Under the pieces are notes generated by a model. That model made no database searches. It saw nothing but the letters and a program-made list of their open reading frames with translations, and was not told the origin of the DNA. The position numbers were made by a program, and so were the translations under genes. Shown in pieces: positions 1 through 64,000 of a stretch of DNA of 64,000 nucleotides (positions within the stretch are counted from its first letter, which is position 1; the number at the start of each line of letters is the position of its first letter). The stretch lies in contig CM000433.1 in NCBI GenBank assembly GCA_000165345.1, forward strand, positions 832,001 to 896,000, written 5' to 3'.

Positions 1-2847
1 TTTGATTATTTTGCTTTGGGAGAGCCATACACACTTAGGATGTTTGGTCAATTCGGCTCTCCTGGTACTGCTATGAGTTGCAGATCTCCAAGATATATTC
101 CATCTAATGAAGAAATGAGAGATATAAATGTAGAATGGCTTTGTTTCAAGCCAAAGACATCAATAACCCAGATTCAAGCAGCAACTGAACTTAAGAAAAT
201 GGTCTCTGAAGATTGCACCATTTCCCAAAATTTGGAGCCTTGCGTTGCTAGCCAAGGGGCTTTGGGGAAAAATTCTTGGTCACTTAATGTTCCTTCTGGA
301 TCTTATGACAAAAGTAAAGTTGCATTAATAGTTCAGAACTTGACCGATACAAACTTCCCAAAAATTTTCGGAACTTATAAAAATGCAGGCTCTTGGTTTA
401 GAATTACAGTGTTGGAAGACAATCCGTATGAAGAAACTTGGTACCCCCATAGCTTTTGTAATGTACTTCCAGTACTTCCAGTTGTTCCAATTTCATTTCC
501 TCAAATATTAAGGTTGAATTCCATGACTCAGCCATGGGATCACTTTAGGGATTCTATTTATTCATTATATATTTCAACATTAGATAATACACATGTAAGT
601 GTTGAATTATCTTTGGGATCAGAAACCTCATTACCAGCTTCTACGGCAATATATTCGACAGCATATCTACTTTGTCAAAATTTGCAGCCTTTGCAAATAC
701 AAGTGGTACCAGAAAAACTCTCTTTATCAAGCTTACTTACTCATGGTACTGTGCCACTAACAGCTGAAGTTCCTCCTATTGCAGCAGGGTTAAGAGGAAG
801 CTTAGACTGTTTTTTGAACTTCTATACAAGCTTTAGTCAACCGTTTTCAGGGAGAGTGGGTACTTTTAGTAGTTTCAGTGGAGCAGCCCCTGCAACTCCT
901 CCATCAGGAGTAGCAATGTATTCCTACTTTTTGTTGGCTGAATCACCTCCATTTGTCGGCTCTTTAAGCCTTTTTGCTCCAGATTCAGAAGGCTCAGTTC
1001 TCACTGATGCTATTTTCCTGCTTGTAGAGAAAATACTCTATGGCTCAGATTCTCAATCTGGAGTTTTCCCGTCTGTAGGTGTTTTGGCATCTAACACTCC
1101 AATTATTAACGAAAATTCAACAGTGATTTTACTTGGAGATTCTTTGCTTACTCTTCCACAAACAATAAGATTACCAGCAATCACAGATACGTGGTATATA
1201 TACTTCAGGGCTCAAACATCTTCAAATAGCGGTTGTAGCATTCCATGTTTATCTAAAATCAAAAATACATTCTTCTCGCATTGGTGTTCTTCTCCAGATT
1301 CAGAAATTCAAATTTGTCCAAAACAAATAGTAAAGATGAAGAAAAATGACTCAGATGAAAATATTTTAGACGCTATCGCAACATCTTTAAATTCAATATC
1401 TTATTATTCCCTTAATGATGCTTTCCAGTTACTTACTAGTCTTGTATTACAGCCAGTATCACAAAAACTTGTTTGGGAAGACTATTTTGAGTTATTATAT
1501 GAAAAGATTTTGGACCCAAATCAAATTCCAAGAGCATTGGATTTCGCTGCATCTAGGCATCAACTTTTATTCATTTTAAGACAAGTATTAGAAGTAGCAA
1601 TTAAAAATCCAAGACTAAAAATAGATACTTTGGCACCACTTCAAATCTTTCCAAACTTGACTCTAAATGCCGAATGTGCTAATAATCCAGGCACAAAGTA
1701 TCTAATTTTGGATAATTTAGACCTTCTTCTTGCTAATAATAGACAAATTGGAACAACTCTTGAACCAAGTGCCGCTAGAATGGATTTAATTCTTAGAGGT
1801 GTTGAAGCTGTTGCAAACAGGTTCTCTTTCTGGAGTGGCCCTTCTCAAAATTTAAACTATACGGGTAAATATTCTGGTATTAACGTCGATATTTATACTA
1901 CATCTTTTTTTATGGCTTATTCTGGAGTTCAAATTGGTTCATACAAGTTTAAATATCTTACAAAAATGGATTTTAGAGAACTTCATCTAATTGAATCCTA
2001 TTATCTAAGACTAAATGAAAGACTTTATAATCCTCAAGAAGTGCAAACTAATTGTTCAAGCTCTATTTTCACGATTTCATCAACGTCTATTAGCTCTGAA
2101 AGGATTTATAACAGTCTGGTCGATATTGGACAAAGAAACAAAACTGAGATGAAAGATCCTGGAGTTTACATAGGATCTACTTCACTTTTCTGGTGCTCCG
2201 TGGATTATCAAGCAATAAGTACGCTTCAACAAGTGGAATTCAGTGTAAGTATTAAAACTGAAGATGAATTAGACTTATCCAATATGCTTTGTGCTGCAAA
2301 GATTAAGGATCAATGGCTTACATCTGCATGTAGAACTATATTAACTGTTTCTGGGTCAAAAGGAAAAGAAATATCTAAGTTTGAATGCTCCTGTAACGCT
2401 ATATCAGATTATGCCCTTGTAGGATTCCCAATACTACGCAAATTTGATCCTACTGATGGAAGTTATGATCCATTTTCACCTTCAATCAACAAACCATGGG
2501 GAGGATTTGATGATTCTCTCAACAGTTTTACAAACAATGAAACTCTAATTTCCCAAATAATTAATTCATCATTCTCTGGATTTATTTCCACATTTGAAAC
2601 ATTGAATGGAGTTCCTTTCTTAAAATCAAATCTATCAAGCTTAGGATCAAGGCCTGGAATTAAAGGTAGTTATAAGCAAGAAGGTAGAGAAGAAAAAAAG
2701 ACATTTGGAATAGAATGGGGAATCAATGAGACTCAGTCATTATATAATGTCTCAAATAATATACTAACATCCTCTAATATCAATAATTACATTCTATGGG
2801 GTCCTACAAACAATTATACTAATAAAGTAAATGCAACAATTACCTAA
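1..2847 (+). CDS. Hypothetical large Ser/Thr/Asn-rich protein with many N-x-S/T sequons, C-terminal part only; the 5' end lies upstream of the window
   Basis: Frame 1 is open from base 1 to the stop at 2845-2847. The track ORF begins at 16 only because of an alternative start codon (TTG). The region has somewhat higher GC than the flanks. No protein family recognised. Confidence 0.5.
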   Translation, partial: FDYFALGEPYTLRMFGQFGSPGTAMSCRSPRYIPSNEEMRDINVEWLCFKPKTSITQIQAATELKKMVSEDCTISQNLEPCVASQGALGKNSWSLNVPSGSYDKSKVALIVQNLTDTNFPKIFGTYKNAGSWFRITVLEDNPYEETWYPHSFCNVLPVLPVVPISFPQILRLNSMTQPWDHFRDSIYSLYISTLDNTHVSVELSLGSETSLPASTAIYSTAYLLCQNLQPLQIQVVPEKLSLSSLLTHGTVPLTAEVPPIAAGLRGSLDCFLNFYTSFSQPFSGRVGTFSSFSGAAPATPPSGVAMYSYFLLAESPPFVGSLSLFAPDSEGSVLTDAIFLLVEKILYGSDSQSGVFPSVGVLASNTPIINENSTVILLGDSLLTLPQTIRLPAITDTWYIYFRAQTSSNSGCSIPCLSKIKNTFFSHWCSSPDSEIQICPKQIVKMKKNDSDENILDAIATSLNSISYYSLNDAFQLLTSLVLQPVSQKLVWEDYFELLYEKILDPNQIPRALDFAASRHQLLFILRQVLEVAIKNPRLKIDTLAPLQIFPNLTLNAECANNPGTKYLILDNLDLLLANNRQIGTTLEPSAARMDLILRGVEAVANRFSFWSGPSQNLNYTGKYSGINVDIYTTSFFMAYSGVQIGSYKFKYLTKMDFRELHLIESYYLRLNERLYNPQEVQTNCSSSIFTISSTSISSERIYNSLVDIGQRNKTEMKDPGVYIGSTSLFWCSVDYQAISTLQQVEFSVSIKTEDELDLSNMLCAAKIKDQWLTSACRTILTVSGSKGKEISKFECSCNAISDYALVGFPILRKFDPTDGSYDPFSPSINKPWGGFDDSLNSFTNNETLISQIINSSFSGFISTFETLNGVPFLKSNLSSLGSRPGIKGSYKQEGREEKKTFGIEWGINETQSLYNVSNNILTSSNINNYILWGPTNNYTNKVNATIT

Positions 2848-3401
2848 TTTTTTAATTTAGTCACAAAGGTAAAATGGGCCAGGACCTCAATTAAATAGCC
2901 TATGTTGAGAGTAATATTCTCAAAGTTTCACAAAATACTCCATATTAGGTTTAATTATTTATAGTCCATATTATCATCTTTAATTATTTTTTATTAACCA
3001 CTTGTAATCTCAAGTTTCTTAATTGTATTGAATCATTAGAAATACCAAATTTTTTAGGATCTGAGGCTTCTTCTTTTTATCTAAATACCAAAACTATGAA
3101 AAATAATATAATTTATTTATATTGGAGTTTTGCATGCATGCATTCCGGTCTGGCGCAACATAAGTGATAATCTGCAATGAAAGAAATTTTATATAATAAA
3201 AACTATTTAAACTTTAAATTAAAAATTATATTTAGGTTTAATATGCTCTAAGTTTAGAATTAATAAACAGATTATTAATTATTTCAGATAATATATTCAT
3301 ATATGTTCAATTGACCAAAATATTAAGACTAATTTGCTAGAATATAATTGAATTACATAATGAATAGAAAGTTGAAAAACACAATTATCAAAAATTGATT
3401 T

Positions 3402-4424
3402 TTATTCTTGATTACCAACCAATGTTTGGGTCTCGCTATGATCATTTAGATAGACTTCAAATCCATCAAGTCTCTGTTTGATCGATAGTAATTCAATGAG
3501 ATTACTCCATTCTTGTCTAATATATGAAAGAATTCTGAGCATATTATTTACAACAGCTACAGAAGCAGTATATGTACCAAAATCTATGTCACCTTTTAAG
3601 TAAGAAGGAATGATGAAGAATACAACAAAGTATCTTCTGAAGAAAATAGTTGCAGTAGATGCTGAGTCAACAAACATCATATGCTTATACATTTGGAAAC
3701 TATTATTTCTGACTTCAATGAAAAGTTTTCTGATAGTTGTTAGATCTTCATCTCGTACACTGACTTCTTCTGAATAGATAAGTTTCTTTCTATATGACGC
3801 TTCAAGTACTTGGTTGTCGTACTCGATGCTTGGGAGCTTAATTCCTGAAATAACTAGTGGAACAAAGCATAATAAATCGAAACTTAGAGCTGCGAATAAC
3901 AAAGAGTGAGAGTGAGATCCAAAGAATGGTACATAAGACATCATTCTACCATAATTTACAACTAATCTGTAAAATGCTATAGTTTTGCATGACCAGTATA
4001 GCATCTCAATTGCTATAGTTTCCAAAATTACAGCAAACTTTTGACAATCTTCTTGAATTCTTTGAGAAGCACCTTCAATGGTCTTTAGATGTTCCCACTT
4101 TTTTAGATAATAATTATTTAGAGCTGTTCTCCATTTAAATGCAATAAAATTACCTAATATTGCTCTACAGGCATTGCTTAGTGAAACTCCTGCAATTTCA
4201 ATCCATATAAAGCCATAAATAAATTGGATGAAATCATCAACTGTAGCTTTGTATCCTCCAGGGGTTGGATTTAAAAGACTTTGCATACAATTTGCATAGT
4301 ACTCTACAAGATAACTTGAGTGAGTGTCAAAGAAGCACTCAAAAATAGCCAAGCTTAAGATCAGGACAGACCCTAAATATGCCCATATGGCATATTTTTT
4401 GTCGCCAAAAAATTGTAAAATCAT
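3402..4424 (-). CDS. SbmA/BacA-type peptide-uptake transporter transmembrane-domain protein, paralog 1 (about 340 aa, no nucleotide-binding domain)
   Basis: Contains W-R-T-A-L-N-N-Y-Y-L-K-K-W...E-G-A-S-Q-R-I-Q-E-D, I-E-Y-D-N-Q-V-L-E-A-S-Y-R-K-K-L-I-Y-S-E-E and L-I-E-L-L-S-I-K-Q-R-L-D-G-F-E. These match, almost motif for motif, E. coli SbmA (W-R-T-A-M-N-E-Y-Y...[47 protein letters not shown]), recalled from memory. Several hydrophobic transmembrane segments. Confidence 0.75.
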   Translation of the reverse strand: MILQFFGDKKYAIWAYLGSVLILSLAIFECFFDTHSSYLVEYYANCMQSLLNPTPGGYKATVDDFIQFIYGFIWIEIAGVSLSNACRAILGNFIAFKWRTALNNYYLKKWEHLKTIEGASQRIQEDCQKFAVILETIAIEMLYWSCKTIAFYRLVVNYGRMMSYVPFFGSHSHSLLFAALSFDLLCFVPLVISGIKLPSIEYDNQVLEASYRKKLIYSEEVSVRDEDLTTIRKLFIEVRNNSFQMYKHMMFVDSASTATIFFRRYFVVFFIIPSYLKGDIDFGTYTASVAVVNNMLRILSYIRQEWSNLIELLSIKQRLDGFEVYLNDHSETQTLVGNQE

Positions 4425-4809
4425 GTTTCTTCTTTAATATGATAAATTTCCAAGAATAACGATAGTGATTTTTGTTGTCTGTTATATAATATCATATTCT
4501 TTTTTTTTGGGTAGGTGGGAAAATTTTTTTTTAGATACATGCCGGGAAAATGTCAAACTTTCGTTTTTGTTACCACAAAAAATTAATATATTTAGTAGCG
4601 GTACTCCCGCCAAGCATCGCATTTGTGATGAAGAAATGCATTCTTAAAAACAAGAACACTATTTTATATTTACAATAAAAAGCAACAAGAGAGAAAAGAT
4701 TATTAACTTTAAAGTTTTAAGCCATTTATAACATTTTTTCCTGAAATTTTTACTTACATCAATATCGAATCTGGAGAATCTATAAATTAAAGCTTAACTA
4801 AACAAAAAC
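4425..4809. promoter_or_regulatory. Shared divergent promoter region between the two SbmA/BacA-like genes, with E2F-like motifs
   Basis: A 385-nt region lies between two divergent start codons. It contains GCCGGGAAAA (4541-4550) and TCCCGCCAAG (4606-4615), close to the Cryptosporidium E2F-like G-box consensus. Confidence 0.5.
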
Positions 4810-5826
4810 ATGATATCTCCATACTTATTTAATAAAAAGTATGCACTTAGGGCTTACCCCTTAATCATAGTATTATTAGCTATGATGTGGATTGAAACAG
4901 GACTTAATATCAAAATGACCAAAATTTTCGGAGATTTTAACCAAAGACTTTCTGATTGTGAATCAAAGAGCTCAGACTGCACAATGAATGAAATGTTTAA
5001 ATTTGCATTAAATAACTTTGCTTTAAACTTCTTAATTATTTCATTTTTAAGATGCTTAACAAGCTATCTTGTAAATGTCTTTATATTTTACTGGAGGCAA
5101 GCACTTACAGAATATTACTTAAAAAGCTGGAACTTAATTAGTAGTGTTGAGGGAGCATCTCAGAGGGTACAAGAAGATACAGCAAGATGGGCAAAACAAT
5201 TACGTCTTACCATTTTTGAAATTGTAAGTGCAGGAATGACATTTATTAAAATCATTCCAGAACTTATCGCAGTTTCATCAGCAATTCCTGAAATTTTTAT
5301 TCTCGGAAAGATTAAGAATGGAATTATTTACCCACCATTTATTATATTTGGAATTCAAGTAATAATTTTAGCATTTTCAAGTTATAAATTACCTTATCTT
5401 CACTTTGAAAACCAGAAACTTGAAGCCAAATATAGAAAGGTCCTTGCTTTGAATGAAGATTCAGAACATAACGTTGACTCAAAAGAGTTGGAATCAATTT
5501 ATGAGCACTTGACTAGGAATTACTACTCTACCTTCAAGTGCACCTTCTTCTTCCAATATTTGTATGTTTCTGCAAATGAAATTGCTTTCTTCGTTGGTAA
5601 TATTTTCTTATGGCCATCATTTTTCCATGGCTCTATGACTGTAAAAATCTATTATACAGTCCAAAAGTTTATGGGAGATATGTTATTTGTTTTCATGATC
5701 ATTCAGGAAAGATGGAGAGGATTCACTGAGTTGATGTCAGTCTATAGAAGATTGAGAACATTCGAGGATGAAATTAGCAAAGCTGCTAAGGAAGGTGTTC
5801 AACTTAAAGAGATTGATCTAGATTAA
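4810..5826 (+). CDS. SbmA/BacA-type peptide-uptake transporter transmembrane-domain protein, paralog 2 (338 aa)
   Basis: Contains [13 protein letters not shown]...[33 protein letters not shown] and [17 protein letters not shown], closely matching the SbmA signature stretches. It is paralogous to the gene at 3402-4424. Confidence 0.8.
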   Translation: [338 protein letters not shown]

Positions 5827-6479
5827 TTAATATAAGTTACTTTGTTTTCCAAGAAGAAATGAATGTTCTATTATTTAACACTGATACATTTTATATAGTT
5901 GATTATAAAAGAATGAAAGATTGATCCATACAAGTAAGAATCAACTAGCCTATTTATTAGTACACTATATAGACTTATTTATTGTTACAAATTTTGTCTA
6001 ATAATTTTTTTTTAATTAAAATTCATTTAATCAAAGATTGATATTAAGGAAAACTTTTCTTAGAATTGCAACACATTTTAGGCGGTTTTTGCGTTTACCA
6101 CGAATTTATCAAATAATTATGAAAGAAGTTTGTAACAAAATCTAGAAACACAATAGCATTAGTTATTTGTAGATATTATTAGTTTGTTAGCTAATTGTTG
6201 TTTAATTTCCTTCTACTAAAGTTTTGGCAATTGAAGCCATACATTTGATTACATATAATCATCTAGAGAAAGCATTTTGTAATTGATAGGTTTTTTTTTT
6301 TTTCCTGCAAGTGTTAGGTAATGATCTAATAATAAAATCAAATTAAATACAAATTTGCTAATTAATTCAAATTTTAAGGTGCTCCTGGTTTTTAAAATAT
6401 TTTTTAGTGTGTGTATATTTAATAAGCGATTTATACACACAATAAAATTTAATAATTTTATTTAGAAATTTTTGTTTAA

Positions 6480-7853
6480 ATGAAAATTTCTATCAAAATA
6501 TGTCTAACACTAATCTCTTGTTTTACCATTTTAATTCTATTTCTTCAATTCAATACAGTATATTCTGAATCTGCAAAATCGATAGATGAAGAATTAGATA
6601 CTAGAAAAAGTCCTAATCTAGGTATTGAATCTAGTGAAATTGAAAATAAACTCTTAGTTACCACAAGAAGAAGTAGCTTTGATTCCATGGTAGCAAAAAG
6701 TTTCCGTGAAAGAAGAGAATCATCAAAATCATCTGAAACAAGTTTGAGCTCCAAAGAAGAAGAGATCACTAAAATAGAGAAAGAGATAGAAACAAATCTA
6801 TTCAGGGAGGTTATTAGTGTAGTTATAATGGAATTTGAAACTTTTGTCTTTAAATCAGGATATCTTTTTTTGACTAATTTTTGGCTAGATATGAGGTCAA
6901 ATTTCGATAATATTGATATTGTTAAAGGCTTAGTTGACTATTGGGGAGGTGAAGAATCAGAAGACTTATACCCAAGTTTGGTTTCTTTTTTTTATAAGGA
7001 AAATATGAAAAGATTAAAGATGTATTTATATCCATCATTTGATAAAAAACTAAAGCCAAAGAAAAAATTATTAAAAGACTTTTTGTATAATGCTTATCGG
7101 TTATCATGTCAAGATTCAAAGAAAAGTTTGGCAATTTTAATATTAATGTTTCAAAGAGAAGTTAATCTTATTTATACATCATATTTACTATTTCTAATAT
7201 CTTGTTCTCATAAGGACTTTTATCAGATGGAATTTGTTGAAATTTTCCAATTAATTTTACACAACACAGATTTTGCTGAAGACAAGATCGTTTCAATAGC
7301 TGATAAAAATGTTGAAACTTTTATAAAATTTTTTAAGAAGAAACTAAAGATCGAACATAGTAACCTTCCTAGTAATAATAAAATAAAAACTCTAAATCCA
7401 TTAAATATGCATAAAATTGACTTTGAAATTTTTGGGTTAAACTTTTGTGAGTCATTGTTGGAAATATCTATTTTGAAAAATGTGATTTTTCTTTATAATT
7501 ATCTTATTTTCCTTTTTGGTTCAAGATTTTCAAAGCCTGAAGAAGTACTTATAGCAACAGATATGTTTAAATTTGTTTCTTCTTCAGCAACAACTACAAC
7601 AGAAATTATTGCCATGCTACTATTTAATGAGAGTACATTTACCTCCTTAAAATCAAAAATGTTTTTACTTCACGGTGTTGATATTAGTGCCTTAAAAAAT
7701 AGATTCAAAGAATGTATCCAAAAAATTGATTCATATCGAGAATTAAATGGAATTAGATTTTTGACAGATTTCCAGGAAAAATCAACTAGACGCAATGATC
7801 CAAATGAATTAATTAAAAATAGACTAAGGTCAAAATTTGCTTTTTTGACTTAG
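6480..7853 (+). CDS. Hypothetical secreted Lys/Ser/Glu-rich protein with a predicted N-terminal signal peptide
   Basis: A 457-aa ORF. The N-terminus MKISIKICLTLISCFTILILFLQFNTVYS is hydrophobic and signal-like. The rest is low-complexity and charged. No family recognised. Confidence 0.5.
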   Translation: MKISIKICLTLISCFTILILFLQFNTVYSESAKSIDEELDTRKSPNLGIESSEIENKLLVTTRRSSFDSMVAKSFRERRESSKSSETSLSSKEEEITKIEKEIETNLFREVISVVIMEFETFVFKSGYLFLTNFWLDMRSNFDNIDIVKGLVDYWGGEESEDLYPSLVSFFYKENMKRLKMYLYPSFDKKLKPKKKLLKDFLYNAYRLSCQDSKKSLAILILMFQREVNLIYTSYLLFLISCSHKDFYQMEFVEIFQLILHNTDFAEDKIVSIADKNVETFIKFFKKKLKIEHSNLPSNNKIKTLNPLNMHKIDFEIFGLNFCESLLEISILKNVIFLYNYLIFLFGSRFSKPEEVLIATDMFKFVSSSATTTTEIIAMLLFNESTFTSLKSKMFLLHGVDISALKNRFKECIQKIDSYRELNGIRFLTDFQEKSTRRNDPNELIKNRLRSKFAFLT

Positions 7854-10029
7854 ATATAAATTATATATTTGAGTTTGGCTTTTGGAAAGGGAAAGCTCAT
7901 AATATTCACATATAATTTGAACATTCCTTTAATTTGCATTTTACATGACTTTCTGTATATGGAATCAGAAATACAGATTTTTTTTTTATTTTCAAGAATT
8001 AGAATTCTAATGGAAATACAATTATTTGATCTGCTGTGTTTATTAATCAGACCAAAGAAATAATTATTTATTAATTCGAGGGTTTAATTTTTTTATTTTT
8101 GCCATTTTCTTCAAGTTTTTGTTATTTTTAAAGTGAAACAAAAAAAAAGTTTTTATGATTTGAATAAAACAATTTTTGGTAATATTTTACTAAATTAAAA
8201 GTTTTTATTTGATATATTTTCATTCCATTTTTTTATTTGTTCTTTATTATTCATTAAACTAAAAACAACGCAAGGCTCCACTGCTTTTTTTTGATTGACA
8301 ATTATAAGTATAAAGAGTTGAACTTATAATTTTCTCTTTCCAAATTTTTATTATAATTTATTTCAAAGTCATAATAGAGTCATCAACATTGATTTCCAGT
8401 TTTAGTTTTTTACCAGAATTTATAGTAAATATATTAGTGGCTTTGGCGATTAGCTATCATCCAAGTTTAAGAACTGATATCATTGTTATTTTATCAAGTT
8501 TTCTAAATAAAATAGAAACAATGATTTAACAGAATTGATAATTTAAAAGAAAAGTTAATGATATATATATTTTTTTATTAGCATTTAGATTTACAATTTA
8601 TACGCAATTAATTTTTTTGTTTCAGTTCAGTATGAAAATTGCTAGTTTCTTGCAAAATTGGTACATACAATTAGTTATATTAGAATTTAAGCGACTTTTA
8701 AAAAATCAAAAAAAGACTTTTTTTTTTTTAAATGATTGAATATTTTATTGGTCTATAAACTAATAATTTAGAAAACTAATTCCAAGTTAAAGTTGTTTTT
8801 TTGTTTTATTAATTCAATTGGCTTGGCTAAAAAAAAAATTACTAATTATTTTATTATTAGAAATTTAATAAGTTGCTTTTTTCATAAGTTTTAAATTCAT
8901 ATTGGAATTTAAAGTGGAATTTTTACTCCAAAAAATAATTGTAAATATTAAATAACTAAATATTTTTTCATTTAAAGTTTAGTAGTAATAAAACATAATT
9001 ATTGTTCTTCAAACTAAACAACATATAAAAGTAATTACTATATTTTGTAATTATTCAATTATAGTATCAAGCTATTGATCATTATTAACAATATTATTTA
9101 GAATTATTAAATTTCTAGTATTAAGTATTGATCAATATCTTTAAGAATCTAAAAACTGAGTTCAAATTTTTTAAATTGATTGTGATAAAATAGTTAATCC
9201 ACAATTAAAGCCAATCTAATATTATATACATGATTTATTTTTTTTTTTGATGAGTATTTGAAATGAATATTATTTTGATTTTGTAAGCTAATCTTCATCA
9301 AAAAATTTTCAATTCAAACTTTATCTTTGAGAGGCTTTAAGATTTGTTTGTTCCTTAACAACCTAAAATATTACAAGCTGTTTAATGATAATATTTTGTT
9401 AAAATAGAATTCAATAAAGTATAACTCAATAAAAGGGAACATAAGTAAGCATACATTACTAGACGACATTTCTAGTTTAAAGAAATTAGTTGGAATCAAT
9501 TAAAGGAAGGAGCGTTTCGTCATTCAAATTTGGTTCAAAAAATAAAGCTAATTAAATTATTCTGAAAAATTGTTAGTTTTTTATCAACTAATTTAAATGA
9601 TTTGATTTTACTATTATAAATTTAGCAAAAAAAAAAAAAATCTATCAAAGTTTTTATATTGGATTTAATTAAAGATTGAATGATTTAAAATCTTAGCTCA
9701 ATTTACTTTAATAGAGTTAAACTATTATAAAAAGTTTGTTAGTAGCATGAAATTCAATTAATTAGAATTGTCTTGAATCGGAATATAACATAGTAATTTG
9801 ACCATTATACTCCAAGCACAATGTTAGTGAATAGTTGTTAAATATTGTATAATTAATAGTTAATTTGTTTAGAGAATTATAGAAATAAATGTATTTAAAG
9901 TAAGTCCATGGATTTCTGATTCTTTTGATTTTCGCGGGTAAAAATTTAAAGGAAAATTAAGGTGATAATTTAATAAACCGCCAAATAGAAATGGAGCAAA
10001 AAATAAAAATAAGAATTTAGTAAAATCAA

Positions 10030-19950: not shown

Positions 19951-20865
19951 TTATTTAGATTTGTAATTCTCAAACTTTCTCTTTAAAACTCTAATCATAA
20001 ATACAAATGAATTTCTTGCTTCTTCATCATTAAACATTAGACACAAAGTTTTTTTATCAGGTAGATTTATAACACAAGATAATCCTGGTACTGGAGGGTT
20101 TTTAGGATTAACTTTCTTACATTCCTTGAATTCTGGAGCATCAATTCCCAACTCTATATTCTTTATATCAGTTAAATGGACCATTCTATCACTGTTTGAT
20201 GTAACTGAAGATATTTCAAAGAATCCAGAATCTGTAAGCTTTACAATTCGAATAAACTTCTTTCCTGACTTGGCTACTTTAATTAGCTTAATTCCTTCTT
20301 TGTATTGCTTAACAATTTCTCTATACCATTCTGTCAAGTTTTGGAGCATAAATTCTTTCTGTAATGTGTTGAATCTTTGTACACCATTCTTGTCTTTTTG
20401 AGAATATTCATCATCAGAAGATGATGAAGCTTCTTCTTCTCTCAAAATTTCATCTCTTTTCTCTGTCTCAGTTTTTTCGTTCAAATATGGTGTATTAATC
20501 AAACCTTTTGCTTCCATTTCCTTTTCTGTCTTGGTTACATTTTCAAATTCAGAGACTAAAACACTACCAATATCTTTTGTTTGCTCTAGCTTACCGACCA
20601 TTTTACACTGTTTTAATTTGTTTGTATTCCAGTTACCCCATGCCTCATCATCTGAAGGATCTTGCTCTCCTAAAACATGGCCATGCATATCCATTGCAAT
20701 CTTTATCTTGTTCTTATCTGGCATTGTTGCAAATTTCCATTTAAGCTTAAAGACTGAATTTCTTGCATCAGCTCTTGAAGATTCACCTCCTCCTACATAA
20801 TGAACTGCATGGTCATCCATCTGAGCTCTCACTCTTTGTAATCTGGAAACTAATTCACCAGTCAT
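19951..20865 (-). CDS. Hypothetical protein with a probable C-terminal PH-like domain and an acidic Ser-rich linker
   Basis: A 304-aa ORF. The C-terminal segment GKKFIRIVKLTDSGFFEISS...KTLCLMFNDEEARNSFVFMIRVL has a PH/GRAM-like pattern (weak). Confidence 0.6.
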   Translation of the reverse strand: MTGELVSRLQRVRAQMDDHAVHYVGGGESSRADARNSVFKLKWKFATMPDKNKIKIAMDMHGHVLGEQDPSDDEAWGNWNTNKLKQCKMVGKLEQTKDIGSVLVSEFENVTKTEKEMEAKGLINTPYLNEKTETEKRDEILREEEASSSSDDEYSQKDKNGVQRFNTLQKEFMLQNLTEWYREIVKQYKEGIKLIKVAKSGKKFIRIVKLTDSGFFEISSVTSNSDRMVHLTDIKNIELGIDAPEFKECKKVNPKNPPVPGLSCVINLPDKKTLCLMFNDEEARNSFVFMIRVLKRKFENYKSK

Positions 20866-21275
20866 TTTTAATTTGTCAGCAACTCTGAATTACTCAATAA
20901 TATTGTAGCTTTTAATAAACAAATTCCAAAGCTGAAATTAGCCTTGTTTTTTCAAACAATAAAATTTGTTATTCTACTTCAAATAGAATCTTAGTTTATC
21001 TTAAAATGAAATAAATTTTATTTTATTCACGTTTTGTCTAATATTTACATTTATACATTATTTTATCCTGTACGGTATTTTTAGACATGTATTTTTTATT
21101 TGTGCATGCACATTGGAACAATATACAAAAATAATAATGAAGATAATTTAAATTTTAGGCAATTACGGCTCTAAGTTTTCAGTTTCACTCTTTAAATTAT
21201 CATCCTTTTTCAATTTTTTTTTAACTCAATTTTTTAATTATTATTGTGCACATTTTTATTAATGTAATTTTTGAC

Positions 21276-21296
21276 TTGCCGCCAAATGGCGGGAAA
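21276..21296. promoter_or_regulatory. Palindromic double E2F-like site TTGCCGCCAAATGGCGGGAAA in the divergent promoter (gene starts at 20865 and 21417)
   Basis: Inverted CCGCCAAA / TGGCGGGAAA half-sites, read directly. Confidence 0.55.
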
Positions 21297-21416
21297 TATA
21301 TTTATTTAGATTATTAATATTGTATGAAGAAAATAATGTTATGGAATAAATTTTCATAGCAATGGACTTTAAGGACTTATTAATGGGTTAAATTTTTGAT
21401 CCTATATAATTTTTGA

Positions 21417-21977
21417 ATGGTACATAAAATGATAATTCAATCAAAAAATTTTGTAATGGCAAGAAGAGTTCTAGGAACTTCATTACCTCTAATTACTAGA
21501 AGGTCACTTTTTAAAAGTGGGGGAGATATATTTGGAAGAATAAGAAGCAATAAATGGATTACGAATACTTTTGTGAGAAGCTTTACAATGCCAATATCAT
21601 GTAAGAAATTTATTTCAACAATAAACAATAAATTTACAGAGAGTAAGATGGAAATAAAGTCGAAACAAGCTTGCTCAAATTACGATAATAATGAATTAAA
21701 AGATAATCAAGAGAAGGTGGATCTAAATAATATTCAGGGTACTTTGGATTATGGAGAAGATGGATTGTATGTTTTTAGTTGTGTATGTAATGTTTGTAAT
21801 AGCAAGATTACAAAAAAGTTTAGCAAGAAGGCTTATAATGAAGGAATTGTCATAATTAGATGTGATAATTGCAAAAATCATCATCTGGTATCTGATAAGC
21901 TTGGATGGTTTGAAGATAATAAAGATAACTTTGATGTATTTAAGTATATAAATAACAAAGAGATTTCAGTTTGTTGA
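21417..21977 (+). CDS. ZIM17: DNL-type zinc-finger protein, the Zim17/Hep1/Tim15 mitochondrial (mitosomal) Hsp70 escort protein
   Basis: The C-terminal F-S-C-V-C-N-V-C-N-S-K-I-T-K-K-F-S-K-K-A-Y-N-E-G-I-V-I-I-R-C-D-N-C-K-N-H-H-L-V-S-D-K-L-G-W-F matches the zf-DNL signature (C-x2-C...F-S-K-x-A-Y...C-x2-C-x2-H-H-L-I-A-D-x-L-G-W-F). The Arg-rich N-terminus is presequence-like. Confidence 0.8.
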   Translation: MVHKMIIQSKNFVMARRVLGTSLPLITRRSLFKSGGDIFGRIRSNKWITNTFVRSFTMPISCKKFISTINNKFTESKMEIKSKQACSNYDNNELKDNQEKVDLNNIQGTLDYGEDGLYVFSCVCNVCNSKITKKFSKKAYNEGIVIIRCDNCKNHHLVSDKLGWFEDNKDNFDVFKYINNKEISVC

Positions 21978-22009
21978 GGAAAATTCAAACTAGAATTATT
22001 TGATTCTTT

Positions 22010-23224
22010 TTACATCTTAAGCTTATGTTTAACAGCATCGCATATATTATTAACAGTAAGAGAAAGCTTTAGAAGTTTCTGATTACACATTAAAATAGAA
22101 TTTTTGTAATCAAAAGTTGGTTTACAAAGAGAACAATGATGGTATTCTTGAATAAAATCTTCCAAATTAATATTTATAATAGTGTTTGAATCGTAAGTTA
22201 CCCTAGCTGAGAGTATACTTACGTGAGCATTTGCTCTATTTAGATTACTAATAAATCCATTTGGACCATTAAATTGAAATAGGAAAACAAGTTTTCCAGA
22301 ATTAATTAATGCTTTAAATTTTATAGGTAAATAATCATTTTTGATCTGAATTCCACAAAGATGATCTAATTCTTTCCATTCTGTAGGCAATTCAATAGTT
22401 TTTTTAGGATTTAAAGATTTTACTTCTTCAACAACTTTAGTTTGTATTGGAAGTTGTTTTTGATAATCTTTCAATTCAGTATCTTTTTCATTAAATAATT
22501 CATCATAAGATGTATAACATGTTAGATTTAGTACATGCTTAATGGACTGTTTTTTCATCTTCATAAATTCCAAATCATAGATGGTCATTTCGTCTTTGGA
22601 AAAACCAATTTGGTCAGTTGTACCACTTTTTGGTATCAACCTTTCAGCCTTAGCTTTTGAGATAATCTTTTCAATAATAGTTTCTGAATTTTGAGGAACA
22701 ATTTGAGCTTTTAATCTGAGAAGAATTCTGTCATGGATTATAGAGATCATATAATATTTGAAAATTTCATCTTTTAAAATCTTTTCAAAAACCATTTCAT
22801 GCAAAACAGACTCAACTTGTATTATTTTTACTCCTTTTTCAGTTTTCAAATCTTTTTCCAAGAAGTTGTCAAAGCTAACAGTTAACTCAGAAGTATTAAG
22901 TTCTTCTAAAGTCTCAGCTTCTCTATATTGATTTCCAATCTTAATTTGTGGTTTAAGCATTTCTTTTGTAAACCCAATTTTTAGTTCTAATCTGAAAATA
23001 CTACCAAGTTTAGTGATATTTTTAGTCATAGGAGAAGAAACATCAATAAATACAAAATTTGAATTGACTACATATTTGATATCGACATCTAAAATCTTCA
23101 AATTTTTACTATTTTTGAATTCTTCTTGTGCCAACTTTAAGTATAGATCCGGGTTTGTAAGCATAATGGTATTTAAAGATTCTATAATCTCTGATAGTTG
23201 TTCTTCAGGTACATTTTTCATCAT
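22010..23224 (-). CDS. Hypothetical protein (404 aa)
   Basis: Uninterrupted ORF. No family recognised. Confidence 0.55.
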   Translation of the reverse strand: MMKNVPEEQLSEIIESLNTIMLTNPDLYLKLAQEEFKNSKNLKILDVDIKYVVNSNFVFIDVSSPMTKNITKLGSIFRLELKIGFTKEMLKPQIKIGNQYREAETLEELNTSELTVSFDNFLEKDLKTEKGVKIIQVESVLHEMVFEKILKDEIFKYYMISIIHDRILLRLKAQIVPQNSETIIEKIISKAKAERLIPKSGTTDQIGFSKDEMTIYDLEFMKMKKQSIKHVLNLTCYTSYDELFNEKDTELKDYQKQLPIQTKVVEEVKSLNPKKTIELPTEWKELDHLCGIQIKNDYLPIKFKALINSGKLVFLFQFNGPNGFISNLNRANAHVSILSARVTYDSNTIININLEDFIQEYHHCSLCKPTFDYKNSILMCNQKLLKLSLTVNNICDAVKHKLKM

Positions 23225-23563
23225 TATAAAAAACTTTATTTTACATTTGATAATGAAGATAATATAATATTAGTTAATTGATTCAGTTGTGTTGTCAAAA
23301 ATTACTATTTACCGGTTTTACAGGAAATTTTCCATTAAAAAAAAAAAAAATAATTTTTATTTCGTTACCGTAAATACCGGTATAAAGGGTACCGATAAAA
23401 TAATTTGATTAATCAACTTGAGGGAAAAAAAATTTTTCTGTATTGAAGAAAAAAAAAGAAATATATATTTTAATTATCTTTTAACTTTAAAGCTTTATAT
23501 GGGTATTTGAACTTGTTTATATATTTTATATCAATTTTTTTTAAAGAATTTATATATTATAAC

Positions 23564-24727
23564 ATGAATGAATGCGATTTTGAGCAAAAATCTTTAATAA
23601 TAGAAAAAACATTTTCAAAAACACCGTATATAGCTTACAATTTAGAGCCCTTAAACCATTCAAATCCTGATGACAAACAAACATATATTGCATTGTCCAA
23701 TTTAAATGGTAAGAGTTACTATGTAGAAGTTTTAATATATAATAGTGAAAGTAACGACCTTGAAATTGGATATTTATATGATCATATTTTTAGTCCAGTG
23801 GGTGGAGTACATTGGATGCCTAGAAATGAAGTTAACCTTGAAGAAAGTATACTTGGAACAGCTAGTGATAGTATAAGACTCTTTAAAGAAGGAAATTTGA
23901 TTTGTGATTTAAGGCTTAAAGACTTAGAGTTAAATAGTATGCGCTTAGAGAATGTATATAACTCATATCACACAAAAATAACCAGTTTTTCATTTTCAGA
24001 ATATATTGAGGGAGATATAGTTTCTTCAACATTGGATGGAAGGTGTATAATTTGGAGTGTTGATGAAGCAGAACAAATAAAATATTCAAAAGGAGCTATT
24101 TTAGAGAATTTGTTAAATGAATATAAGAGTAGATCTATTCTCAGTATTTCTCAAATGGAGAATTTTACAATAATGGATGTTTGTTTTGGTTATTCCAAAG
24201 ATAATATCATAATAGGAGTAAACAATGGACTTGCAGTTTCTATGGATTTAAGATCTCCTTTTAAACAATCATCCTCACTATTGGCAGATTGTATTTTAGG
24301 GTGGGACACAATTCCAGAACAGAAAATTTCACATACTAAATTATGCTGTATTAAAAATACAAGTTATTTTTGCAGAGGAATTTTATCTAAAGGTATTGTA
24401 GAAATTTTTGATATAAGAAAAACATGTGGTCCATTATTCAAGCTAAATACAAGCAAAACAAATCTAGATTCCTCGGAAAATAATATAGTTTCTATTGAAA
24501 GTAAGAATTCTGAAGAAATACTTATTGCTTATAGCAATGGATTAATCAACACTTTCAATATAAATAAAGAAAATTCATCAAATCCTATTGAATATGAAAA
24601 TAATTTATATACTTACAGCTTTTCATCATTAGATATTTCTAAACAAGTTAATTCTTTTCTTGGAATTTCCAGTGTACACATGCAAAATAATACCGGTATA
24701 AAAATTTCAAAATATGCTAAATGTTGA
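23564..24727 (+). CDS. WD40-repeat protein, probably DCAF7/WDR68 (AN11)-like
   Basis: WD-repeat signature G-D-I-V-S-S-T-L-D-G-R-C-I-I-W-S-V-D. The N-terminal layout (YIAYNLEP...YIALSNLNG...YVEVLIYN...HIFSPVGGVHWMP) parallels WDR68 as I recall it. The first ATG is at 23564; the track ORF begins at an alternative TTG (23507). Confidence 0.6.
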   Translation: MNECDFEQKSLIIEKTFSKTPYIAYNLEPLNHSNPDDKQTYIALSNLNGKSYYVEVLIYNSESNDLEIGYLYDHIFSPVGGVHWMPRNEVNLEESILGTASDSIRLFKEGNLICDLRLKDLELNSMRLENVYNSYHTKITSFSFSEYIEGDIVSSTLDGRCIIWSVDEAEQIKYSKGAILENLLNEYKSRSILSISQMENFTIMDVCFGYSKDNIIIGVNNGLAVSMDLRSPFKQSSSLLADCILGWDTIPEQKISHTKLCCIKNTSYFCRGILSKGIVEIFDIRKTCGPLFKLNTSKTNLDSSENNIVSIESKNSEEILIAYSNGLINTFNINKENSSNPIEYENNLYTYSFSSLDISKQVNSFLGISSVHMQNNTGIKISKYAKC

Positions 24728-24996
24728 CATTTCTGGATGAAACGGCGGGAAGTTCTGCATGCAACACGTAATTAAATAATCTAGTTGGTGGGTTTCTGTG
24801 GATTCTATTGAGAATTTGTGATTTAAATAAATATTTACATTTTTTCAAGAAAATCTATTGTATTTTTTAAGGAATTAAATGTAATCATATAAATACAAAT
24901 ATAAAGGAGTCTTAGTTACTAATTAATTCTAAAAGTAATATTCTAATTTTAACTCTATTTAGATATACTGATATAAATGAGCTTTGTAAAAACTAA

Positions 24997-25971
24997 TTAG
25001 TCTTTTTTCTCTTTAGAAGAGTCGAATTCAGTGTCAACTTCGGAAGTATTTTGTCTAGAATCAAGGAGTATATTATTTTGTGATTCTGGGATTTGCAATT
25101 CATCTATATCATCAAGTTGTGGTTTATTACATTCTTTTTTTCCAGAATTATCAGGAACATCATTTGGATTAAACACATTTTTTACCACCTTATATAACCA
25201 GTAAATATTCATAATGTTAAATAACTCTCCAATAGGGAAAAATATACAAACTCTTGCTTTTGATTTAAAGGTTGGGCCAAACTTAAAGGCATTAAACATT
25301 TGGGTATGAAAGGCATATGGAAGTATGATATTTCTTGTAAAAAAGAAAGCAACAAGGAATAAGTAGCTTACTAATTTACATGACAAAGATGTTGTATCCC
25401 CAATAATATGATAGCAATATCTAATACTTAGAATTACTGTTGAAAACTCTGTAATTATACCAAGAGAAAGTATTTCAATCAAAGGCTGTTCTGATATAAA
25501 ATAAGAAGTTGATAGGGAAATTAAAGATACAAATCCATGGAAAAACCATACAACTGAGTCTTTATTCTGATTCCATTCTCTAATAATTATTGAAACATCC
25601 CATAAAAAATATCCCATAGAATATGAACTAGTAATTAACCAAAAGTTTGGCTTCCCACTATATGGATCTTGTCTAATTTCCCGACTAAATAGTACTATTA
25701 TGGAAAATATTGTTGATAGCAAAGCATGAATTAGGGAAATACCACGAATTCTTAAGTTCCATTTCTTAATTTCCTTTTTTTCACTCTTAATACCTTCAGA
25801 AATCAACTTTTTAACTCTTGAGGGAATAAATAAATACAATACTCTTTCAGTTTTGATCCTCTCTAAATATAGAAAGAAAAATCCAAAAAATATTGTTAAT
25901 ATGAAAACATAACAACGTGAAAAGTTGTAGCCTTCTCTTTCGTTAATTAATCTGATAGCTTCAGCATCCAT
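24997..25971 (-). CDS. Multi-pass membrane protein, possibly TLC (TRAM/LAG1/CLN8)-domain-like
   Basis: 324 aa with about six hydrophobic helices and a hydrophilic acidic C-terminal tail. The family call is weak. Confidence 0.5.
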   Translation of the reverse strand: MDAEAIRLINEREGYNFSRCYVFILTIFFGFFFLYLERIKTERVLYLFIPSRVKKLISEGIKSEKKEIKKWNLRIRGISLIHALLSTIFSIIVLFSREIRQDPYSGKPNFWLITSSYSMGYFLWDVSIIIREWNQNKDSVVWFFHGFVSLISLSTSYFISEQPLIEILSLGIITEFSTVILSIRYCYHIIGDTTSLSCKLVSYLFLVAFFFTRNIILPYAFHTQMFNAFKFGPTFKSKARVCIFFPIGELFNIMNIYWLYKVVKNVFNPNDVPDNSGKKECNKPQLDDIDELQIPESQNNILLDSRQNTSEVDTEFDSSKEKKD

Positions 25972-26557
25972 TTATAATTCTTTTCTTAAAATCTGCTCAA
26001 AAGAATTTTTTTCTTTCTTAAATCACTAATTGTAATATTTAATACCAATCCTAACTATTACTTTATCTTCACCCCAATTATTACTCCTAAGAGCTTAAAA
26101 AATAATATGAAGTAAATAGTTTAGAATTTTATAAATTTTTTTCTATTATGTTTTACCAATTACACCTATTGGTGATGTTTTCTTGGTTTCTTATTCCAAA
26201 TTTTGTATATTATCTTTTATATTTAATATTAAAAAAAATAATTATATATTATTATTAAATCATTTTCCCGCCTTAATATTTTTATTAAGAACTATTTTTC
26301 ATTAGCATGTTACCAAAAGAAGTAAAAAATGTATTCAAGTTGAAAATAAATTATAAAAAAAAGTTATCAAATGTTTTTTCTAAAAAATTTTCCTTCTCTT
26401 GACTACTAATTAATATACATTATACTATGGTAAAATAAATTAAGGAATTTAAAACTTTTTTTTTTAATCAAATTAAGTGCATGCAATATTTATATTAAAA
26501 CTTATGTAGTTTATTATTCAAATAATCTCTATAGTAAATTTAGAAATTAAAATGTTC

Positions 26558-28558
26558 TTAGCTTGCAATAATGTCTAGCTCCTTAATAAACTCAGATGGG
26601 TTAATAAACTCTGTGCAGCCATAAATTATGTTTTTTTGACTCTTCTTTGCATAATTAAGTATATCATGAGCTTCAGTAAAGTTCCCGCCTCCGATAATGA
26701 ATACAATGCCTTGTTTCGGTAAAGTTTTAATTCTTGAAACTTTGCTAGAATCTTGATCATGCATACACGGTTGTTTTGGATCAAAGTAAAGGAATTCATC
26801 GTCCAAATTTGAAGAGCTAGTAGAAAGTTGTGAAGATGAAAAAGATTTCTTTTCCATAATATTGTCAATAATAGAAGTAACTTTGAGAGTTTTGTTAATA
26901 GGAAGCAGGGCTCTAACACCTTGGAGAATGTTTTTTCCTGCCATATCAAATACTTTACCTCCAACATTTTTTGCTAGAGATGTTATTCCTGCTTTGCTTA
27001 AGTTGTTCTCTATTAATATATCTTGTTTATTATATGTTGTAGAATTTCCTAGACCAGAGCTTAAATCTTGGTTATTTAAATTTGATGAAAATCCACCAAC
27101 TCCTGATGAATTCTTTGTTTGAATTTGAGAATTATAAATATATCTAATAATTTTTATTGATGTTGATTGTTCATTGTTAAATAGTTTAATAAGTTGTTCT
27201 ATCTGTTGTTGATTCAAATTTTGTCCATGCCTTTCGTGTAATAAAAGCGATAAAACAACTCTAAGTTTATCATTCTCTAGGAAATTCTTACTAGATTCTG
27301 AGTTGAAAAGAGCTTCAACTTCACTAATACATCCAGATACTGTTGGAATATTATCAAATGATTCCTCAATTTCAAAGAATTTATCTAATTCTCTTTTTTT
27401 AATCTCATCTACAAGCTTTGTAGCAATATTTGTATGGGTATCAATACTTCTCTTCTTTTCTGTCATTTCTGGTAAAGCATGTATAGCAACTGCTAAGTTT
27501 GTTGCCATTTGAGAAGAGTCATCATTATTACAATTTAACTCGGATAACTTTTTATTATATTCTCCAAGCATTTCACTTACAGAATTTGCAACTTGAGTAA
27601 AATGTTCTCCGGAATGTTTAATCCAGAATTCATCATTAGAATCTAAATCAAATACTTTCTTTCCACTACTTGGGTCGTCAATAGTTATTCTATTCAATTT
27701 CAAGTTATAAACATCATGTATTAAACCTTGATAAATCCAGCTATGATTAATCATTGTAGATAGATCAATATCTCGATCAAGAAGGATTAATACTGGTCTA
27801 TTATTAGAATTAATATTTAAAATATTGTTATTTGATTGTCTTAGGATTTCTCGAATCCTTTTATCTAATTCTCTAGCAATCATTTGGCTTGGAGAAAATT
27901 GTTTATTGGAGCATCTGATAATTGGTATTGTTCCTAAGCTAGATAGAACACATATTAATCCTGTAACAATACCATCAATAATAGATTGAATCTTTGAATC
28001 TGTTGTTTTTGAATTAAAAAATTCGGAATAAACTTTATCCATACCTAAACTAAATTTGGTTGGAGATAATGATACAAAGTCCAAATATCTATCAATTACT
28101 TTAGTAATCCTATTAGCATTACCAGTTTCTAAAGCTTTTTTTGCAAAGTATTCCAAAAGTCTATCTGTACAAGGGCTTATGAAATTTACGTAATAACTTT
28201 CATAATATAAATTTCTTAAATCATCGCATAATTTGTCAATATTTTCTTCTGTTGGCTTAATAAAATATAATGCTGGTACTTCTGGTATATTACTTTTTTG
28301 TGTATTTAATTGAATATGTAATGTAACTCCATGATGTCTTAAACTCCCAACCTTCATTAATGGGGATAATATGGTTTGTCCCATTTTATCATAAATCAAA
28401 ACTTTCCAAATATGAGGTCCTTCTAATATCCACACATTATTTTTATTTGTTCCATAAGATCCCATAGAAGATCCTCCAGAGGAATTGTTTACTTGTTGGG
28501 ACAAATTTAACATATTCCCTATAGCTATTTTCTGAGATTCTTGAATATTGAAATCCAT
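26558..28558 (-). CDS. SLY1: Sec1/Munc18-family protein SLY1 (SCFD1), an ER-Golgi SNARE regulator
   Basis: W-K-V-L-I-Y-D-K-M-G-Q-T-I-L-S-P-L-M-K-V-G-S-L-R-H-H-G-V-T-L-H-I-Q-L...I-P-E-V-P-A-L-Y-F-I-K-P-T-E-E-N-I-D-K-L-C-D-D-L-R-N-L-Y-Y-E-S-Y-Y-V-N-F-I-S, and the C-terminal I-V-F-I-I-G-G-G-N-F-T-E...I-I-Y-G-C-T-E-F-I-N-P-S-E-F-I-K-E-L, closely parallel human SCFD1 (recalled). Confidence 0.9.
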   Translation of the reverse strand: MDFNIQESQKIAIGNMLNLSQQVNNSSGGSSMGSYGTNKNNVWILEGPHIWKVLIYDKMGQTILSPLMKVGSLRHHGVTLHIQLNTQKSNIPEVPALYFIKPTEENIDKLCDDLRNLYYESYYVNFISPCTDRLLEYFAKKALETGNANRITKVIDRYLDFVSLSPTKFSLGMDKVYSEFFNSKTTDSKIQSIIDGIVTGLICVLSSLGTIPIIRCSNKQFSPSQMIARELDKRIREILRQSNNNILNINSNNRPVLILLDRDIDLSTMINHSWIYQGLIHDVYNLKLNRITIDDPSSGKKVFDLDSNDEFWIKHSGEHFTQVANSVSEMLGEYNKKLSELNCNNDDSSQMATNLAVAIHALPEMTEKKRSIDTHTNIATKLVDEIKKRELDKFFEIEESFDNIPTVSGCISEVEALFNSESSKNFLENDKLRVVLSLLLHERHGQNLNQQQIEQLIKLFNNEQSTSIKIIRYIYNSQIQTKNSSGVGGFSSNLNNQDLSSGLGNSTTYNKQDILIENNLSKAGITSLAKNVGGKVFDMAGKNILQGVRALLPINKTLKVTSIIDNIMEKKSFSSSQLSTSSSNLDDEFLYFDPKQPCMHDQDSSKVSRIKTLPKQGIVFIIGGGNFTEAHDILNYAKKSQKNIIYGCTEFINPSEFIKELDIIAS

Positions 28559-28930
28559 TTTTCTTCATTTAACTCGATAATTTTTAAGAGTTTTCAAATA
28601 ATTTTATATTATTCAGGCTAATAGAATATTGCAGAAAAAACCAAAATTTTTAAGTTTTTATTTTTAATATTACTTTTAGACTTGGGGATGATCAATTTAC
28701 TGTGTGTTGGTAGTTATTTATCCACTTTCCAAGATCTAAAAGTTTCAAGAAAGAAGGACTTGAACTATTACTTTACCACTAAAAGATCTATCTTCTACCT
28801 TTATTAATCTCTATTCTTTATAAATTTTTATTTACTTTATTCCCACACAAGTATTTTTATTCCCTAGTTTAATTATTTTTATTTATCATAATTATACTGT
28901 TAATATTTCAAAGAGTTGGCGCCAACCCTC

Positions 28931-28980
<50 letters not shown>

Positions 28981-29188
28981 TCTTTTTTAAATTATTAATT
29001 TAAATTGAAATAGTGCAATTTTTGACTTAAGCTTAAACAAATAAAAGTAGGCAGAAAAAAATCTGTGAAAGAGAGGAGTTAAGTATGTAAATATAAAATA
29101 TTTAGTAGAAAATACAGCTGTTATAATGCATTAGTTAATATAAAATGATCCTATAAAGTAAGCTATAGCGATATAATTAGACAATTGA

Positions 29189-29671
29189 TTAAATACTGTC
29201 GTCAGGAATCCACCCAAATACATTAGGTGAAGTGTTAGAATTGATAGATTTGAGATTCTTCTCTTCTTGCTTAATTTTTAATATATCAGCCAATGGGATC
29301 TTCTTGGCATTATATGACTTAATATTCTGGTCAATTAGACCACATAACATTAAATTATCTCCTCTAAATATCATACATCCCTGGTAAATTTCATTATAAC
29401 AATCATTATTACTGAATACTTCAAAAGATCTTTCAAGACATAAACTTCCATATTGATCAAAACTTCTAAAAATACCAGTAAATTGTCTTCCATCTCTCAA
29501 TACAACATATATTTCCTTGTCTAGATCTTCCTCTAAACAAAGCATCCATGATGATAGAGAAGTTTGATTATTATTATTATTATTATTATTACTATTATTG
29601 CTATTTATCTCATCATTTTGATTCGGACTTGAATCTTCATTATGTGTTCTATCGTAATTTAAGTCTCTCAT
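29189..29671 (-). CDS. LSM1: Sm-like protein LSm1 (cytoplasmic Lsm1-7 mRNA-decay ring), with a poly-Asn N-terminal extension
   Basis: L-E-E-D-L-D-K-E-I-Y-V-V-L-R-D-G-R-Q-F-T-G-I-F-R-S-F-D-Q-Y-G-S-L-C-L-E...I-F-R-G-D-N-L-M-L-C-G-L-I-D matches human LSM1 I-E-D-I-D-K-K-H-L-V-L-L-R-D-G-R-T-L-I-G-F-L-R-S-I-D-Q-F-A-N-L-V-L...V-V-R-G-E-N-V-V-L-L-G-E-I-D (recalled). Confidence 0.85.
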   Translation of the reverse strand: MRDLNYDRTHNEDSSPNQNDEINSNNSNNNNNNNNQTSLSSWMLCLEEDLDKEIYVVLRDGRQFTGIFRSFDQYGSLCLERSFEVFSNNDCYNEIYQGCMIFRGDNLMLCGLIDQNIKSYNAKKIPLADILKIKQEEKNLKSINSNTSPNVFGWIPDDSI

Positions 29672-30478
29672 AATAATTTTAAATATAGAATTTATAATAT
29701 ATAAAATATATATGTATATATATATGTATATGCGCTAATTTATAATTATATTTAATTTTGTTTTTTAAACTTTAGCTTATAAAGAAAAATTATTGTTAAT
29801 CTAACACTGGACTTCAATATTAATTCTTAGAAATACCTAACAATATTTCGAATTAAAATATCCAAAAACAAATTATGTGTACTTTTTCTCCTCAAGATTA
29901 ACTAGTCAATAACATGTTAATCAACTTTATTACAGCAGTCTTGAAATATTTTTTTCAATTTTATTAATTTATTAATGTATTATTAGTACCTAGTTATATA
30001 ATTTATATTATTTTTTAGGCGGGAACTCATTTGTAATATTTCCGGTATACAAAGTTACCATTAAATTTTTTTTTTTAATAAATAAAAAAAAAAGACGGTG
30101 TGGCGCCTCTTTTTTTTTTTAATTTAATAACTTATAATTTAAATAATATTATTAGCGAAATTGATAATAATTAATTAGAACAACTATTAAATAAATTAAT
30201 AAAAAGTGATCATTAAATAATACAAGTTAATAATTTGGCGTCTACATATACAACATAATATAAAAAAAAGGTCAAATTAAATATAAATATTAATTAATAA
30301 TTAATATTAAGCATAATCAAGTCTAGCTTATTTTCTTTTTTTTTTAAGGCATACTGAAAAAAAATAATAAACTTAAAAGAATTTTCCACTGACTGATTTT
30401 TCTTCAGTTTATTTTCTTTTATTCTCACCACAAATAATAATTCAATAATTTCATATATAGTTCAAGAGCTGATTTACC

Positions 30479-30874
30479 ATGGGTAGAGTTAGAACAAAGA
30501 CAGTCAAAAGAGCAGCAAGACTTATTGTTGAGAAATATGTATCAAAACTTACTTTAGATTTCCAAACCAATAAGAAGATTGCTGAAGAAGTTGCTTCAAT
30601 CCCAACTAAGCGTCTTAGAAATAAGATTGCAGGATTTGTTACTCATTTAATGAGAAGAATCCAAAAGGGTCCAGTACGTGGTATTTCATTAAAACTCCAA
30701 GAAGAAGAGAGAGAAAGACGTATGGAAAAACTCCCAGATAAATCCGAAGTCGATTTGGACGTTATCTTGGTTGATCAAGATACCAAGGATATGCTTGTTG
30801 GATTGGGTCTTGATATCCCTGTTGAAGTTGTCTCTCCAACACGTGTATTCCAAGGTAAATCAGGTAGACACTAG
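30479..30874 (+). CDS. RPS17: 40S ribosomal protein S17 (eS17)
   Basis: [20 protein letters not shown]...[36 protein letters not shown] is nearly identical to eukaryotic RPS17. Single exon. Confidence 0.95.
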
Positions 30875-30958
30875 ATTTGAAATAATGTATCAAATTATTA
30901 CTCTATTGGAAATAAAGTCTACAATTCCCAAGGTGTCTTACTACTATTATATGTATGA

Positions 30959-32374
30959 TTAAATATCATATCTAGCTTTATATTTAGTGTAGGAGGATGA
31001 ATAATTTCTTGGCTTTTTACTGGGGTTTGTTTGTATTTCTTTGTTTCTAGATAATGCATTTAAAACAATATATAATATGAAGAATATGAATATGCAAGTT
31101 GAAATTGCTATTAAAGAATAGCCTGTGTTTCTTTTCTTTTTATCTTGTTGTTGTTGTTTTAATGATTTTTGAATCTTTTCTTGGTTAATTTTTTCTTCTT
31201 GGCTTAAGCTTTCTAGTATTAACTCTTTTAAACTTTTGTCTTTGATTCCAATATTTGTTAAATCATTAAAAGTTAGACTTGTAAAACTTGAATCAAGATA
31301 GTAATAGCCCTTCTTATAAAAGAGTTTGAAAACAAAATCATGTTTACCTAAAACTTTATCATTATTTTCTTCTTCATCATTATTTATTATTAAGTTTGGT
31401 TTTTCTGCAATATTGTATTTTACTAAAAACTCTGAAACTGGTGTTTCATATATTTCTTCTCGTATTTTATTTGCTCTTCTTTGTCTAATTTCTGTTTTTT
31501 TATACTGATTTTGAGAAATCTTATTATCTTCTTTGCTTTCTTTTCTATTGTTTTCTTGATATTCCAACTTTAAGTCTAAAGGAGATAAGTTTTGATCATT
31601 TAATGCATCCTTATCAAATCCATTGTTAATAAGAAATTCTGCTAATCCCATCATACCATACATATAGGCTAAATGCAAAGCAGTATTACCATTTCTATTT
31701 ACTGATTTTCTCATAATATCTTTTTGGTACTCTGTAGCTGAGTTAAATATATATAAAGCAATATTTGGTATATTTCCAAGAATACATAAATGTAAAATAG
31801 AGTTCCTTTCTAAATCATTATCATCACTTATTATAGGATTTGCAGATAATCCAATTAATTCCATAATAACTTCCTCATTTCCAATCAAAACAGCAAGATG
31901 AAGAGGAGTTTGACCAGTTTTATGATTAAGTAGATTAACATCCATTCCAGATTTTACTAATCTATGTACAACCTTAGGTAGTTCTAATCTTACTGCCCAG
32001 TGTAATGGTGAATCTCCAAATTCTTCATCACACAAATCTAGATTTGGAGATCTTTTTAATAATAAATTTAAGCACTCAATATCTCCACCATTGTTGATTA
32101 AGGTTATTATTGGAGTAAATGAATTGGTTGGATCTCTTATATTTACATCTAGATCTTCACATCTTAAAAGTAGCCTTAAAATATCAAAATCTTGGATTTT
32201 ACATGCTAAATGTATTGGAATAACACCTTTTTTTGATTTCTTATTAATATCTTCTAGATTTGAAATTATTAAGTAATCATCATTTTCATCTGAAACATTA
32301 TCATCAAAGCCAAGTAACTCTTTTAGATCATCAATATTTGATTTGCTAATATATTTTATACACTTATCCAACAT
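30959..32374 (-). CDS. Ankyrin-repeat protein with a C-terminal transmembrane anchor (tail-anchored type)
   Basis: Several ANK repeats (G-x-T/S-P-L-H-x-A..., for example GDSPLHWAV, GQTPLHLAV, GNTALHLAY). A single hydrophobic helix, LIAISTCIFIFFILYIVLNAL, lies near the C-terminus. Confidence 0.7.
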   Translation of the reverse strand: MLDKCIKYISKSNIDDLKELLGFDDNVSDENDDYLIISNLEDINKKSKKGVIPIHLACKIQDFDILRLLLRCEDLDVNIRDPTNSFTPIITLINNGGDIECLNLLLKRSPNLDLCDEEFGDSPLHWAVRLELPKVVHRLVKSGMDVNLLNHKTGQTPLHLAVLIGNEEVIMELIGLSANPIISDDNDLERNSILHLCILGNIPNIALYIFNSATEYQKDIMRKSVNRNGNTALHLAYMYGMMGLAEFLINNGFDKDALNDQNLSPLDLKLEYQENNRKESKEDNKISQNQYKKTEIRQRRANKIREEIYETPVSEFLVKYNIAEKPNLIINNDEEENNDKVLGKHDFVFKLFYKKGYYYLDSSFTSLTFNDLTNIGIKDKSLKELILESLSQEEKINQEKIQKSLKQQQQDKKKRNTGYSLIAISTCIFIFFILYIVLNALSRNKEIQTNPSKKPRNYSSSYTKYKARYDI

Positions 32375-32802
32375 TCTATTTTAATACTACCTATGTTTTT
32401 TATATTATAATATAATATCTTTTTTTCAATTCAAATCACAAAGAAAAAACTTAGTTTAGCTAATTTATTAATTATACTCAAATTTCCCACATTCTGAGAG
32501 GCAAGACAGAACTTATGCATTTATTTATGAAACTTAGAGCAAAAAGCACGAAAACTTGGGAAAAAAGAACAATATTAGCAAACTGAGTATAGAGACTGAG
32601 CCAAAGAGATATAGAGAACTTTAGTAGTAAAGAACAAGGGGGGGGGGAAACGGAACTACTCCCACTTTAAATATGAAATGGAGGATTAAAATTCTCAGTA
32701 ATCTCTATTCATATGTAAAGAGTAAAAGAAAAAAGTAGTAGTAGTGGCAGTAAAATAGAAAAAAAATGACTCGACTTATCCGAAAATTACATTTGTAACT
32801 AT

Positions 32803-33234
32803 TTAAGAGCGACAGTTCTCAGCAATGTGTTTCTGGAGATAATGGTAAGCCTCTGATTCAACACCATAGTCTACTATAGCTACGGATGCTGCTCCAACAA
32901 CCTTACGTGGATTACCTTCTCTATCAACTTTACATAAACCTGCCATTTCTCCTAATTCCTTTGAATCTGGAACCATAATCAAAGGAATTCCTCTTTCACG
33001 GCATAAAGCCTCAACCAATTGTTTATAGCAATCCTCCTCACAAGACTCAGCTAAGAAACATACTTGAGCTTTCTTGGAATCTAAAGCCAAAACAACTTCA
33101 TTTAATCCACGTAATAATCCACCTCTAACAAAAGAATTCTTTAAAACATATCTGATAGCAGTTGTTAAATCATTGACAACTTCTTGTTCAACTTGAACTT
33201 GGGTACCTTCCTGATCAATTTCAACGTCAGACAT
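32803..33234 (-). CDS. RPS12: 40S ribosomal protein S12 (eS12)
   Basis: [24 protein letters not shown]...LVEALC...[23 protein letters not shown] matches eS12 (L-C-V-L-A-S-N-C-D-E...[23 protein letters not shown]). Relatively GC-rich codons, typical of a highly expressed gene. Confidence 0.9.
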   Translation of the reverse strand: [143 protein letters not shown]

Positions 33235-33560
33235 CTTTCTTAATTATAATATACTAAAAGTTTACTTTATTTACTATATAAAAGAAGTTAATTCCTTTTT
33301 TTATCACCGCTCCTATCCTCACGGCTTAATTTATATTTTCTAATTTTTAATTGCTAAAAATCACGAAAATATTCTTTTTCTCAAATTTATAAATATAAAT
33401 ATAAATATATATTTATATTTATTTATTCTTTATACTAGTCTTTGCAACTTTAATTGAATTAATTTTTTTTAGTAAAAATATATATTTATTATTATTTTTG
33501 TATAGACGAGACGAGACAATATAATATTTATTTGTTTATTTGATTATTTAATTAACAATA

Positions 33561-33596
33561 AATGGCGCCACACAGAGCGGCAAATTTCGGCGGGCT
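33561..33596. promoter_or_regulatory. Pair of E2F-like motifs (TGGCGCCA and TTTCGGCGGG) in the divergent promoter between RPS12 and the dynactin p25 gene
   Basis: AATGGCGCCACACAGAGCGGCAAATTTCGGCGGGC, read directly. Confidence 0.5.
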
Positions 33597-33808
33597 CCAA
33601 CTTTTTTGAAATATAAAAAAACTATAGAAGTGAAAAAAATAGCAAGTGGCATTTTTAGATTGATTAATTTTCTTTTGTTTAATAAGATTAAAATATAATT
33701 GATATAAGGCATGTTTTTAGTGTGATGAAACTAATATATTGCTTTTGTTAAGTGTTAATAATTTATAAAAAAAAATATAAAGTTTGAAAAAAAAAATTGA
33801 GATATATA

Positions 33809-34910
<1,102 letters not shown>

Positions 34911-35265
34911 GAACTTTTGTAAAAATCTAAAAACTGAAACAATTAATGATAATACTATTTTTCGACTAAAAAGAGTTTAATAACAGTGCAGACAATGAAA
35001 GTAACCCGTAATATTAAAAAAATCCTATAAAATTGTTTAATTCAAATTAACTTGTTTATACATAATTTTCTTTCTTGCAATTGTGTGTGCGTGGCGCCAA
35101 TCAGAATTATTTCTATACCGATACCACGTTTGGCGGCAACAGCTATCAATAAAAAAAAAAAGGAAGAGATTGCTAATATATAGATCAGCTTTTGACACAG
35201 TATAAAGTAAAAGAATATTTGTTTTTCAGATTATAATAATTTTATGTATATTGTTTCTATTCTGA

Positions 35266-35706
35266 ATGAAAATGGGAAGTAATGATTTTAAGACAGGAAA
35301 ACATAAACAAAATAGTCTTTTTAATGAAACAGTCAGAGAAATAAGAAAATTAGTATATCCTCATTTGGATAAGTTTCAACGCCAACAATATGATAATGCT
35401 AGGGCAAAAGTTTTAGGTATAAAACAAAAAAAGTCTCAAAAGATGCCTTTACCAGAATTAATTTCTCGTCAAAAAGCTACCAAGAGACATATTGATAAAA
35501 GAAAGCAATTAGAAGAGGAATTAGATGTTAAATTGCATATTGGTGATAAGGCTAATAGATTTGAAGCAGAAAAGGATATTAAAAATCGTAAGAAAAATAA
35601 AATTGAGAAGAGAAACATGTCTACAAGTTTAAGTGGAAAAGGATTTTCTGAAAAATCGGGAGTTGTTTATGTAGGCAAAAACATTGTTAAGAGAAGAAAA
35701 CATTGA
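35266..35706 (+). CDS. Small basic Lys/Arg-rich protein (nucleolar or ribosome-biogenesis type, unassigned)
   Basis: 146 aa, pI clearly basic, coiled-coil-like. No confident family. Confidence 0.5.
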   Translation: MKMGSNDFKTGKHKQNSLFNETVREIRKLVYPHLDKFQRQQYDNARAKVLGIKQKKSQKMPLPELISRQKATKRHIDKRKQLEEELDVKLHIGDKANRFEAEKDIKNRKKNKIEKRNMSTSLSGKGFSEKSGVVYVGKNIVKRRKH

Positions 35707-35829
35707 ATATCAATATAAATAATGAGTAGACATCTCATAGTATTATTATTATTTTTAAATTATATTATATTAGAATAGTATTGCTATTTAAATAATTTTT
35801 ATTTCTATCTTATATACTACTAACTATTA

Positions 35830-37695
35830 TTAATTCATTGAATAATGATTAATTAGTTGAGGAAATACTCTGTTATCTAATGTCTTGACATTATTTAGTT
35901 CCACAAGTATACTTATATGTCTAGAATTATCTATTCTTGGAGTTATTGTAATATAACCCGATACACCTCCAACAACTTTAAGAAGTTGATCGTCAGGAGA
36001 CTTAATATGCAATATTGTCTGCTTCCAATGTGTTGGTTCGTGAAATGGAGAAGTTTCCATATCAACTTTTTTGAATTGAGAATAAAATTCTGCATTGAAT
36101 GAAACAACTAAAGAAGTAAAGAATGAAAATTCATCTGAAAGCTCTATTTTAAAAGGTTGTCTTAAATTTGATAATTCTTGACTTGTAATATCTAAAATAG
36201 GTAAACTTGGAAGATCATATACATTTTTACAACGTAATCTTTCTACTGGAACAATCTCAACATATGGAGTTGATAATAGTACTGATAATTTTGGAGATAT
36301 CTCCGAAAGATCCAAATTATAAAGTCTATTATTATTCCAAGGACTTACTAAACTGTCGATAGAATCAGAATAATCTGCCAGCGAAATTTGTAATCTAACA
36401 GAAGAAGGAAAAATATGACCAGAAAATTTCCCATCATTAATCTTTAAATATCTATTTCTAGCGTCTAATATGGTATATAACATACTTTCATATAATAAAC
36501 AATATCCCATCCATTCTGAAATTATTATATCACATTTAAATGGTACTGAATCTTTTGGAGGTAGATCATTCTTTGAAATTGAAATCACTTTATTTTCTAC
36601 AATAAATAAACTTAAATCTTCAAACTTTCCACATATAAAATGAATTTTATTCCCTAAATTATTAGCTTGAGCAATTTTTTCTGCTATTTTAATGGTATCT
36701 TTTGCAGCATCAACAGCAACTACCATTTTGGCTCCACTTTTTACTGCAAATAAACTAAGAATACCAGTACCAGTACCAACATCTAGTACAATTTTATCTT
36801 TAAATAAATTAATTGAATTATTTGGATCAGTAATAAAGTTATAATAAGCATCTGTTCTGACTTTATCCAAAATCATTTCTCTATGAATATCTAAAGTAGA
36901 ATAAGAGCTAAAGTAAGGAGTATCTTCATTCTTAATTTTATTTTTAATAATAGCATCAATGTCATTCAGTTCTTTATCAAGCTTTGGTTTTAATGTTTCA
37001 GATTCTTTTTCTGATAAATCTAATAGTTTTTTTGAAAGCTCATGTGGAGAAACTGTTATTGAAGTACTCTGCTCAGAAGCAGTAGATATTCTACTACATG
37101 GGGATGGATATGGATCTTTTTTAGAATCAAATTCCAATGACTCTTTATTTTGAAATTCTGATATCAAATCTGCCATAAACTTAATTTTTTGTTTTAATAA
37201 TTTGTTTTCTTCTTCAATAGAAAGTTCGCAAATAACATTTGGATTTCTCTCTTCTTCTTGGATATATTCTTCGTTAAGAGTATCTAATTCTAAAATCAAT
37301 CTATCATCATTCAAAATTGGAGTTAATAGTGAGTCATCGTTCCATATTTTACCATCCTTTTTAATATGTTCATACTCTTTCTTAGGATCTAATCCATTAT
37401 TGGCACATTTCCTTAAGTAATTAATCAATCTAATTTGATCATATTCTTCCTTTCCATCAGTTTCTTTAGAAAAGTCAAATTCATGTTGTATTTTCATATG
37501 ATTCCAAATTTCTTCAGTCAAATTTGAGCTGGAATCACAAAATAAACACTTTGCTTCTGAAAGAGATTCAAATTCTTGTAGATATGAATTATACTCTAAT
37601 AGTTCAACATCATCTTCGCTAATCTGTTCATCATCACTAGTATTAATGTCATTTATAATAATTGAAACTTTCTCTTGATTATATTTTCCTGACAT
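35830..37695 (-). CDS. PRMT: Protein arginine N-methyltransferase, PRMT3-like (N-terminal C2H2 zinc finger plus class I methyltransferase core)
   Basis: V-L-D-V-G-T-G-T-G-I-L-S-L-F-A-V-K-S-G-A (motif I), I-I-S-E-W-M-G-Y-C-L-L-Y-E-S-M-L (double-E loop) and T-H-W-K-Q-T (THW loop). The N-terminal C-L-F-C-D...H-M-K-I-Q-H is a PRMT3-type zinc finger. The track ORF extends to 37818 from an alternative TTG; the first ATG (MSGKYNQ) is at 37695. Confidence 0.85.
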   Translation of the reverse strand: MSGKYNQEKVSIIINDINTSDDEQISEDDVELLEYNSYLQEFESLSEAKCLFCDSSSNLTEEIWNHMKIQHEFDFSKETDGKEEYDQIRLINYLRKCANNGLDPKKEYEHIKKDGKIWNDDSLLTPILNDDRLILELDTLNEEYIQEEERNPNVICELSIEEENKLLKQKIKFMADLISEFQNKESLEFDSKKDPYPSPCSRISTASEQSTSITVSPHELSKKLLDLSEKESETLKPKLDKELNDIDAIIKNKIKNEDTPYFSSYSTLDIHREMILDKVRTDAYYNFITDPNNSINLFKDKIVLDVGTGTGILSLFAVKSGAKMVVAVDAAKDTIKIAEKIAQANNLGNKIHFICGKFEDLSLFIVENKVISISKNDLPPKDSVPFKCDIIISEWMGYCLLYESMLYTILDARNRYLKINDGKFSGHIFPSSVRLQISLADYSDSIDSLVSPWNNNRLYNLDLSEISPKLSVLLSTPYVEIVPVERLRCKNVYDLPSLPILDITSQELSNLRQPFKIELSDEFSFFTSLVVSFNAEFYSQFKKVDMETSPFHEPTHWKQTILHIKSPDDQLLKVVGGVSGYITITPRIDNSRHISILVELNNVKTLDNRVFPQLINHYSMN

Positions 37696-38004
37696 ATTTA
37701 TAAATTTACTGCCAACAATATATAACTTTGAAATAAAAGTAATTGTTCTTTTAAACCAACTTAAATCATATAATATATAATCTAACTTTTTATTTAACGA
37801 GCTTATTTCCAAAAACAATAGATTAATTTATAGTTGTATTAATAGTGTAAATACTGCTTCTATTGCTAATAATACGTTCACAAGTCTAATTATTAATATT
37901 CTACTGTTCTTTTCTCTCCTCGTTCAATTTCTTGTTTTCTTGATTTTTTTCTTCTCTCCACTAAATAATGTCAAAATATTACAATATTTCATCTGCATTT
38001 CCCA

Positions 38005-38034
38005 TTTTGGCGGGCAAATTGGTGCCGCCAAAAT
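38005..38034. promoter_or_regulatory. Perfect inverted-repeat double E2F-like site TTTTGGCGGGCAAATTGGTGCCGCCAAAAT in the divergent PRMT / BCD1-like promoter
   Basis: Half-sites TTTTGGCGG and CCGCCAAAA are in palindromic arrangement, read directly. Confidence 0.55.
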
Positions 38035-38325
38035 ATCAATTTTTGACTGAGCATGAAAAAAAAAAGATGTTGAAATTAGTGAGTATAACGGAAAGAAGAA
38101 AAAAAGGTGAAATTAATGTTAAAGGAATTGATATTTCTGGAAAGAAAAGGTATTTCTGAAGAGGAAGGATTATTTTGGATGAATTGACTAGAAGAAAAGT
38201 TGATTAATTGAAAAGACTAAAAAGAATAATATTATTATTTCTTTTATTGATAAAAAGAAGAAAAAGCTGAATAAAAATTAAATAGAATAAAATATATATA
38301 TATTTATTAGTAAAGAGTATTAAAT

Positions 38326-39177
38326 ATGGAGATTGATGATGCATTATTAGCAGAAAAACGAGATCAAAACAGAAAGTGTGAGAATTGTGATAATGATTAC
38401 AAGTACAAATGTCCAGCATGTAATACGAAATCTTGTAGCTTGGAGTGTATTAATCATCATAAATCTAAAACAGGATGTGATGGGGATGGTATGAAAAAGC
38501 ATATTGGAAGAAATATAGCAATAAGTCAATATAATTGTGATGATATGTGGAGAGATTTCAACTTTTTAGAGGAAATGAGAAGAAGAATATTGAATGCATC
38601 AAGGCATCAAGGAAAAGAGAAACACATTGAGAATCAAATAATACAACAAAATTTTGGGTTAATTAGTAGTTTAAGAGGAAGAATCGGAGAATATAAAGGG
38701 AGGGTTAAAACTAATGAAGAGCAAAAGCTCGTTACAGTAATAAAAGAAACCAGCAAATTACCAAGACATAGTCCAATCCCATTGTTGAAAAAAGCATGTA
38801 GTATTAGAAAGATTAAGATATATTTTTGCCCAATAAATGAGATGGAAATAAGAAAGAATAACACAACTTATTATAATAAGAAAGATGATTTAATATTATG
38901 GAAAATGGAATTTAATATATATCAAGATAATAATCTAATAGAAAAGAAGTATTTGGATAATATTTCAGAAAATGAGATAGTTATAGAAATAATACTAAAA
39001 TTGATAATAAATCTAGATAAGAATAACATTAAACAAGTACTTTTAATGAATAACTTTAAAGATGAAAATAATAAAGCTTTTCAAGAAATAGATTTAAATA
39101 AAAGCTTTAAAGAAAATTTAATAGGCAAAAATATTATAGAATTTCCAAGATTCAAGGTAGAAATACATAAATCATGA
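38326..39177 (+). CDS. zf-HIT zinc-finger protein, BCD1/ZNHIT6-like box C/D snoRNP assembly factor
   Basis: N-terminal C-E-N-C-D-N-D-Y-K-Y-K-C-P-A-C-N-T-K-S-C-S-L-E-C-I-N-H-H-K is a zf-HIT signature (C-x2-C-x9-C-x2-C-x4-C-x3-C-x3-H-H) as in yeast Bcd1. The remainder is Lys/Asn-rich. Confidence 0.65.
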   Translation: MEIDDALLAEKRDQNRKCENCDNDYKYKCPACNTKSCSLECINHHKSKTGCDGDGMKKHIGRNIAISQYNCDDMWRDFNFLEEMRRRILNASRHQGKEKHIENQIIQQNFGLISSLRGRIGEYKGRVKTNEEQKLVTVIKETSKLPRHSPIPLLKKACSIRKIKIYFCPINEMEIRKNNTTYYNKKDDLILWKMEFNIYQDNNLIEKKYLDNISENEIVIEIILKLIINLDKNNIKQVLLMNNFKDENNKAFQEIDLNKSFKENLIGKNIIEFPRFKVEIHKS

Positions 39178-39252
39178 AAATATATTAATTCTAATATAGT
39201 TTTATAAATGATAATAAAGAAAGAAAACATTATTATAGCTTTATCTAAATAA

Positions 39253-39870
39253 TTATAGTTTTTCCATAATCTTCTCATCCAAATTACTGGTACTAGAGTT
39301 TAATAGTACTTTATTATTAGTGGTAAATATTTCAGATGATTCAAGAATTTTTCTATCAATTTCTTTTGCTTGTATTGCACTTAATTCCTCCATAAGATCA
39401 GCTTCATTCATTGAAGGAAGAGATTGATTAATTATTTGAGAAATTTCATCATGAATTGATTGTTGCTCCTTAATTGTATCAGAAATTTTTTCCAATTTAT
39501 CAGTATTTGTGGATGATATTATGGATTGATGAGCCATAGCACTTGCAGATAATGCAGACATTGTCATCTGTTGAGTCTTTGCTGTCTCTAAATTAAGTAA
39601 TTGTTGTTCTAATAATAAACTTGAACTTAATAATTTCTCTCTTTCCTGAGTGACCAATTTTTTTCTTCTTAATACTAACAATGCTGAATTCTTATCTCCT
39701 TGTAATGCTAAATTAGCTGCTTCATTTTCAAGCTTCTTTTCTTTCTCCTCCAAATCAAGCAAAGACCTTTGAATTGCTTGTGATGCTTTTAATGCTTTTT
39801 CATGAGCTGATTCTATTTCAGAAAGGGGATTTGTCTCTTCTTTTTCCTGTTTTCTACGAAACAAAAACAT
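39253..39870 (-). CDS. ESCRT-III Snf7-family protein (CHMP4/Vps32-like)
   Basis: The layout follows the CHMP4 helical pattern as I recall it: ...A-L-L-V-L-R-R-K-K-L-V-T-Q-E-R-E-K-L...L-N-L-E-T-A-K-T-Q-Q-M-T-M-S-A-L...I-S-D-T-I-K-E-Q-Q-S-I-H-D-E-I-S-Q-I-I-N-Q-S...E-A-D-L-M-E-E-L-S-A-I. Compare A-L-Q-A-L-K-R-K-K-R-Y-E-K-Q...N-A-N-T-N-T-E-V-L...V-D-E-L-M-Q-D-I-A-D-Q-Q-E-L-A-E-E-I-S. Confidence 0.7.
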   Translation of the reverse strand: MFLFRRKQEKEETNPLSEIESAHEKALKASQAIQRSLLDLEEKEKKLENEAANLALQGDKNSALLVLRRKKLVTQEREKLLSSSLLLEQQLLNLETAKTQQMTMSALSASAMAHQSIISSTNTDKLEKISDTIKEQQSIHDEISQIINQSLPSMNEADLMEELSAIQAKEIDRKILESSEIFTTNNKVLLNSSTSNLDEKIMEKL

Positions 39871-40410
39871 TTTATTTCCTACTAATATTAACCAAAATTA
39901 AATCACAATAATAATTCAATTCAATCTTCCCTTCATTCAATAAAAGTGGAAAATACTTGTATATATTTGTGAATATTGTATTTTCCTTTTCCTAATTATA
40001 CTTTATTATTATTATTATTTTTTTAATTTTCCCAATATTCAAAACCCACTTATTCACATATTTTTATATCACTAATATTTATAAAAATTACGATACCGGC
40101 ATTGGCGCCAGAATTAGCCCGCCGGAATATGTATTTATTTAATGGAATTAATTGTCAAAATTCACACAAAAAAAAGAGGAAATATTAGAAAAGTAATAGA
40201 AAAAATAATCAATATTGGGGCTTAGCTTATATATATATATATATAAATAGATTTAAGTATACATAGTTTTTTTTAAACTTTTGCTTATTGATCTACAAAA
40301 AACTTTTTTTTCATCCTTATTATAAGTTTTAAATTTCCAAGTCAAAATACAATAGATGAGAAAATATTTAATATTTTAAAAAAAGGAGAAAAATAGGAGA
40401 GGAGAAAAAA

Positions 40411-42176
40411 ATGACTCAGGATAAAAGAACTCGAATTAGTGCAGAAATTGAAGATTCTGAAGGTGAAAGTAGTAACCATAAGAAAATAAATATAGAAAAT
40501 GAACAAGAAATAAGTGAAATAGTTCAACTACTAAAAAAGCATATAAGAAATTTTGAAATGGAAAAAGTATACTATATCTTTGAGAAGATTAATCAGAGAG
40601 AGATTTTTTTTAAAGATATTGAAGATTATTTAAATGTAAACTTTTCTAAAGTTATTAATGAGTGTTTGCTAGGCTTAAATATTATTCTTTTACCTGATCA
40701 TGATCAAGTAATTATTAATGGGTTAAAGATCAAAATTCTTAAATTGATTTTAAATATTCTTTTAGATATTTCAGAGTTTCAGGATGAAAGTTCTCAAATC
40801 GGAGAAAATTCAAATATTAATTCTATCAAATTAAAGTTATTATTAGAAAATGATCTTAGATTAAGTTTACTGAAATCTATTAAAAGTATTGAACATATTT
40901 ACTTACAAACTTTAAAAGCTGATAATATATCTAAAAAAGAAGATCAAAATTTTGAAGAATTAATAAGTCACGAAAGTGAATTATTACAAGAATCTGTATT
41001 AGAGACATATTTTCAGCTTTTAGAATCTACTATTGAAATTGATCCAGAGAATGTTTCAAAAGAATTTACTGAATTTGAAGAATTATTTGATTGGTTAATC
41101 CAGATATTAGATGACGAGGAGTCTTCAATAGTTGATGAAATTACATCTTTAAAGATGGAAATATTAAGTATTATATTTCAATATATTAAATTATCACAAG
41201 AAAGTACTATTTGGAAAAAAACAAATAAGAAACAATTTATGGACAAGTTTTTGGTAAAATTAGCCAATCTTGCTTTAAGAGATACAGAAATTGGTGGTAT
41301 TAAGGAAAAAGAGTTTTTACATAATATTATAGATATTATTTGTAATCTCTTATTTGAAGAGGAAATGAGAAAAGAATTTTGTGATTTACAAGGATTGGAA
41401 TTGATGATAAAGTTAATGAAAGAAAAGACATCTATGAGACATTTATCTATTAAAGTGGTATCGTTTGCTATGCTTGATAAGGGAGAAATGAATAATAAAT
41501 TTATTCAAATGTAAGTTATTCTAAAATTGCTAATATTTATTAATAAAATATTCTTTTTTTTATTTAGGTCTGGTTTGAAGCTTATTTTTGGTTTTCTAGC
41601 TCACTCTTCAAAGAATTTGATTAATGATGAAAGTTATATTAAGAATAGACAACAACAAGATACAGATGAACATTTATGTAGTATTGTAAAATCATTATTA
41701 CAATTCTCTACTGGTAAGTTGATTAAAAACAATTATTAGATTTGTAACATTTATATTAATTAAAAAATTACCTTTAAACAGGAAATGATCATAAGATTTT
41801 AATAAGTAAATTAATAGAGGACAATTACTCTAAACTTAAGAATTTTCTAATTCTAAGGAATTACTACTCAAAGAAAATTACACAGGCTTTGGAGAATTCA
41901 CAAGATGATTTACTGGAAGAAGATGAAAATCAAATTGAAATAATTGAAACACTAGCTATTGATGCTGGTCTTTTTATAGTACAGCTTATTGATTTAATAT
42001 TAGTTTATACAATATATTATGAAAAAGGTAACATTCATGATTTTGAAAAGAATGTTTTAAGTAAGAATGGAATAGAGTTAAATGATTTAAAAACAAGTAT
42101 TGAAGATTATTCAAGTTCTTTAAATCAGGATGAAAAGAGTTTTAATGAAAGAATGTTAGCTTATTTAAATCTTTAA
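40411..42176 (+). CDS. CTNNBL1: Beta-catenin-like protein 1 (CTNNBL1, ARM-repeat spliceosome/Prp19-associated), three exons: 40411-41510, 41568-41713, 41782-42176
   Basis: The spliced product joins three track ORFs: ...L-Q-G-L-E-L-M-I-K-L-M-K-E-K-T-S-M-R-H-L-S-I-K-V-V-S-F-A-M-L-D-K-G-E...D-E-H-L-C-S-I-V-K-S-L-L...A-I-D-A-G-L-F-I-V-Q-L-I. This parallels human CTNNBL1 G-E-G-L-Q-L-M-N-L-M-L-R-E-K-K-I-S-R-S-S-A-L-K-V-L-D-H-A-M...E-E-H-V-C-S-I-L-A-S-L-L...R-L-D-A-G-L-F-V-L-Q-H-I (recalled). Both donors are GTAAGT; acceptors are TTTAG and AACAG. Phases match (2, 1). Confidence 0.75.
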
Positions 42177-42234
42177 AAAAATCTAAAATATATTATTTTT
42201 ATTTTTATTGCTTTTATTAGAATTAAATTAATTA

Positions 42235-43278
42235 TTAAAACCATATTATATTATTTAGCTTTCTTAAAAGACTTGGCATTTCATCCATAAAATTAAGATC
42301 ATCCCAGTTGATTATTTCATCAAGATTAAATAATCCACTTCCAAAAAAGTCATCACTTTCTTCAGTATCTTGTTCATCATCAGGATCACCAAGATTTCTA
42401 CTTCCTAGAACAGCAGAAATAAGTCTTTTAGCTTCTTCAACATTACCATTCTTATTGTAAAGTCCCATACTTAGATTAATTAATCTGACTAAGGGTACCG
42501 TTGAATTTTGTTCAGTAAATTCAATAATATAATAATCTCCATTGGATGTAATCCATTCAGGATCTTGTATTACATTAAAAATCTGAGTAAAATCTTCTTT
42601 ATTTTGAGCCATATCATTTGTTACACTTTCTTGATTAATTTGATTACTATTTGTATCATTATTAATAGATTTTGATAATCCTTGTTCATTTTTATTTTGA
42701 ACACGACGAACATTATGAGTTTCTGTTATTACTTGAGTAGTACTATTATTACCATTAGTTGTGGTTGTTGTAATAGTAGTAGAATTTGTAACAGTGAATG
42801 TAGTTGAAGTTGTTGTAGTTTTTGAAGTAACTGATGACACAGTTTTAGTACTTTTTGGTGACTTTTTTGGTGCTTTAGGAGGACTTTTTCCTGCAGAAAA
42901 AATCACAATAGAACTTTCATCATTTGTTTGGTTATTATGGTTTACAATACCTTCATTAGCAATACCATTTTCTGAGATAATTGTAAAATTTTGTAAATCA
43001 GAATTATCTTCTAAACCACTATTAATAATTTTCTTAGAGCCATTTTCATCTATCAATAATTTTCTCAAAATTAAATTTGAGCTTTTTGAAAATTCAGAAT
43101 TTTCTGTATTGTTTTTAGGTTGATTTCTTGATAACTTTCTACGTGTTATTTTTAATGAATAAGTGTTATTATTGTTTTTAAAGTTTAAAGTATTTTTTGA
43201 AGTTACAAAACTTAAATTAAGAATATTCAAGACAATGCAAAATACCAAAACCTTGCCAATCAATTTAGTCCTATTCAT
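42235..43278 (-). CDS. Secreted mucin-like Thr/Ser-rich glycoprotein (signal peptide plus TTTSTTFTVTNSTTITTTTT tract)
   Basis: N-terminal MNRTKLIGKVLVFCIVLNILNLSFVTS is signal-like. A long Thr run and many NxS/T sequons follow. No conserved domain. Confidence 0.6.
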   Translation of the reverse strand: MNRTKLIGKVLVFCIVLNILNLSFVTSKNTLNFKNNNNTYSLKITRRKLSRNQPKNNTENSEFSKSSNLILRKLLIDENGSKKIINSGLEDNSDLQNFTIISENGIANEGIVNHNNQTNDESSIVIFSAGKSPPKAPKKSPKSTKTVSSVTSKTTTTSTTFTVTNSTTITTTTTNGNNSTTQVITETHNVRRVQNKNEQGLSKSINNDTNSNQINQESVTNDMAQNKEDFTQIFNVIQDPEWITSNGDYYIIEFTEQNSTVPLVRLINLSMGLYNKNGNVEEAKRLISAVLGSRNLGDPDDEQDTEESDDFFGSGLFNLDEIINWDDLNFMDEMPSLLRKLNNIIWF

Positions 43279-43877
43279 AACTTAATATATTCTTTCAGAA
43301 AAAAAAAAAGAACAGATTTCTTGGTTTCCTTACTTTATAATCTACAATTCAAACTACAATCTAACAATTTTTCAAATTTATTACCTAATAGTTAAATATT
43401 ATACTATTACTATAAAAAATGATATATATTTAAAATTCTTTAATGGTACCAATCGTTTTCGAGGAGTTGAATTTGAAGAACATGATAAATATTATTTTTT
43501 CAATGTTGATTTTTTTTTTTCTCAAAGAAGAAAAACTATTCTCTTTTAGATGAAGAAAATTCGGACTTAATAAATTTTTTAAAAAAATTTGGTTATTAAT
43601 TTTAATTCTAATATAAATGTATTTTTATGACGTGTAAATTTTTAATGCATGCACTGGCAGATTAAATTTAAAAAAAAAATGCATTTTAGCATGCAAAAAA
43701 AAAAAAATTCACATTTATATTGGGAAATTTTGATCAAAAATTTAAATTAATATTAACTTATTTATTTATTTATTTATTATAAAAAATACTTGGAAATTTT
43801 TTATTTCAACAAGAAAATAAAATATTCAAATTATTACTCAAATATTAATTAATTAAACTACGTGTAATTCCCGCCCA

Positions 43878-43897
43878 AATTTGTCCCTCACCCCACT
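43878..43897. promoter_or_regulatory. C-rich element AAATTTGTCCCTCACCCCAC (copy 1 of a motif shared with 52308-52337), next to an E2F-like TTCCCGCCCAAA
   Basis: Read directly. It is highly C-rich in an AT-rich intergenic region, and a near-identical element lies upstream of the AP-1 gamma gene. Confidence 0.4.
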
Positions 43898-44712
43898 TGT
43901 TAAAATTGATTATTATTATAAGTAAATAAACAGCAATATAAATAATTAAAGAGGAGTGATTTGTTAAGACTCATTAAGTTTTTGAGATTATTGACAGGGA
44001 ATATTTGTAATGGTTAATGAGGACCTGTATATTTTGGATGAGAGTAATTAAATTTAAATAATATTAAATATTAAAAGTATAATTCAAATAAATTAAAGTG
44101 ATTTTTTAAAGAAATTAATAAGAAAAAAAAAGTTCAAGAAAATAAATATTAATTTTGATAATAATAAAAAAACATTAATAATACAAGGATTTAATTAATT
44201 CATTATTAAATAATTAAATAAAGTTTATAGAATATATATATAAATATATAAATTGTAAACGTAAAAAAAAAAAAAAAAAAAAAAACAGAAAATTGTTAAA
44301 TGAGCAAATTAAACATAAATTGCACACAAAAATAAATTCAAGAGAAAAAAAGTGTTCAAAATTGAGTGATTAAAAATTTTAAATATAAAGATTAATATCA
44401 TTAATACTCGGATGAAAGTAGGTATATAATACATTAATATGTAATTATAATCCCAACGAGAAATAATAATATATTTAAATTTATACAATTTGCAAAAGTA
44501 TGCAGTGATACAAATTTGTGCATTGGAAATTAGGAATAATAATATATTTTCATTTTTTACGGATGAAAATAAGAGTAATTAAATTAATATTATTTAGCAA
44601 TATATGAATGGTTAATTAGATATATTACAAAAACAAAAAAAAAAAAGAAATATACAGGAATTATAAGTAGCAGCAGAAGTGTGGTATATTAAATAAGTAA
44701 ACCAAAGAAAAA

Positions 44713-46044
44713 ATGCCAAGAGAAGTCAGCATATACAAAAGTCCTATAAAGACTTTGAATCTTGCATTGCTATTTTGCTATGAAGTAGTATGTAAAATAA
44801 TTGTGGAATTGTTTACAAAATGGTATAAACACATTTTGATATTATTTGGAATTACTTTGACAATAATGGGATTAAGTAATTTAAATGAAAAATTAGGAGA
44901 GCTAATTCATAATTACATTTACGTTAATATTTTGAATGGAATTTGGTGGATTGGATTGGGGTTTTTGAGTTCAGTAGGACTTGGTTGCGGCATTCATACT
45001 GGATTATTGTTTTTATTTCCTCATGTTTATTCAATAATTACTACAGCTGAAAGATATAACACATTGAATTTTGACCCAAGGCAAAATATGTGGAGTAATT
45101 TATTGAACCCAGGAGATTTATTTATAGTAAATGATTTAGGTTCAGATGGATCATCAATCAGTCTATTTAACATATTATTAAAGATTCTCCCATATGCATT
45201 TTTATGGGGTTTTGGTACGGCTTTAGGAGAGTTACCCCCATATGCAGCAGCATATGCAGCTTCAAAATCTAGAAAAAATAATAGATTAAGAGAGTTAAAA
45301 AGGAGAAAAGAAAATGAAGAATTTGAAGTACAAAACTCTTCAAGTATTGAAAATATTGGGAATGAAGGTTTTGAAATTAATAAGGAGTTACTTCCTGATG
45401 ATGAAAGTACTGAAGATACAAATAATGACTCAAGTATTAAACATTACTTGATGAGTTTAATAAAGAAGTGTATAGTCACATTGATTAATAAGTTTGGTGG
45501 ATATGGAGTCTTTATTTTAAGTTGTTGGCCAAATTTAATGTTTGATTTATGTGGAATCATATGTGGCCATTATTTAATGAATTTTTGGACTTTCTTTATT
45601 CCACTAGTTCTTGGTAAAGGTATAATAAAGGTTTTCTTTCAGACTTTATTATTAATATTCTTATTTTCAAGTAAATTTGAAAATAAGCATGTTGATATTA
45701 TTCTTTGGTTTATTAAAAAATGGCCAATTTCTAAATTTTTTGATAAAGATGAAATTTACCTTAAAGAAACAATTCATAACGAGTTAATTTATATAAAAAA
45801 GACTTTAAGTAATATGAATGAGCAATCTGGAGATCCTATTTCATCATTGAATTCCAATAATATTAGTAAAATAAATAATAACAATTGGTGGGAAGTCATT
45901 ATAAGTAAAATCCAAATTACTTCCTTATTTTCATGGATTACTATTTTTGTTGTTGTTTTATTTGCAATCTCTATCATTAATGAGGCAGCAAAATATCAAG
46001 ATGAAGCCATCAGAAATAAGGAGAACAAAGTTAAAAAGGACTAA
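44713..46044 (+). CDS. VMP1: Vacuole membrane protein 1 (VMP1/EPG-3; DedA/TVP38 superfamily ER scramblase involved in autophagy)
   Basis: W-I-G-L-G-F-L-S-S-V-G-L-G-C-G-I-H-T-G-L-L-F-L-F-P-H..., F-G-T-A-L-G-E-L-P-P-Y-A-A-A-Y-A-A and N-L-M-F-D-L-C-G-I-I-C-G-H-Y-L-M-N-F-W-T-F-F match human VMP1 ([66 protein letters not shown]), recalled. Confidence 0.85.
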   Translation: MPREVSIYKSPIKTLNLALLFCYEVVCKIIVELFTKWYKHILILFGITLTIMGLSNLNEKLGELIHNYIYVNILNGIWWIGLGFLSSVGLGCGIHTGLLFLFPHVYSIITTAERYNTLNFDPRQNMWSNLLNPGDLFIVNDLGSDGSSISLFNILLKILPYAFLWGFGTALGELPPYAAAYAASKSRKNNRLRELKRRKENEEFEVQNSSSIENIGNEGFEINKELLPDDESTEDTNNDSSIKHYLMSLIKKCIVTLINKFGGYGVFILSCWPNLMFDLCGIICGHYLMNFWTFFIPLVLGKGIIKVFFQTLLLIFLFSSKFENKHVDIILWFIKKWPISKFFDKDEIYLKETIHNELIYIKKTLSNMNEQSGDPISSLNSNNISKINNNNWWEVIISKIQITSLFSWITIFVVVLFAISIINEAAKYQDEAIRNKENKVKKD

Positions 46045-48461
46045 AATTTATGGATAACTTTTCATTTTGGATTATTTAGTTTCATTTCTTTTACAATTAT
46101 TGATCTCAGATTATGCGATTGTTCATAATTGATTATAACGCACAAAATTAGGCTCAAAAACTGAGGTTATTAAATATATTTTCTATTTTTAGTATCAATT
46201 CAGATTTTAATTTTAATTATTTAAAAGAGATCACTATTTTTTTAGAAGAGTATACTTGGAAATACATTATATTTCACTTATATACTATTTTTCAAAAGGG
46301 GGAATGTAATAAATTTAATAGTTTGCTTCTCCTTGGAATTACTTTATATTTAACTAATCACTACTTTTTTTTTTGATTTTCAAATTATAATGGGATAATA
46401 TTCATCAAATTCTTTTTTCCTTCGAAGTATTTTCATAAGCCATATTTTACATTATACACAGGGTTTGACAAGGCACTTTGTTTCGAGATTAACCTTGTAT
46501 TATAGTTAAAGAAATTATCTAAAAAAAGAAATTTGAATTCATCCTAGTCACTTTTATATATAAATAGAAGAATTATTCAATCTAATTAAAATGTTTAAAT
46601 TATTTTACGTATTATGCAATTTCCGCCCCACATAATTCTTATCAATTTCTATGATTTTTTTTTTTAAAGTTTACCATTATTCTTTAAAAGGAATATGGCG
46701 CCTAAAATAGCAGGCGGGCCCTGCATTTGACTTAAAGAGCGAAGACAGATATTTCCAGTAATTAGTGGGAATAATAATTAAAAACGTGGTAGTTTTAGAA
46801 GAGAAAATCGAGTATTTTCTTTTTATAGATCGAGTGTTGCATTATATATGTACATATATATATTATATTAAGAGAGAGAGACTATTTTATTAGGTTTCTT
46901 ATTGACTGGAATAAAAATAGAGCTAGATAATTACTACTGGACTGCGTACTTTTATTTTTTATACTATTTTTAAAGTATTTAGCAGAGTAAATTGAATTTT
47001 GTTGCAGATTTAAAGGGTGGAAAATCATTAATATTAAAAGCTATTAAGAACAAGTTTGAGGGATTTGTTTTTTTATTGAAAATAATAAATTATATTTGGA
47101 TATATATATATTTCTTCAGAATAGAATAATTTAACCACTTGTTAGTATATAAAGAAAAGAATAACTTGAAGTGAATTTTGTTATTTTTTTCTTATATAGT
47201 TGTATTTGGCTGGTTTTTTCCTGTATTTTCTTAAAAAGTCTACATTTTTGGAAAAGTTGAGACCAAATTGTTCAAATACTTTAAGAGTTTGTATTAGAAC
47301 AGATATATCGAATATAAATATTTTAAACAATGGCAAAATCTTACTCAACTAAATCTAAAGGAAGAGGTTCGTTGAAATTTGAAATACTCATCTTACGTTT
47401 GTTTCCTTCTTTTTTAAGAAATTCTTGTAATTGCAGTTAATTGGTTGGCTACATTATAGATTTTTTTTTTGTTTCTGGAATATATTAGAGATATTTCAAC
47501 GGAAAGAATTCGATTGACTTTTGGTGGCTTTTGTTTTCATCCTCTTTCTTTGCATTTTATTTTTCTTTTGAACTTATCCAATGAAATGTGATATTTCAAA
47601 TATTTTACCCTCTATTATTTTGGTCTCTTTCTCACTCTAGCTCAATATGGGAGATATCATTAATAAAGTGTAAAGTATTCTGGAATCATTGGAACGCTTG
47701 GGTGGTTGAATTAGAAGTTTGGGATTTGCAGGAAATTGTTAATGAAATCATTGACTTGCCGTATAAATTATGGGATGCGTTTATTCAGACAACCAAGTGG
47801 GATATATAAAATTAATAAAATAAACGTGATTATTTACTATCCTCACATTTTCTATACTCTAATTCATGTTATTGTTGATCTTTTGTATTTTAAATAAGAT
47901 CATTTACAGCTATCAGCAGAGAGTCATCTTTCTTTCCACTAACGCATTTTTCTCTTTCAATTCTACTATGAAGTGGAAAAAAAATGCTATTTAAAATTGG
48001 AATTCATAGTTTTTGGTAGGGCATATTGAATATATTTAATCCATTCAAATCAAAAAGAAAAAAAATTGGCATTTTTAAGCTATACATGCATTGGCGATAT
48101 GATAGTTTTTCTATTACGTCATTCATGTATTTTGAATACCGGTATTTGTGTGCAAAGTTGTGGGGATTTGGCACGATTTTTTTTTTTTTTCATTTGGTTT
48201 AATTTTGGGTATTATATTTTAATATTTTTCATTCTTTTAGGCTTGAATGAAATTATATTACGAATTATGGATTAAAGTAATTTAATACTACTCTTTAATT
48301 GGGGATATTAATGGAAATGATTTAAGTCAATTCAATCGTATTTCTTATTCCTATTTGCGAACAATTCCACAGTTATGTATACTATTAATGTAGTTTAATG
48401 GAGCCATACTAAATTAATATTTATTGCAATTCTAGAAAAAAAGAAGAAAGCAAAACGTGCA

Positions 48462-49332
48462 ATGTGTATATATACAAGTATCATTAACTGACTTTTTTTT
48501 TTTTTTTTGAACATTATAGGTCAATCTCGCACTAATTCAAACTCTACAAGACGTATTGTCAGACTTGGTAACACAAATTTATCAAATTCGAGAAATACTT
48601 TGAACTCCGCAAATGGTAGCTCAAAGTCTAGAGTGATTAGAGGCCAAGGCGGTAGGAGAGTCAATACCAGCTTTGATAATCTCAATAGAAGGAAATTAGC
48701 ATCTTCCAGAAACTCCACTAATAGAGGCTCTTCACTTTCTAACAATGCAAGAAACAGAAAGGGAAGCATTGGGCGCTTTAATTCTTCTGGAAATTCAGGT
48801 GCCATTAGAAGAGGAGGTAGTGGTAGTGGAGGTAGGGGAAGAGGATTTAGAGGTAGGAACAGTGGTTCTAGAACATCATCTAGAGGAAGAGGAGGCGCAT
48901 CTGGAGGATTTAGAGGAACTAGACGCCCCCAGAAGAATAAAAACAGTACAAGCACAGCGTCATTGGTAAGTTATTTTTTTCTTTGAAGAAGTTCTATGGA
49001 ATTCCACATCCATTTTTTTTTTAATGGACTGGTTATAGCGCATGGCGCCAAATGTGGGATTACGGAATACAATTTCTCAACTATATTAACTTTTCACAAT
49101 TTCTTCCCCCTTCAAAAAAAAAAAAACTATATATATTATTTTTGATTTTTTTTCTAATAAACAGGATGCAGCATTAGACTCGTATATGGGAGCAGATGTT
49201 TGCAAGGCACGATTAGATTCACAATTAGATTCATACTTTTCTGGACAAAGTACTGGAAATGATAGCATGGTAACCGGCGACTCTTCGATGAATGTGGAGA
49301 GTAATCAGGAGCCAGTTTTGATCTCACTATAG
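48462..49332 (+). CDS. RGG/RG-rich protein with C-terminal FoP-duplication / UAP56-binding-type motifs (CHTOP / Friend-of-PRMT1 / ALY-REF-like, no RRM), three exons: 48462-48465 (ATGT), 48520-48965, 49165-49332
   Basis: Exon 2 lacks an ATG and is preceded by a poly-T tract plus TATAG acceptor. The proposed micro-exon 1 is ATG+T followed by a GTATAT donor, a 54-nt intron and a CTGAC branch-like site. Exon 2 ends at a GTAAGT donor (48966) and exon 3 follows an AACAG acceptor (49163-64). The product is rich in RGG/RGR/SRGRGG and ends with two L-D-S-Y-M / L-D-S-Y-F motifs resembling the E-L-D-A-Y-M motif of ALYREF and CHTOP C-termini. The exon 1 assignment is uncertain. Confidence 0.6.
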
Positions 49333-49446
49333 AAGAATATTAGTAAAAAGCTTTTGATAATTAATTCAACGGCAAGATACTTTGAAAAAAAAAATTGCAA
49401 CGCATGTATAGGTGGATAAATAGTAATAATACATATTAATAAAACT

Positions 49447-50717
49447 CTATTCTTGATTAATTGGTATTTCCTCTGAGAAAAGTGCACTATTATGATCATC
49501 AATGTTGTTAGAATCATTGAAATCATTAGGTTCTTGTTCATAATCAGAGGTCTCTAACTGATGATCGGAATTATTGTCCATATGGTTTGTGTAAATGTCA
49601 CTAATCTTTCTATCTAGTTGGTTGTTATTATCATTGTTATTGTTGTTATAGAGCTTTACATCTTCATCTCCATAAATACAATCATTTTGGATATATAATT
49701 CGTTATCAATTTCACATTCTTTTTGTCTTGTTTCAATGTCTGTTTCCGATTTATATTGGTCCTCGATTTGATCTTGTTCTTTTTGATTTTGTTCTTCTTG
49801 ATCCTGCTCTTGCTCTTGATTAAGAACAGGATTTTGATTTTGGTGTTGATAATCACTTTCTAAATTTTTATCGTGATTTTTACTTTGTTCAATTTCGTCA
49901 ATAGTTTCAGTATTTACTTCTAACTCATTTGAATGAATCTCAATATGACGTTCATTTGGTTCAATCTTGGATTTTAATTCGTCCATATTAGTATCATCAA
50001 TGGTACTCAAAGTATTATTATTTGGATAAATTATATCGCTTTTATAAAAATCTGGAACATTTTCTTCTGAAATTTCATTTTCATTAATTTCCTTATATTT
50101 TTTAACTGGAAATGAAGAATTTGAGAGTAAAGAATTGCCATTCTCAGTTGATATAATAACCTAATAAAATTAATTATTTAAATTTCAATAGTAATTTAAT
50201 GGGATCTATTTAAAAAAAAAAAAAAAAAACTTACATCTTTGATAATAATATTTCTTATAGCGTTAAAATAACTTTGCCAAAATATACTCTCGGACATTCT
50301 ACTTGGTACTAATTCATATCTAATATTATTTAATTCATCCATTTGTGAAAGTAATGCTGCTGCCCATTCTGCAAAAGGAATAATACAATCTGGATCATCT
50401 TCGTCTAGAGAAAATCCTTGTATTCTTGATACCGGACAATTTGTTAAAAATACTTGCTTATTCAATGTTAAGCTTTGAACCTTTTCTTTAATACTTTTAT
50501 AGTTCCATTTCAAAACAGTATTTGTAGGTAGTTCTTCGCTCGACCATTGAACAATATGAAACCATGGAAAAACATTATCTTGCATTGTTTCTGATTAATT
50601 AAATTAATATTGGTTATTAAAACTTTTAAAATTATTCATTCAAAACTCACCATCAAAATCCTTCATTTCTAACTCCATTTCTTGGGTTAAATCTTCCACA
50701 CTTTCAACAATTCCCAT
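49447..50717 (-). CDS. BSD-domain-containing protein with a long acidic Asn/Asp/Glu/Gln-rich tail, three exons: 50717-50651, 50590-50235, 50160-49447
   Basis: On the minus strand, ATG at 50717, a GTGAGT donor (50650-45) and an ATCAG acceptor (50592-91) join phase 1 to the ORF 50196-50585 (S-E-S-I-F-W-Q-S-Y-F is the BSD F-W signature). A GTAAGT donor (50234-29) and a TTATTAG acceptor (50162-61) then join phase 0 to the ORF that continues as 49447-50010. The N-terminus MGIVES fits an N-myristoylation consensus. Confidence 0.65.
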
Positions 50718-52307
50718 CTTTTTATACTTGCTAGATTAATATTAAGTTATTTTATTTTCCTTCTGAGTGATTCTGATCCTATTTACTTTAAAATATTAAT
50801 TGATCATAATAAGCATTCAAAAACTCTTAATATTTCTACCTTTCTATTATTAATAAATTACTTATTATGACTTTAAGCCTAGCAAATAATTTGTGTTGTA
50901 TTTTGTTTCAATTTATAATTAGAATTTATATTACCGATATTTCCTCTTCAAACACTTTCTATTGAAAACTATTAGAAAATATCCAATCAATAGATTCTAA
51001 AGGAAAACTTTCAATATTTTCTGTTTACTCAAATCCCATATAAATCTATCGATTTTTTTTTCTACTTTAATTAATTTTTTTCATTAAATATTATACAAAT
51101 TAAAATACACAATTTTTACCGCCATTTTTAATTATTTATTTTCCTTTATAACCACAAAATTTCATTAATGTCAAACATATGATCTTTTTTTTTTTTTAAT
51201 ATTTCATAAAAATTTTCATTTTTTAAATACAAAACCGATATAAAAACTCTATTGGTTTAAATTTTATAATTAATTACCTTCCAAAGTAAATTTTTTTTTC
51301 TAATTAATTAATGCAATAAGTGTTTTCTACTTTTATTTACATGTAATTTAATTAATAAACAAAAATATTGAATGTTCCCGCCTTTTTTCTTTTAAAATAA
51401 TAAATAAATATAAAGTAATTTATTTATGAATGTTAAATACATTGTGCGTTGAAGGGTTATATTATTAATAATAATATATTAAAAATTGAAATTAAACGAG
51501 GATAATAAAAAAGTTATTTATAAGAAAACATCATTATTGGATTATATAATAATTAAATTTTTAATAAAATGATTGATCCAGGTATGTATAAAAAGTATTC
51601 CTAAAATTTATATTCAAGGGAAATATATTTTTATTAAGAAAAAATGACTTTCTTTAAATAACATTTGCACTATTATCTCATATTCAGTATATACAATTTC
51701 GGTTTTCCTTATTTTATGCTTTTGTTCGCTATTTATTTACATAATATATGTAAACAATTTACTAAAAGAAAGAGATTCATCTAAAAGACAAAAAAGAAGA
51801 GTAAGTTAACAAATAATGTATACTTTATATGAATTTAAAATTTACATTGTATTAACCAATTTTTTAAATATAGAAACCAAGAAGAAAAGACAGAGAGTAT
51901 TGGAGTATAGATGAGTAAATAATTTAAATTACAAACATTTACTTTTTTTTTTATCGTTTCAAGATTTTGTCTATGAATCTATTAGATAATTCGCAAGACA
52001 TTTTTCAACTACTTGATTAAATAATAATAAACAATTTATTTAGGTAAAACTAATTAATATTTCATTCTAAAAAAGAGTATGTATCGAGTTTGGAGGAAAA
52101 AATAACTAGAATTTTTTTCATTAATTATTTCGTGTTTAGAATTTCAATGTATTAAACAACATAAATGTCCAGTTTCCATAAATACTGCCTATAATAGTAT
52201 ATTACTACATATTAATCTATTCACAGCTACCAAATCAACAAATATATATAAATTTATTAATAAAAAATTTCTATATAATTTTAATTTACTTCTAAAAATA
52301 GAACCCA

Positions 52308-52337
52308 CAAATTGCCCCTCACCCCCACCCCATCGCC
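52308..52337. promoter_or_regulatory. C-rich element CAAATTGCCCCTCACCCCCACCCCATCGCC (copy 2 of the motif shared with 43878-43897), about 350 nt upstream of the AP-1 gamma start
   Basis: Read directly. It is followed at 52376-52388 by a GC-rich CGCTTGCGCGCCCGG. Confidence 0.4.
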
Positions 52338-52685
52338 TATGCAACAACTTTGGAAAAAAAAACGTCTCAAGATCACGCTTGCGCGCCCGGTACCGAATTA
52401 TTATTATTTTTTAATAAATTAAGTGTGAGGAAAAAAAAAATAATTCAAGATAAAAATGGAGGGAAGATTTTTAAAGAAAAAAAATTAATTAGTATTAATT
52501 ATTTTGAAATAATTTCTCCATTTAATTTTATGAATATTATCTACTTTTGTAACATCATTGAAGATTAATTGATTACTAGATTCAATTTTGAATCCAAATA
52601 ATTGACATTACTTCAGAATAGGATTAAAAAGTCCCAAAAATTCTTTTTTTTTATAGAAATTTTAAAATATTAAAAAGAAAAAAAG

Positions 52686-55574
52686 ATGTCAATAAAGCTA
52701 CGCGAACTAATTAGACAAGTTAGAAACTGCAAAACGGCAGCAGAAGAAAGGTCTATAATTTCAAAAGAATGTGCCCATATCAGAGCACTTTTTAAAGAAG
52801 ATGAAAATCAATATAGACAAAGAAATATTGCAAAATTATTATTTATTCATATGCTTGGATATCCAAGTCAATTTGGACAAGTTGAATGCTTAAAACTAAT
52901 TGCTAGCAATAAATTTTGTGAAAAAAGAATTGGATATCTTGCGATTTGTCAATTATTAGATGAAGATTCTGAAATTTTATTGCTTGCAACCAATAGTATC
53001 AAGAATGATCTGAATCACTCAAACCAATATATTAATGGACTTGCACTCTCTGCTATAGCTAACACAGCTCCTAAAGAGATGTGTAGAGCAGTTTTTAGAG
53101 AAGTTAGTGAACTTTTACTAGTTGGGAACCCATTCATCAAGAAAAGAGCATTACTTGCATCAGTACATATTATTCGAGTTCTTGAAGATGCAGAAATTGA
53201 GTCATTTATTAACTGTATTCCTTCTTTACTTGAAGATAAGCATCATGGAGTTCTTTTAGGTACTTGTCATATGATTAATTCAATAATACAATATCATCCT
53301 GAACATATTGAAGCTTTAGGACCTTTTGTACCTTTATTAGTAAAAATATTAAACACAATAAGTATGGCAGGATATCTTAATTCTATGGAATATGATAATG
53401 GAGGAGTCACAGACCAATTTCTACAAGTACATATACTAATTACAATTGGTGATCTCAGAACTGTTATTGCAGATGATATTAAAGAGAATATTTGTGCCGT
53501 ATTAGCTCAATTATTGACTAATACTGATCATTCCAAAAATGGCGGGAATTCTATTTTATATGAATCTGTTAGAACCATTATTAAATTATTACCATATATT
53601 AATGAGGATGGATTATATATGTTAGCTGTTAATACGGTAACAAAATTCTTACAAAATACTGATTTAAATATCCGTTTTGTTGCCCTTGGTTTATTAGAAA
53701 ATATGAAAGAATTTCCAAATAACTCCAGTACTTGTTCAATAGTCTCAAATGTTAATGAGAGCTTAACTGGAAATAATGACAACAGTAATAATGAAACTGC
53801 GCATGCAGGTTTGGCGCCACATCATGCATTAATTTTAGACTGTTTGAAAGATTCTGACTCGTCAATTAAACTTAGGGCATTAAAAGTTTTGTTTTCTGTA
53901 ATAAATGAAAACAATATAAAGACTTTTATTAAGGACTTATTGAATGCATTATTGATTTCAACAGAAAATGAAGAAATTGATTTTTCTATAGAATTAGCAA
54001 CAGGAATGTGTATTGCGGTAAGGAAATGTAAGCATTTAACCCCACAGTGGTATATTGATACTTATATTAAACTATTTTGCTTGGCTGGAAATATTATTAA
54101 AGAAGAAGAAAGGGATTACTTTATTTCTTACCTTTCTTCTTTAAGTGATTCAAGCATTCATTCATATACTGTCAAAAAGTTATATTTATCATTATTATCA
54201 AGAAATGACCAAATTTTACTAATTCAAGTTACTTTATGGGCAATTGGCGAATATTCTCAGCATCTATTTACTAATAATAATGGAATTGGCTCTTTTGAAG
54301 AACAAAAATCTTTAGATACCTCAGAAATTGATATCTCTGAAGAATCTGTTATGAGTTTAATTGAAAATATTTTAGTTTGTAATTCAAGGGAAATGTCAAA
54401 TAGTAACTACTCATTATCAATATCAGGAATCAATAATTTATGCATTGATTATTCTCATCCAATAAAAGGAGTTGGAACTTATGGCTCTATTAGCTCTATA
54501 GAAACTACAATCAACTTTGCATTAGTAGCTTTGATCAAAGCTAGTATTCGACTCAAGACCCAAAAAAATAAGATACTACAGCTTATTCAGAGTCAAGCAT
54601 CATCTCCATCAGTTGAAATACAACAAAGAGCTTTAGAATATATACAAATTTTGAATTCTAACTGGGATTCTAACCGAAGTCAAATTCTTAACCCTATTCC
54701 AGTATTTGATCTTTCAAATCTTTACTCTAATGAAACTAGAACAAACAGCTATATTAATCTCAATGCCTATAACTCTCCAAAAAATACTAAGAATGAAAAT
54801 ATAAATAACAAATCTAATGATAATACCCTTGTAACAGATCTTTTAGACCTTGATTCTAATATTAATGAAGTAACAGGTAATACAAGTACTAATAATATTA
54901 ACAATTCTAAAGTTGAATCGACTAATGGAAACATCCTGGACTTATTTGACACTATAGCCAGTAATAATACAAAGACTAATCACATCGATTTTAATGCAAA
55001 TGATTCTATGGCTCCAGTTTCTAAAATTGATCCTGTTTTAACTATCACTCATAATAATTCTGGTAACAGTAATAACAACTTACTTAATTTTAATGATAAT
55101 AAACCTACAATAACTACCAAGAGTTCTCCATTTGAGGATCTTATTGACTTTAATAAGCTTGATTTATCTTCTTCACACTCTTCTTCAATTCAAAATAATA
55201 ATTTAAATTCTATTGAAACTATTAAAATTTATGAAAACAAGGATATTAGAATCACATTTGATATATCCAAAAACAAATTCAACCAAAGAGAAACCAACTT
55301 CACTGCAAAGTATTTCAATATTTCTGATGTAGATATATCAAACTTTAAACTAGAAATTGCTGTTCCAAAATATCTTAATATTCAGCTTGAAACTGCCTCT
55401 AGCAACTACCTTCCTTCTAATAACTTCAATCATCCAGCAAAACAAGAAATTAAAGTTACCAAAAATGGAGATGAAAATAATCAAATACTTATGAAGCTTA
55501 GAATTAACTATCTTATCAACAATAACCAAGTTACCGAATATTCGAATGTAAATAATATTCCCAGCAAATATTAA
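52686..55574 (+). CDS. AP1G: AP-1 adaptor complex gamma-adaptin large subunit, with an Asn/Ser-rich hinge and C-terminal ear
   Basis: The N-terminal [73 protein letters not shown]...K-R-I-G-Y-L-A is nearly collinear with human AP1G1 ([29 protein letters not shown]...[31 protein letters not shown]). Single 962-codon exon. Confidence 0.9.
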   Translation: [962 protein letters not shown]

Positions 55575-55736
55575 TTATAATTTTAATAATATACAAATAT
55601 TTATTATTACGTGTTTGCATGCATTTTTCTGCATGTATTTGTTTTTTTTTGACACGTCATTTTTTTTCTCAATGTGGATAATAAAAAGTAATTTAGATAT
55701 ATATATATATGTATATATATATTTATATATATTTAC

Positions 55737-58700
55737 TTAAAGTGCACTACCTCTAATTTTCTTAATACTTTCTAATATATTTAATGTCATTTGTTTATTA
55801 ATATATCTGTTATTTTTAATACAAGAATATAAAAGGAAGCCGCAATTAAGACACCCATTTTTACAGTTACAGCTATTTATATTATCCCTCATATTAAAAA
55901 TAATATCTTCAATAATTCGAACTTCCTTTCCGTTTGAAGTACATTTCAATTTCATTAGTTCATTAAAATATCCATTACCTCCCTTTTTATTTTCATATAG
56001 CAGAAGAGTGATAGAATTTGTTTGTTTATCTTTTTGATTATAAATTTTAACTAAAAGATAATTTCAGATAAATGTAATTTATTATTTTTTTTCTCAAGAA
56101 AAATTATACTTAATAAACTTACTGTCAGGGCATTCACAAGAAATATCATTAATATTACAAGATATAAACTTTGGAAGCGAATTAATAACATTGTGAATAA
56201 TCCCATGTATAGCTATATTAATTATTTCAACTTCAAATTTATCACTTAATTCTAACTTTATCTGCATTCCCATTGTATTAAATGAGTAAACTAAAGGATT
56301 TTGAATATATTTCTCTTCCATAAAAATCCATTCATTATTAATTATCTCAAATATTGAATAACTATATATATCAAAAGTAACTCTTGCTCCTGTTATATAT
56401 ATATTCATACTAATAATATCGCTTTCCAAACTTTCACTCAATGTATATCTTTCGCCATTTCCTTGCATTACTACTGAAACTTCCCCTGAAGAAACAGTCT
56501 TTTGTTTAAGTCTATGATCACCCTTCTTAATTTCTTGTACTATTCCTATAATTCATTGTAATTTTTTAACAATTTAATCATTAAATCATTATTTAATTTA
56601 TAAATATTATTATTATTAACCTACCTCTTCTGGATGTTAAGTCCACTGATAAAGTCTTATATAACACCCCATTTATTGAATATATTGATTCTGGATATAC
56701 TAAACGAACTGAATTATAAATTGGTAATGTGTCAATAATCACCCTACTATCCTTAACATCGTAAAGTGATACAGTTATATCGCTATCTCTAACATCTATT
56801 TGTTTGTAAATATCTTTTGGATCATTCAAAATCAACTGATCATTATTTTCAAAATATAATGAAAGCAATGATGAAATGCATGCAGGTTCGATTCCCGCTT
56901 CAGATTGATTCTTTATCCTATTCCAATTATAATATAAATCGCATGCAACAAAATCTTGAACTTTTGAATTATCGTAAGTAACAATTAGATTTCTGTAGTA
57001 CAAAAATTTGATAATATCAACCAATATTTCAGAGTTTAAATCCAAAATCTTTGAATCTCTTTTAATATTAATAAATTTATAAGTTTCAACTGTTAAACAT
57101 ATAAGGTGAAGAATTAATAAATAAGGATTCTTTAAATTAATAACACATGAATCAAATTGTTTAGATAATAATTCATCGCCATGATTACTTATATAATTAT
57201 CAATTTCATTATTTTCATTTAATAAAAGCACTTTAATACTTTTTGTTTTATGATCTCTTCCACATCTTCCAAATTGTTGAGTCAATCTATTAATAGACCC
57301 AGGGTATCCAAAAACTATTACACTATCAAAACATTTTACATCAATTCCTAGTTCCAATGCAATAGTACTAATAACAATTTTTACTTTACCGTTAAATATT
57401 AGTGATTCTAATTTTCTTCTTTCAGTTTGAGAAATCCCTCCCCTATAAATTTGAATATCAGAATCAAAGTTGAATTGATGATCATTATGAAGATTTATCT
57501 TCTTTAAAGCCATTAAAAGGTCTCTCTTAATATTTTCAACCAATTTTCTTGAAGGACAAAATAAAATTAATTTACGATTTAAATAGTAGAATTCAATTAA
57601 CATATTAATACATTCTTTATAACTTTTATTTTTTTTTATTTGACTATAATTTTTTGTATTATCTTTAATAATATACTTATTACAATCCCAAATTAATATT
57701 GATGATTCTCCCTTTGAACTTGAATCATTATCAATAAGTGCAATATCGTTAAAATCTTTAAATTCAGAACCAATCAAGTTTTTAAAATGCTCAATAGGGT
57801 TATTTATTGTTGCAGTACATACAATATACTGAGTATATGTTTCAGAATCTATATAATTATTTTTTTGTTTGTAATATAGAATGCCTCTGTGAAGTCTTTT
57901 TAATATATAGCTTGTATTAATTCCAAAATGGCCTGTATAAATATGAGCTTCATCGATAACAAGCAATTTTAGACGATTATAAATCATACAAGATAAAAGT
58001 TCAATATTCCAATGAATAAAATCAATATTAGTTAGAATAATATTACTTTTTAATAATATTTCTCTTCTTTGATTCATATTTGTATCTCCATCAAGTTTAT
58101 TAACCTTTGGCAAAATAGTTGGAGGTTCGGGATGAAAAAAACTTAGAATTTGTGTAATCTTCATAAACTGATCTTCAGATAATGCCTTTGTTGGAAATAT
58201 TAATAAAGCCAAATTTTTTGGGTTTTGAATGGCAAATTGAATGCATGGAAGTAAATAACACATAGACTTTCCACTTGATGTACTGGTTGTAATGATTACA
58301 TTCTTTTTATCTCGCAAAATGGCTTTAATTGCATCACTCTGATGATTATAAAATCTAAATTTGTTAGATGAACTTTTATTAATATAAATGCTCAGCATAT
58401 CAATTATTTTCGGATCAAGAATTGAATATACCTGATCATTTTCATGGCAGTAGTTAGTTTCTCGTCCCTTCTCAAATTTCTGGCTTACTATTCCACCTTT
58501 TAAAATTGTACTTTTTGAAATAGTTTCAATGACTTTATCAGAGTCTACCGTTTGATTTTTTCCATTTGGGATTGACATTAATTGATTTATTCTTCTTATT
58601 CTAATTTCCTCCAGACTATTCTCTTTTACCTCAATATCAACTTTATCCGTGAATTTGTCTTCAATTTGCTCATTTTTCTCACTAATATTCATTAATAATT

Positions 58701-59308
58701 GTTTCTCAAAGAATTCTAATAAAGAGTCCATTGATTTTTTGTTGAGTTTATTGGATTGAATTAAATTATTACAAGATTTTATATCTAAGTCTTTTGGTTT
58801 GTTTTTATTACATATAGTATCAGTTCCAATATTGAAATTTATTATATAGTCCCTCGCATTAGCCAGTATTTCATTTAATTCAAAGTTAGTATTTGAATGA
58901 GATACTTGTGTTTCTGAAATCCTTGTTATTGTAATTTTATCTTTTAGTACAGCAATTACATCTTTAAAATCACCAATATTTTTAATTCCATGTACTCCAG
59001 GACATCTTCCAAGCCTACAAATGCATTCATCAGAAACCCCACACAATATTGATGATATTCTTGTAATGCATTGGTTTGAAACAAGTTTATTGTAAGTTGC
59101 TAAATATGTTCGAAGATAGAAAAAAAAAATAATCAGATTTTTGTTTAATTAATTTTCAAATATTCTAAATTCTCTGTTATTCAGTCAACTTACCTAGAAT
59201 CTTCTTTAAAAACTCAATTAATCGAATATTTTTAATAATTTGAGCCTGGTATGTATTCAATTTGTTTCTTTGATTTATTAAGTCATCCGTTCTTTCTCTT
59301 TTGAGCAT
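55737..59308 (-). CDS. DEXH-box ATP-dependent DNA helicase of the Hrq1/RecQ4-like (YprA/MrfA) family with a C-terminal DUF1998 Cys4 zinc-binding domain, four exons: 59308-59194, 59099-56625, 56545-56123, about 56029 (or 56051)-55737
   Basis: Motif I region: F-Y-N-H-Q-S-D-A-I-K-A-I-L-R-D-K-K-N-V-I-I-T-T-S-T-S-S-G-K-S-M-C-Y-L-L-P. Motif Ib: P-T-K-A-L-S-E-D-Q. Motif II: L-V-I-D-E-A-H-I-Y-T-G. Motif VI: Q-Q-F-G-R-C-G-R-D. The downstream exons encode L-L-L-Y-E-N-K-K-G-G-N-G-Y and the Cys pairs C-E-C / C-N-C...C-L-N-C typical of DUF1998. Introns on the minus strand are: ATG 59308 ... GTAAGT (59193-88) / TTTAG (59101-00); GTAGGT (56624-19) / TTATAG (56547-46); GTAAGT (56122-17) / AG at 56053-52 or 56031-30. 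The last acceptor is unresolved (see findings). Confidence 0.7.
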
Positions 59309-59540
59309 ATTTCAAGCTTCCTATATTATTTTACCATATAAAAAAAAGTGTTTTATTATTTTAAATTTTTTTCCATTCAATTTTATATTACGTGTACATT
59401 TTATACCGGCATTTCATTAAATGACGTAATAATTATTTTCTTATTTTGACATGTAACTCCGGTATTAATTTTTATCCACATGCGGGAAATTCAAATTAAT
59501 AATGAATTTAAAAATAGTATTAAAATAATAAAAGTAGAAT

Positions 59541-60800
59541 TTGATGAATAAATTTGAAAATGGTTTGGAACATGTAAAATTAAGGATTTCTAATATTGAA
59601 GATGAAATATATAATATAACAGAGTTGAGAGAAAGAAATATTATTGAGAAGGAGAAATTAGAAGATGAAATATATGAAATTATTGAAATTGAAAAAATAC
59701 TATCAGAGCTTTATGATGAATTGTACAGAATTTCAAATTTCCATGAGGCTAATAATGTTTTAATTACTAGAGCTTTTGAAGAGAAATTGGTGAAAATATT
59801 TAAAGAGTATTACTCAAATAAATTAGAGAATTTAAATAACATTAATTTTTTAGACTATGAACAAATTAAATATAGTTATCAAAATTCCAGATTATCATTA
59901 ATTAATGAGTTGAAAACTAATTTTGGGCAAGATTTGCTGAAGATTGAAGTTTTGAATAATATTATTAAAAAATTAATCGCGTCAAATGAGAAAATCTTTT
60001 ATGCTATATTCAAAGTTGAAGATTTATACAAAATACTTTTGTGCTTTATATATACAGATTTTTTGATTTGGGATCCTTTTTCAGATTCTCCAAATACTGA
60101 TTTACTTTCTTTTTCAAGCATCATCAATGATGTATTAAAACAAGATGGTGTAACTACTTTGAATGTAAGTTTTTTTAATACTGAAAAGCTTGTGGAAAAA
60201 TTATATCTTGAAAAGCTCATGAATTATATTTGTGAAATAGTAAAACTGTATTGGACTCCTTTTTATTTCAAAGAAACAGAGAAATTTGTTAAATCTATAA
60301 GAAATGTTAAAGATATTCTTGAAATTGATATGTCAGAAGTTGTGTCCGAACTCATGAATAAACTTCAAGATAATTTTAATTTTTTGATTTCAGAGAGTTT
60401 TTTAAAACCCGAAAATGAATTTAAGTTTGTATTACTGATCTTAAATTGGGCTGCTTCAGTACTCATGGTTACAAAAGCATTTCAAGTAAAACAAGAGTAT
60501 ATTAATTTATTAATAAGCAAGTCCATTCTTCATTTTTCCCAAAACTCGATCCAAAACCACGAAAATAAAAATTTAAGAAAACTACTCTGCGAAACAGAAA
60601 TTGACGTTAAAGAAATCAATGATTATTCAGTAAATGAACAAAAGTTAGATTCCAATATATTATTGAATCCTAAGGTTGCTGGCTTACTAAATATTAATGA
60701 GGTTTTATATCAAATTAAAAACAGCTTTAAATTAAATTTTCCTAAAAAAAAATATATCTTAATTGATATTATATTAGAAATTATATCAAGTTATAATTAA
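59541..60800 (+). CDS. Hypothetical Leu/Lys/Glu/Asn-rich alpha-helical protein (419 aa)
   Basis: Uninterrupted ORF, not recognisably similar to a known family. Confidence 0.5.
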   Translation: MMNKFENGLEHVKLRISNIEDEIYNITELRERNIIEKEKLEDEIYEIIEIEKILSELYDELYRISNFHEANNVLITRAFEEKLVKIFKEYYSNKLENLNNINFLDYEQIKYSYQNSRLSLINELKTNFGQDLLKIEVLNNIIKKLIASNEKIFYAIFKVEDLYKILLCFIYTDFLIWDPFSDSPNTDLLSFSSIINDVLKQDGVTTLNVSFFNTEKLVEKLYLEKLMNYICEIVKLYWTPFYFKETEKFVKSIRNVKDILEIDMSEVVSELMNKLQDNFNFLISESFLKPENEFKFVLLILNWAASVLMVTKAFQVKQEYINLLISKSILHFSQNSIQNHENKNLRKLLCETEIDVKEINDYSVNEQKLDSNILLNPKVAGLLNINEVLYQIKNSFKLNFPKKKYILIDIILEIISSYN

Positions 60801-60804
60801 TTAA

Positions 60805-61779
60805 TTATTTTCTTAGTAAAAGTTCAATACGCTCATTTATCATATTATAAACCTGTCTCGAAGATAGTACATCCATAATAATATCTGTAATTGCTTCTGG
60901 AGTAATATTTTCATTTTTTCGGTTATAATTACTTTCTAATTTACTACCTTTTCCTAAAATATCTTGAAAATGCAAAAGTTTCTGTAGTGAATCATTAATT
61001 ACTGTCTTTTCTGAATTACTCTTACTTTCCACGTTATTGATAATATTATGTTTATCAGGAATATTGGTATTATTACCGTTATTATTATTATTATTATTAT
61101 TGTTATTTACGTTATTTTTAATATTATCATCAGTAACAATTCGACTAGCTTGAATGATTTTATTATTATTTACAGAATTTCGAATCATCTGTTCTATATT
61201 AATTTCGCCTTCTTGATTCTTTTGATTAGATTTCTTGTTGAGGAATTCTAGTATGGTTTTTCCTGCATTACTATTATAAATGGAAGTAGGGTCTGACTGA
61301 AATCCATGACTTGATGAGCTGTTACAATCGATATCACTATTCAATTTTTTAACCATTAACTTCGAAACTATTTGCTTTAATGAAGCTTCAATTGATTTTC
61401 TCTCCTCCACCTCGTAAAACCATAAACAAGAAACCAAAGAGTTATTATTCTTATTTGGAAACTTATAAAATAAATAATTTGTTTCTCCACTTAACTCCCA
61501 TTCACTTGTAATTCCAAGTATAAGATTTTCAGGGTTTTTCTGATTCAAAACAATTAGTTGATATATTGGTTCTATATCCCTCTTAACAATATGTAAAAAC
61601 CCTTCAACTTCTCCTCTAACCCACTTTTGAGTAGTTCCATCCATTAAATATACGCTTACAAAACTTGAGTATGCAATAATCTCATTAATGTTCTCATCAT
61701 GACGTTTTAAAAGCTGTAAATTTAACTTTTTCCTTTCGTCCTCTAAATTGTTTTTTCTCTGATTTTCCAATGAATTCAT
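60805..61779 (-). CDS. DCP1: mRNA-decapping enzyme subunit Dcp1 (N-terminal EVH1-like domain) with a poly-Asn low-complexity middle region
   Basis: L-N-L-Q-L-L-K-R-H-D-E-N-I-N-E-I-I-A-Y-S-S-F-V-S-V-Y-L-M...W-V-R-G-E-V-E-G-F-L-H-I-V-K-R...L-I-V-L-N-Q-K-N-P-E-N-L-I-L-G-I-T-S-E-W-E-L...L-W-F-Y-E-V-E-E-R-K-S-I-E-A-S-L-K matches the Dcp1 EVH1 pattern (N-L-S-V-L-Q-R-I-D-P-Y-I...V-A-L-Y-T-F...W-E-K-T-D-V-E-G-T-L-F-V-Y-T-R...I-M-N-R-L-S-M-E-N...I-W-F-Y-D-K-E-E-C-Q-R-I-A-E-L-M-K), recalled. Confidence 0.8.
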   Translation of the reverse strand: MNSLENQRKNNLEDERKKLNLQLLKRHDENINEIIAYSSFVSVYLMDGTTQKWVRGEVEGFLHIVKRDIEPIYQLIVLNQKNPENLILGITSEWELSGETNYLFYKFPNKNNNSLVSCLWFYEVEERKSIEASLKQIVSKLMVKKLNSDIDCNSSSSHGFQSDPTSIYNSNAGKTILEFLNKKSNQKNQEGEINIEQMIRNSVNNNKIIQASRIVTDDNIKNNVNNNNNNNNNNGNNTNIPDKHNIINNVESKSNSEKTVINDSLQKLLHFQDILGKGSKLESNYNRKNENITPEAITDIIMDVLSSRQVYNMINERIELLLRK

Positions 61780-62476
61780 CTTAAATATGTCGTATTTATA
61801 GTATTAGATTATTTGCATATATAAATATATTTAGAATAACTGTACTAATTAACAAGTTCTTTACAAATTTATATAGATTATTTTATATATGACTAAATTT
61901 AGCAATAAAACAATAAATGACACCTTAAATTCAAAGTATTCACTTTAGTTATTTTACTTGTAGTTTTCTTCTTCTGAAAATTAACCCTCGCTAAATTTTG
62001 ACAATTTTTTCTATAGAAAAAATATTATCTTTAATTGTTATTTCCTATTAATATATTTGACATTTATATGATATTATACCCTGTACCGTTCCCCTCACTA
62101 TACATGGCGCCTGATTATTTGTAAAAAATTATGTTGCATGCAATAATAAATCAATCAAATATAAGCAAAAAATAAAAATAAAGAATGAAACAAAATGAAC
62201 TAAAATATAATTAATATTAAACCAAATCATTTATATAAAGTACTAGGAAAAAAGCCTTAATACTTTATTATTGTTAATATTCATTATTATTTTTTTAAAC
62301 TAATTATCATGGTAATGATTACTTTTTGTCCACATTAATTTAGAATGCATGCTATTGCATGCATGGAAAACTCGTGTAATTGAAAATAAAAATTGCTTAC
62401 GTGGGAATTTATTAATATTAATATTACTATTATTAAATCATTTATAATCAAAAAAAAATTTCAAATCAATAATGAA

Positions 62477-64000: not shown

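Follow-up and report, generated by a model that had tools for sequence, protein, structure and literature searches.

A head-to-head pair of short-form SbmA/BacA-like genes, old and shared across the genus Cryptosporidium, of probable proteobacterial origin

Two neighbouring genes of Cryptosporidium parvum, cgd5_3580 (paralog 1) and cgd5_3590 (paralog 2), belong to the SbmA/BacA family and have the SbmA fold in predicted structures. We consider it probable that these short-form genes for SbmA-like peptide transporters (SLiPTs) came from proteobacteria and that their head-to-head pairing is ancient and spans the genus; they likely encode dimeric proton-coupled importers. Exact-sequence matching places the pair on C. 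parvum chromosome 5, inside the 64-kb stretch of DNA that was analysed as a whole (the window). Two divergent open reading frames (ORFs) separated by 385 nt had been predicted, and both the ORFs and the spacer were found at exactly these positions. The peptide stretches quoted in support all occur in the translations and align residue for residue with conserved blocks of Escherichia coli SbmA. The features of the locus are as follows.

3402-4424, minus strand: paralog 1, cgd5_3580 (EAK88047.1), ORF of 340 aa, short-form SbmA-like transporter
4425-4809, no strand: divergent intergenic region common to both genes, 385 nt, GC 0.26
4541-4550, plus strand: weaker E2F-like element GCCGGGAAAA, one mismatch relative to GGCGGGAAA
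4605-4613, minus strand: E2F-like site TTGGCGGGA, containing the core GGCGGG of published C. parvum motif 4, TTTGGCGGGAAV (PMC3734150)
4810-5826, plus strand: paralog 2, cgd5_3590 (EAK88048.1), ORF of 338 aa, short-form SbmA-like transporter

The two proteins are 25% identical to each other, and the spacer is presumed to be a bidirectional promoter. Its E2F-like sites are regarded as putative E2F elements. The strict TTGGCGGGA pattern occurs at only four loci in the window, 4605-4613 among them, while GCCGGGAAAA at 4541-4550 could be a chance occurrence. Because about 2,379 C. parvum genes carry E2F-like motifs upstream (PMC3734150), the motif is real but not distinctive. With the patterns used, no GC-core E2F-like motif was found in the corresponding spacer of C. 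muris. As for expression, cgd5_3590 is listed in a developmental expression cluster, in-vitro cluster 129 (supplement of PMC3734150).

Family, fold and short-form architecture

Membership of both genes in the family SbmA_BacA is confirmed by profile searches. Pfam SbmA_BacA (PF05992; gathering cutoff 24 bits) matches paralog 1 with 207.8 bits (E = 3.7e-61, residues 8-326 on profile positions 1-314/315) and paralog 2 with 189.7 bits (E = 1.1e-55), covering both over their full length, a similarity that chance cannot account for. As had been expected, this profile and not ABC_membrane_2 (PF06472) is the best match. The latter reaches 40 bits in paralog 2 only, above its cutoff, overlapping with and secondary to SbmA_BacA, and was not matched by paralog 1 in the Pfam search. 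A phmmer comparison of paralog 1 with E. coli SbmA (PDB 7p34) gives E = 2.9e-48 and covers SbmA residues 79-394. No ATPase domain (ABC_tran) was matched in either protein or in the eight neighbouring ORFs.

At the level of equivalogs the assignment is looser. The NCBIfam SbmA equivalog NF008306 scores 213.6 bits for paralog 1 and 176.1 bits for paralog 2, below its cutoff of 492, and the short 'putative transporter' model NF009036 / PRK12369 scores 183.8 and 184.3 bits, below its cutoff of 385, despite an end-to-end match (1-326 of 326). The top model is SbmA for paralog 1 and the short 'putative transporter' for paralog 2. Since the equivalog cutoffs are not reached, functional equivalence with E. 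coli SbmA cannot be assumed, and the two proteins are homologs of SbmA rather than certified functional equivalents.

The predicted structures agree with the family assignment. The AF2 models of paralog 1 (pLDDT 88.3) and paralog 2 (pLDDT 85.9) each contain six long helices. The best PDB fold match of both predicted models is SbmA 9g3g (TM 0.81, E = 1.6e-15 for paralog 1; TM 0.83, rmsd 2.1 A, E = 2.2e-14 for paralog 2), and the top five PDB matches of each are SbmA cryo-EM entries, with E from 1e-13 to 1e-15. Rv1819c is the best structural match outside SbmA (E ~5-9e-6, TM 0.72-0.74). Human ABCD1/3/4 follow with E of 6e-6 or worse, TM 0.43-0.61 and 10-15% identity. The statement that ABCD transporters match much less well than SbmA is therefore upheld, the fold-search E values lying 8-9 orders of magnitude apart.

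These comparisons bear on the reading that the pair consists of vertically inherited eukaryotic ABC membrane domains (ABCD or YddA type) that have lost their ATPase, and is not bacterial SbmA at all. SLiPTs and type IV ABC membrane domains have a common fold, and the ABC_membrane_2 match of paralog 2 fits such descent. The SbmA_BacA score, however, is five-fold higher and paralog 1 has no such match; the fold search favours SbmA, identity is 27-31% to SbmA against 10-15% to ABCD proteins, and all close relatives are proteobacterial. Moreover, E287 is present in both paralogs and E203 and E269 in paralog 1 (SbmA numbering), all of which are missing in E. coli YddA, an ABC-type relative. We hold vertical descent to be highly improbable; HMM, fold and residue comparisons effectively refute it.

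The known members of the superfamily differ from the pair in defined ways. E. coli SbmA and S. meliloti BacA (PDB 7p34, 9g3d-g) belong to the same Pfam family, show 27-31% identity over TM1-6 and likewise have no ATPase domain. They possess a two-helix TM0 domain (the first ~78 residues of SbmA), which both Cryptosporidium proteins lack, and they are encoded by one homodimer-forming gene, whereas Cryptosporidium, a eukaryote, retains two diverged paired copies. BclA, Rv1819c (PDB 6tqe) and E. coli YddA have a homologous type IV membrane-domain fold with 17-18% identity; in contrast to the Cryptosporidium pair, they carry a fused ATPase and are ATP-driven. YddA has E193, E276 and E378 in common with the Cryptosporidium paralogs. 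The eukaryotic peroxisomal and lysosomal ABCD1-4 are distantly related in fold, contain ATPase domains and have no glutamate ladder. Since its nearest relatives are ABCD1-4, the host has no true counterpart.

The alignment with SbmA begins at SbmA residue 79, and a TM0 block of ~90 columns is missing in both paralogs; neither is an eight-helix protomer with TM0a and TM0b. This TM0-less short form did not figure in the original prediction. TM0 of SbmA has been proposed to act as a stabilising scaffold. In architecture the pair comes closest to the short-form proteobacterial 'putative transporter' (NF009036 / PRK12369), the likely type of donor, which is likewise TM0-less and 320-345 aa long. 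Examples are Alysiella crassa P0009, Wielerella bovis P0089 and the metagenomic proteins P0138-P0140. In these bacterial proteins an MFxSFF-type start is joined straight to TM1, and both Cryptosporidium proteins retain this start. The distance from the initial Met to the EGASQR motif is 113 residues in paralog 2, 116 in paralog 1 and 112 in bacterial short forms, compared to ~184-190 in long forms. Identity between the bacterial and the Cryptosporidium short forms is ~30-33%, with 1 (paralog 2) or 4 (paralog 1) extra residues before FxWR. We know of no bacterial short-form protein that has been characterised experimentally.

Distribution, age and bacterial origin

The pair lies on chromosome-scale contigs of ~1.09 Mb in several assemblies of C. 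parvum, C. hominis, C. tyzzeri and C. meleagridis, and orthologs are present in at least 12 Cryptosporidium species. Each paralog clade is recovered in 199-200 of 200 bootstraps and mirrors the species tree. C. muris shows the identical head-to-head arrangement with a spacer of 537 nt, and none of the four genes flanking its pair matches anything in the C. parvum window. The pair is thus genus-wide, and because C. muris holds it divergently amid different flanks, it predates the genus.

Contamination or an assembly artefact, for which nothing speaks apart from the bacterial family assignment, has a negligible probability and is refuted by the multi-assembly contigs, which carry the exact proteins across four species, by the orthologs and by the species-mirroring trees. 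The GC content of the two genes (0.32-0.33, against 0.29 in neighbouring genes) also argues against it. The original prediction was accordingly right in excluding contamination. Its description of the base composition as fully Cryptosporidium-like holds only in part: composition is near the local norm, but GC3 of the two genes is the highest among the 21 long ORFs of the window.

Outside Cryptosporidium, identity drops to about 29-34% against Alpha-, Beta- and Gammaproteobacteria, and all named relatives are Proteobacteria. No single donor lineage stands out among 80 named alpha-, beta- and gammaproteobacterial genomes, all at 29-34% identity. Among six genomic contexts that were read, close relatives sit in prokaryotic gene surroundings, with one family copy per bacterial locus examined, and the contexts of the divergent GC-rich relatives P0239 and P0257 are prokaryotic as well. 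A 2025 survey, which covered Bacteria only, found SbmA/BacA in Pseudomonadota only (PMC12003926). The best HMM, the fold and the named relatives all support the predicted bacterial origin, and a proteobacterium is the probable source of the gene or genes, with the transfer preceding the diversification of the genus.

How two copies arose is less settled. The trees are neighbour-joining (NJ) trees on corrected distances, for which long-branch attraction is a real risk. They separate the two genus-wide paralog clades clearly, but settle neither how the two relate to each other nor which bacterial group is their sister. The proposed single transfer followed by tandem duplication is the most parsimonious explanation, but monophyly of the two paralogs reaches only 31-40% bootstrap on amino-acid distances. 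Alternatively, the two genes may have been acquired independently of each other, or may have arrived together as bacterial paralogs that had diverged beforehand. This would account for the paralogs being 25% identical to each other and yet each ~30-33% identical to bacterial proteins, for the low monophyly values (40%, and 31-34% in a larger taxon set), for the different NCBIfam top models, and for two features that paralog 2 shares with the bacterial short forms P0138-P0140, a Q or R in place of E203 and the 'QEDTA' signature.

Against this alternative stand the adjacency and divergent orientation of the genes in C. parvum and C. muris alike, the short form of both, one extra residue from the start to FxWR in both relative to all bacterial short forms, and the single copy at the bacterial loci examined. 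Among 19 bacterial-invariant columns changed in both clades, five have acquired the same new residue. One of these shared changes is W to Y, in a column that is W in 29 of 29 bacteria. Dayhoff-6 recoding of a 45-taxon set raises paralog monophyly to 75%, and fast evolution on both parasite branches would leave the paralogs less similar to each other than to bacteria. Taken together, the alternative appears unlikely, and one transfer with duplication in place is preferred.

It is also conceivable that the SbmA family is older in eukaryotes, either by a deeper alveolate acquisition followed by apicomplexan losses or by an independent acquisition in another protist. Two proteins, P0150 and P0154, are encoded on single-ORF, transcript-like contigs of ~1.2-1.3 kb, each of the same length in two samples, and may represent a second eukaryotic lineage carrying the family. 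The sequences L092 and L093 contain CCGTAGCCA and L094 begins with CTCAAG, which match pieces of the dinoflagellate spliced leader. Both proteins have the +3-residue TM1-TM2 loop of paralog 1, P0154 has its exact QEDCQKF signature, otherwise absent among 351 proteins, and neither loop nor signature occurs in any of the 80 nearest metagenomic relatives among the matches listed. In the best NJ tree P0150 and P0154 are sister to paralog 1, although with bootstraps of 12% and 3%, and P0154 is 38-45% identical to bacterial short forms against 24-27% to paralog 1.

No eukaryote-tagged protein beyond Cryptosporidium was found among the matches listed or among 20 looked-up matches of an exhaustive search, and a metagenome scan for P0154-like genes yielded ordinary bacterial short forms, none with the paralog 1-like loop or Cys signature among the matches listed. 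A dinoflagellate origin of P0150 and P0154 was considered and set aside: the spliced-leader matches are partial, and the 5' extension of L095, GTGTTGTCTCAAG, contradicts a clean leader. An older eukaryotic history of the family, or a separate acquisition by other protists, seems quite improbable to us. Still, because P0150 and P0154 may be eukaryotic, it cannot be asserted that Cryptosporidium is the only eukaryote with the family.

Glutamate ladder and proposed function

Mechanistic residues of SbmA were taken as defined in PMC8442886 and PMC13316013, and the proton ladder was compared at E193/E203/E269/E276/E287/E378. Paralog 1 has all six ladder glutamates in all six species examined. Paralog 2 has four of the six in all eight species, with E203 replaced by R (Q in C. 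muris) and E269 by H; it retains E287, the position separating SLiPTs from YddA. A glutamine at E203, as in C. muris paralog 2, is also found in the bacterial short forms P0138-P0140. R190, R280, K281 and R385 are kept in both paralogs (in paralog 1, in all orthologs). The substrate-linked position Y116 is lost (M, I, N or Q in the Cryptosporidium proteins), Y285 is L in paralog 2 and C. muris paralog 1, as in bacterial short forms, and the central gate Y368 is I or V in paralog 2 and S in C. muris paralog 1.

The full ladder and the gate arginine/lysine set argue that paralog 1 may have retained proton-coupled transport of some cargo. Single Glu to Ala ladder mutants of E. coli SbmA lose transport or are severely impaired (PMC8442886), and paralog 2 may therefore be without activity as a homodimer.

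Most likely, the pair functions as dimeric proton-coupled importers that take in peptides or cargo that is bulky and hydrophilic. Analogy with SbmA/BacA is our ground for assuming that the proteins dimerise and couple to protons, and for the direction, substrate and location of transport. Each gene encodes the six-helix core TM1-6 alone, without TM0 and without an ATPase domain. According to this model the gene or genes would have entered the Cryptosporidium lineage prior to the split of the gastric and intestinal clades and would since have come to resemble the parasite's own genes in base composition and promoter type, the ancestral gene most probably being duplicated in place. The proteins would form dimers, and an inward proton gradient, relayed via the buried glutamate ladder, would drive the switch between outward- and inward-facing states. 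This switching would bring peptides, or bulky hydrophilic cargo of another kind, into the cytosol of the parasite, with the surroundings or an acidic compartment within the parasite as possible sources. The model presupposes that the membrane in question carries a suitable proton gradient.

Family and origin may be right and the job nevertheless another than the import of antimicrobial peptides: transport of a vitamin or cofactor, for instance cobalamin, of lipid-like or aminoglycoside cargo, export from an acidic organelle, or, for paralog 2, a role as a non-transporting regulator or scaffold. We regard this as quite possible, though not as the probable case; none of the present results speaks against it. 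Superfamily relatives move cobalamin (Rv1819c), long-chain fatty acids (ExsE), gentamicin and bleomycin (PMC12003926, PMC13316013), Y116 is not conserved, paralog 2 lacks two ladder glutamates and the Y368 gate, and both paralogs miss the equivalog cutoffs. The sole non-canonical family member tested, the Eikenella 'BclA-like' protein, complemented only in part (PMC12003926).

A more specific reading, to which we give little credence, is an obligate heterodimer combining one intact and one degenerate proton ladder, located either in the parasite surface or at the feeder-organelle interface, through which peptides of the host or microbiota and bulky cationic drugs would be taken up. Among secondary transporters it would correspond to those ABC exporters that are heterodimers with one degenerate ATP site. 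Circumstantial support comes from the presence of both genes in every species sampled, from the divergent layout, which outlasts rearrangement of the flanks, and from the complementary residue loss. Aminoglycosides, paromomycin for example, could be among the drugs carried. A link between SbmA/BacA proteins of bacteria and the uptake of aminoglycosides has been drawn (PMC12003926), also in a 2026 bioRxiv preprint. Paromomycin reaches the parasite without crossing the host cytoplasm (Griffiths 1998, cited in PMC2919388).

Prior knowledge and significance

The identification itself is already public, as database records name the genes "sbmA" or "SbmA/BacA-like". In the searchable literature we found no mention of cgd5_3580 or cgd5_3590, only incidental co-occurrence of SbmA and Cryptosporidium, and no transport, localisation or knockout study of either gene. 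The two genes are not listed in the 2004 survey of horizontal gene transfer in C. parvum, nor are they mentioned in the supplements of the feeder-organelle transporter paper. The present analysis adds the TM0-less short form, the unequal conservation of the ladder in the two copies, the age and linkage of the pair, and the apparent lack of published follow-up.

Cryptosporidium ranks among the major causes of diarrhoea in children, and drug options against it are poor. To our knowledge, the routes by which drugs and nutrients enter the parasite are largely unknown. If the proposed function is true, a bacterial-type importer of bulky cargo without human counterpart would be a candidate gate for drug entry, and a candidate route by which the parasite may sense or consume host and microbiota peptides of the gut. 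For the transporter field, the pair would represent SLiPTs of a eukaryote, and it is a natural example of the fold in minimal form, lacking TM0.

Family assignment and genomic setting of the gene pair

Chromosome 5 of Cryptosporidium parvum carries two head-to-head neighbours, paralog 1 (p1) and paralog 2 (p2), which the original prediction had read from sequence alone as SbmA/BacA-type transporters. Translation reproduces both predicted open reading frames (ORFs) exactly in coordinates and strand, and contains all peptide blocks quoted for them:

3402-4424, minus strand: p1 (cgd5_3580, EAK88047.1), ORF of 340 aa
between p1 and p2: spacer of 385 nt, 26% GC
4810-5826, plus strand: p2 (cgd5_3590, EAK88048.1), ORF of 338 aa

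The two proteins share only 25% identity. By exact-sequence look-up, both genes are carried on ~1.09-Mb contigs of several independent assemblies.

Both proteins match Pfam SbmA_BacA (PF05992) end-to-end, p1 with 207.8 bits and p2 with 189.7 bits (gathering cutoff 24 bits). In the same search ABC_membrane_2 is not matched by p1 and gives p2 a secondary match of 40 bits, overlapping that of SbmA_BacA. Among solved structures, E. coli SbmA entries are the closest in sequence (E = 3e-48). Confident AlphaFold2 models built from a 57-sequence alignment (p1: pLDDT 88.3, pTM 0.78; p2: pLDDT 85.9, pTM 0.76) each show six long helices, and the five best Foldseek matches of either model in the PDB are cryo-EM structures of SbmA (TM as high as 0.81 for p1 and 0.83 for p2; E 1.6e-15 to 8e-13; 26-31% identity). 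Rv1819c follows (E 5-9e-6), then assorted ABC exporters; human ABCD1/3/4 reach E 6e-6 or worse at 10-15% identity. Since SbmA outranks ABCD in the Pfam, sequence and Foldseek comparisons, the ABCD best match named beforehand as speaking against the assignment was not what we found. Neither protein reaches the NCBIfam equivalog cutoffs; p1 and p2 are diverged homologs, uncertified as functional equivalents.

The base composition had been described as Cryptosporidium-like. This holds for overall GC, which at 0.33 (p1) and 0.32 (p2) is near the local norm (0.286 +/- 0.035); in GC3, however, p1 (0.265) and p2 (0.296) are the highest among 21 long ORFs of the window (mean 0.191 +/- 0.035). The high GC3 could be a faint trace left by a foreign source, or it could reflect codon usage. 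The pair is surrounded by lineage-specific genes in a rearranged region, and the eight long flanking ORFs (window 40-24727) contain no Pfam domain of significance. A 661-aa ORF on the plus strand (10030-12115; GC 0.38, GC3 0.12) has long Ser/Thr/Pro-rich tandem repeats and a strongly negative GC skew; it enters a 100-base N run (12016-12115), an assembly gap cutting off this mucin-like repeat gene.

An E2F motif predicted for the shared promoter is present in the spacer as TTGGCGGGA (4605-4613, minus strand), which contains GGCGGG, the core of E2F-like motif 4 as published for C. parvum, TTTGGCGGGAAV (PMC3734150). The strict E2F-like pattern occurs at 4 loci only in the 64 kb. Because E2F-like motifs, the commonest upstream element in C. 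parvum, are found upstream of ~2,379 genes (PMC3734150), the site tells little about how the pair is regulated. Expression cluster 129 of an in-vitro developmental time course contains cgd5_3590 (p2) beside housekeeping genes (PMC3734150); the gene is therefore transcribed.

Short-form architecture and probable bacterial origin

The original prediction missed that p1 and p2 align to SbmA residues 79-394 only. A block of ~90 columns, the peripheral TM0a/TM0b helices of SbmA, is absent from both in the multiple alignment, and their bacterial-type MFxSFF start is fused straight onto TM1. Proteins of 320-345 aa with this TM0-less layout are found in many Proteobacteria (NCBIfam NF009036 / PRK12369 'putative transporter'). 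They include Alphaproteobacteria (Nisaea, Puniceispirillum, Rhodospirillales), Betaproteobacteria (Alysiella, Wielerella, Oxalobacteraceae, a Bordetella MAG) and Gammaproteobacteria (Enterovibrio, Photobacterium, Endozoicomonadaceae). From start Met to EGASQR the distance is exactly 112 residues in bacterial short forms and ~184-190 in long forms, which have TM0; it is 113 in p2 and 116 in p1.

Outside Cryptosporidium, identity drops sharply to ~30-34%. Every named relative beyond the genus is proteobacterial, no one lineage among them stands out as donor, and further close relatives examined are set in dense prokaryotic gene neighbourhoods. An exhaustive HMM search with a p2 profile against 1.84 billion representatives returned 522 proteins with E <= 1e-3, of which just 19 had E <= 1e-30. 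In line with the bacterial origin proposed earlier, horizontal acquisition from a short-form-bearing proteobacterium is the best reading. In one protein from the exhaustive search (P0232, 948 aa) the profile matches seven separate stretches, which suggests a multi-repeat or fused SbmA-like protein.

Two further short-form SbmA-like proteins, P0150 (SRR13378176/7) and P0154 (JGI 3300017358/3300017376), come from sequences that look like mRNAs and unlike bacterial genome fragments: each contig, ~1.2-1.3 kb long, holds one ORF between untranslated ends and has equal length in two samples. The real start of P0154 lies further upstream, giving 358 aa with MFKPFF at the N-terminus. Before the ATG of both P0150 loci (L092, L093) stands CCGTAGCCA, and one P0154 locus (L094) has CTCAAG at its 5' end; both resemble parts of the dinoflagellate spliced leader. 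The other P0154 locus (L095), however, continues the 5' end as GTGTTGTCTCAAG, which departs from a clean leader. P0150 and P0154 may represent a second eukaryotic lineage with the family, and the claim that Cryptosporidium alone among eukaryotes has it should therefore not be made. Both proteins have the +3-residue TM1-TM2 loop of p1, and P0154 has its exact QEDCQKF signature, seen in no other of the 351 proteins compared; neither feature occurs in the 80 nearest metagenomic relatives among the matches listed. Speaking against a particular tie to Cryptosporidium, the two share 38-45% identity with bacterial short forms but no more than 24-27% with p1, and their placement as sister to p1 has 3-12% bootstrap.

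Age of the pair and number of transfers

The genes occur in other Cryptosporidium species, and every species that the searches returned has orthologs of both, among them parvum, hominis, tyzzeri, meleagridis, chipmunk genotype I, ubiquitum, canis, felis, the bovis/ryanae/xiaoi group, muris, andersoni and serpentis. C. muris also has the head-to-head pair, but its four flanking genes there all lack a match anywhere in the 64-kb window; the pair thus stayed linked while the genes around it changed. Neighbour-joining on 45 taxa and 325 columns, with YddA as outgroup, recovers either paralog clade in 199-200/200 bootstraps. Both clades follow the species tree, with C. muris at the base, and both copies are therefore older than the genus radiation. 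C. serpentis has a third, p2-derived copy (P0147 = KAL7066611.1, 335 aa; L087:10001-11008, JBHPOL010000068.1) at a locus of its own, without an SbmA gene beside it. This copy aligns gap-free to C. muris p2 at 36% identity and has lost the glutamate corresponding to SbmA E378 (L); no other species yielded an ortholog.

The original prediction of a single transfer followed by tandem duplication is favoured by linkage, architecture and shared residues, but monophyly of p1 and p2 reaches only 31-75% bootstrap: on the 45 taxa, amino-acid distances give 40% and Dayhoff-6 recoding gives 75%, and on 60 taxa support is 31-34%. Distance trees are unreliable on this question because of long branches. Separate origins of p1 and p2 would fit the loss of E203 and the 'QEDTA' signature that p2 has in common with metagenomic bacterial short forms (P0138-P0140), as well as the different best NCBIfam models of p1 and p2. 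Against separate origins, the two genes adjoin each other in two distant species, and both proteins have the short architecture and one extra residue ahead of the FxWR motif. Furthermore, 19 bacterial-invariant columns are changed in both clades, 5 of them to the same derived residue, notably a W->Y change where 29/29 bacteria have W. We consider one transfer with duplication in situ the probable course of events.

Mechanistic residues and proposed working

In SbmA, a proton-relay ladder of glutamates (E193, E203, E269, E276, E287, E378) is accompanied by gates (Y368, R280, and Y285 with D288) and cavity residues (R190, K281, R385), and the ABC-type relative YddA has no equivalents of E203 and E287 (PMC8442886, PMC13316013). 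Our alignment agrees, E. coli YddA being without E203, E269 and E287. Across orthologs, p1 has six of six ladder glutamates in every species. In p2, E193, E276, E287 and E378 are kept, and E203 (R; Q in C. muris) and E269 (H) are changed genus-wide. R190, R280, K281 and R385 are invariant in both. The Y285 position is L in p2 and C. muris p1, likewise in bacterial short forms, the Y368 position is I or V in p2, and Y116 is unconserved in both. On this residue scoring, p1 looks like a competent proton-coupled SbmA-like peptide transporter (SLiPT) core and p2 like a conserved yet partly degenerate one.

No ATPase domain is found in p1, p2 or the eight neighbouring ORFs. Proton pumps energise apicomplexan surface membranes. 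By analogy with SbmA/BacA, the proteins would dimerise, protonation of buried glutamates would switch the dimer between outward- and inward-facing states, and the proton gradient would drive peptides or other bulky hydrophilic cargo into the cytosol. Should both termini be cytosolic, as in the bacterial proteins, a site at the plasma membrane or feeder organelle would mean import from outside the parasite, and one at an acidic organelle lumen-to-cytosol export. Since single ladder mutations abolish or cripple transport in E. coli SbmA (PMC8442886), yet p2 shows strict conservation and its linkage to p1 is constant, a putative heterodimer of p1 and p2, in which one ladder is intact and the other degenerate, is an attractive hypothesis.

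A recent study of SbmA/BacA distribution covered Bacteria only (PMC12003926), and in the searchable literature the pair is discussed neither as horizontal transfers nor as transporters; an 'SbmA/BacA-like protein' is among the antigens of a vaccine study. C. hominis 'Chro.70165', outside the window, would be either another gene of the family at a different genomic site or an oddity of how genes were once numbered. Public records name the orthologs 'sbmA' and 'sensitivity to microcin B17' (C. hominis TU502), 'SbmA/BacA-like family' (C. muris, C. meleagridis, C. tyzzeri) and 'Peptide antibiotic transporter SbmA' (C. felis), so the assignment of the pair to this family was public beforehand.

Follow-up and report, generated by a model that had tools for sequence, protein, structure and literature searches.

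Is the short word ATACCGG, which stands in palindromic form in the divergent promoter between cgd5_3670 and cgd5_3680 of Cryptosporidium parvum, a regulatory element in its own right, and if so, what kind of protein might read it? Gene regulation in Cryptosporidium is poorly understood, and few promoter words have been published for it. A preliminary description of this DNA noted that the heptamer, commonly followed by T or C, recurs in many upstream regions, usually beside an E2F-like box. It proposed a cis element that might serve either as a partner site for E2F/DP or as the target of an unrelated factor. Here we follow the word through the whole 64-kb stretch of DNA in which it was noticed (hereafter the window) and through orthologous loci of related species, and we weigh the explanations that could account for it.

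The window and the comparative sample

The window covers approximately cgd5_3600 to cgd5_3890 on C. parvum chromosome 5 (locus tags include 5g3610, 5g3670 and 5g3760). Its G+C content is 27%, its intergenic share is 36.5%, and a 100-N assembly gap lies at 12016-12115. Syntenic DNA, ~22 kb per species, was located via orthologues of Sec1, AP-1 gamma and the beta-catenin-like protein. The part of the window from 16.5 to 38.5 kb was compared in C. ubiquitum, C. felis, C. canis, C. bovis and C. muris, and the part from 42.7 to 64 kb in chipmunk genotype I, C. canis, C. felis, C. xiaoi and C. andersoni. A second C. canis isolate alone represents the stretch between both syntenic regions. Gene order is kept throughout all syntenic stretches compared. 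The whole sample, one 64-kb window plus ten orthologous loci over two syntenic stretches, is thus local and not genome-wide.

An Rfam scan of the whole window matched no RNA family, so the candidate sites do not lie within known RNA genes. Pfam scans of 30 window ORFs found no gene for an AP2, Myb, E2F or other DNA-binding factor.

Frequency of the word

The heptamer ATACCGG has 12 matches on both strands of the window, against 0.89 expected from dinucleotide-preserving shuffles, and none of 100 shuffles reaches 12. For ATACCGGY, eight matches stand against 0.27 expected from shuffles of the window. Under a second-order Markov model of the window, ATACCGG ranks 21st among 6406 7-mers (P = 1.4e-9, or ~1e-5 after Bonferroni correction). 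When words from the tandem repeat in coding DNA at 11321-12007 and from codon repeats are left out, it is the third GC-containing 7-mer by enrichment, exceeded only by GGCGCCA (E2F) and GCATGCA (AP2_1). The 10-bp palindrome ATACCGGTAT occurs three times (23374, 24690 and 48136), against 0.018 expected. The contexts of the window sites are unique rather than repeated.

Upstream matches to ATACCGG start at 13820, 23374, 40093, 48136 and 59403 on the plus strand and at 30042 and 59459 on the minus strand, and TACCGA variants occur at 35116 and 50932 (Table 1). All instances cited in the preliminary description exist, at positions 0-10 nt away from those given there; TTACCGTAAATACCGGTATAAAGGGTACCGAT, for example, lies at 23365-23396 and not at 23375-23407. 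To these we add TACCGGT at 23310, CGGTACCG at 52386-52393, and coding copies at 10236, 24690 and 50429, all of which had been missed.

Table 1. Sites of the word and flanking genes in C. parvum, in window coordinates
Feature	Position	Strand	Context
ATACCGG	13820..13826	+	131 nt upstream of ATG, cgd5_3610 (12361-13689, -); E2F box TTGGCGCC ~13 nt away
cgd5_3670	22010-23224	-	flanks 339-nt divergent promoter
TACCGGT, inside TTTACCGGTTTTAC	23310..23316	.	second site, cgd5_3670/3680 promoter; 65 nt from palindrome
TACCG units flanking palindrome	23365..23396	.	TTACCGT 23365-23371; GGTACCGAT 23388-23396
Palindromic ATACCGGTAT	23374..23383	.	339-nt divergent promoter (23225-23563), cgd5_3670 / cgd5_3680
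cgd5_3680, WD-repeat gene	23564-24727	+	flanks 339-nt divergent promoter
ATACCGGTAT, coding	24690..24699	.	in last 13 codons of cgd5_3680; N-T-G-I within conserved QN(N/S/R)TGIKI
Sec1-family ORF	26558-28558	-	100% identical to C. parvum Iowa II protein
LSm1	29189-29671	-	flanks 30042 site
ATACCGG (+ strand: CCGGTAT)	30042..30048	-	divergent promoter LSm1 / S17e; GGCGGGAA 22 nt away
Ribosomal protein S17e	30479-30874	+	flanks 30042 site
Variant ATACCGA	35115..35121	+	145 nt upstream of FSAF1-like gene (35266-35706, +), between two E2F boxes
ATACCGGC	40093..40100	+	divergent promoter Snf7 (39253-39870, -) / beta-catenin-like gene (from 40411, +); 3 nt from TTGGCGCCA
Palindromic ATACCGGTAT	48136..48145	.	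~370 nt upstream of RGG/FoP-like ORF (48507-48986, +)
ATACCGG, coding	50429..50435	+	inside BSD-domain ORF (50196-50585, -)
CGGTACCGA, overlapping inverted TACCG units	52386..52396	.	abuts GCGCGCC; ~295 nt upstream of AP-1 gamma adaptin gene (52686-55574, +)
ATACCGGC, site 1	59403..59410	+	~200-nt divergent promoter, DEAD/DEAH helicase / cgd5_3870-like gene (59544-60800, +)
ATACCGG (+ strand: CCGGTAT), site 2 of helicase promoter	59459..59465	-	85 nt upstream of ATG 59544

Position relative to genes

The word is concentrated upstream of genes. Seven of nine ATACCGG loci and nine of twelve TACCGG loci in the window are intergenic, and every one of these lies in a divergent or tandem spacer with at least one gene start; convergent spacers of the window contain none. 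The three coding loci make up the rest of the TACCGG loci. The palindrome at 24690 is probably a coding coincidence that does not belong to the element. Reading it as a 3′-end or antisense promoter element was considered and set aside, given the conserved N-T-G-I peptide and a convergent next gene, which leaves no promoter at this place. The copy at 50429 is probably due to chance. Altogether, 7 of ~21 upstream regions in the window carry TACCGG, roughly a third.

Pooling C. parvum with six other non-gastric species (~210 kb) sharpens the contrast between compartments. TACCGG was observed 37 times in 54 kb of upstream spacers against 5.15 expected (7.2-fold, P = 1e-19) and 17 times in 148 kb of genes against 11.1 expected (1.5-fold), and neither TACCGG nor ATACCGG occurs in 7.8 kb of convergent spacers. 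For ATACCGG, the enrichment is 12.3-fold in upstream spacers and 2.2-fold in genes. An upstream frequency no higher than that of coding or 3′ DNA, once composition is accounted for, had been named in advance as the outcome that would speak against a cis element; on these ~210 kb the opposite is seen.

Sites lie 57-553 nt upstream of the nearest ATG (median about 170), a zone shared with E2F boxes. Either orientation is seen. Most sites are in short bidirectional promoters, with one or two copies each, and paired sites in bidirectional promoters are often 47-65 nt apart. The densest cluster among the promoters is that of cgd5_3670/3680, with 4-5 TACCG units.

Core and consensus

Flank preferences were scored on 79 TACCG units from upstream spacers. 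A or G is preferred at position -1; G follows the unit at position +5 in 37/79 cases and A in 15/79; T or C is favoured at +6 (C in 22/79, G in only 3/79); and A at +7. The refined consensus is R-TACCGG-Y-A. Consequently, the heptamer first described does recur, but is slightly over-specified, the invariant core being TACCGG after A or G. In orthologous alignments TACCGG is invariant and the opposite palindrome half varies, and the palindromes ATACCGGTAT or CGGTACCG are therefore an occasional, optional doubling of the core. The overlapping arrangement CGGTACCG, present at 52386, is also found in C. ubiquitum and C. bovis. As probes of the candidate site we name the 8-mers ATACCGGT, TACCGGTA and GTACCGGT, with ATAAAGGTAT as the probe to set against ATACCGGTAT in a binding comparison.

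Conservation across species

Conservation among Cryptosporidium species had been suggested as a check on the element, and it proves to be specific to promoters and inherited with them. TACCGG is present in 13/18 orthologues of parvum-positive upstream spacers as against 1/42 of parvum-negative ones (Fisher p = 2e-8). Restricting the comparison to C. canis, C. felis, C. bovis and C. xiaoi leaves 9/16 against 0/32 (p = 7e-6), and both p-values are optimistic, since the species are related and independence is overstated. In these four species the proteins encoded here are 43-85% identical to those of C. parvum, and the DNA flanking the sites is largely unalignable. The word is thus retained at orthologous promoters amid diverged non-coding DNA. 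Further, when 6-mers were screened for presence over 87 spacer-by-species cells, CGGTAC, ACCGGT, CCGGTA and GGTACC came next below the E2F words, level with GCATGC.

Within promoter alignments of 41-45% mean column identity, CCGGTA forms an island of identity. The helicase promoter is an example: CCGGTA is invariant in C. parvum, chipmunk genotype I, C. canis, C. felis and C. xiaoi across an alignment with 41% mean column identity. The same promoter illustrates turnover, with one palindrome in C. canis and C. felis corresponding to two non-palindromic sites in C. parvum and chipmunk genotype I. Such turnover is typical of binding sites. The place of the 59403 site is taken by AATACCGGCAC in chipmunk genotype I, and the second site in C. 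xiaoi reads GTACCGGTAT.

The cgd5_3670/3680 promoter carries at least two sites each in C. parvum, C. ubiquitum, C. canis, C. felis and C. bovis. The palindrome at 23374 corresponds to TATACCGGCC in C. ubiquitum and TTTACCGGTATAC in C. canis, and the CGGTACC adjoining the TACCGG site near 23374 is also kept in these two species. The site at 23310 belongs to a block, A(A/T)ACCGG(T/C)AAAT.GTAATTTTTGACAA, common to C. parvum, C. ubiquitum, C. canis and C. felis, with GTACCGATAT in C. bovis.

In the S17e/LSm1, FSAF1, FoP-like and AP-1 gamma promoters, the site is kept in two to four species each. Orthologues of the 30042 site are TATACCGGTAAT (C. ubiquitum), TATACCGGCAAT (two C. canis isolates) and GGTACCGGTGAA (C. 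bovis). Those of the 35115 site are GCGGTACCGGTAG (C. ubiquitum) and GGTACCGA followed by TTTTGGCG (two C. canis isolates), and no site was found in the FSAF1-like promoter of C. felis, C. bovis or C. muris. The 48136 site is represented by TGTATACCGGAATTTGTATGCA in chipmunk genotype I, TGTATACCGGCATATGTGTG in C. canis and AAAATACCGA in C. felis. The 52386 site is represented by GCGCGCCCGGTACCGTA in chipmunk genotype I and CCCGCCAGGTACCGTA in C. canis, and the AP-1 gamma promoters of C. felis and C. xiaoi have no site. Conservation is therefore incomplete: the S17e/LSm1 promoter of C. felis, like that of C. muris, has no site, and at the Snf7 promoter (40093) C. canis has TACCAC in place of TACCGG (aligned block ACGATACCACATTAGGCGGG), with the E2F boxes kept.

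Taken together, the element is real and conserved in promoters of non-gastric Cryptosporidium. The proposal of a cis element of promoters is strongly supported, both by upstream enrichment and by retention where intergenic identity is otherwise ~41-45%.

Relation to E2F and other boxes

The word was said to lie usually beside an E2F-like box. This holds for about half of the promoters. An E2F-like box is no more than about 25 nt from the sites at 13820, 30042, 35116, 40093, 52387 and 59459, but there is none near the 23310/23374 cluster or 48136, and the nearest to 59403 is 78 nt away. Over all species, 10/28 sites have an E2F-like box within 30 nt, where a uniform null predicts 3.2. G-box words cluster similarly (7 against 2.1 expected, uniform null), and part of the E2F proximity is consequently a matter of general crowding in the promoter core. 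The suggested role as an E2F/DP partner site is thus favoured by the excess of close boxes and weakened by the similar clustering of G-boxes and by the cgd5_3670/3680 promoter, in which no E2F-like box was found in any of five non-gastric species sampled.

Where both words occur, they form separate conserved blocks with an overall spacing of 3-27 nt. The E2F spacing in the S17e/LSm1 promoter is 21-27 nt in three of four species, and in the helicase promoter an E2F-like box lies 22-31 nt downstream of CCGGTA across five species; in C. parvum this is GCGGGAAA, 23 nt downstream of the 59459 site. Conserved modules hold sites together with E2F-like boxes (GGCGCC, GCGGGAAA). Other neighbours exist as well: in two promoters a conserved CRE-like TGACGTAA box stands 12-15 nt off the site, seen as TTACGTCA (48114-48121) 14 nt upstream of the 48136 palindrome and as TGACGTAA 12 nt downstream of the 59403 site. 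With an E2F association that is only partial and a distinct core, TACCGG is best described as a separate word in composite modules, neither an obligatory E2F partner nor an E2F variant.

Gastric species

The two gastric species differ from the rest of the sample. C. muris has no TACCGG at all in 22 kb, and C. andersoni has none in the intergenic DNA of 23 kb, including the helicase promoter, where all other species sampled have one. Gastric upstream DNA amounts to 5.9 kb in this sample, in which ~4 matches would be expected at non-gastric density, and the absence of the element from gastric species is accordingly suggestive. Should it extend genome-wide, it would link the element with the divergence of intestinal from gastric species. 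The cgd5_3670/3680 promoter is a case in point: from C. parvum to C. bovis it contains 2-5 TACCG units and no E2F box, and in C. muris it has an inverted E2F pair, TTGGCGCTATATAGCGCCAA, and no TACCGG.

We speculate that the TACCGG factor, or its specificity, might exist only in the non-gastric lineage, where it would have taken charge of promoters that in gastric species are driven by E2F/DP. We regard this as a possibility that is still rather doubtful. If true, it would represent a datable promoter rewiring inside a single parasite genus, and a third major regulator beside E2F/DP and the AP2 family in an organism with a very small known repertoire of transcription factors.

A putative binding site and the alternatives

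Judged from its sequence and distribution, R-TACCGG-Y-A is probably bound by a sequence-specific DNA-binding protein, and would act in the core of the promoters of some RNA polymerase II genes in non-gastric Cryptosporidium. The bound factor would help to open or activate the promoters that carry the site. Where an E2F box is present, it might work together with E2F/DP; where the box is absent, as between cgd5_3670 and cgd5_3680, it may itself do the main work. Going by what the site looks like, our guess is that a Myb-type or AP2-domain protein would be the leading candidate.

A less likely reading is a general factor of promoter architecture of the yeast Reb1/Abf1 type. Such a protein would bind in the middle of a bidirectional promoter, exclude nucleosomes and separate the divergent units with little effect on the timing of expression, and would not be a gene-specific activator. 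The concentration of sites in short divergent promoters, their frequent pairing ~50-65 nt apart beside long A/T tracts and the likeness of the word to the Reb1 site TTACCCG all suit such a factor, as does the distribution of target genes over different expression clusters in the part of the cluster data considered. However, only about a third of window upstream regions carry the motif, and the divergent promoters BCD1/PRMT, zfDNL/u305 and DCP1/u1051 lack it in every species, which excludes a universal architectural role.

It is very improbable that TACCGG is a divergent E2F/DP site, bound by a C. parvum E2F or DP paralogue. E2F boxes are frequently adjacent, C. muris has its inverted E2F pair where other species have TACCGG, and one per-cluster MEME motif, CCGGCAAATTTTGGCG (cluster 2), was filed as E2F in the part of Oberstaller 2013 (PMC3734150) considered. 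Yet the E2F core [C/G]GCGC[G/C] or GGCGGG, set between a T-rich and an A-rich run (PMC3734150), is in no TACCGG site, and neither is GCGC or GCGG. The two words stand side by side as the separate blocks described above, and it is TACCGC/GGCGGTA words that behave as E2F variants, whereas TACCGG contains no GCG.

We attach just as little weight to an element acting in RNA, such as a 5′-UTR signal for translation or stability, or to the transcription start or initiator itself. Some sites are only 57-90 nt from the ATG. Against this, sites point either way with respect to the nearest gene, include perfect palindromes, lie in the middle of bidirectional promoters, and at one orthologous site the ATG distance ranges from 71 to 189 nt, all of which fits recognition of double-stranded DNA better. 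Finally, chance, base composition or a by-product of coding sequence or repeats, to which three of the twelve TACCGG loci being coding and the explanation of the 24690 palindrome by its peptide might point, is effectively refuted by the shuffles, the corrected P value, the unique site contexts and the promoter-specific conservation.

For Cryptosporidium gene regulation, the interest of a binding site of this kind is clear; beyond the genus it is moderate. A further conserved word that marks about a third of the window upstream regions, and can stand without an E2F box, gives a concrete starting point for the search, by DNA pulldown or PBM, for another regulator. It could also be used in compact synthetic promoters for transgenic parasites, and in explaining the expression of genes that fall outside the E2F model.

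Comparison with known motifs and factors

Early work on C. parvum (Bankier 2003) reportedly found only two abundant words. The preliminary description did not recognise the word as a named Cryptosporidium motif, and the literature surveyed here agrees. CCGG or ACCG is in none of the 25 over-represented upstream patterns in Table 1 of Oberstaller 2013 (PMC3734150), and TACCGG is neither listed among the motifs nor entered in the AP2 binding table of a 2025 review (PMC12246861). No ACCG, CCGG or CGGT string appears in Mullapudi 2007, Cohn 2010, Oberstaller 2014, Li 2021 or a 2025 ATAC-seq preprint, and full texts in which ACCGGT or TACCGG occurs with Cryptosporidium or apicomplexan contain it in primer sequences only. 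The published C. parvum promoter words are E2F, AP2_1, AP2_2, G-box, GAGA and CAAT-box (PMC12246861), and ATAC-seq peaks have so far yielded E2F and poly-T motifs only (PMC12246861; bioRxiv 10.1101/2025.01.17.633476). In the part of Oberstaller 2013 (PMC3734150) considered, clusters 66, 15 and 108 hold cgd5_3680, cgd5_3790 and cgd5_3850 respectively. These three placed carrier genes share no common expression cluster there, and the target genes have no obvious common function. The word probably escaped earlier cluster-wise searches because its carriers fall in different clusters, as far as that part of the source goes. As a side observation on the same portion, CCGGCAAATTTTGGCG looks like the composite at 40093.

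Among known elements, the E2F/DP box (TTTGGCGCCAAA, GGCGGGAA; PMC3734150) is close in kind and a frequent neighbour. It, too, is a short, GC-containing and often palindromic word in an AT-rich genome, confined to upstream DNA, conserved between species and found in housekeeping promoters. It differs in core, that of TACCGG being CCGG flanked by TA. It is present in nearly all upstream regions here, against the smaller fraction that carry TACCGG, and it persists in the gastric species sampled, where TACCGG is missing. The AP2_1 motif TGCATGCA, to which several ApiAP2 domains bind (PMC3734150, PMC12246861), resembles TACCGG in its over-representation, its cross-species upstream presence and its palindromic form, but is unrelated in sequence. 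Indeed, R-TACCGG-Y-A shares no core with TGCATGCA (AP2_1), GCACAC/GTGTGT (AP2_2) or G.GGGG (G-box; PMC12246861 Tables 3 and 4), and nothing like it stands among the PBM specificities given for the 18 C. parvum AP2 proteins (PMC12246861). An ApiAP2 with TACCGG specificity is not on record in the Cryptosporidium motif literature surveyed.

Two families bear on the candidate factors. The plant DRE/CRT element TACCGACAT, with core RCCGAC, is recognised by AP2-domain proteins of the DREB/CBF type; the AP2 domains of plant DREB proteins bind TACCGAC, and those of Apicomplexa are their homologues. TACCGA is common to the DRE and to the variants TACCGA(T) at 23390, 35116 and 50932. The dominant form here, by contrast, is TACCGG(T/C)A and not CCGAC: G follows TACCG more often than A does, as scored above, which sets the word apart from a plant-type DRE/CRT. 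The Myb-binding site, YAACNG, offers a second parallel, as it likewise has a six-base asymmetric core whose last positions tolerate variation, and one of its forms, TAACGG, is one base from TACCGG. All 79 TACCG units have C at the third base, where the Myb core has A, a position fixed by the search definition, and the likeness to a canonical Myb site is thus one of resemblance only. C. parvum has 16 Myb-domain proteins, several of them proposed as DNA-binding by homology alone and only Myb-M functionally validated (PMC12246861).

Further parallels come from outside the Apicomplexa. In yeast, the Reb1 site is TTACCCG(G). Sites of Reb1 and other general regulatory factors share with TACCGG a TACC..GG-like core and a place beside poly(dA:dT) tracts, in the nucleosome-free middle of housekeeping promoters that are compact and often bidirectional. 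TACCGG has one C fewer and marks only a subset of promoters here, and we know of no Reb1 orthologue in Cryptosporidium. In Drosophila, the DRE TATCGATA, bound by DREF, accompanies E2F sites in the promoters of proliferation genes. It is a short palindromic partner word beside E2F boxes of growth-related genes, and in this respect much like TACCGG. The two differ in sequence, and the E2F association is only partial here; to our knowledge, the BED-finger family of DREF is not known in Apicomplexa. An ETS site (GGAA core, CCGGAAGT) was also considered for ATACCGGAAAT at 30042. Its orthologues are CCGGTAAT (C. ubiquitum), CCGGCAAT (C. canis) and CCGGTGAA (C. bovis), and the ETS reading was rejected because GGAA is not conserved. 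Relative to the C. parvum motif catalogues (PMC3734150, PMC12246861), the word itself is new; the kind of feature it represents is well known.

Promoter elements

The promoter shared by the divergent genes cgd5_3670 and cgd5_3680 differs between the gastric species C. muris and five non-gastric Cryptosporidium species. Among the five non-gastric species compared (C. parvum, C. ubiquitum, C. canis, C. felis and C. bovis), TACCGG sites, the core of the candidate promoter element, are present and the E2F box is absent. In the C. muris orthologue of this promoter, an inverted pair of E2F boxes occurs and TACCGG was not found. This pattern suggests that one element has been replaced by the other.

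A further box, resembling CRE/bZIP sites, accompanies TACCGG at 48136 and 59403, at a distance of 12-15 nt. Across the whole window, two of its three copies adjoin a TACCGG site, and the box is kept in the chipmunk genotype I, C. canis and C. xiaoi.

Coordinates of sequence features (C. parvum window unless stated)
Feature	Position	Strand	Details
CRE/bZIP-like box TGACGTAA	48114-48121	-	near TACCGG site 48136
CRE/bZIP-like box TGACGTAA	59422-59429	+	near TACCGG site 59403
TTTTTGACAA block	23283-23292		reads TTGTCAAAAA on + strand; columns about 372-381 of the cgd5_3670/3680 promoter alignment
C. muris orthologue of cgd5_3670/3680 promoter	14366-14692 of C. muris syntenic locus L008		contains inverted E2F box pair TTGGCGCTATATAGCGCCAA
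Palindrome ATACCGGTAT	24690-24699		within coding sequence
Coding tandem repeat	11321-12115, including adjoining gap		24-nt unit, about 20 copies
Beta-catenin-like protein ORF	40411-41514	+	stop after 367 aa
SbmA/BacA-like gene (PF05992)	3402-4424	-	E = 4e-61
SbmA/BacA-like gene (PF05992)	4810-5826	+	E = 1e-55

Coding sequences and gene models

Conservation of the coding palindrome is probably protein-driven. Its rare threonine codon ACC is retained in C. parvum, C. ubiquitum, C. canis and C. felis (ACC GGT/GGC), a synonymous conservation that is notable in an AT-rich genome.

The tandem repeat, His/Asp-rich in one frame, leads into a 100-N assembly gap (12016-12115). cgd5_3610 encodes 442 aa here, but newer assemblies of C. 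parvum give it 692 aa, and the window therefore represents an older, gapped assembly. The beta-catenin-like protein reaches 546 aa in newer annotations with an identical N-terminus, which points to a frameshift or unrecognised intron near 41514.

The two SbmA/BacA-like genes are divergently transcribed paralogues of a family known mainly from bacteria.

Comparison with described motifs

The TTTTTGACAA block of the cgd5_3670/3680 promoter, 20 nt from a ACCGGTAAAT site, is conserved in C. parvum, C. ubiquitum, C. canis and C. felis. Its sequence agrees with 'motif 22' (HTKWYGAC) of Oberstaller 2013 (PMC3734150), a motif to which no factor is assigned. In upstream spacers of all loci, CTCGTC, CGTCTC and CGAGAC each occur in 13 spacer-by-species cells (3.3 expected); together they may represent another conserved promoter word, of GAGACG type, possibly related to 'unknown set 1' of the same study.

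What the first reader, a model, noticed from the sequence alone, without database searches (positions are those of the whole stretch)
43878..52337. A roughly 20-nt C-rich element CAAATTG(T/C)CCCTCACCCC(C)AC shared by two distant promoters
Copy 1 (43878-43897, upstream of VMP1 and the divergent mucin-like gene) and copy 2 (52308-52337, upstream of AP-1 gamma) match at about 18 of 21 positions. They are the two most C-rich intergenic stretches in the window. Both sit beside E2F-like or GC-rich boxes. Both downstream genes (VMP1, AP-1 gamma) act in membrane trafficking, which suggests a co-regulation element. Alternatively, the two copies could be a short conserved non-coding RNA or a polymerase III-type box.
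Basis: seen in the sequence. Interest (0 to 1): 0.5.

Follow-up and report, generated by a model that had tools for sequence, protein, structure and literature searches.

The report
Cryptosporidium G-box promoter motifs beside E2F sites
The two C-rich look-alike sequences are real and evolutionarily conserved, but they are ordinary instances of the known "G-box" promoter motif of Cryptosporidium, each near an E2F site; they are not a special membrane-trafficking switch or a small RNA gene.

Summary
The window is Cryptosporidium parvum-type DNA, chromosome 5 (cgd5_37xx-38xx). Both copies exist: 43876-43896 CAAATTTGTCCCTCACCCCAC and 52308-52328 CAAATTGCCCCTCACCCCCAC, with the C-rich run continuing to 52337. 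They match in 19 of 22 aligned columns with two 1-nt indels. The shared 10-mer CCCTCACCCC occurs nowhere else in the 64 kb.

Read on the other strand, both contain the published Cryptosporidium G-box (G.GGGG, G[T/C]GGGG), which ApiAP2 domains bind in vitro. Each lies near an E2F-like site (TTCCCGCC at 43868; TTGCGCGCC at 52379).

In nine syntenic Cryptosporidium loci a C-rich box sits at the orthologous position:
- strict G-box in 8 of 9 species upstream of VMP1;
- C-rich box in 7 of 9, strict G-box in 5 of 9, upstream of AP-1 gamma.

The exact 10-mer and the AAATTG flank are not conserved between species. What is conserved is a degenerate motif cluster, not a fixed 20-mer.

G-boxes are enriched in this window's non-coding DNA and also precede non-trafficking genes. 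Sec1 and Snf7, two trafficking genes in the window, lack one. Sec1 is also co-expressed with AP-1 gamma.

No Rfam, tRNA, B-box or RNA-structure signal was found.

Verdict: a real cis-regulatory element of a known kind. Low novelty.

The parts
43859..43865 (.). TACGTGT box immediately 5' of the E2F site in the mucin-like/VMP1 intergenic region
   Evidence: (T)TA(C/T)GTGT is retained in window, hominis, chipmunk genotype I, canis, ubiquitum and felis. The 20-mer 43856-43875 is the third most conserved of the intergenic region (0.79 against a mean of 0.49).
43868..43879 (.). E2F-like site TTCCCGCCCAAA (reverse complement TTTGGGCGGGAA; published motif 4 is TTTGGCGGGAAV)
Evidence: An E2F-like core is found at the aligned position in all 9 species: TCCCGCC in six (window, hominis, chipmunk genotype I, canis, ubiquitum, andersoni), TTGCCGCC in ryanae and bovis, TTAGCGCC in felis. 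The motif family is from PMC3734150.
43885..43896 (-). Copy 1 core CCCTCACCCCAC, which is GTGGGGTGAGGG on the minus strand. It holds one strict G-box (GTGGGG, 43891-43896) and one weak one (GAGGGA).
   Evidence: It is the only strict G.GGGG match in the 1.4-kb intergenic region. A strict G-box lies within 70 nt downstream of the conserved E2F site in 8 of 9 species, and in most of them it is the only one in the region.
52304..52309 (-). CCCACA (TGTGGG on the minus strand), a partial G-box (7 of 8 to motif 2, DTGTGGGG) that supplies the 'CAAATT' flank of copy 2
   Evidence: ACCCAC(A) is retained in window, hominis, chipmunk and ubiquitum.
52315..52337 (-). Copy 2 core CCCCTCACCCCCACCCCATCGCC, a homotypic G-box cluster (GAGGGG at 52315-52320, GTGGGG at 52323-52328; GTGAGGGGCA is 9 of 10 to motif 6, KKGRGGGGRR)
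   Evidence: It is the most C-rich 20-mer in the window. A C-rich box lies at the aligned position, 25-50 nt upstream of the ACGTCTC anchor, in 7 of 9 species. It is a strict G-box in 5 of them and is absent in bovis and ryanae.
52362..52376 (.). ACGTCTCAAGATCAC, part of a genus-wide conserved block downstream of copy 2. It matches the published 'Unknown set 1' motifs VYGTCBC and RMGACG (the latter in reverse complement).
   Evidence: The invariant columns GTCTC..GA are present in all 9 species. The anchor lies 281-326 nt from the AP-1 gamma ATG in every species. The sequence is unique in the window.
52379..52395 (.). E2F-like TTGCGCGCC followed by CGGTACCG (TTTCCCGCCAGGTATCG in bovis and ryanae)
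   Evidence: The invariant columns C.CGCC..GTA.CG are present in all 9 species. The 20-mers 52356-52375 and 52384-52403 are among the most conserved of the region (0.92 and 0.85 against a mean of 0.49).
46620..46631 (-). Third instance of the same grammar: TTTCCGCCCCAC (G-box CCCCAC overlapping an E2F-like TTTCCGCC), 65 nt upstream of an E2F pair TGGCGCC...GGCGGGC (46696-46719), upstream of the FoP-domain gene
   Evidence: CCGCCCCACA is conserved in hominis, chipmunk and ubiquitum, and the core CCCCACA also in the Logan species (TTACCCCACAAG). The downstream TGGCGCC...GGCGGG pair is conserved in hominis, chipmunk, canis and the Logan species (not seen in ubiquitum).

Best explanation
Both copies are clusters of the Cryptosporidium 'G-box' cis-regulatory motif (G.GGGG, G[T/C]GGGG, written C-rich on the plus strand). 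Each lies close to an E2F/DP-type site in a polymerase II promoter region of C. parvum-type chromosome 5.

Copy 1 lies in the divergent mucin-like (about cgd5_3810) / VMP1 (about cgd5_3820) intergenic region. Its layout is TACGTGT, 2 nt, E2F (TTCCCGCC), 9 nt, then the G-box pair.

Copy 2 lies about 350 nt upstream of the AP-1 gamma (cgd5_3850) start codon. Its layout is a G-box cluster, about 25 nt, ACGTCTCAAGATCAC, then E2F (TTGCGCGCC).

Likely mechanism: G-box-binding ApiAP2 factors (cgd8_810, cgd2_2990, and cgd1_3520 as a secondary motif) occupy the C/G-rich box. E2F/DP occupies the neighbouring site. Together they set the timing and level of transcription.

The resemblance between the two copies comes from shared motif grammar: repeated CCCC(N)C units, plus a TTTG(G/T)GG edge of a neighbouring E2F or G-box site. 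It does not come from common descent or from a dedicated 20-nt element.

Shown here: motif matches, enrichment in non-coding DNA, and positional conservation across the genus. Inferred: which factors bind, which gene each box serves, and the effect on transcription.
For: Organism and genes:
- The VMP1 ORF is 98% identical to C. hominis VMP1. The exact protein is encoded on GCA_015245375.1 CP044418.1.
- AP-1 gamma is cgd5_3850, Snf7 is cgd5_3790 and the dynactin p25-like gene is cgd5_3750.

Motif matches:
- Strict G.GGGG hexamers lie at 43891, 52315 and 52323.
- The published motifs are DTGTGGGG, KKGRGGGGRR, core G[T/G/A]GGGG. They are over-represented upstream of 839 genes in 54 expression clusters and are bound by cgd8_810 on protein-binding microarrays (PMC3734150). 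cgd2_2990 and cgd1_3520 also bind them (PMC4117751).

Enrichment in this window:
- GNGGGG gives 16 hits in 24.3 kb of non-coding DNA (0.66/kb) against 5 in 39.7 kb of coding DNA (0.13/kb).
- GYGGGG gives 6 non-coding hits against 0.49 expected from base composition.

Conservation:
- In 8 of 9 species a strict G-box lies within 70 nt of the conserved E2F site upstream of VMP1. In most of them no other 70-nt window of that intergenic region holds one.
- In 7 of 9 species a C-rich box lies 25-50 nt upstream of the invariant ACGTCTC anchor before AP-1 gamma.
- The 20-mers 43856-43875 and 43877-43896 score 0.79 and 0.70 identity against an intergenic mean of 0.49.

Same grammar elsewhere: a third G-box + E2F arrangement at 46620-46719 is conserved too.

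Context: E2F motifs dominate ATAC-seq promoter peaks in C. parvum, and more than half of those peaks are annotated as bidirectional promoters (bioRxiv 10.1101/2025.01.17.633476).
Against: - No binding, transcription-start or expression data were available here for these two sites.
- Neither copy matches the full 8-10-nt published consensus. Copy 1 is 7 of 8 to DTGTGGGG and copy 2 is 9 of 10 to KKGRGGGGRR.
- Chipmunk genotype I and the Logan species have C-rich boxes upstream of AP-1 gamma that fail the strict G.GGGG pattern. C. bovis and C. ryanae have none there.
- The sporozoite ATAC-seq study found no AP2 motifs enriched in open chromatin, so G-box function, if any, may be stage-restricted.
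- Copy 1 is 817-837 nt from the VMP1 ATG and about 600 nt from the mucin-like gene's ATG. That is far for this compact genome, so its target gene is uncertain.
Confidence: 0.8

Rival explanations
1. The two copies act as structure-forming DNA rather than as plain protein-binding sites. On the minus strand each has four G3+ tracts and could fold into a G-quadruplex, with an i-motif on the plus strand, which would modulate promoter activity. Copy 1 reads GGGG-TGA-GGG-ACAAATTT-GGG-C-GGG. Copy 2 reads GGGG-T-GGGGG-TGA-GGGG-CAATTTGT-GGG.
For: With loops of up to 9-12 nt, these are the only two four-tract runs in the whole 64 kb (0.16 expected in block shuffles). This reading accounts for the full 25-28-nt resemblance, including the AAATT(T)G 'loop' and the upstream CCC tract. 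ViennaRNA with G-quadruplex terms puts a three-layer quadruplex in the minimum-energy fold of copy 1.
Against: With the canonical loop limit of 7 nt there are no hits. The four-tract arrangement is kept only in C. hominis (both sites) and C. ubiquitum (AP-1 gamma site). It is lost in chipmunk genotype I, canis, felis, ryanae, bovis and the Logan species, although the C-rich box itself persists there. The predictions use RNA parameters, are two-layer or absent for most orthologues, and are not a test of DNA folding.
Confidence: 0.1
2. There is a dedicated, longer composite element, CAAATT(T)G(Y)CCCTCACCCC, recognised as a unit. It defines a small regulon that includes the membrane-trafficking genes VMP1 and AP-1 gamma.
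For: The two copies match in 19 of 22 columns, the 10-mer is unique to them in the window, and both downstream genes act in membrane traffic. AP-1 gamma is co-clustered with beta-adaptin and Sec1.
Against: - The flank and the exact 10-mer are not conserved in orthologous promoters.
- The flank is explained by the edge of a neighbouring E2F site in copy 1 and of a neighbouring G-box in copy 2.
- Sec1 (same cluster 108) and Snf7 have no C-rich box upstream.
- No gene between cgd5_3700 and cgd5_3850 is listed in cluster 108.
- G-boxes precede unrelated genes: the FoP-domain gene, thymidylate kinase, Dcp1 and a DEAD helicase.
Confidence: 0.06
3. The copies belong to small non-coding RNA genes, or are polymerase III-type promoter boxes.
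For: Both lie in unusually long non-coding intervals (1.4 and 2.1 kb). Copy 2 contains ACCCACAA and is followed about 85 nt later by a T-run (52400-52406).
Against: - No Rfam family at gathering score in the window, nor at E<=1 in 43279-52700.
- No tRNA.
- The B-box consensus is at chance level and only inside ORFs.
- 101-nt folds on both strands are no more stable than shuffles (z = +1.48, +1.40, +0.31, -0.34).
- Cross-species conservation is limited to short boxes, not an RNA-length block.
- The extra length of the second interval is explained by an uncalled protein-coding micro-gene.
Confidence: 0.02
4. The resemblance is a chance match of two unrelated C-rich strings.
For: There are only two copies, the pattern was defined after seeing them, and two indels are needed to align them.
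Against: A second exact copy of an 8-C 10-mer in 13.6%-C DNA is expected about 0.002 times. This is my own estimate from the base counts. It is consistent, where none of 100 shuffles reached the observed 3 matches. Both sites are retained as C-rich boxes in most other species while the surrounding DNA is largely unalignable.
Confidence: 0.02

Closest known systems
Cryptosporidium parvum G-box-like upstream motifs (motif 2 DTGTGGGG and motif 6 KKGRGGGGRR; core G[T/G/A]GGGG). Sources: Mullapudi et al. 2007, as cited in the review read; Oberstaller et al. 2013, PMC3734150; Oberstaller et al. 2014, PMC4117751.
   Same: Same organism and same core hexamer (GTGGGG, GAGGGG). The sites lie in upstream non-coding DNA on either strand, are enriched over background, and occur together with other promoter motifs.
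   Different: The two sites are multi-unit clusters (2-4 overlapping or adjacent units), not single hexamers, and neither matches the full published consensus. Their conservation across the genus next to an E2F site was worked out here; I did not find it described in the papers read.
Cryptosporidium E2F/DP binding motifs (motif 3 DTTGSCGCCH, motif 4 TTTGGCGGGAAV)
   Same: TTCCCGCCCAAA at 43868-43879 is motif 4 with one extra G. TTGCGCGCC at 52379 fits the [C/G]GCGC[G/C] core. E2F is the commonest promoter motif and marks open chromatin in sporozoites.
   Different: Only the 'CAAA' edge of copy 1 overlaps one.
Plasmodium falciparum G-box, (A/G)NGGGG(C/A), upstream of heat-shock and ribosomal protein genes. 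The consensus is from my own knowledge of Militello et al. 2004. The papers read confirm the element and its ApiAP2 binder PF13_0235.
   Same: GAGGGGC in copy 2 (reverse complement of GCCCCTC, 52314-52320) fits that consensus. An ApiAP2 factor is the proposed binder in both genera.
   Different: The target gene sets differ: C. parvum ribosomal protein genes use E2F instead. Copy 1 does not fit the Plasmodium consensus.
Promoter G-quadruplex / i-motif elements
   Same: Four G3+ tracts lie on the strand opposite to the VMP1 and AP-1 gamma coding strand, and they are the only such runs in the 64 kb.
   Different: One loop is 7-8 nt in both copies (one search found no run at a loop limit of 7). 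The four-tract arrangement is not conserved beyond the closest relatives. No structural evidence exists.

Membership tests
Cryptosporidium G-box-like cis-element | Contains the core hexamer G[T/G/A]GGGG (G[T/C]GGGG for the microarray-defined ApiAP2 site) on either strand | tested here: met
   GTGGGG at 43891-43896 (minus strand); GAGGGG at 52315-52320 and GTGGGG at 52323-52328 (minus strand).
Cryptosporidium G-box-like cis-element | Full match to the published extended consensus (DTGTGGGG or KKGRGGGGRR) | tested here: not met
   One search lists no motif 2 or motif 6 match at either copy. By eye, the best are AAGTGGGG (7 of 8) for copy 1 and GTGAGGGGCA (9 of 10) for copy 2. Orthologues in ubiquitum, felis, ryanae and bovis do match DTGTGGGG (sequences).
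Cryptosporidium G-box-like cis-element | Located in non-coding DNA upstream of a protein-coding gene | tested here: met
   Copy 1 is 817-837 nt upstream of the VMP1 ATG and about 600 nt upstream of the divergent mucin-like ORF. Copy 2 is 349-382 nt upstream of the AP-1 gamma ATG.
Cryptosporidium G-box-like cis-element | Motif over-represented in upstream or non-coding DNA relative to background | tested here: met
   Within this window only: GNGGGG at 0.66/kb non-coding against 0.13/kb coding; GYGGGG 6 observed against 0.49 expected. The genome-wide statement rests on PMC3734150.
Cryptosporidium G-box-like cis-element | Bound by a G-box-specific ApiAP2 domain (cgd8_810, cgd2_2990, cgd1_3520) | not testable with these tools
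   Only published protein-binding microarray specificities are available. There are no occupancy data for these sites.
Cryptosporidium G-box-like cis-element | Under purifying selection as a functional site (not part of the published definition, but expected of a real site) | tested here: met
   Positional conservation in 8 of 9 species (VMP1 side) and 7 of 9 species (AP-1 gamma side) against backgrounds of 0.00-0.10.
E2F/DP site (neighbouring element) | TTTSSCGC-type core, [C/G]GCGC[G/C] or GGCGGGAA | tested here: met
   TTCCCGCC at 43868 and TTGCGCGCC at 52379. Conserved in all species compared.
G-quadruplex / i-motif forming sequence | Four tracts of at least 3 G (or C) separated by loops of 1-7 nt | tested here: not met
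   No hits with loops of 7 nt or less. Both copies qualify only when the loop limit is raised to 9 nt or more.
G-quadruplex / i-motif forming sequence | Tract arrangement conserved in orthologous promoters | tested here: not met
   Kept only in C. hominis (both sites) and C. ubiquitum (one site); absent in six other species.
Small ncRNA gene / polymerase III element | Match to a known RNA family, tRNA-like A/B boxes, or a thermodynamically unusual or covarying structure | tested here: not met
   Rfam gave none at E<=1. ARAGORN gave none. B box at chance level. Fold z-scores between -0.3 and +1.5.

The most novel reading that the evidence does not exclude
In the C. parvum/C. hominis lineage, two anciently conserved G-box promoter sites have each been extended, together with a neighbouring E2F or G-box unit, into a four-tract C/G-rich run. 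These are the only two such runs in 64 kb. They could fold into a long-loop G-quadruplex or i-motif on the strand opposite to VMP1 and AP-1 gamma. That would add a structural switch on top of ApiAP2/E2F binding and give the two promoters a shared, lineage-specific behaviour. A milder version is a fixed 'E2F within about 10-65 nt of a G-box' promoter grammar, conserved across the genus and seen at three consecutive plus-strand promoters, that marks a distinct promoter class.
Probability: 0.12. Interest if true: 0.4.

Novelty: already known. Interest (0 to 1): 0.15.

Why it matters
The finding adds little new. It shows that a reader working from raw sequence picked out two genuine, selectively maintained transcription-factor-site clusters in an AT-rich parasite genome. 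It also shows that they belong to the G-box/E2F promoter vocabulary already catalogued genome-wide for C. parvum.

The useful by-products are modest:
- Cross-species footprints give base-level candidates for promoter dissection of VMP1 and AP-1 gamma: TACGTGT-E2F-G-box upstream of VMP1, and G-box-ACGTCTCAAGATCAC-E2F-GGTACCG upstream of AP-1 gamma.
- A small conserved gene appears to be missing from several annotations.

If the G-box/E2F spacing grammar or the quadruplex potential proved functional, it would bear on how a genome with few transcription factors achieves differential expression. Nothing here demonstrates that.

Tried and rejected
1. Dictyostelium reading. From the AT-richness and the gene names I first suspected Dictyostelium and its ncRNA upstream element DUSE ([A/T]CCCA[C/T]AA, from my own knowledge). 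Copy 2 contains ACCCACAA. I rejected this when VMP1 proved to be 98% identical to the Cryptosporidium hominis protein. Four DUSE-pattern hits in the window are unremarkable.

2. tRNA or polymerase III element. ARAGORN found nothing. A perfect B-box-like GGTTCGATTCC at 56885 lies inside the DEAD-helicase ORF and is at chance level.

3. Known RNA family. Rfam gave nothing at gathering score for the whole window, nor at E<=1 for 43279-52700. Single-sequence folds gave no signal.

4. Duplicated segment or mobile element. blastn-short between the two 600-nt neighbourhoods found nothing beyond the 10-mer and A/T low-complexity matches.

5. Bacterial-type promoter and terminator scan of 52200-52700. 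At background level, and not applicable to this organism.

6. Motif content of expression cluster 108 and the cluster of VMP1. The supplementary workbook of PMC3734150 is truncated in the held copy, so tables S3 and S4 are not available and cgd5_3820 is not found in the stored part. I can only say that no gene between cgd5_3700 and cgd5_3850 is listed in cluster 108.

7. Genome-wide count of the 10-mer or 18-mer. Not possible, because none of the scannable collections holds Cryptosporidium genomes. Only about 64 kb plus nine syntenic loci were available.

8. Pfam on the 56-aa micro-protein. No significant family.

Full report
**What is in the sequence.** Copy 1 reads CAAATTTGTCCCTCACCCCAC at 43876-43896. 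Copy 2 reads CAAATTGCCCCTCACCCCCAC at 52308-52328 and continues C-rich (CCCCATCGCC) to 52337. With two single-base indels the copies agree in 19 of 22 columns. The exact 10-mer CCCTCACCCC occurs only at these two places in the 64 kb. Allowing one mismatch gives 3 hits against 0.19 expected. The 18-mer with up to 3 mismatches finds only these two against 0 expected, although that pattern was defined after the fact. Copy 2 is the most C-rich 20-mer of the whole window (15/20). Copy 1 is less extreme (10/20) but is the most C-rich 12-mer of its own intergenic region. The resemblance stops at the element: a sensitive pairwise comparison of the two 600-nt neighbourhoods finds nothing else but A/T low complexity. 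This is therefore not a duplicated segment or a repeat family.

**Where we are.** The window is not annotated, but the 443-aa ORF at 44713-46044 is 98% identical to C. hominis VMP1, with a graded series of Cryptosporidium orthologues. The identical protein is encoded on GCA_015245375.1 CP044418.1. The 962-aa ORF at 52686-55574 is AP-1 gamma (Adaptin_N, Alpha_adaptinC2), listed as cgd5_3850. Snf7 is cgd5_3790 and the dynactin p25-like gene is cgd5_3750. By the numbering scheme the mucin-like ORF (42235-43278, minus strand) is about cgd5_3810 and VMP1 about cgd5_3820; those two IDs are inferred. Copy 1 lies in the 1.4-kb divergent interval between the mucin-like ORF and VMP1. Copy 2 lies 349-382 nt upstream of the AP-1 gamma ATG.

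**What the element is.** Read on the minus strand, copy 1 is GTGGGGTGAGGG and copy 2 is GGCGATGGGGTGGGGGTGAGGGG. Both contain the Cryptosporidium G-box. This motif is one of the four most over-represented upstream motifs in C. parvum: core G[T/G/A]GGGG, motif 2 DTGTGGGG, motif 6 KKGRGGGGRR. It is over-represented in 54 expression clusters covering 839 genes, and the ApiAP2 domain cgd8_810 binds it on protein-binding microarrays (PMC3734150). cgd2_2990 binds it as a primary motif and cgd1_3520 as a secondary motif, defined as G[T/C]GGGG (PMC4117751). A 2025 review lists it in the same way (PMC12246861). Strict hexamer matches lie at 43891, 52315 and 52323.

TTCCCGCCCAAA (43868-43879) is the published E2F motif 4 (TTTGGCGGGAA) with one extra G. 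TTGCGCGCC (52379-52387) fits the [C/G]GCGC[G/C] core.

The AAATT(T)G flank made the two copies look like one longer element, but it has a simple explanation. In copy 1 it is the T-rich edge of the E2F site (TTTGGGCGGGAA on the minus strand). In copy 2 it is the edge of another partial G-box (TTTGTGGG on the minus strand).

**Is it more than chance, and is it functional?** Two lines of evidence say yes.

- *Enrichment.* I treated ORFs of at least 120 aa as coding. GNGGGG then occurs 16 times in 24.3 kb of non-coding DNA and 5 times in 39.7 kb of coding DNA, although the non-coding DNA is poorer in G+C. GYGGGG occurs 6 times in non-coding DNA against 0.49 expected from composition.

- *Conservation.* I fetched the syntenic locus from C. 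hominis, chipmunk genotype I, C. canis, C. ubiquitum, C. felis, C. ryanae, C. bovis, C. andersoni and an unnamed species from a Logan assembly. Gene order is the same throughout.
  - Upstream of VMP1, the block (T)TACGTGT - E2F - spacer - CCCC(C)CAC(AC) is one of very few alignable pieces of the intergenic region. The two 20-mers covering it score 0.79 and 0.70 identity against a mean of 0.49.
  - A strict G-box lies within 70 nt downstream of the conserved E2F site in 8 of 9 species. In most species no other 70-nt window of that intergenic region has one.
  - Upstream of AP-1 gamma, a C-rich box lies 25-50 nt before an invariant ACGTCTC anchor in 7 of 9 species. It is a strict G-box in 5 of them and is absent in C. 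bovis and C. ryanae.

Upstream of VMP1, chipmunk genotype I has TCTCCCCCCACCCCAC, C. canis CGCCCCCCTCCACCACAC, C. ubiquitum GTTCCCCCCCCCCACAT and C. felis CACCCCCACAC. C. bovis and C. ryanae have TTGCCCCCACAC 27 and 33 nt downstream of the E2F site. That pattern is typical of a degenerate transcription-factor-site cluster.

**Is it specific to membrane trafficking?** The evidence says no.

- A third conserved G-box at 46620-46631 (TTTCCGCCCCAC), 65 nt upstream of a conserved E2F pair, precedes the FoP-domain gene.
- Further G-boxes lie upstream of thymidylate kinase, Dcp1, a DEAD-box helicase and other ORFs.
- The Sec1-family gene in the window (26558-28558, minus strand; Pfam Sec1, E = 1.6e-112) is cgd5_3700 and shares expression cluster 108 with AP-1 gamma and beta-adaptin. 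It has an E2F palindrome upstream (TTGGCGCCAA at 28916) but no G-box or C-rich box.
- Snf7 has none either.
- In the published cluster table, cgd5_3700 and cgd5_3850 are consecutive entries of cluster 108. No gene between them, VMP1 included, is in that cluster. VMP1's own cluster could not be found because the stored table is truncated.

**RNA-gene and polymerase III alternatives.** There are no tRNAs. There is no Rfam match at gathering score in the window, nor at E<=1 in 43279-52700. B-box matches are at chance level and far away inside ORFs. The 101-nt folds on either strand are no more stable than shuffles (z from -0.34 to +1.48). Conservation is confined to short boxes. These alternatives are not supported.

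**The one less ordinary feature.** If loops of up to 9-12 nt are allowed, the two copies are the only places in the 64 kb with four C3+ (or G3+) tracts (0.16 expected). This is because each G-box pair sits next to another C-rich unit. That gives both a formal potential to form a long-loop G-quadruplex or i-motif, and it accounts for the full 25-28-nt resemblance. However, there are no hits under the canonical 7-nt loop limit. The four-tract arrangement is kept only in C. hominis and, at one site, C. ubiquitum. The only structure prediction used RNA parameters and is inconsistent among orthologues. I keep this as a low-probability rival.

**Mechanism proposed.**
- *Shown:* motif identity, non-coding enrichment, positional conservation, and adjacency to conserved E2F sites.
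- *From the literature:* ApiAP2 domains bind G-boxes in vitro. E2F motifs dominate open promoter chromatin, and many promoters are bidirectional.
- *Inferred:* G-box-binding ApiAP2 factors and E2F/DP co-occupy these modules and set the stage-dependent transcription of the adjacent genes. Copy 2 serves AP-1 gamma. The invariant block 52362-52395 sits at a nearly constant 281-326 nt from the ATG and probably marks the core promoter and the start of the 5' UTR. Copy 1 serves VMP1, the divergent mucin-like gene, or both.

**Comparison and novelty.** The closest known entity is the C. parvum G-box-like motif family itself, and the neighbours belong to the E2F motif family. The hexamer, location, enrichment and conservation criteria are met. 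A full match to the 8-10-nt published consensus is not, and factor binding could not be tested. This is an already-known kind of element in the very organism where it was catalogued genome-wide. The genus-wide footprints are a small new detail. Interest is low.

**Limits.** I could not scan a whole Cryptosporidium genome, and no expression or transcription-start data for these loci were available. Coding and non-coding DNA were separated by ORF length only, and the gene IDs for VMP1 and its neighbours are inferred from numbering.

Noticed in passing
window 51569-51581, 51688-51800, 51874-51918 (+): A conserved three-exon micro-gene (GTATGT and GTAAGT donors, AG acceptors) lies inside the supposedly 2.1-kb 'intergenic' region between the BSD-domain gene and AP-1 gamma. 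It encodes a 56-aa protein, MIDPVYTISVFLILCFCSLFIYIIYVNNLLKERDSSKRQKRRKPRRKDREYWSIDE, with a hydrophobic N-terminal stretch that looks like a membrane anchor and a basic tail. The same exon structure and a near-identical protein are found in C. hominis, chipmunk genotype I, C. canis, C. ubiquitum, C. felis and a Logan-assembly species. It is not among the called genes of any fetched locus and has no Pfam family.
   Followed up: partly
window 52362-52395: A 34-nt block, ACGTCTCAAGATCAC..TTGCGCGCCCGGTACCG, is the most deeply conserved non-coding piece upstream of AP-1 gamma. The invariant columns GTCTC..GA...C.CGCC..GTA.CG are present in all 9 species, including C. bovis and C. ryanae. The block lies at a nearly fixed 281-326 nt from the ATG and is probably the core promoter or transcription-start region.
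   Followed up: partly
window 46606-46719: A third promoter uses the same vocabulary: TACGTAT, then TTTCCGCCCCACAT (E2F overlapping a G-box), then 65 nt later the E2F pair TGGCGCC...GGCGGGC, upstream of the FoP-domain gene. The elements are conserved in several intestinal-clade species.
   Followed up: partly
window 4599, 23389, 52388-52395, 62083: The hexamer GTACCG/CGGTAC occurs 5 times in non-coding DNA against once in coding DNA. Three of the non-coding sites sit directly beside an E2F site or a G-box: GCGGTACTCCCGCC, GCGCGCCCGGTACCG and TGTACCGTTCCCCTCAC. It may be a further promoter motif.
   Followed up: no
window 43451-43462: ATCGTTTTCG(A/G)G, about 175 nt upstream of the mucin-like ORF's ATG, is invariant in all five species aligned. 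It lies within the most conserved 20-mer of that intergenic region (43450-43469, score 0.82). Its function is unknown.
   Followed up: no
window 13799, 17316, 28916 and about 20 other sites: E2F-type sites are very dense in non-coding DNA. TTSSCGC gives 20 non-coding against 4 coding hits, including perfect palindromes TTTGGCGCCAAA and TTGGCGCCAA. GCATGC (the AP2_1 motif) is likewise concentrated in non-coding DNA. This agrees with the published motif catalogue.
   Followed up: partly
window 11326-12115: This is a G+C-rich (0.45), strongly C-skewed coding stretch. It has repeated ACGTGT-containing units at 11326, 11350, 11482, 11596, 11668, 11740 and 11956, and it runs into a 100-N assembly gap at 12016-12115. 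It is probably a collapsed or unresolved tandem repeat in a 661-aa ORF.
   Followed up: no
window 56885-56895: A perfect tRNA B-box-like string, GGTTCGATTCC, lies next to GCATGCA, inside the DEAD-box helicase ORF. ARAGORN finds no tRNA, and the match frequency is at chance level.
   Followed up: yes
window 32638-32647: A run of ten G (C10 on the minus strand) lies in the short interval between the 471-aa ORF (30959-32374, minus strand) and the L7Ae-family gene. It is possibly an extreme G-box cluster.
   Followed up: no

Follow-up and report, generated by a model that had tools for sequence, protein, structure and literature searches.

An RGG-encoding exon in the 64,000-nt stretch of DNA analysed here (the window), which is Cryptosporidium parvum sequence identical to CP044418.1, raises the question of where the corresponding gene begins, whether the exon downstream belongs to it, and what its product and its long non-coding segments might do. 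We consider it very probable that the locus is the C. parvum gene for an intrinsically repetitive 216-aa RGG protein with a C-terminal FoP duplication domain of the CHTOP type and no RRM, with a probable role as mRNA-export adaptor. The gene is an ordinary one, already annotated and from a known family; what needed correcting was the start in an earlier model. The C. parvum genome is 77% coding with spacers of ~0.5 kb, and this locus measures 3.3 kb, of which 20% is coding. The features discussed below are collected in Table 1.

Table 1. Features of the FoP/CHTOP-like locus and its surroundings, in window coordinates
Feature	Position	Strand	Description
Upstream E2F box	46696-46703	.	TGGCGCCT; 627-634 nt before the start codon; followed by GGCGGG (46714-46719)
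Conserved upstream block	46725-46775	+	...AAGAGCGAAGACAGATATTTCCAGTAATTAGTGGGAAT; just downstream of the E2F box; nearly invariant in five intestinal species (alignment)
Exon 1	47330-47366	+	37 nt; ATG GCA AAA TCT TAC TCA ACT AAA TCT AAA GGA AGA G, encoding MAKSYSTKSKGR plus the first base of a Gly codon
Intron 1	47367-48519	+	1153 nt; non-consensus donor GTTCGTTG; branch-point-like TTAACTGAC (48484-48492); T16 (48493-48508); acceptor TATAG
Conserved 5' segment of intron 1	47367-47450	+	GTTCGTTGAAATTTGA...CATCTTACGTTTGTTTCC...TTGTAATTGCAGTTAATTGG; from alignments
Island A in intron 1	47495-47700	+	Conserved, non-coding; from the identity profile
Island B in intron 1	48110-48160	.	TTACGTCA (48114-48121), palindrome ATACCGGTAT (48136-48145) and GTGTGCA; conserved in 5-6 species
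Proposed 4-nt first exon	48462-48465	+	ATG-T, donor GTATAT at 48466; rejected as a conserved start
Exon 2	48520-48965	+	446 nt; Ser/Asn/Arg-rich and RGG/RG-rich, including GGRRVNTSF and RGGSGSGGRGRGFRGR...RGRGGASGGFRG; no in-frame ATG
Intron 2	48966-49164	+	199 nt; donor GTAAGTT, acceptor AACAG (CAG ending at 49164)
Intronic E2F box	49043-49050	.	Perfect copy of palindromic TGGCGCCA, GGCGCC at 49044-49049; followed by conserved AAATGTGGGATT
Exon 3	49165-49332	+	DAALDSYMGADVCKARLDSQLDSYFSG... and acidic/polar tail; two LDxxLDxY[MF] repeats; stop TAG at 49330-49332
PRMT3-like arginine methyltransferase ORF	35830-37818	-	Identified by Pfam domains; not considered linked by position

A conserved 37-nt first exon lies upstream of the RGG exon

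The RGG exon is open over its whole length without a single in-frame ATG, and the earlier expectation that it needs an upstream exon was thus borne out. We compared nine loci, those of C. parvum, C. hominis, chipmunk genotype I, C. ubiquitum, the species represented by SRR31860986, C. canis, C. felis, C. ryanae and C. andersoni. An exon equivalent to 47330-47366 was found in all nine, always with a length of 1 mod 3 and with the pattern M-x-[KR]-S-[YF]...[KR] followed by a final G and a near-invariant GTTCGTT donor. This donor sequence (GTTCGTTG after the final G) was identical in eight of the nine species and read GTTTGTTG in C. ryanae. Annotations of C. parvum (three assemblies), C. hominis, C. 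canis and C. andersoni begin at the position equivalent to 47330, and the exon-1 peptide runs contiguously into the rest of the protein both in the C. andersoni protein and in an intron-free contig of a relative. Judged from this conservation, the real first exon is 47330-47366, 1.15 kb upstream of the RGG exon.

Together with the RGG exon and the exon downstream, this start gave a reconstructed gene of three exons (47330-47366, 48520-48965 and 49165-49332). The range 47330-49332 with a 216-aa product is annotated in three C. parvum assemblies, and the equivalent annotated products have 216 aa in C. hominis, 201 aa in C. canis and 199 aa in C. andersoni. Start, end and product length alone fit 3 two-intron and 532 three-intron arithmetic solutions for the C. 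parvum annotation; because the exon set is not unique on these grounds, we relied on conservation and on the C. andersoni protein, which maps exactly onto three exons with a first intron of 611 nt. The reconstructed three-exon models matched all annotated starts, ends and lengths, those of C. hominis and C. andersoni with homologous acceptors. An exact look-up in the protein collection gave no match for either C. parvum model (216 aa or 205 aa) or for the C. hominis and C. canis reconstructions, and so did not separate the models. Conservation of exons, phase and splice signals across the nine species supports both predicted splice junctions. The 5' ends in the automated annotations of chipmunk genotype I, C. 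ubiquitum, C. felis and C. ryanae are wrong; in one of these four, chipmunk genotype I, the last intron is also missing from the model, by which the sole recognisable domain is lost.

Both exon junctions have a competing gene model. The original prediction placed the start at ATG 48462, with a 4-nt exon, a 54-nt intron (48466-48519) and a 205-aa product (MCQSR...). The strings on which it was built are present, namely ATG at 48462-48464, T at 48465, GTATAT at 48466-48471, T16 at 48493-48508 and TATAG ending at 48519, with a branch-point-like TTAAC and the T16 tract upstream of the acceptor, and exactly this start is used in the automated chipmunk genotype I annotation. However, it is one of 23 in-frame combinations of the form ATG...(3n+1)/GT within the 2.4 kb that precede the RGG exon, no excess over chance, and it is not kept in three relatives: the ATG is missing in C. 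ubiquitum, C. canis has no GT donor and the SRR31860986 species has only the poor donor GTCCGA. The chipmunk genotype I annotation is the only one sharing the model, and it is demonstrably incomplete, as intron 2 is left unspliced there and the FoP domain is lost, whereas the 47330 exon is conserved in 9/9 loci and used by four other annotations. In addition, several ATGs in 48200-48460 would come earlier on any transcript initiated within the intron. We therefore regard a start at 48462 as very improbable and replaced the 4-nt exon with the exon at 47330. At the other end of the gene, exon 49165-49332 might belong to a transcript of its own, initiated from the intronic E2F box and coding only for a 48-aa peptide (MGADVCKARLDSQLDSYFSG...), since the box lies 115 nt upstream and ATG 49186 opens a 48-aa ORF. 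Against this, the invariant SLDAALD straddles the junction, joining the exons adds 23 bits to the Pfam match, and the GTAAGTT donor, the acceptor and the phase are kept in nine species, even in those without the box. A separate last-exon transcript is hardly credible on these data, and the three-exon gene is the model used below.

The splice between 48965 and 49165, and with it a last intron of 199 nt, was upheld by the same profile evidence. The PF13865 match was contiguous across the junction, scoring 55.5 bits for the spliced sequence. Exon 3 by itself scored 32.7 bits, and exon 2 continued into the intron gave no match; the domain profile is complete only when the exons are joined. The intron is conserved in nine species, in each case at the position directly before the DAALD[ST]YMG codons.

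The protein carries a FoP duplication domain and no RRM

The product is an RGG-rich FoP/CHTOP-like protein, as proposed, with an RG-rich stretch and a positive match to Pfam PF13865. In the HMM search with FoP_duplication (PF13865) that had been suggested for this protein, the match covered profile positions 2-80 of 81 with 55.5 bits against a cut-off of 24.6 (E = 9e-15). PF13865 was matched by 9/9 orthologues, with a best E of 2e-18. Membership in the FoP_duplication family is shown by the HMM. Exon 2 substitutions relative to chipmunk genotype I fell 11/7/45 by codon position, a strong third-position bias.

Exon 3 encodes DAALDSYMG...RLDSQLDSYFSG. The two L-D-x-Y-M/F motifs previously noticed in the last exon were confirmed as LDxxLDxY[MF] repeats: LDAALDSYM and LDSQLDSYF stand in tandem near the C-terminus, preceded by RGRGGASGGFRG, and the repeats, as well as the residues SLDAALD.YMG...CKARLDSQLD.YFS, are invariant in nine sequences. 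The predicted absence of an RRM also held, with no RRM match in the protein at E<=10 and none in the ORFs of the locus. In their source annotations, the orthologues from C. felis and C. andersoni bear the name 'Chromatin target of PRMT1 protein(-like)'. In homology and profile searches, all relatives came from Cryptosporidium except for one gregarine protein, the word-index search being ill-suited to low-complexity proteins, and a PDB sequence search gave a low-complexity match only.

These features align the protein with two groups of export factors. CHTOP/FoP, the chromatin target or Friend of PRMT1 and a metazoan TREX co-adaptor, is likewise small and without an RRM, and shares the central RG/RGG region, the C-terminal LDxxLDxY[MF] duplication and PF13865. 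Outside the FoP module, in contrast, no similarity to CHTOP was detectable; the Cryptosporidium protein has the N-terminus MAKSY... and a conserved acidic/polar tail, D..M..E..QEP.MI.L. With relatives reached only in Cryptosporidium and one gregarine, the protein is at most a putative orthologue of metazoan CHTOP. The PF13865 family also covers the C-termini of ALYREF/REF/Yra1, and these proteins share with the Cryptosporidium protein the RGG boxes and a C-terminal LDxxLDxYM motif of the UAP56-binding type. They differ in having a central RRM, found neither in the Cryptosporidium protein nor in the locus ORFs, and UAP56-binding motifs at both ends, whereas the Cryptosporidium N-terminus (MAKSYSTKSKGRG) has no LDxxLD motif and no UBM.

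The original prediction also pointed to a PRMT3-like gene ~11 kb away. The gene exists: its ORF matched PRMT_C with 50.7 bits (cut-off 27), Methyltransf_25 with 36.4 bits and PrmA with 38.7 bits. Its N-terminal part (residues 90-141) scored 23.3 bits against zf-C2H2_2, below the cut-off of 26.9. The distance has no evident meaning, and a functional link through 11 kb of separation was rejected as having no known basis where, as in this eukaryote, such genes are not organised like an operon.

Upstream and intronic E2F boxes

E2F is the commonest promoter motif in C. parvum (PMC3734150, PMC12246861). Within the window, GGCGCC occurred 12 times against 0.32 expected (~37-fold), and all 12 copies were part of the full TGGCGCCW octamer; nine lie in 5' intergenic regions and one each in a convergent spacer, in a CDS and in intron 2. 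The copy upstream of exon 1 at 46696-46703 is the probable promoter of the FoP/CHTOP-like gene, and a GGCGCC/GGCGCG box was present at the equivalent upstream position in 8/9 loci, with none found in C. ryanae. The block at 46725-46775 probably represents the core promoter or else the first part of a long 5' UTR. Transcription most likely begins close to the conserved E2F/GGCGGG module at ~46700, from which a 5' UTR of ~0.6 kb would follow.

The E2F-like box reported in the last intron is a genuine TGGCGCCA. Its position required a small correction, as the 21-mer GCGCATGGCGCCAAATGTGGG that contains it lies at 49038-49058 and not at 49036-49056. The box at 49043-49050 matches the definition 5'-[A/T][C/G]GCGC[G/C][A/T]-3' / TGGCGCCA (PMC12246861, PMC3734150). 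Thus it shares the exact octamer of the Cryptosporidium E2F/DP promoter motif, of which the box at 46696 is a second copy at this gene; it differs in that the motif is usually 5' intergenic, whereas the 49043 copy is intronic and near the 3' end of the gene. The intronic box is kept in 5/9 species (C. parvum, C. hominis, chipmunk genotype I, C. ubiquitum and the SRR31860986 species), is degenerate (GGTGCC) in C. canis, and has no counterpart in the second intron of C. felis, C. ryanae and C. andersoni. Conservation in five of the nine species argues for function, and TGGCGCCA in intron 2 seems to be under selection in the C. parvum clade. Most likely the box acts at the DNA level as a putative intragenic E2F site, either as an enhancer of its own gene or as a promoter of antisense RNA.

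Intron 1 is long and contains conserved blocks

With exon 1 at 47330-47366, intron 1 is 1153 nt long. Orthologous first introns measured 611-1193 nt, and four neighbouring introns 57-106 nt with donors GTAAGTT or GTATGTA. C. parvum has 1370 introns that make up 1.29% of the genome (PMC9465071); the mean intron length derived from these figures is ~86 nt, and intron 1 is ~13 times as long.

Island A was 78-95% identical to chipmunk genotype I, a level like that of exons, and 45-72% identical to C. ubiquitum; its best windows reached 72-80% to C. ubiquitum and C. canis, whereas the adjacent intron was only 30-60% identical. It showed no codon periodicity, no structure signal, and no Rfam or Pfam match. 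Island B resembles a promoter module in its motif content. The window contains 12 copies of ATACCGG where 0.89 would be expected, most of them in 5' intergenic positions, and the pairing of ATACCGG with TGACGTAA was also found 80-140 nt upstream of the ATG at 59541.

RNAalifold with column-shuffle controls gave no signal of conserved RNA structure in the intron 1 blocks on either strand. The 5' segment folded at -3.67 kcal/mol (z = -0.8), not a convincing conserved structure. Exceptions were limited to the ATACCGGTAT palindrome, which forms a 7-bp hairpin, and the 5' UTR block, where the signal was weak. Because the intron blocks show no conserved RNA structure, a regulatory mechanism acting on this intron would have no defined element. 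Rfam searches of the whole window at gathering thresholds and of 46045-49450 at E<=5 returned a chance-level snoRNA match at 49303-49374 as the sole hit, and ARAGORN gave no match. A hidden coding exon or RRM within intron 1 was rejected, as there was no codon periodicity and no intron ORF matched Pfam. An alternative acceptor, TTGCAG (47431-47436), was also rejected, its AG not being kept in the SRR31860986 species.

Alternative roles for the intronic elements

Of the readings that assign these elements to other transcripts, one takes TGGCGCCA in intron 2 as the promoter of an antisense lncRNA running back over exon 2 rather than as a regulator of the sense gene. The motif is palindromic, the box stands 280 nt before the stop codon, and among the motifs in the 100 bp upstream of the 396 C. 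parvum lncRNAs, a mostly antisense set biased to sense 3' ends, E2F ranks first (PMC7840661). The box cannot be the promoter of the neighbouring gene downstream, which is convergent, and another TGGCGCCA occupies a convergent 3'-3' spacer at 35092. The absence of the box in 4/9 species speaks against this reading, which we hold to be less likely than not. Intron 1 might instead owe its length to hosting an independent non-coding RNA gene in island A (47495-47700). The exon-like identity of this block to chipmunk genotype I (78-95%) would fit such a gene, as would the report of 23 intronic ncRNAs in C. parvum, which were suggested to preserve introns (PMC9465071), and island B could serve as its promoter if the RNA came from the minus strand. 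However, no Rfam match appeared even at E<=5, conserved-structure z values lay between -0.9 and +0.3 on either strand, and no C/D or H/ACA boxes were seen by eye; a hosted RNA gene is improbable in our view.

A further reading assumes two alternative first exons, with the block at 48110-48160 also driving a shorter transcript that in the lineage of C. parvum, C. hominis and chipmunk genotype I either uses the ATG-T micro-exon or is non-coding. Island B with its TTACGTCA, ATACCGGTAT and GTGTGCA motifs is conserved in 5-6 species, in the same combination as a bona fide promoter at 59403-59465, and over its final 130 nt, where AGCAAAACGTRMAATGT surrounds the 48462 ATG, intron 1 is conserved beyond what a plain intron 3' end requires. 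On the other hand, the 48462 ATG and its donor are not conserved, and the motif clusters may be enhancers rather than start sites. A putative 30-nt in-frame cassette exon (48436-48465, with the GTATAT donor) was rejected because it is 32 nt long in C. hominis, where two extra A's break the frame. Dual first exons are decidedly improbable on this evidence, and the single start at 47330, followed by one long first intron, is the reading that we retain.

A possible export adaptor with splicing-based feedback

From what is known of CHTOP, ALYREF and Yra1, the RGG region would bind RNA and be a substrate of type I PRMTs, and the two invariant LDxxLDxY[MF] repeats would dock the DEAD-box helicase UAP56/Sub2. 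The FoP protein would then act as a TREX-type mRNA-export adaptor in a lineage in which no REF/Aly homologue was found. In apicomplexans UAP56 is present, a review found no REF/Aly homologue, and a Cryptosporidium UAP56 homologue is listed in its Table S1 (PMC5785795).

The length of intron 1 (~13 times the mean), its weak GTTCGT donor and its conserved blocks suggest that its removal may be regulated, most plausibly by negative feedback of the protein on its own pre-mRNA. If intron 1 is retained, the reading frame ends after 17-36 codons. The intron of yeast YRA1 is exceptionally long, has non-consensus signals and is used by the gene for autoregulation through splicing. In human CHTOP, intron 2 can stay in the transcript, which NMD then degrades; the gene thereby controls its own level (PMC5175361), and by analogy this behaviour fits the unusually long constrained intron 1 seen here. 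Possible splicing autoregulation as in YRA1 and CHTOP makes this intron a modestly interesting lead. Combining these elements, the FoP protein would be a UAP56-docking export adaptor and its gene a feedback device, in which intron 1 would be poorly spliced at high protein levels to give a truncated, degraded transcript, as in YRA1/CHTOP, and internal or antisense transcription would come in addition from the intragenic E2F and ATACCGGTAT/TTACGTCA modules. We offer this combined model tentatively and consider it on balance unlikely to hold in full.

The conserved 37-nt exon provides a simple correction for four wrong 5' gene models. A constrained 1.15-kb intron with a weak donor and intragenic transcription factor sites is a good place to seek splicing-based or antisense regulation in C. 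parvum. Little is understood of how apicomplexans export mRNA; the conserved RGG protein, with its two invariant motifs of the UAP56-binding type, is a concrete candidate adaptor.

The first exon lies 1.15 kb upstream and is conserved

In the public C. parvum gene table (three assemblies), the gene for the FoP/CHTOP-like RGG protein ranges over 47330-49332 with a product of 216 aa. A first exon of 37 nt, exon 2 (48520-48965, 446 nt) and exon 3 (49165-49332, 168 nt) give exactly 216 codons plus the stop codon. Because the annotated start, end and length also fit other arithmetic exon solutions, the model was tested by comparison with the loci of C. hominis, chipmunk genotype I, C. ubiquitum, C. 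canis, C. felis, C. ryanae, C. andersoni and the species of sequencing run SRR31860986. A short exon encoding M-x-[KR]-S-[YF]-...-[KR] and ending one base into a codon was present in all nine loci, with the donor context GTTCGTTG except in C. ryanae (GTTTGTTG) and C. andersoni (GTTCGTTA). The seven intestinal species share a length of 37 nt, with 49 nt for C. ryanae and 52 nt for C. andersoni; each length leaves the phase that exon 2 requires, and the substitutions between species are synonymous or conservative. The annotated C. andersoni protein (P0005) fits three exons exactly, with a first intron of 611 nt, and our reconstructions agree with the annotated ranges and lengths for C. hominis (216 aa) and C. 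canis (201 aa); for C. hominis and C. andersoni they use the homologous acceptor rather than the first one. In a GC-rich relative (protein P0004, contig L005), the N-terminal peptide MAKSYIIRSRGN... is contiguous with the remaining protein in a contig without introns. According to its authors, the introns of the IOWA-ATCC annotation are 100% RNA-seq-supported (PMC8744675).

The contig of this relative (L005 1-1535, Logan SRR29752142) has about 50% G+C, and its C-terminal sequence is nearest to the C. ryanae group. The orthologue is one uninterrupted ORF of 208 aa with 640 nt upstream and a AGGCGCGA box 5 nt before the ATG; the contig may be cDNA or an intron-less gene.

The original prediction had placed a 4-nt first exon at 48462-48465. 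Every string on which it drew was found (ATG-T with GTATAT after it, a T16 run at 48493-48508 and a TATAG that ends at 48519), and the frame of 48520-48965 is open with no in-frame ATG inside. ATG-T is one of 23 upstream combinations of ATG...(3n+1) and GT that would be in frame. Its ATG is missing in C. ubiquitum, and is followed by TCAC in C. canis and by the poor donor GTCCGA in the SRR31860986 species. We rejected this micro-exon for the annotated, conserved exon upstream. The annotated chipmunk genotype I protein (P0001) is the only annotation with the micro-exon start; it also reads through intron 2, with the result that no FoP domain is recorded, although the genome has a perfect exon 3.

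Ad hoc 5′ ends occur in the public models of chipmunk genotype I (L008:3906-5869, MCQSR...), C. ubiquitum (L011:7515-9501, start L011:8620), C. felis (L009:4171-5793, MKIALTDF...) and C. ryanae (L007:4305-5970, MKGSY...), all without the conserved upstream exon. Elsewhere in the window, a tiny gene of 56 aa (51569-51918, +) has two introns, 51582-51687 (106 nt, GTATGTA) and 51801-51873 (73 nt, GTAAGTT). It opens with an exon of just 13 nt (ATGATTGATCCAG), showing that this genome does contain short first exons.

Features of the FoP/CHTOP-like gene and its flank, in window positions
Feature	Position	Strand	Description
E2F box	46696-46703		upstream of exon 1, with GGCGGG and a block conserved in five species
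Exon 1	47330-47366	+	ATG GCA AAA TCT TAC TCA ACT AAA TCT AAA GGA AGA G, then GTTCGT
Conserved island	first ~90 nt of intron 1	+	identity well above adjacent intron
Conserved island	47495-47700	+	78-95% identity to chipmunk genotype I, on par with exons
Conserved island	48100-48160		identity well above adjacent intron
Conserved island	last 130 nt of intron 1	+	identity well above adjacent intron
E2F box TGGCGCCA	49043-49050		in intron 2; followed by AAATGTGGGATT

The FoP domain spans the junction of exons 2 and 3

An HMM search matched the protein to PF13865 (FoP_duplication) at 55.5 bits against a cut-off of 24.6, over profile positions 2-80 of 81. Exon 3, which encodes DAALDSYMG...RLDSQLDSYFSG, by itself scored 32.7 bits over positions 53-80 only, and exon 2 read on into intron 2 as a control gave no PF13865 match; the domain is thus complete only when 48965 is joined to 49165. 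The predicted last intron of 199 nt was borne out, with the donor GTAAGT at 48966, the acceptor ending at 49164 and PF13865 spanning the junction. As also predicted, an RRM was absent from the protein and from every ORF of the long intron 1. The relatives found were Cryptosporidium proteins and one gregarine transcript, and two of the former carry the source name 'Chromatin target of PRMT1 protein(-like)'. The domain match and these names uphold the FoP/CHTOP-like reading, which is already in the public annotation; the gene is known and annotated.

E2F boxes and the ATACCGG motif

GGCGCC occurs 12 times in the window (0.32 expected from shuffles), always as the full octamer TGGCGCC[A/T], the published E2F motif (PMC3734150, PMC12246861). 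Nine of these boxes lie in 5′ intergenic DNA, one in a convergent spacer, one in the adaptin coding sequence and one in intron 2. The box before exon 1, together with GGCGGG and the conserved block, marks the probable promoter; a promoter at ~46700 implies a 5′ UTR of ~0.6 kb.

The E2F-like box predicted in the last intron is present, but its 21-mer (49038-49058) is shifted rightwards by 2 nt from the predicted position. The octamer and the adjoining AAATGTGGGATT persist in C. hominis, chipmunk genotype I, C. ubiquitum and the SRR31860986 species, within intron sequence that is otherwise much diverged (29-41% identity to the SRR31860986 species). C. canis has GGTGCC, one transition off, and C. 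felis, C. ryanae and C. andersoni have no such box in intron 2. Because it is kept amid diverged intron in some species and absent in others, we infer that the box is under selection in the C. parvum clade and not ancestral to the genus. It is not the promoter of the downstream neighbour, since that gene is convergent. An independent transcript carrying exon 3, the alternative in the original prediction, conflicts with the FoP domain spanning the junction and with splice signals conserved in species without the box. The box may instead be an intragenic enhancer or an antisense promoter. Such unusual positions have two published precedents: the motif ranks first in the sequences preceding antisense lncRNAs, themselves clustered at gene 3′ ends (PMC7840661), and E2F motifs are present in internal spacers of polycistronic transcripts (bioRxiv 10.1101/2025.01.17.633476).

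Perfect TGGCGCCA boxes also lie at 35092-35099, in the 3′-3′ spacer between the dynactin-5 gene (34221-34910, +) and the PRMT-like gene (35830-37818, -), and at 53812-53819, inside the adaptin coding sequence (52686-55574, +). Both are candidate antisense or internal promoters.

ATACCGG occurs 12 times in the window against 0.89 expected (13-fold), mostly in 5′ intergenic DNA. Its sites (13820, 23374-23383, 24690-24699, 30042, 40093, 48136-48145, 50429, 59403 and 59459) often form the palindrome ATACCGGTAT and adjoin E2F boxes at two places (13800, 40103). Since the main text of the 2013 paper on C. parvum upstream motifs (PMC3734150) does not contain the string CCGG, ATACCGG may be an undescribed promoter motif.

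Intron 1 is long and constrained

Intron 1 measures 1153 nt, and its orthologues 1158, 1121, 1166, 1193, 985, 827, 940 and 611 nt. The 1370 introns of C. parvum make up 1.29% of the ~9.1-Mb genome (PMC9465071), from which we computed a mean of ~86 nt. Four other uniquely delimited introns in the window are 57, 68, 106 and 73 nt long, with the donors GTAAGTT (three) and GTATGTA (one); intron 2 of the FoP gene has GTAAGTT too. The intron 1 donor, GTTCGT, is off this pattern at +3 and +4 but does not vary within the genus. If intron 1 is retained, translation stops after 17-36 codons.

Sliding identity against five species delimited four conserved islands in intron 1, which showed no codon periodicity, no conserved RNA fold and no Rfam or Pfam match. 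The block at 48110-48160 holds TTACGTCA, the ATACCGG palindrome and GTGTGCA, and a further pair of ATACCGG and TGACGTAA precedes the ATG at 59541 by 80-140 nt. Given this recurrence and the enrichment of ATACCGG, mostly in 5′ intergenic DNA, the block looks like a regulatory module acting at the DNA level.

The exon 1/intron 1 boundary (47366-47377) and its orthologues share an invariant GGTTCGTTGAA, whose first six bases resemble the tRNA T-arm/Pol III B-box consensus GGTTCGAANCC. The likeness is probably coincidence, since ARAGORN finds no tRNA there.

Genomic setting

G+C across the window is 20-37%, and genes are densely packed. Both the 2003 bases of 47330-49332 and the coding sequence of the intron-less ORF 44713-46044 are identical in three chromosome-scale C. 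parvum assemblies (CP044418.1, CP029784.1 and CP141122.1). The stops of the upstream VMP1 gene (46044) and of the FoP gene are 3.3 kb apart, a stretch with 651 coding bases; in C. parvum, spacers average 504 bp and coding sequence makes up 77% of the genome (PMC7840661; PMC8744675).

The predicted PRMT3-like gene ~11 kb away corresponds to the ORF 35830-37818 (-). This label is fair given its PRMT core, PRMT_C and a sub-threshold N-terminal C2H2 finger. Five or six unrelated genes intervene between it and the FoP gene, and nothing points to the distance mattering.

Downstream of the FoP gene, an acidic and BSD-domain region (49447-51300, minus) is annotated as two genes in C. parvum and C. hominis (~179 aa and 126-163 aa), and as a single gene of 356, 408 and 592 aa in chipmunk genotype I, C. 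canis and C. andersoni, respectively (counterparts in the orthologous loci: L001 10735-12005, L008 5976-7168, L012 9328-10664, L006 6962-8812). One of the two sets of models is probably in error. Farther off, G+C peaks locally (0.37) at 10030-12218, where the GC skew is strongly negative and three long ORFs overlap across the two strands (10030-12015 +, 11210-12007 -, 11262-12218 +), a pattern typical of low-complexity or repeat-rich coding DNA.

Discussion

The analysis demonstrates the family membership, three-exon structure and motif conservation of the gene. As an observation the original prediction was largely correct: the family and the last intron stood, and the 4-nt first exon fell. 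By analogy with CHTOP, ALYREF and Yra1, the RGG region would bind RNA and serve as a type I PRMT substrate, and UAP56/Sub2 would dock at the pair of invariant LDxxLDxY[MF] repeats, making the protein a putative TREX-type export adaptor. A review of apicomplexans found UAP56 and not REF/Aly, with CHTOP not tabulated (PMC5785795); this gives the export-adaptor proposal some relevance here.

More speculatively, the long intron 1 and its conserved weak donor suggest regulated splicing. Yeast YRA1 uses its own intron for negative feedback. Human CHTOP is likewise described as exerting negative feedback through an intron of its own gene (PMC5175361). What remains of interest at the locus is the atypical length and constraint of its intron, together with the transcription-factor sites inside the gene.

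Follow-up and report, generated by a model that had tools for sequence, protein, structure and literature searches.

Relationship to described helicases

Fungal Hrq1, a helicase of inter-strand crosslink repair that goes by the name 'RecQ4-like', and the prokaryotic MrfA/YprA and SftH proteins are the described systems to which the gene analysed here stands closest. Structures of Bacillus subtilis MrfA/YprA have been solved (PDB 6ZNP, 6ZNQ and 6ZNS), and its zinc site is formed by four close cysteines in a coil between two helices (PMC7797055). By convention, yeast Hrq1 is termed a homologue of RecQ4 (PMC7797055), and a survey of YprA proteins notes that their eukaryotic homologues are similar to the non-defensive branch of the prokaryotic ones (bioRxiv 10.1101/2025.09.15.676423).

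The window, a 64,000-nt stretch of Cryptosporidium parvum chromosome 5, carries on its minus strand, between positions 55737 and 59308, what is very probably a single-copy gene for a superfamily-2 DNA helicase of the Hrq1/MrfA (YprA) family. The best match to the Cryptosporidium profile from outside the genus was Schizosaccharomyces pombe Hrq1 (O13983; 317 bits). The C. parvum protein has 1108 aa, against 1063-1077 in fungal Hrq1, and its Walker A motif starts at residue 309, compared with residue 311 in Saccharomyces Hrq1 and about residue 77 in prokaryotic members. DEAD, Helicase_C and MZB domains follow in the same order as in fungal Hrq1, and the spacer within MZB is longer in both (25 residues in Cryptosporidium and 27 in fungal Hrq1) than the 19-20 residues seen elsewhere. 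The identity to fungal Hrq1 over the core is, however, only 23-25%; the WHD_HRQ1 domain (PF22982) and the CDT1-like match of many fungal proteins were not detected in the Cryptosporidium protein, and an invariant C-x5-C-x6-C-x3-H motif at its N-terminus is Cryptosporidium's own.

Among solved structures, MrfA/YprA was the best match both by sequence (6znp, 9.5e-47) and by fold. When the AlphaFold model of the protein (pLDDT 76.5, pTM 0.74) was compared by Foldseek with 6znp_A, the alignment extended over 894 columns and the whole 748-residue MrfA chain (E = 5.9e-48, target-normalised TM 0.80), while the next helicases not of the MrfA type followed at about 1e-16 to 1e-17. The predicted fold, including the WH-OB-CON-MZB accessory module, is MrfA-like, with the domain order RecA1-RecA2-WH-OB-CON-MZB, behind a putative NTR, as in MrfA/YprA and Mycobacterium smegmatis SftH, and the four cysteines of the MZB domain are spaced as in MrfA (HCPCHDGCPSC in MrfA, CNCKNGCLNC in Cryptosporidium). 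Compared with MrfA, the Cryptosporidium protein adds an N-terminal extension of approximately 230 residues and, in the model, low-confidence insertions at residues 516-527, 768-781 and 891-907. Its gene, unlike those of MrfA and SftH, has spliceosomal introns, and is adjoined not by a gene for a MrfB-type exonuclease but by an adaptin gene and a gene of unknown function.

The term 'RecQ4-like', used in the first-pass annotation, is appropriate only in the loose sense in which it is applied to yeast Hrq1. A Pfam search of the protein returned no RecQ zinc-binding, RQC or HRDC domain, and the RecQ family models scored far below their cut-offs (TIGR00614, recQ_fam, 61.8 bits versus 219.8; TIGR01389, 50.9 versus 640). 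Human RECQL4 is likewise a superfamily-2 DNA helicase, but its similarity, in RecA2, is weak (5lst, 1.7e-10), and the accessory module of the Cryptosporidium protein is of the MrfA type (WH-OB-CON-MZB), unlike the RecQ type. Membership of the RecQ family proper (RecQ, BLM, WRN, RECQL4) was rejected on the missing RecQ domains and these low model scores. A YprA-type core is also shared with the prokaryotic defence helicases (DISARM DrmA, Druantia DruE, Dpd DpdF/J). The PADLOC defence-helicase matches, of at most 88.6 bits, covered only parts of the RecA core and fell far below the match to MrfA-type helicases outside defence systems, on which basis this assignment was rejected as well; neither a nuclease fusion nor a defence gene neighbourhood was found at the locus.

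Gene structure and conservation

When every GT/AG pairing was enumerated, the GTAAGT donor at 56123 and the TTTTAG acceptor at 56050 came out as an in-frame pair. The gene model is comprised of four exons (115 + 2475 + 423 + 314 = 3327 nt, corresponding to 1108 codons and a stop), separated by three canonical GT..AG introns of 94, 79 and 72 nt, all of phase 1.

59309 to 59540, no strand: divergent intergenic region between the helicase gene and the upstream plus-strand gene (59541 to 60800)
59194 to 59308, minus strand: exon 1, 115 nt, from the ATG at 59308-59306; residues 1-38 and the first base of codon 39
59100 to 59193, minus strand: intron 1, 94 nt, GTAAGT...TTTAG; GC 20% against 26% in the exons
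56625 to 59099, minus strand: exon 2, 2475 nt; N-terminal extension, both RecA domains, WH and the larger part of OB, including the 817-aa open reading frame
56546 to 56624, minus strand: intron 2, 79 nt, GTAGGT...TATAG; GC 11%; position kept in all species examined
56123 to 56545, minus strand: exon 3, 423 nt; end of OB, CON beta-hairpins and first half of MZB as far as CECPD
56051 to 56122, minus strand: intron 3, 72 nt, GTAAGT...TTTTAG; holds a five-A run and an in-frame TGA (56096-56094)
56030 to 56031, minus strand: alternative acceptor AG, judged unused, after which the exon would start at 56029
55737 to 56050, minus strand: exon 4, 314 nt with the TAA stop (55739-55737) counted in; second MZB half, which contains the zinc motif

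This outline had largely been drawn by the first-pass annotation, which regarded the 817-aa open reading frame (56593 to 59046, minus strand) as only the core of the gene. The remainder does lie in further exons: a first exon of 115 nt, opening at ATG 59308 and closing at a GTAAGT donor (CTAG/GTAAGT), and two downstream exons with the DUF1998 hallmarks, LLLYENKKGGNGY and CNCKNGCLNC. Two C. parvum assemblies in GenBank annotate exactly this span, 55737-59308.

C. ubiquitum, C. felis, C. xiaoi and C. andersoni share the position and phase of each of the three introns. Intron 1, whose position and phase 1 are kept in five other Cryptosporidium species, is also present in the annotated model of C. 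parvum IOWA-ATCC, and the peptide across the exon 1/2 junction has invariant L34 and L38 on one side and Y41, N42, K43 and L44 on the other in the Cryptosporidium alignment. Exon 4 matches the remaining exons in its nucleotide identity between species and surpasses the introns. Synteny of DCP1, a 418-aa gene, the helicase and AP-1 gamma adaptin is retained out to C. andersoni. The divergent intergenic region contains a block that is conserved in two species, C. ubiquitum and C. canis, and in part also in C. xiaoi and C. felis; the block includes an E2F-like octamer, TTTCCCGC (59482-59489), and is a putative functional element.

Domains and motifs

The following domains were delimited on the protein; the boundaries of WH, OB and CON are our reading of the AlphaFold model, with domain names after PMC7797055.

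58495 to 59308, minus strand: N-terminal extension, residues 1-240, genus-specific in sequence
57790 to 58347, minus strand: RecA1 / DEAD, residues 290-475 (Pfam DEAD 2.2e-26, 93 bits)
57253 to 57585, minus strand: RecA2 / Helicase_C, residues 544-654 (Pfam Helicase_C 1.5e-14, 54.6 bits), with motif VI QQFGRCGR at 646-653
56232 to 57132, minus strand: predicted WH (~695-770), OB (~812-870) and CON (~875-968), spanning intron 2, from AlphaFold secondary structure and the match to MrfA 6znp
55842 to 56195, minus strand: MZB (MrfA Zn-binding, formerly DUF1998), residues 981-1074, spanning intron 3 (PF09369 42.5 bits versus a cut-off of 24.2, 1.1e-10)

DEAD, Helicase_C and MZB/DUF1998 all scored above the Pfam gathering thresholds, and the peptide of exon 4 alone reached 33 bits on MZB (cut-off 24.2). 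Pfam, motifs and fold agree with the first-pass reading of the gene as a DExH helicase of the Hrq1/MrfA/YprA family with a four-Cys MZB tail, spread over four exons. The sequence retains every ATPase and helicase motif intact, as well as the zinc motif CxCx3Cx2C. RecA1 contains the Q motif (H291 Q292), Walker A (TSSGKS, 312-317), DEAH (421-424) and motif III (TAT, 467-469); in a family alignment of 40 sequences, H291, Q292, G315, K316, D421, E422, H424, Q646, G649, R650 and R653 fall in invariant columns, and C1065, C1067, C1071 and C1074 are nearly invariant. These four cysteines make up the motif CNCKNGCLNC (residues 1065-1074, at 55842-55871), which the model places in a coil flanked by helices 1050-1064 and 1090-1105; its MrfA-like spacing and position suggest a putative zinc site.

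The N-terminal extension, which includes the invariant C58-x5-C64-x6-C71-x3-H75 motif (58990-59043), gave no Pfam match, and its profile did not resemble those of the N-termini of fungal Hrq1; what similarity there is to these N-termini is confined to a strand predicted at residues 241-248, a candidate NTR ahead of RecA1, and is very weak (2.7% probability). WHD_HRQ1 gave no match in C. parvum at E <= 0.01 and was absent from every Cryptosporidium orthologue in the precomputed domain lists, where nearly all other listed members have it. At residues 697-762 the AlphaFold model has a three-helix, two-strand element, and the WHD_HRQ1 fold may therefore persist though its sequence signature is lost.

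The third intron and the end of the gene

The first-pass annotation had left a one-nucleotide frame issue at the last intron, with a homopolymer error as a possible cause. The apparent problem came from a slip in a hand count, in which a five-base A-run within intron 3 was counted as four: the run placed at 56100-56103 is AAAAA on the plus strand, at 56099-56103, and because it sits inside the intron (56122-56051) the frame is unaffected. The stronger acceptor, taken to be an AG at 56053-52 and out of phase by 1, is in reality the AG at 56052-56051. Exon 4 therefore begins at 56050, and the donor ACA/GTAAGT (exon 3 ending at 56123) and the acceptor TTTTAG join in frame. Two further C. parvum assemblies have the same gene DNA down to the base, with no sign of a homopolymer error. 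The donor GAYA/GTAAGT and phase 1 of intron 3 are kept in C. ubiquitum, C. felis, C. xiaoi and C. andersoni, among which the intron ranges from 52 to 216 nt, and reading through it leads to a stop within 8-14 codons in every species compared. The peptide across the junction, CECPDIxI...K, is invariant in six species and conserved as far as C. andersoni, and from D997 to Y1023 the spacing is 25 residues throughout the Cryptosporidium species compared. On these comparative grounds, intron 3 is probably spliced from 56123 to 56050.

The exact 1108-aa sequence of the protein has already been deposited in GenBank (KAL5368804.1 / WKS78028.1; 100% identity over 100% of the length). The name 'putative ATP-dependent helicase hrq1' is given to both PPA63130.1 of C. 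hominis and the C. felis orthologue, and the 2004 Iowa II entry already carried the label 'yprA'. The first-pass remark that the family had not been described in apicomplexans thus stands for the literature library searched, in which no paper on Hrq1 together with Cryptosporidium or Apicomplexa was found, but not for the sequence databases. The evidence-curated reference model of C. parvum IOWA-ATCC, QOY41806.1 (1013 aa), is without intron 3 and stops at the TGA at 56096-56094. According to its authors, all annotated introns are supported by RNA-seq (PMC8744675); intron 3 being absent from that annotation, junction 3 is without such support there.

Two other endings of the gene have to be weighed against the four-exon model. 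That the gene consists of three exons, with a product of 1013 aa ending in ...CECPDSKFIKYNFS, and that the 72-aa open reading frame at 55737-55955 is a separate small gene or non-coding, is the form annotated in C. parvum IOWA-ATCC/BGF (QOY41806.1, CPATCC_0025560, cpbgf_5003860), where only introns supported by RNA-seq were kept (PMC8744675); the models of C. canis (1016 aa) and C. ryanae (1010 aa) likewise end early, and C. hominis UdeA01 has a separate 72-aa gene (PPS96764.1). We nevertheless consider this form quite improbable, as its product has no MZB match at all and lacks the four-Cys motif that defines the family, MZB/DUF1998 having been reported as vital for the helicase activity of MrfA (PMC7797055). 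The 72-aa frame alone scores 18 bits on Pfam MZB, under the cut-off of 24.2, against 33 bits when exon 4 is read from its splice acceptor and 42.5-46.6 bits for the spliced product; the donor, phase, acceptor and downstream frame of intron 3 are kept across the genus though its length varies, and in C. canis the unannotated last exon is plainly found downstream of the model. Joining intron 3 to the downstream AG at 56031-30 instead (exon start 56029; product 1101 aa, ...CECPDNKQTNSITLLLYEN...) is more improbable still, to the point of being barely credible. This site, proposed by the first-pass annotation, is indeed in frame, 21 nt further on, but the choice it posed between a weaker splice site and a sequencing error falls away. 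Its product scores slightly higher on Pfam MZB (49.6 versus 46.6 bits), a difference that does not separate the two in-frame acceptors, and its D-to-Y spacing of 18 is near the 19-20 of prokaryotic, plant and holozoan members; fungal Hrq1, however, has a similarly longer segment (spacing 27, ...ECKAPEKEF...). Use of the downstream site would remove IKIYNQK, including I1005, I1007 and K1011, which are invariant in a comparison of six species with only 38% overall identity at the deepest split, and the stretch from I1005 to YEN measures 21 residues in all species despite their differing intron lengths. The upstream AG is also the first AG, directly after the pyrimidine-rich tract TTATCTTTTAG, the one at 56031-30 being the second. 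Since the IOWA-ATCC model runs into intron 3 and drops the zinc-binding exon, the four-exon model, as outlined in the first-pass annotation, corrects that annotation.

Distribution and origin

Among close relatives of the apicomplexans, both Chromera velia, a chromerid, and dinoflagellates have HRQ1. No other apicomplexan was found among the named matches, in which highly divergent orthologues would rank too low to appear. Conceivably, though we hold it to be doubtful, Cryptosporidium is alone among apicomplexan parasites in having retained an Hrq1/MrfA-type helicase, which would have been lost in coccidians, haemosporidians and piroplasms and kept by chromerids and dinoflagellates.

It seems unlikely that the ancestor of Cryptosporidium gained a bacterial MrfA/YprA gene horizontally, to which introns and the N-terminal extension were later added, rather than inheriting a eukaryotic HRQ1 vertically. 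Cryptosporidium has other well-known bacterial acquisitions, and in neighbour-joining trees its clade fell among the prokaryotic members in 84 of 100 bootstraps; its branch, however, is by far the longest of the tree and attaches to the longest one among the prokaryotes, as is typical of long-branch attraction. The raw distances from Cryptosporidium to every group are flat (0.70-0.73), the phylogeny is saturated, and an earlier tree gave no resolved placement. The profile scores are similarly divided: sequences of the intestinal clade score approximately 20 bits higher on the prokaryotic than on the non-fungal eukaryote profile, but those of C. andersoni and C. serpentis score approximately 40 bits higher on the eukaryote profile, and genuine prokaryotic members differ by 100-370 bits between the profiles, against at most 45 for Cryptosporidium. 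A horizontal gain would agree with an N-terminal extension that has no homology to fungal Hrq1, and with the finding that the gene has no intron position in common with Salpingoeca or a plant HRQ1. Against a bacterial origin speak the position of Walker A, at residue 309 as in yeast Hrq1, the top sequence matches, which are fungal Hrq1, and the grouping of the Chromera and dinoflagellate members together inside the eukaryotes.

Proposed activity and significance

The biochemical activity and biological role that may be proposed for the protein are wholly those of its homologues B. subtilis MrfA, M. smegmatis SftH and yeast Hrq1. By analogy, it would bind a 3' single-stranded DNA tail and, through ATP-driven inchworming of RecA1 and RecA2, translocate in the 3' to 5' direction, while an OB-CON 'canopy', pivoting on the zinc-stabilised MZB domain, would close over the loading strand. 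Its role would be in the repair of inter-strand crosslinks and bulky adducts, probably together with a nuclease.

The gene is otherwise a routine component of DNA repair, and the consequence of the four-exon model is a correction of annotation: the widely used model of C. parvum IOWA-ATCC/BGF, like those of C. canis and C. ryanae, ends within intron 3 and is missing the zinc-binding exon, by which the family is defined, and the annotation of C. hominis UdeA01 divides the gene into two. Surveys of orthology, domains or drug targets that build on such models would overlook a complete Cryptosporidium Hrq1/MrfA helicase. We know of no MZB-type helicase in the human host, and the gene would for this reason be of modest interest if it were the sole such helicase among apicomplexan parasites; were it true that Cryptosporidium alone keeps Hrq1, the parasite would possess a helicase for crosslink and bulky-adduct repair whose MZB zinc domain has no counterpart in its human host.

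Gene structure and genomic setting

The helicase locus holds a genuine gene, intact and unremarkable. To model it, all GT donors and AG acceptors around the three candidate junctions were enumerated, and the combinations kept were those whose frame stays open between the ATG at 59308 and the stop at 55737. The one with the best splice signals gives a spliced ORF of 3327 nt, corresponding to 1108 codons plus TAA, and its product matches C. parvum proteins in GenBank (from a 1.09-Mb chromosome-5 record) with 100% identity along the entire length. In this window, which has a GC content of 27%, the minus-strand gene is flanked by two plus-strand genes, and the gene order (DCP1, 418/419-aa gene, helicase, AP-1 gamma adaptin) is preserved out to the gastric species C. 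andersoni.

Features of the helicase locus and its neighbours
52686..55574, plus strand: AP-1 gamma-adaptin gene, downstream of and convergent with the helicase gene
59308-59194, minus strand: exon 1, 115 nt
between exons 1 and 2, minus strand: intron 1, 94 nt, GTAAGT...TTTAG
59099-56625, minus strand: exon 2, best splice-signal combination
between exons 2 and 3, minus strand: intron 2, 79 nt, GTAGGT...TATAG
56545-56123, minus strand: exon 3, best splice-signal combination
56122-56051, minus strand: intron 3, 72 nt, GTAAGT...TTTTAG
56050-55737, minus strand: exon 4, best splice-signal combination
59541..60800, plus strand: 418/419-aa gene of unknown function, upstream of and divergent from the helicase gene, with DCP1 beyond

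Within the 232-nt divergent intergenic region (59309-59540), one block shows conservation in C. ubiquitum and C. canis, with partial conservation in C. xiaoi and C. felis; it is composed of TTTCCCGC (E2F-like, 59482-59489), CATGTGGATAAA, ACCGG(T/A), and TTACGTCATTTAATGAAAT..CCGGTA; E2F-like octamers occur 10 times in the 64 kb. The 162-nt convergent spacer (55575-55736) carries the palindrome TGCATGCA at 55616-55623 with TGACGTG(T/C)CAA nearby. C. ubiquitum and C. canis have both elements in their matching spacers, and the octamer TGCATGCA is found 11 times in the window.

Intron 3 and the choice of acceptor

The exons, the ATG at 59308, the hallmark peptides and the outer coordinates proposed in the first-pass annotation were borne out by the enumeration of donors and acceptors, while the frame problem it reported at intron 3 is a counting error. 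The strong acceptor AG, placed there at 56053-52 and out of phase by one, is located at 56052-56051 and is in frame with the donor ACA/GTAAGT. The run blamed for the shift, counted as four A at 56100-56103, reads AAAAA at 56099-56103 on the plus strand and falls within intron 3, where its length has no effect on the frame. With the run intronic and the gene sequence identical in three C. parvum assemblies (the window and two others), a homopolymer or assembly error was rejected, the two other assemblies giving no sign of one.

The alternative AG at 56031-30 was rightly described as in phase; it lies 21 nt from the strong acceptor. Pfam does not discriminate between the two in-frame acceptors (49.6 bits for the alternative versus 46.6 bits for the strong one), and the choice was therefore made on conservation and signal strength. 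For this, proteins were mapped back onto the DNA of the orthologous loci of C. ubiquitum, C. felis, C. xiaoi, C. canis and C. andersoni. All three introns occupy the same position in the same phase (phase 1) in every compared Cryptosporidium species with a complete model. Across the compared species the third donor is always GAYA/GTAAGT, the following exon starts with TT or TA to finish an Ile codon, and intron 3 measures 52-216 nt. The peptide between this junction Ile and the YEN motif has equal length in six of six species, and its invariant residues I1005, I1007 and K1011 are exactly those that the alternative acceptor would remove. These observations favour an exon 4 starting at 56050 over one starting at 56029.

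Public models of the locus disagree among themselves. Those of C. parvum IOWA-ATCC/BGF (1013 aa), C. canis (1016 aa) and C. ryanae (1010 aa) run into intron 3 and are devoid of the zinc-binding last exon, and in C. hominis UdeA01 the gene is split into a 713-aa helicase and a separate 72-aa gene. In each species compared, translation continuing past donor 3 runs into a stop within 8-14 codons. Exon 4 shows a nucleotide identity of 0.82 with C. ubiquitum (exons 1-3, 0.83-0.86) and of 0.69 with C. felis (exons 1-3, 0.70-0.71), the introns showing distinctly weaker conservation and a lower GC content than the exons, and the unannotated last exon of C. canis is plainly present 3' of the annotated stop (about 4697-5000 of its locus). 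The IOWA-ATCC authors retained only introns with RNA-seq support (PMC8744675), a policy that indirectly supports introns 1 and 2; junction 3 is predicted from sequence.

Domain architecture, fold and family placement

The Cryptosporidium protein is a member of the MrfA/YprA/Hrq1 family, in agreement with every sequence and structure test that could be applied. Pfam identifies a DEAD domain (residues 290-475, 2.2e-26), a Helicase_C domain (residues 544-654, 1.5e-14) and the MrfA Zn-binding domain MZB, formerly DUF1998 (residues 981-1074, 42.5 bits with the cut-off at 24.2). The DUF1998 match on which the first-pass annotation had staked its downstream exons is thus present, the exon-4 peptide scoring 33 bits on its own. 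All catalytic residues that are invariant in an alignment of 40 family sequences are found (Q motif, Walker A GKS, DEAH, motif VI QxxGRxGR), as are C1065, C1067, C1071 and C1074, whose CxCx3Cx2C spacing is that of MrfA.

Among solved structures, B. subtilis YprA/MrfA (6znp, 9.5e-47) is the closest in sequence, followed in the PDB search by RECQL4 at 1.7e-10 over RecA2 only. An AlphaFold model was built from this family alignment of 40 sequences, which includes fungal, plant, holozoan, bacterial and archaeal members (pLDDT 76.5, pTM 0.74). It matches the entire 748-residue chain of the MrfA-DNA structure 6znp_A with E = 5.9e-48 and a TM of 0.80, the next helicases being Brr2, Lhr, Pol theta, Hel308 and WRN at 1e-17 to 1e-15. 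The predicted secondary structure reproduces the MrfA order of WH, OB, CON (with long beta-hairpins) and MZB, and the Cys motif is modelled in a coil between two helices.

Domains, motifs and fold thus confirm the Hrq1/MrfA-type class originally assigned, and RecQ proper is not supported: recQ_fam reaches 61.8 bits where the cut-off is 219.8, and the RQC and HRDC domains are absent. Nor does the protein match the branches of the YprA family that serve in prokaryotic defence, its PADLOC scores not exceeding 88.6 bits and covering the core only. In size and layout the protein resembles eukaryotic Hrq1, with Walker A at residue 309 (311 in Saccharomyces), whereas this motif lies at about residue 77 in prokaryotic members. 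S. pombe Hrq1 is the best match outside Cryptosporidium, although no similarity to fungal Hrq1 could be detected over the first 240 residues and the WHD_HRQ1 signature of Pfam was not detected.

Comparison of the first 240-270 residues with the N-termini of fungal Hrq1 gave no support for homology: hhalign gave a probability of 2.7%, confined to the strand directly before the core, hmmsearch with all filters off returned nothing under E = 0.4, and Pfam at E <= 10 gave noise only. Within this otherwise genus-specific extension, the pattern C58-x5-C64-x6-C71-x3-H75 (LCGxSxxCxxxLGxCxxxHG; residues 58-75, 58990-59043) is invariant in six of six species. It matches no Pfam family and may represent an extra metal-binding knuckle.

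Motifs and architecture are intact, and the activity can be proposed by analogy with MrfA, SftH and yeast Hrq1 (PMC7797055). The helicase would use ATP to translocate 3'->5' along single-stranded DNA, and an OB-CON canopy, with the zinc-stabilised MZB domain as its hinge, would clamp the loading strand; its expected role would be the repair of crosslinks and bulky adducts.

Origin and distribution

A Cryptosporidium profile searched against 1.84 billion representatives scored more than 1580 bits within the genus and 317 bits for the next match, so that no close relative outside Cryptosporidium was found in this set. The matches include Chromera velia Cvel_29676, which as a query retrieved HRQ1 in dinoflagellates (Symbiodinium, Effrenium), stramenopiles and a chlorarachniophyte, and also in green algae, plants, holozoans and fungi. 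HRQ1 is therefore a pan-eukaryotic family that also occurs in the nearest kin of apicomplexans, and the simplest reading is vertical descent. The EukProt model of Cvel_29676 comprises 1891 aa with long low-complexity inserts and ends in ...LPLFVLGERSDI, which is the start of the MZB domain, near the position of Cryptosporidium intron 3; this model probably lacks its terminal exon(s) as well.

Cryptosporidium forms a saturated long branch, with a p-distance of 0.70-0.73 to everything. A neighbour-joining tree of 114 sequences gave it no resolved position, and one of 52 curated sequences put it next to the longest prokaryotic branch on flat p-distances of 0.70-0.73, a position that we read as long-branch attraction. 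Two- and three-group profile score comparisons of prokaryote and eukaryote affinity gave mixed results. Shared introns were dropped as evidence for vertical descent: of the 26 introns of the Salpingoeca gene and the 23 of the Rhynchospora gene, none falls at the position of any of the three in Cryptosporidium, the nearest being three alignment columns off and in a different phase.

The HRQ1 genes of the choanoflagellate Salpingoeca rosetta and the plant Rhynchospora pubera agree in position and phase for at least one intron, which lies shortly ahead of Walker A (alignment column 680, phase 0); the introns of Cryptosporidium are all in phase 1. A 921-aa Hrq1-like protein encoded on an ENA metagenome scaffold, which looked like the sister of Cryptosporidium in the first tree, was set aside as uninformative: it is divergent, contains WHD_HRQ1 and no MZB, and is encoded by a compact, fungal-like, apparently intron-poor eukaryotic genome. 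The missing MZB may mean that the zinc domain was lost in nature or that the gene call is truncated.

Prior annotation and significance

The 1108-aa C. parvum protein has already been deposited (KAL5368804.1, WKS78028.1), as have full-length orthologues of C. hominis, C. meleagridis and C. ubiquitum. For Iowa II, the entry of 2004, an 851-aa partial protein, already bore the label "yprA", and the name "putative ATP-dependent helicase hrq1" is carried by C. hominis PPA63130.1 and by the C. felis orthologue. Our literature search found no paper connecting Hrq1 with Cryptosporidium or Apicomplexa, none with cgd5_3860-type gene identifiers, and nothing relevant for DUF1998 combined with apicomplexan names; the MrfA paper names only bacteria, archaea, fungi and plants as holders of the family (PMC7797055). 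The residual value of the present analysis is the correction of the annotation, and the distribution of the gene in Apicomplexa is a modestly interesting question.
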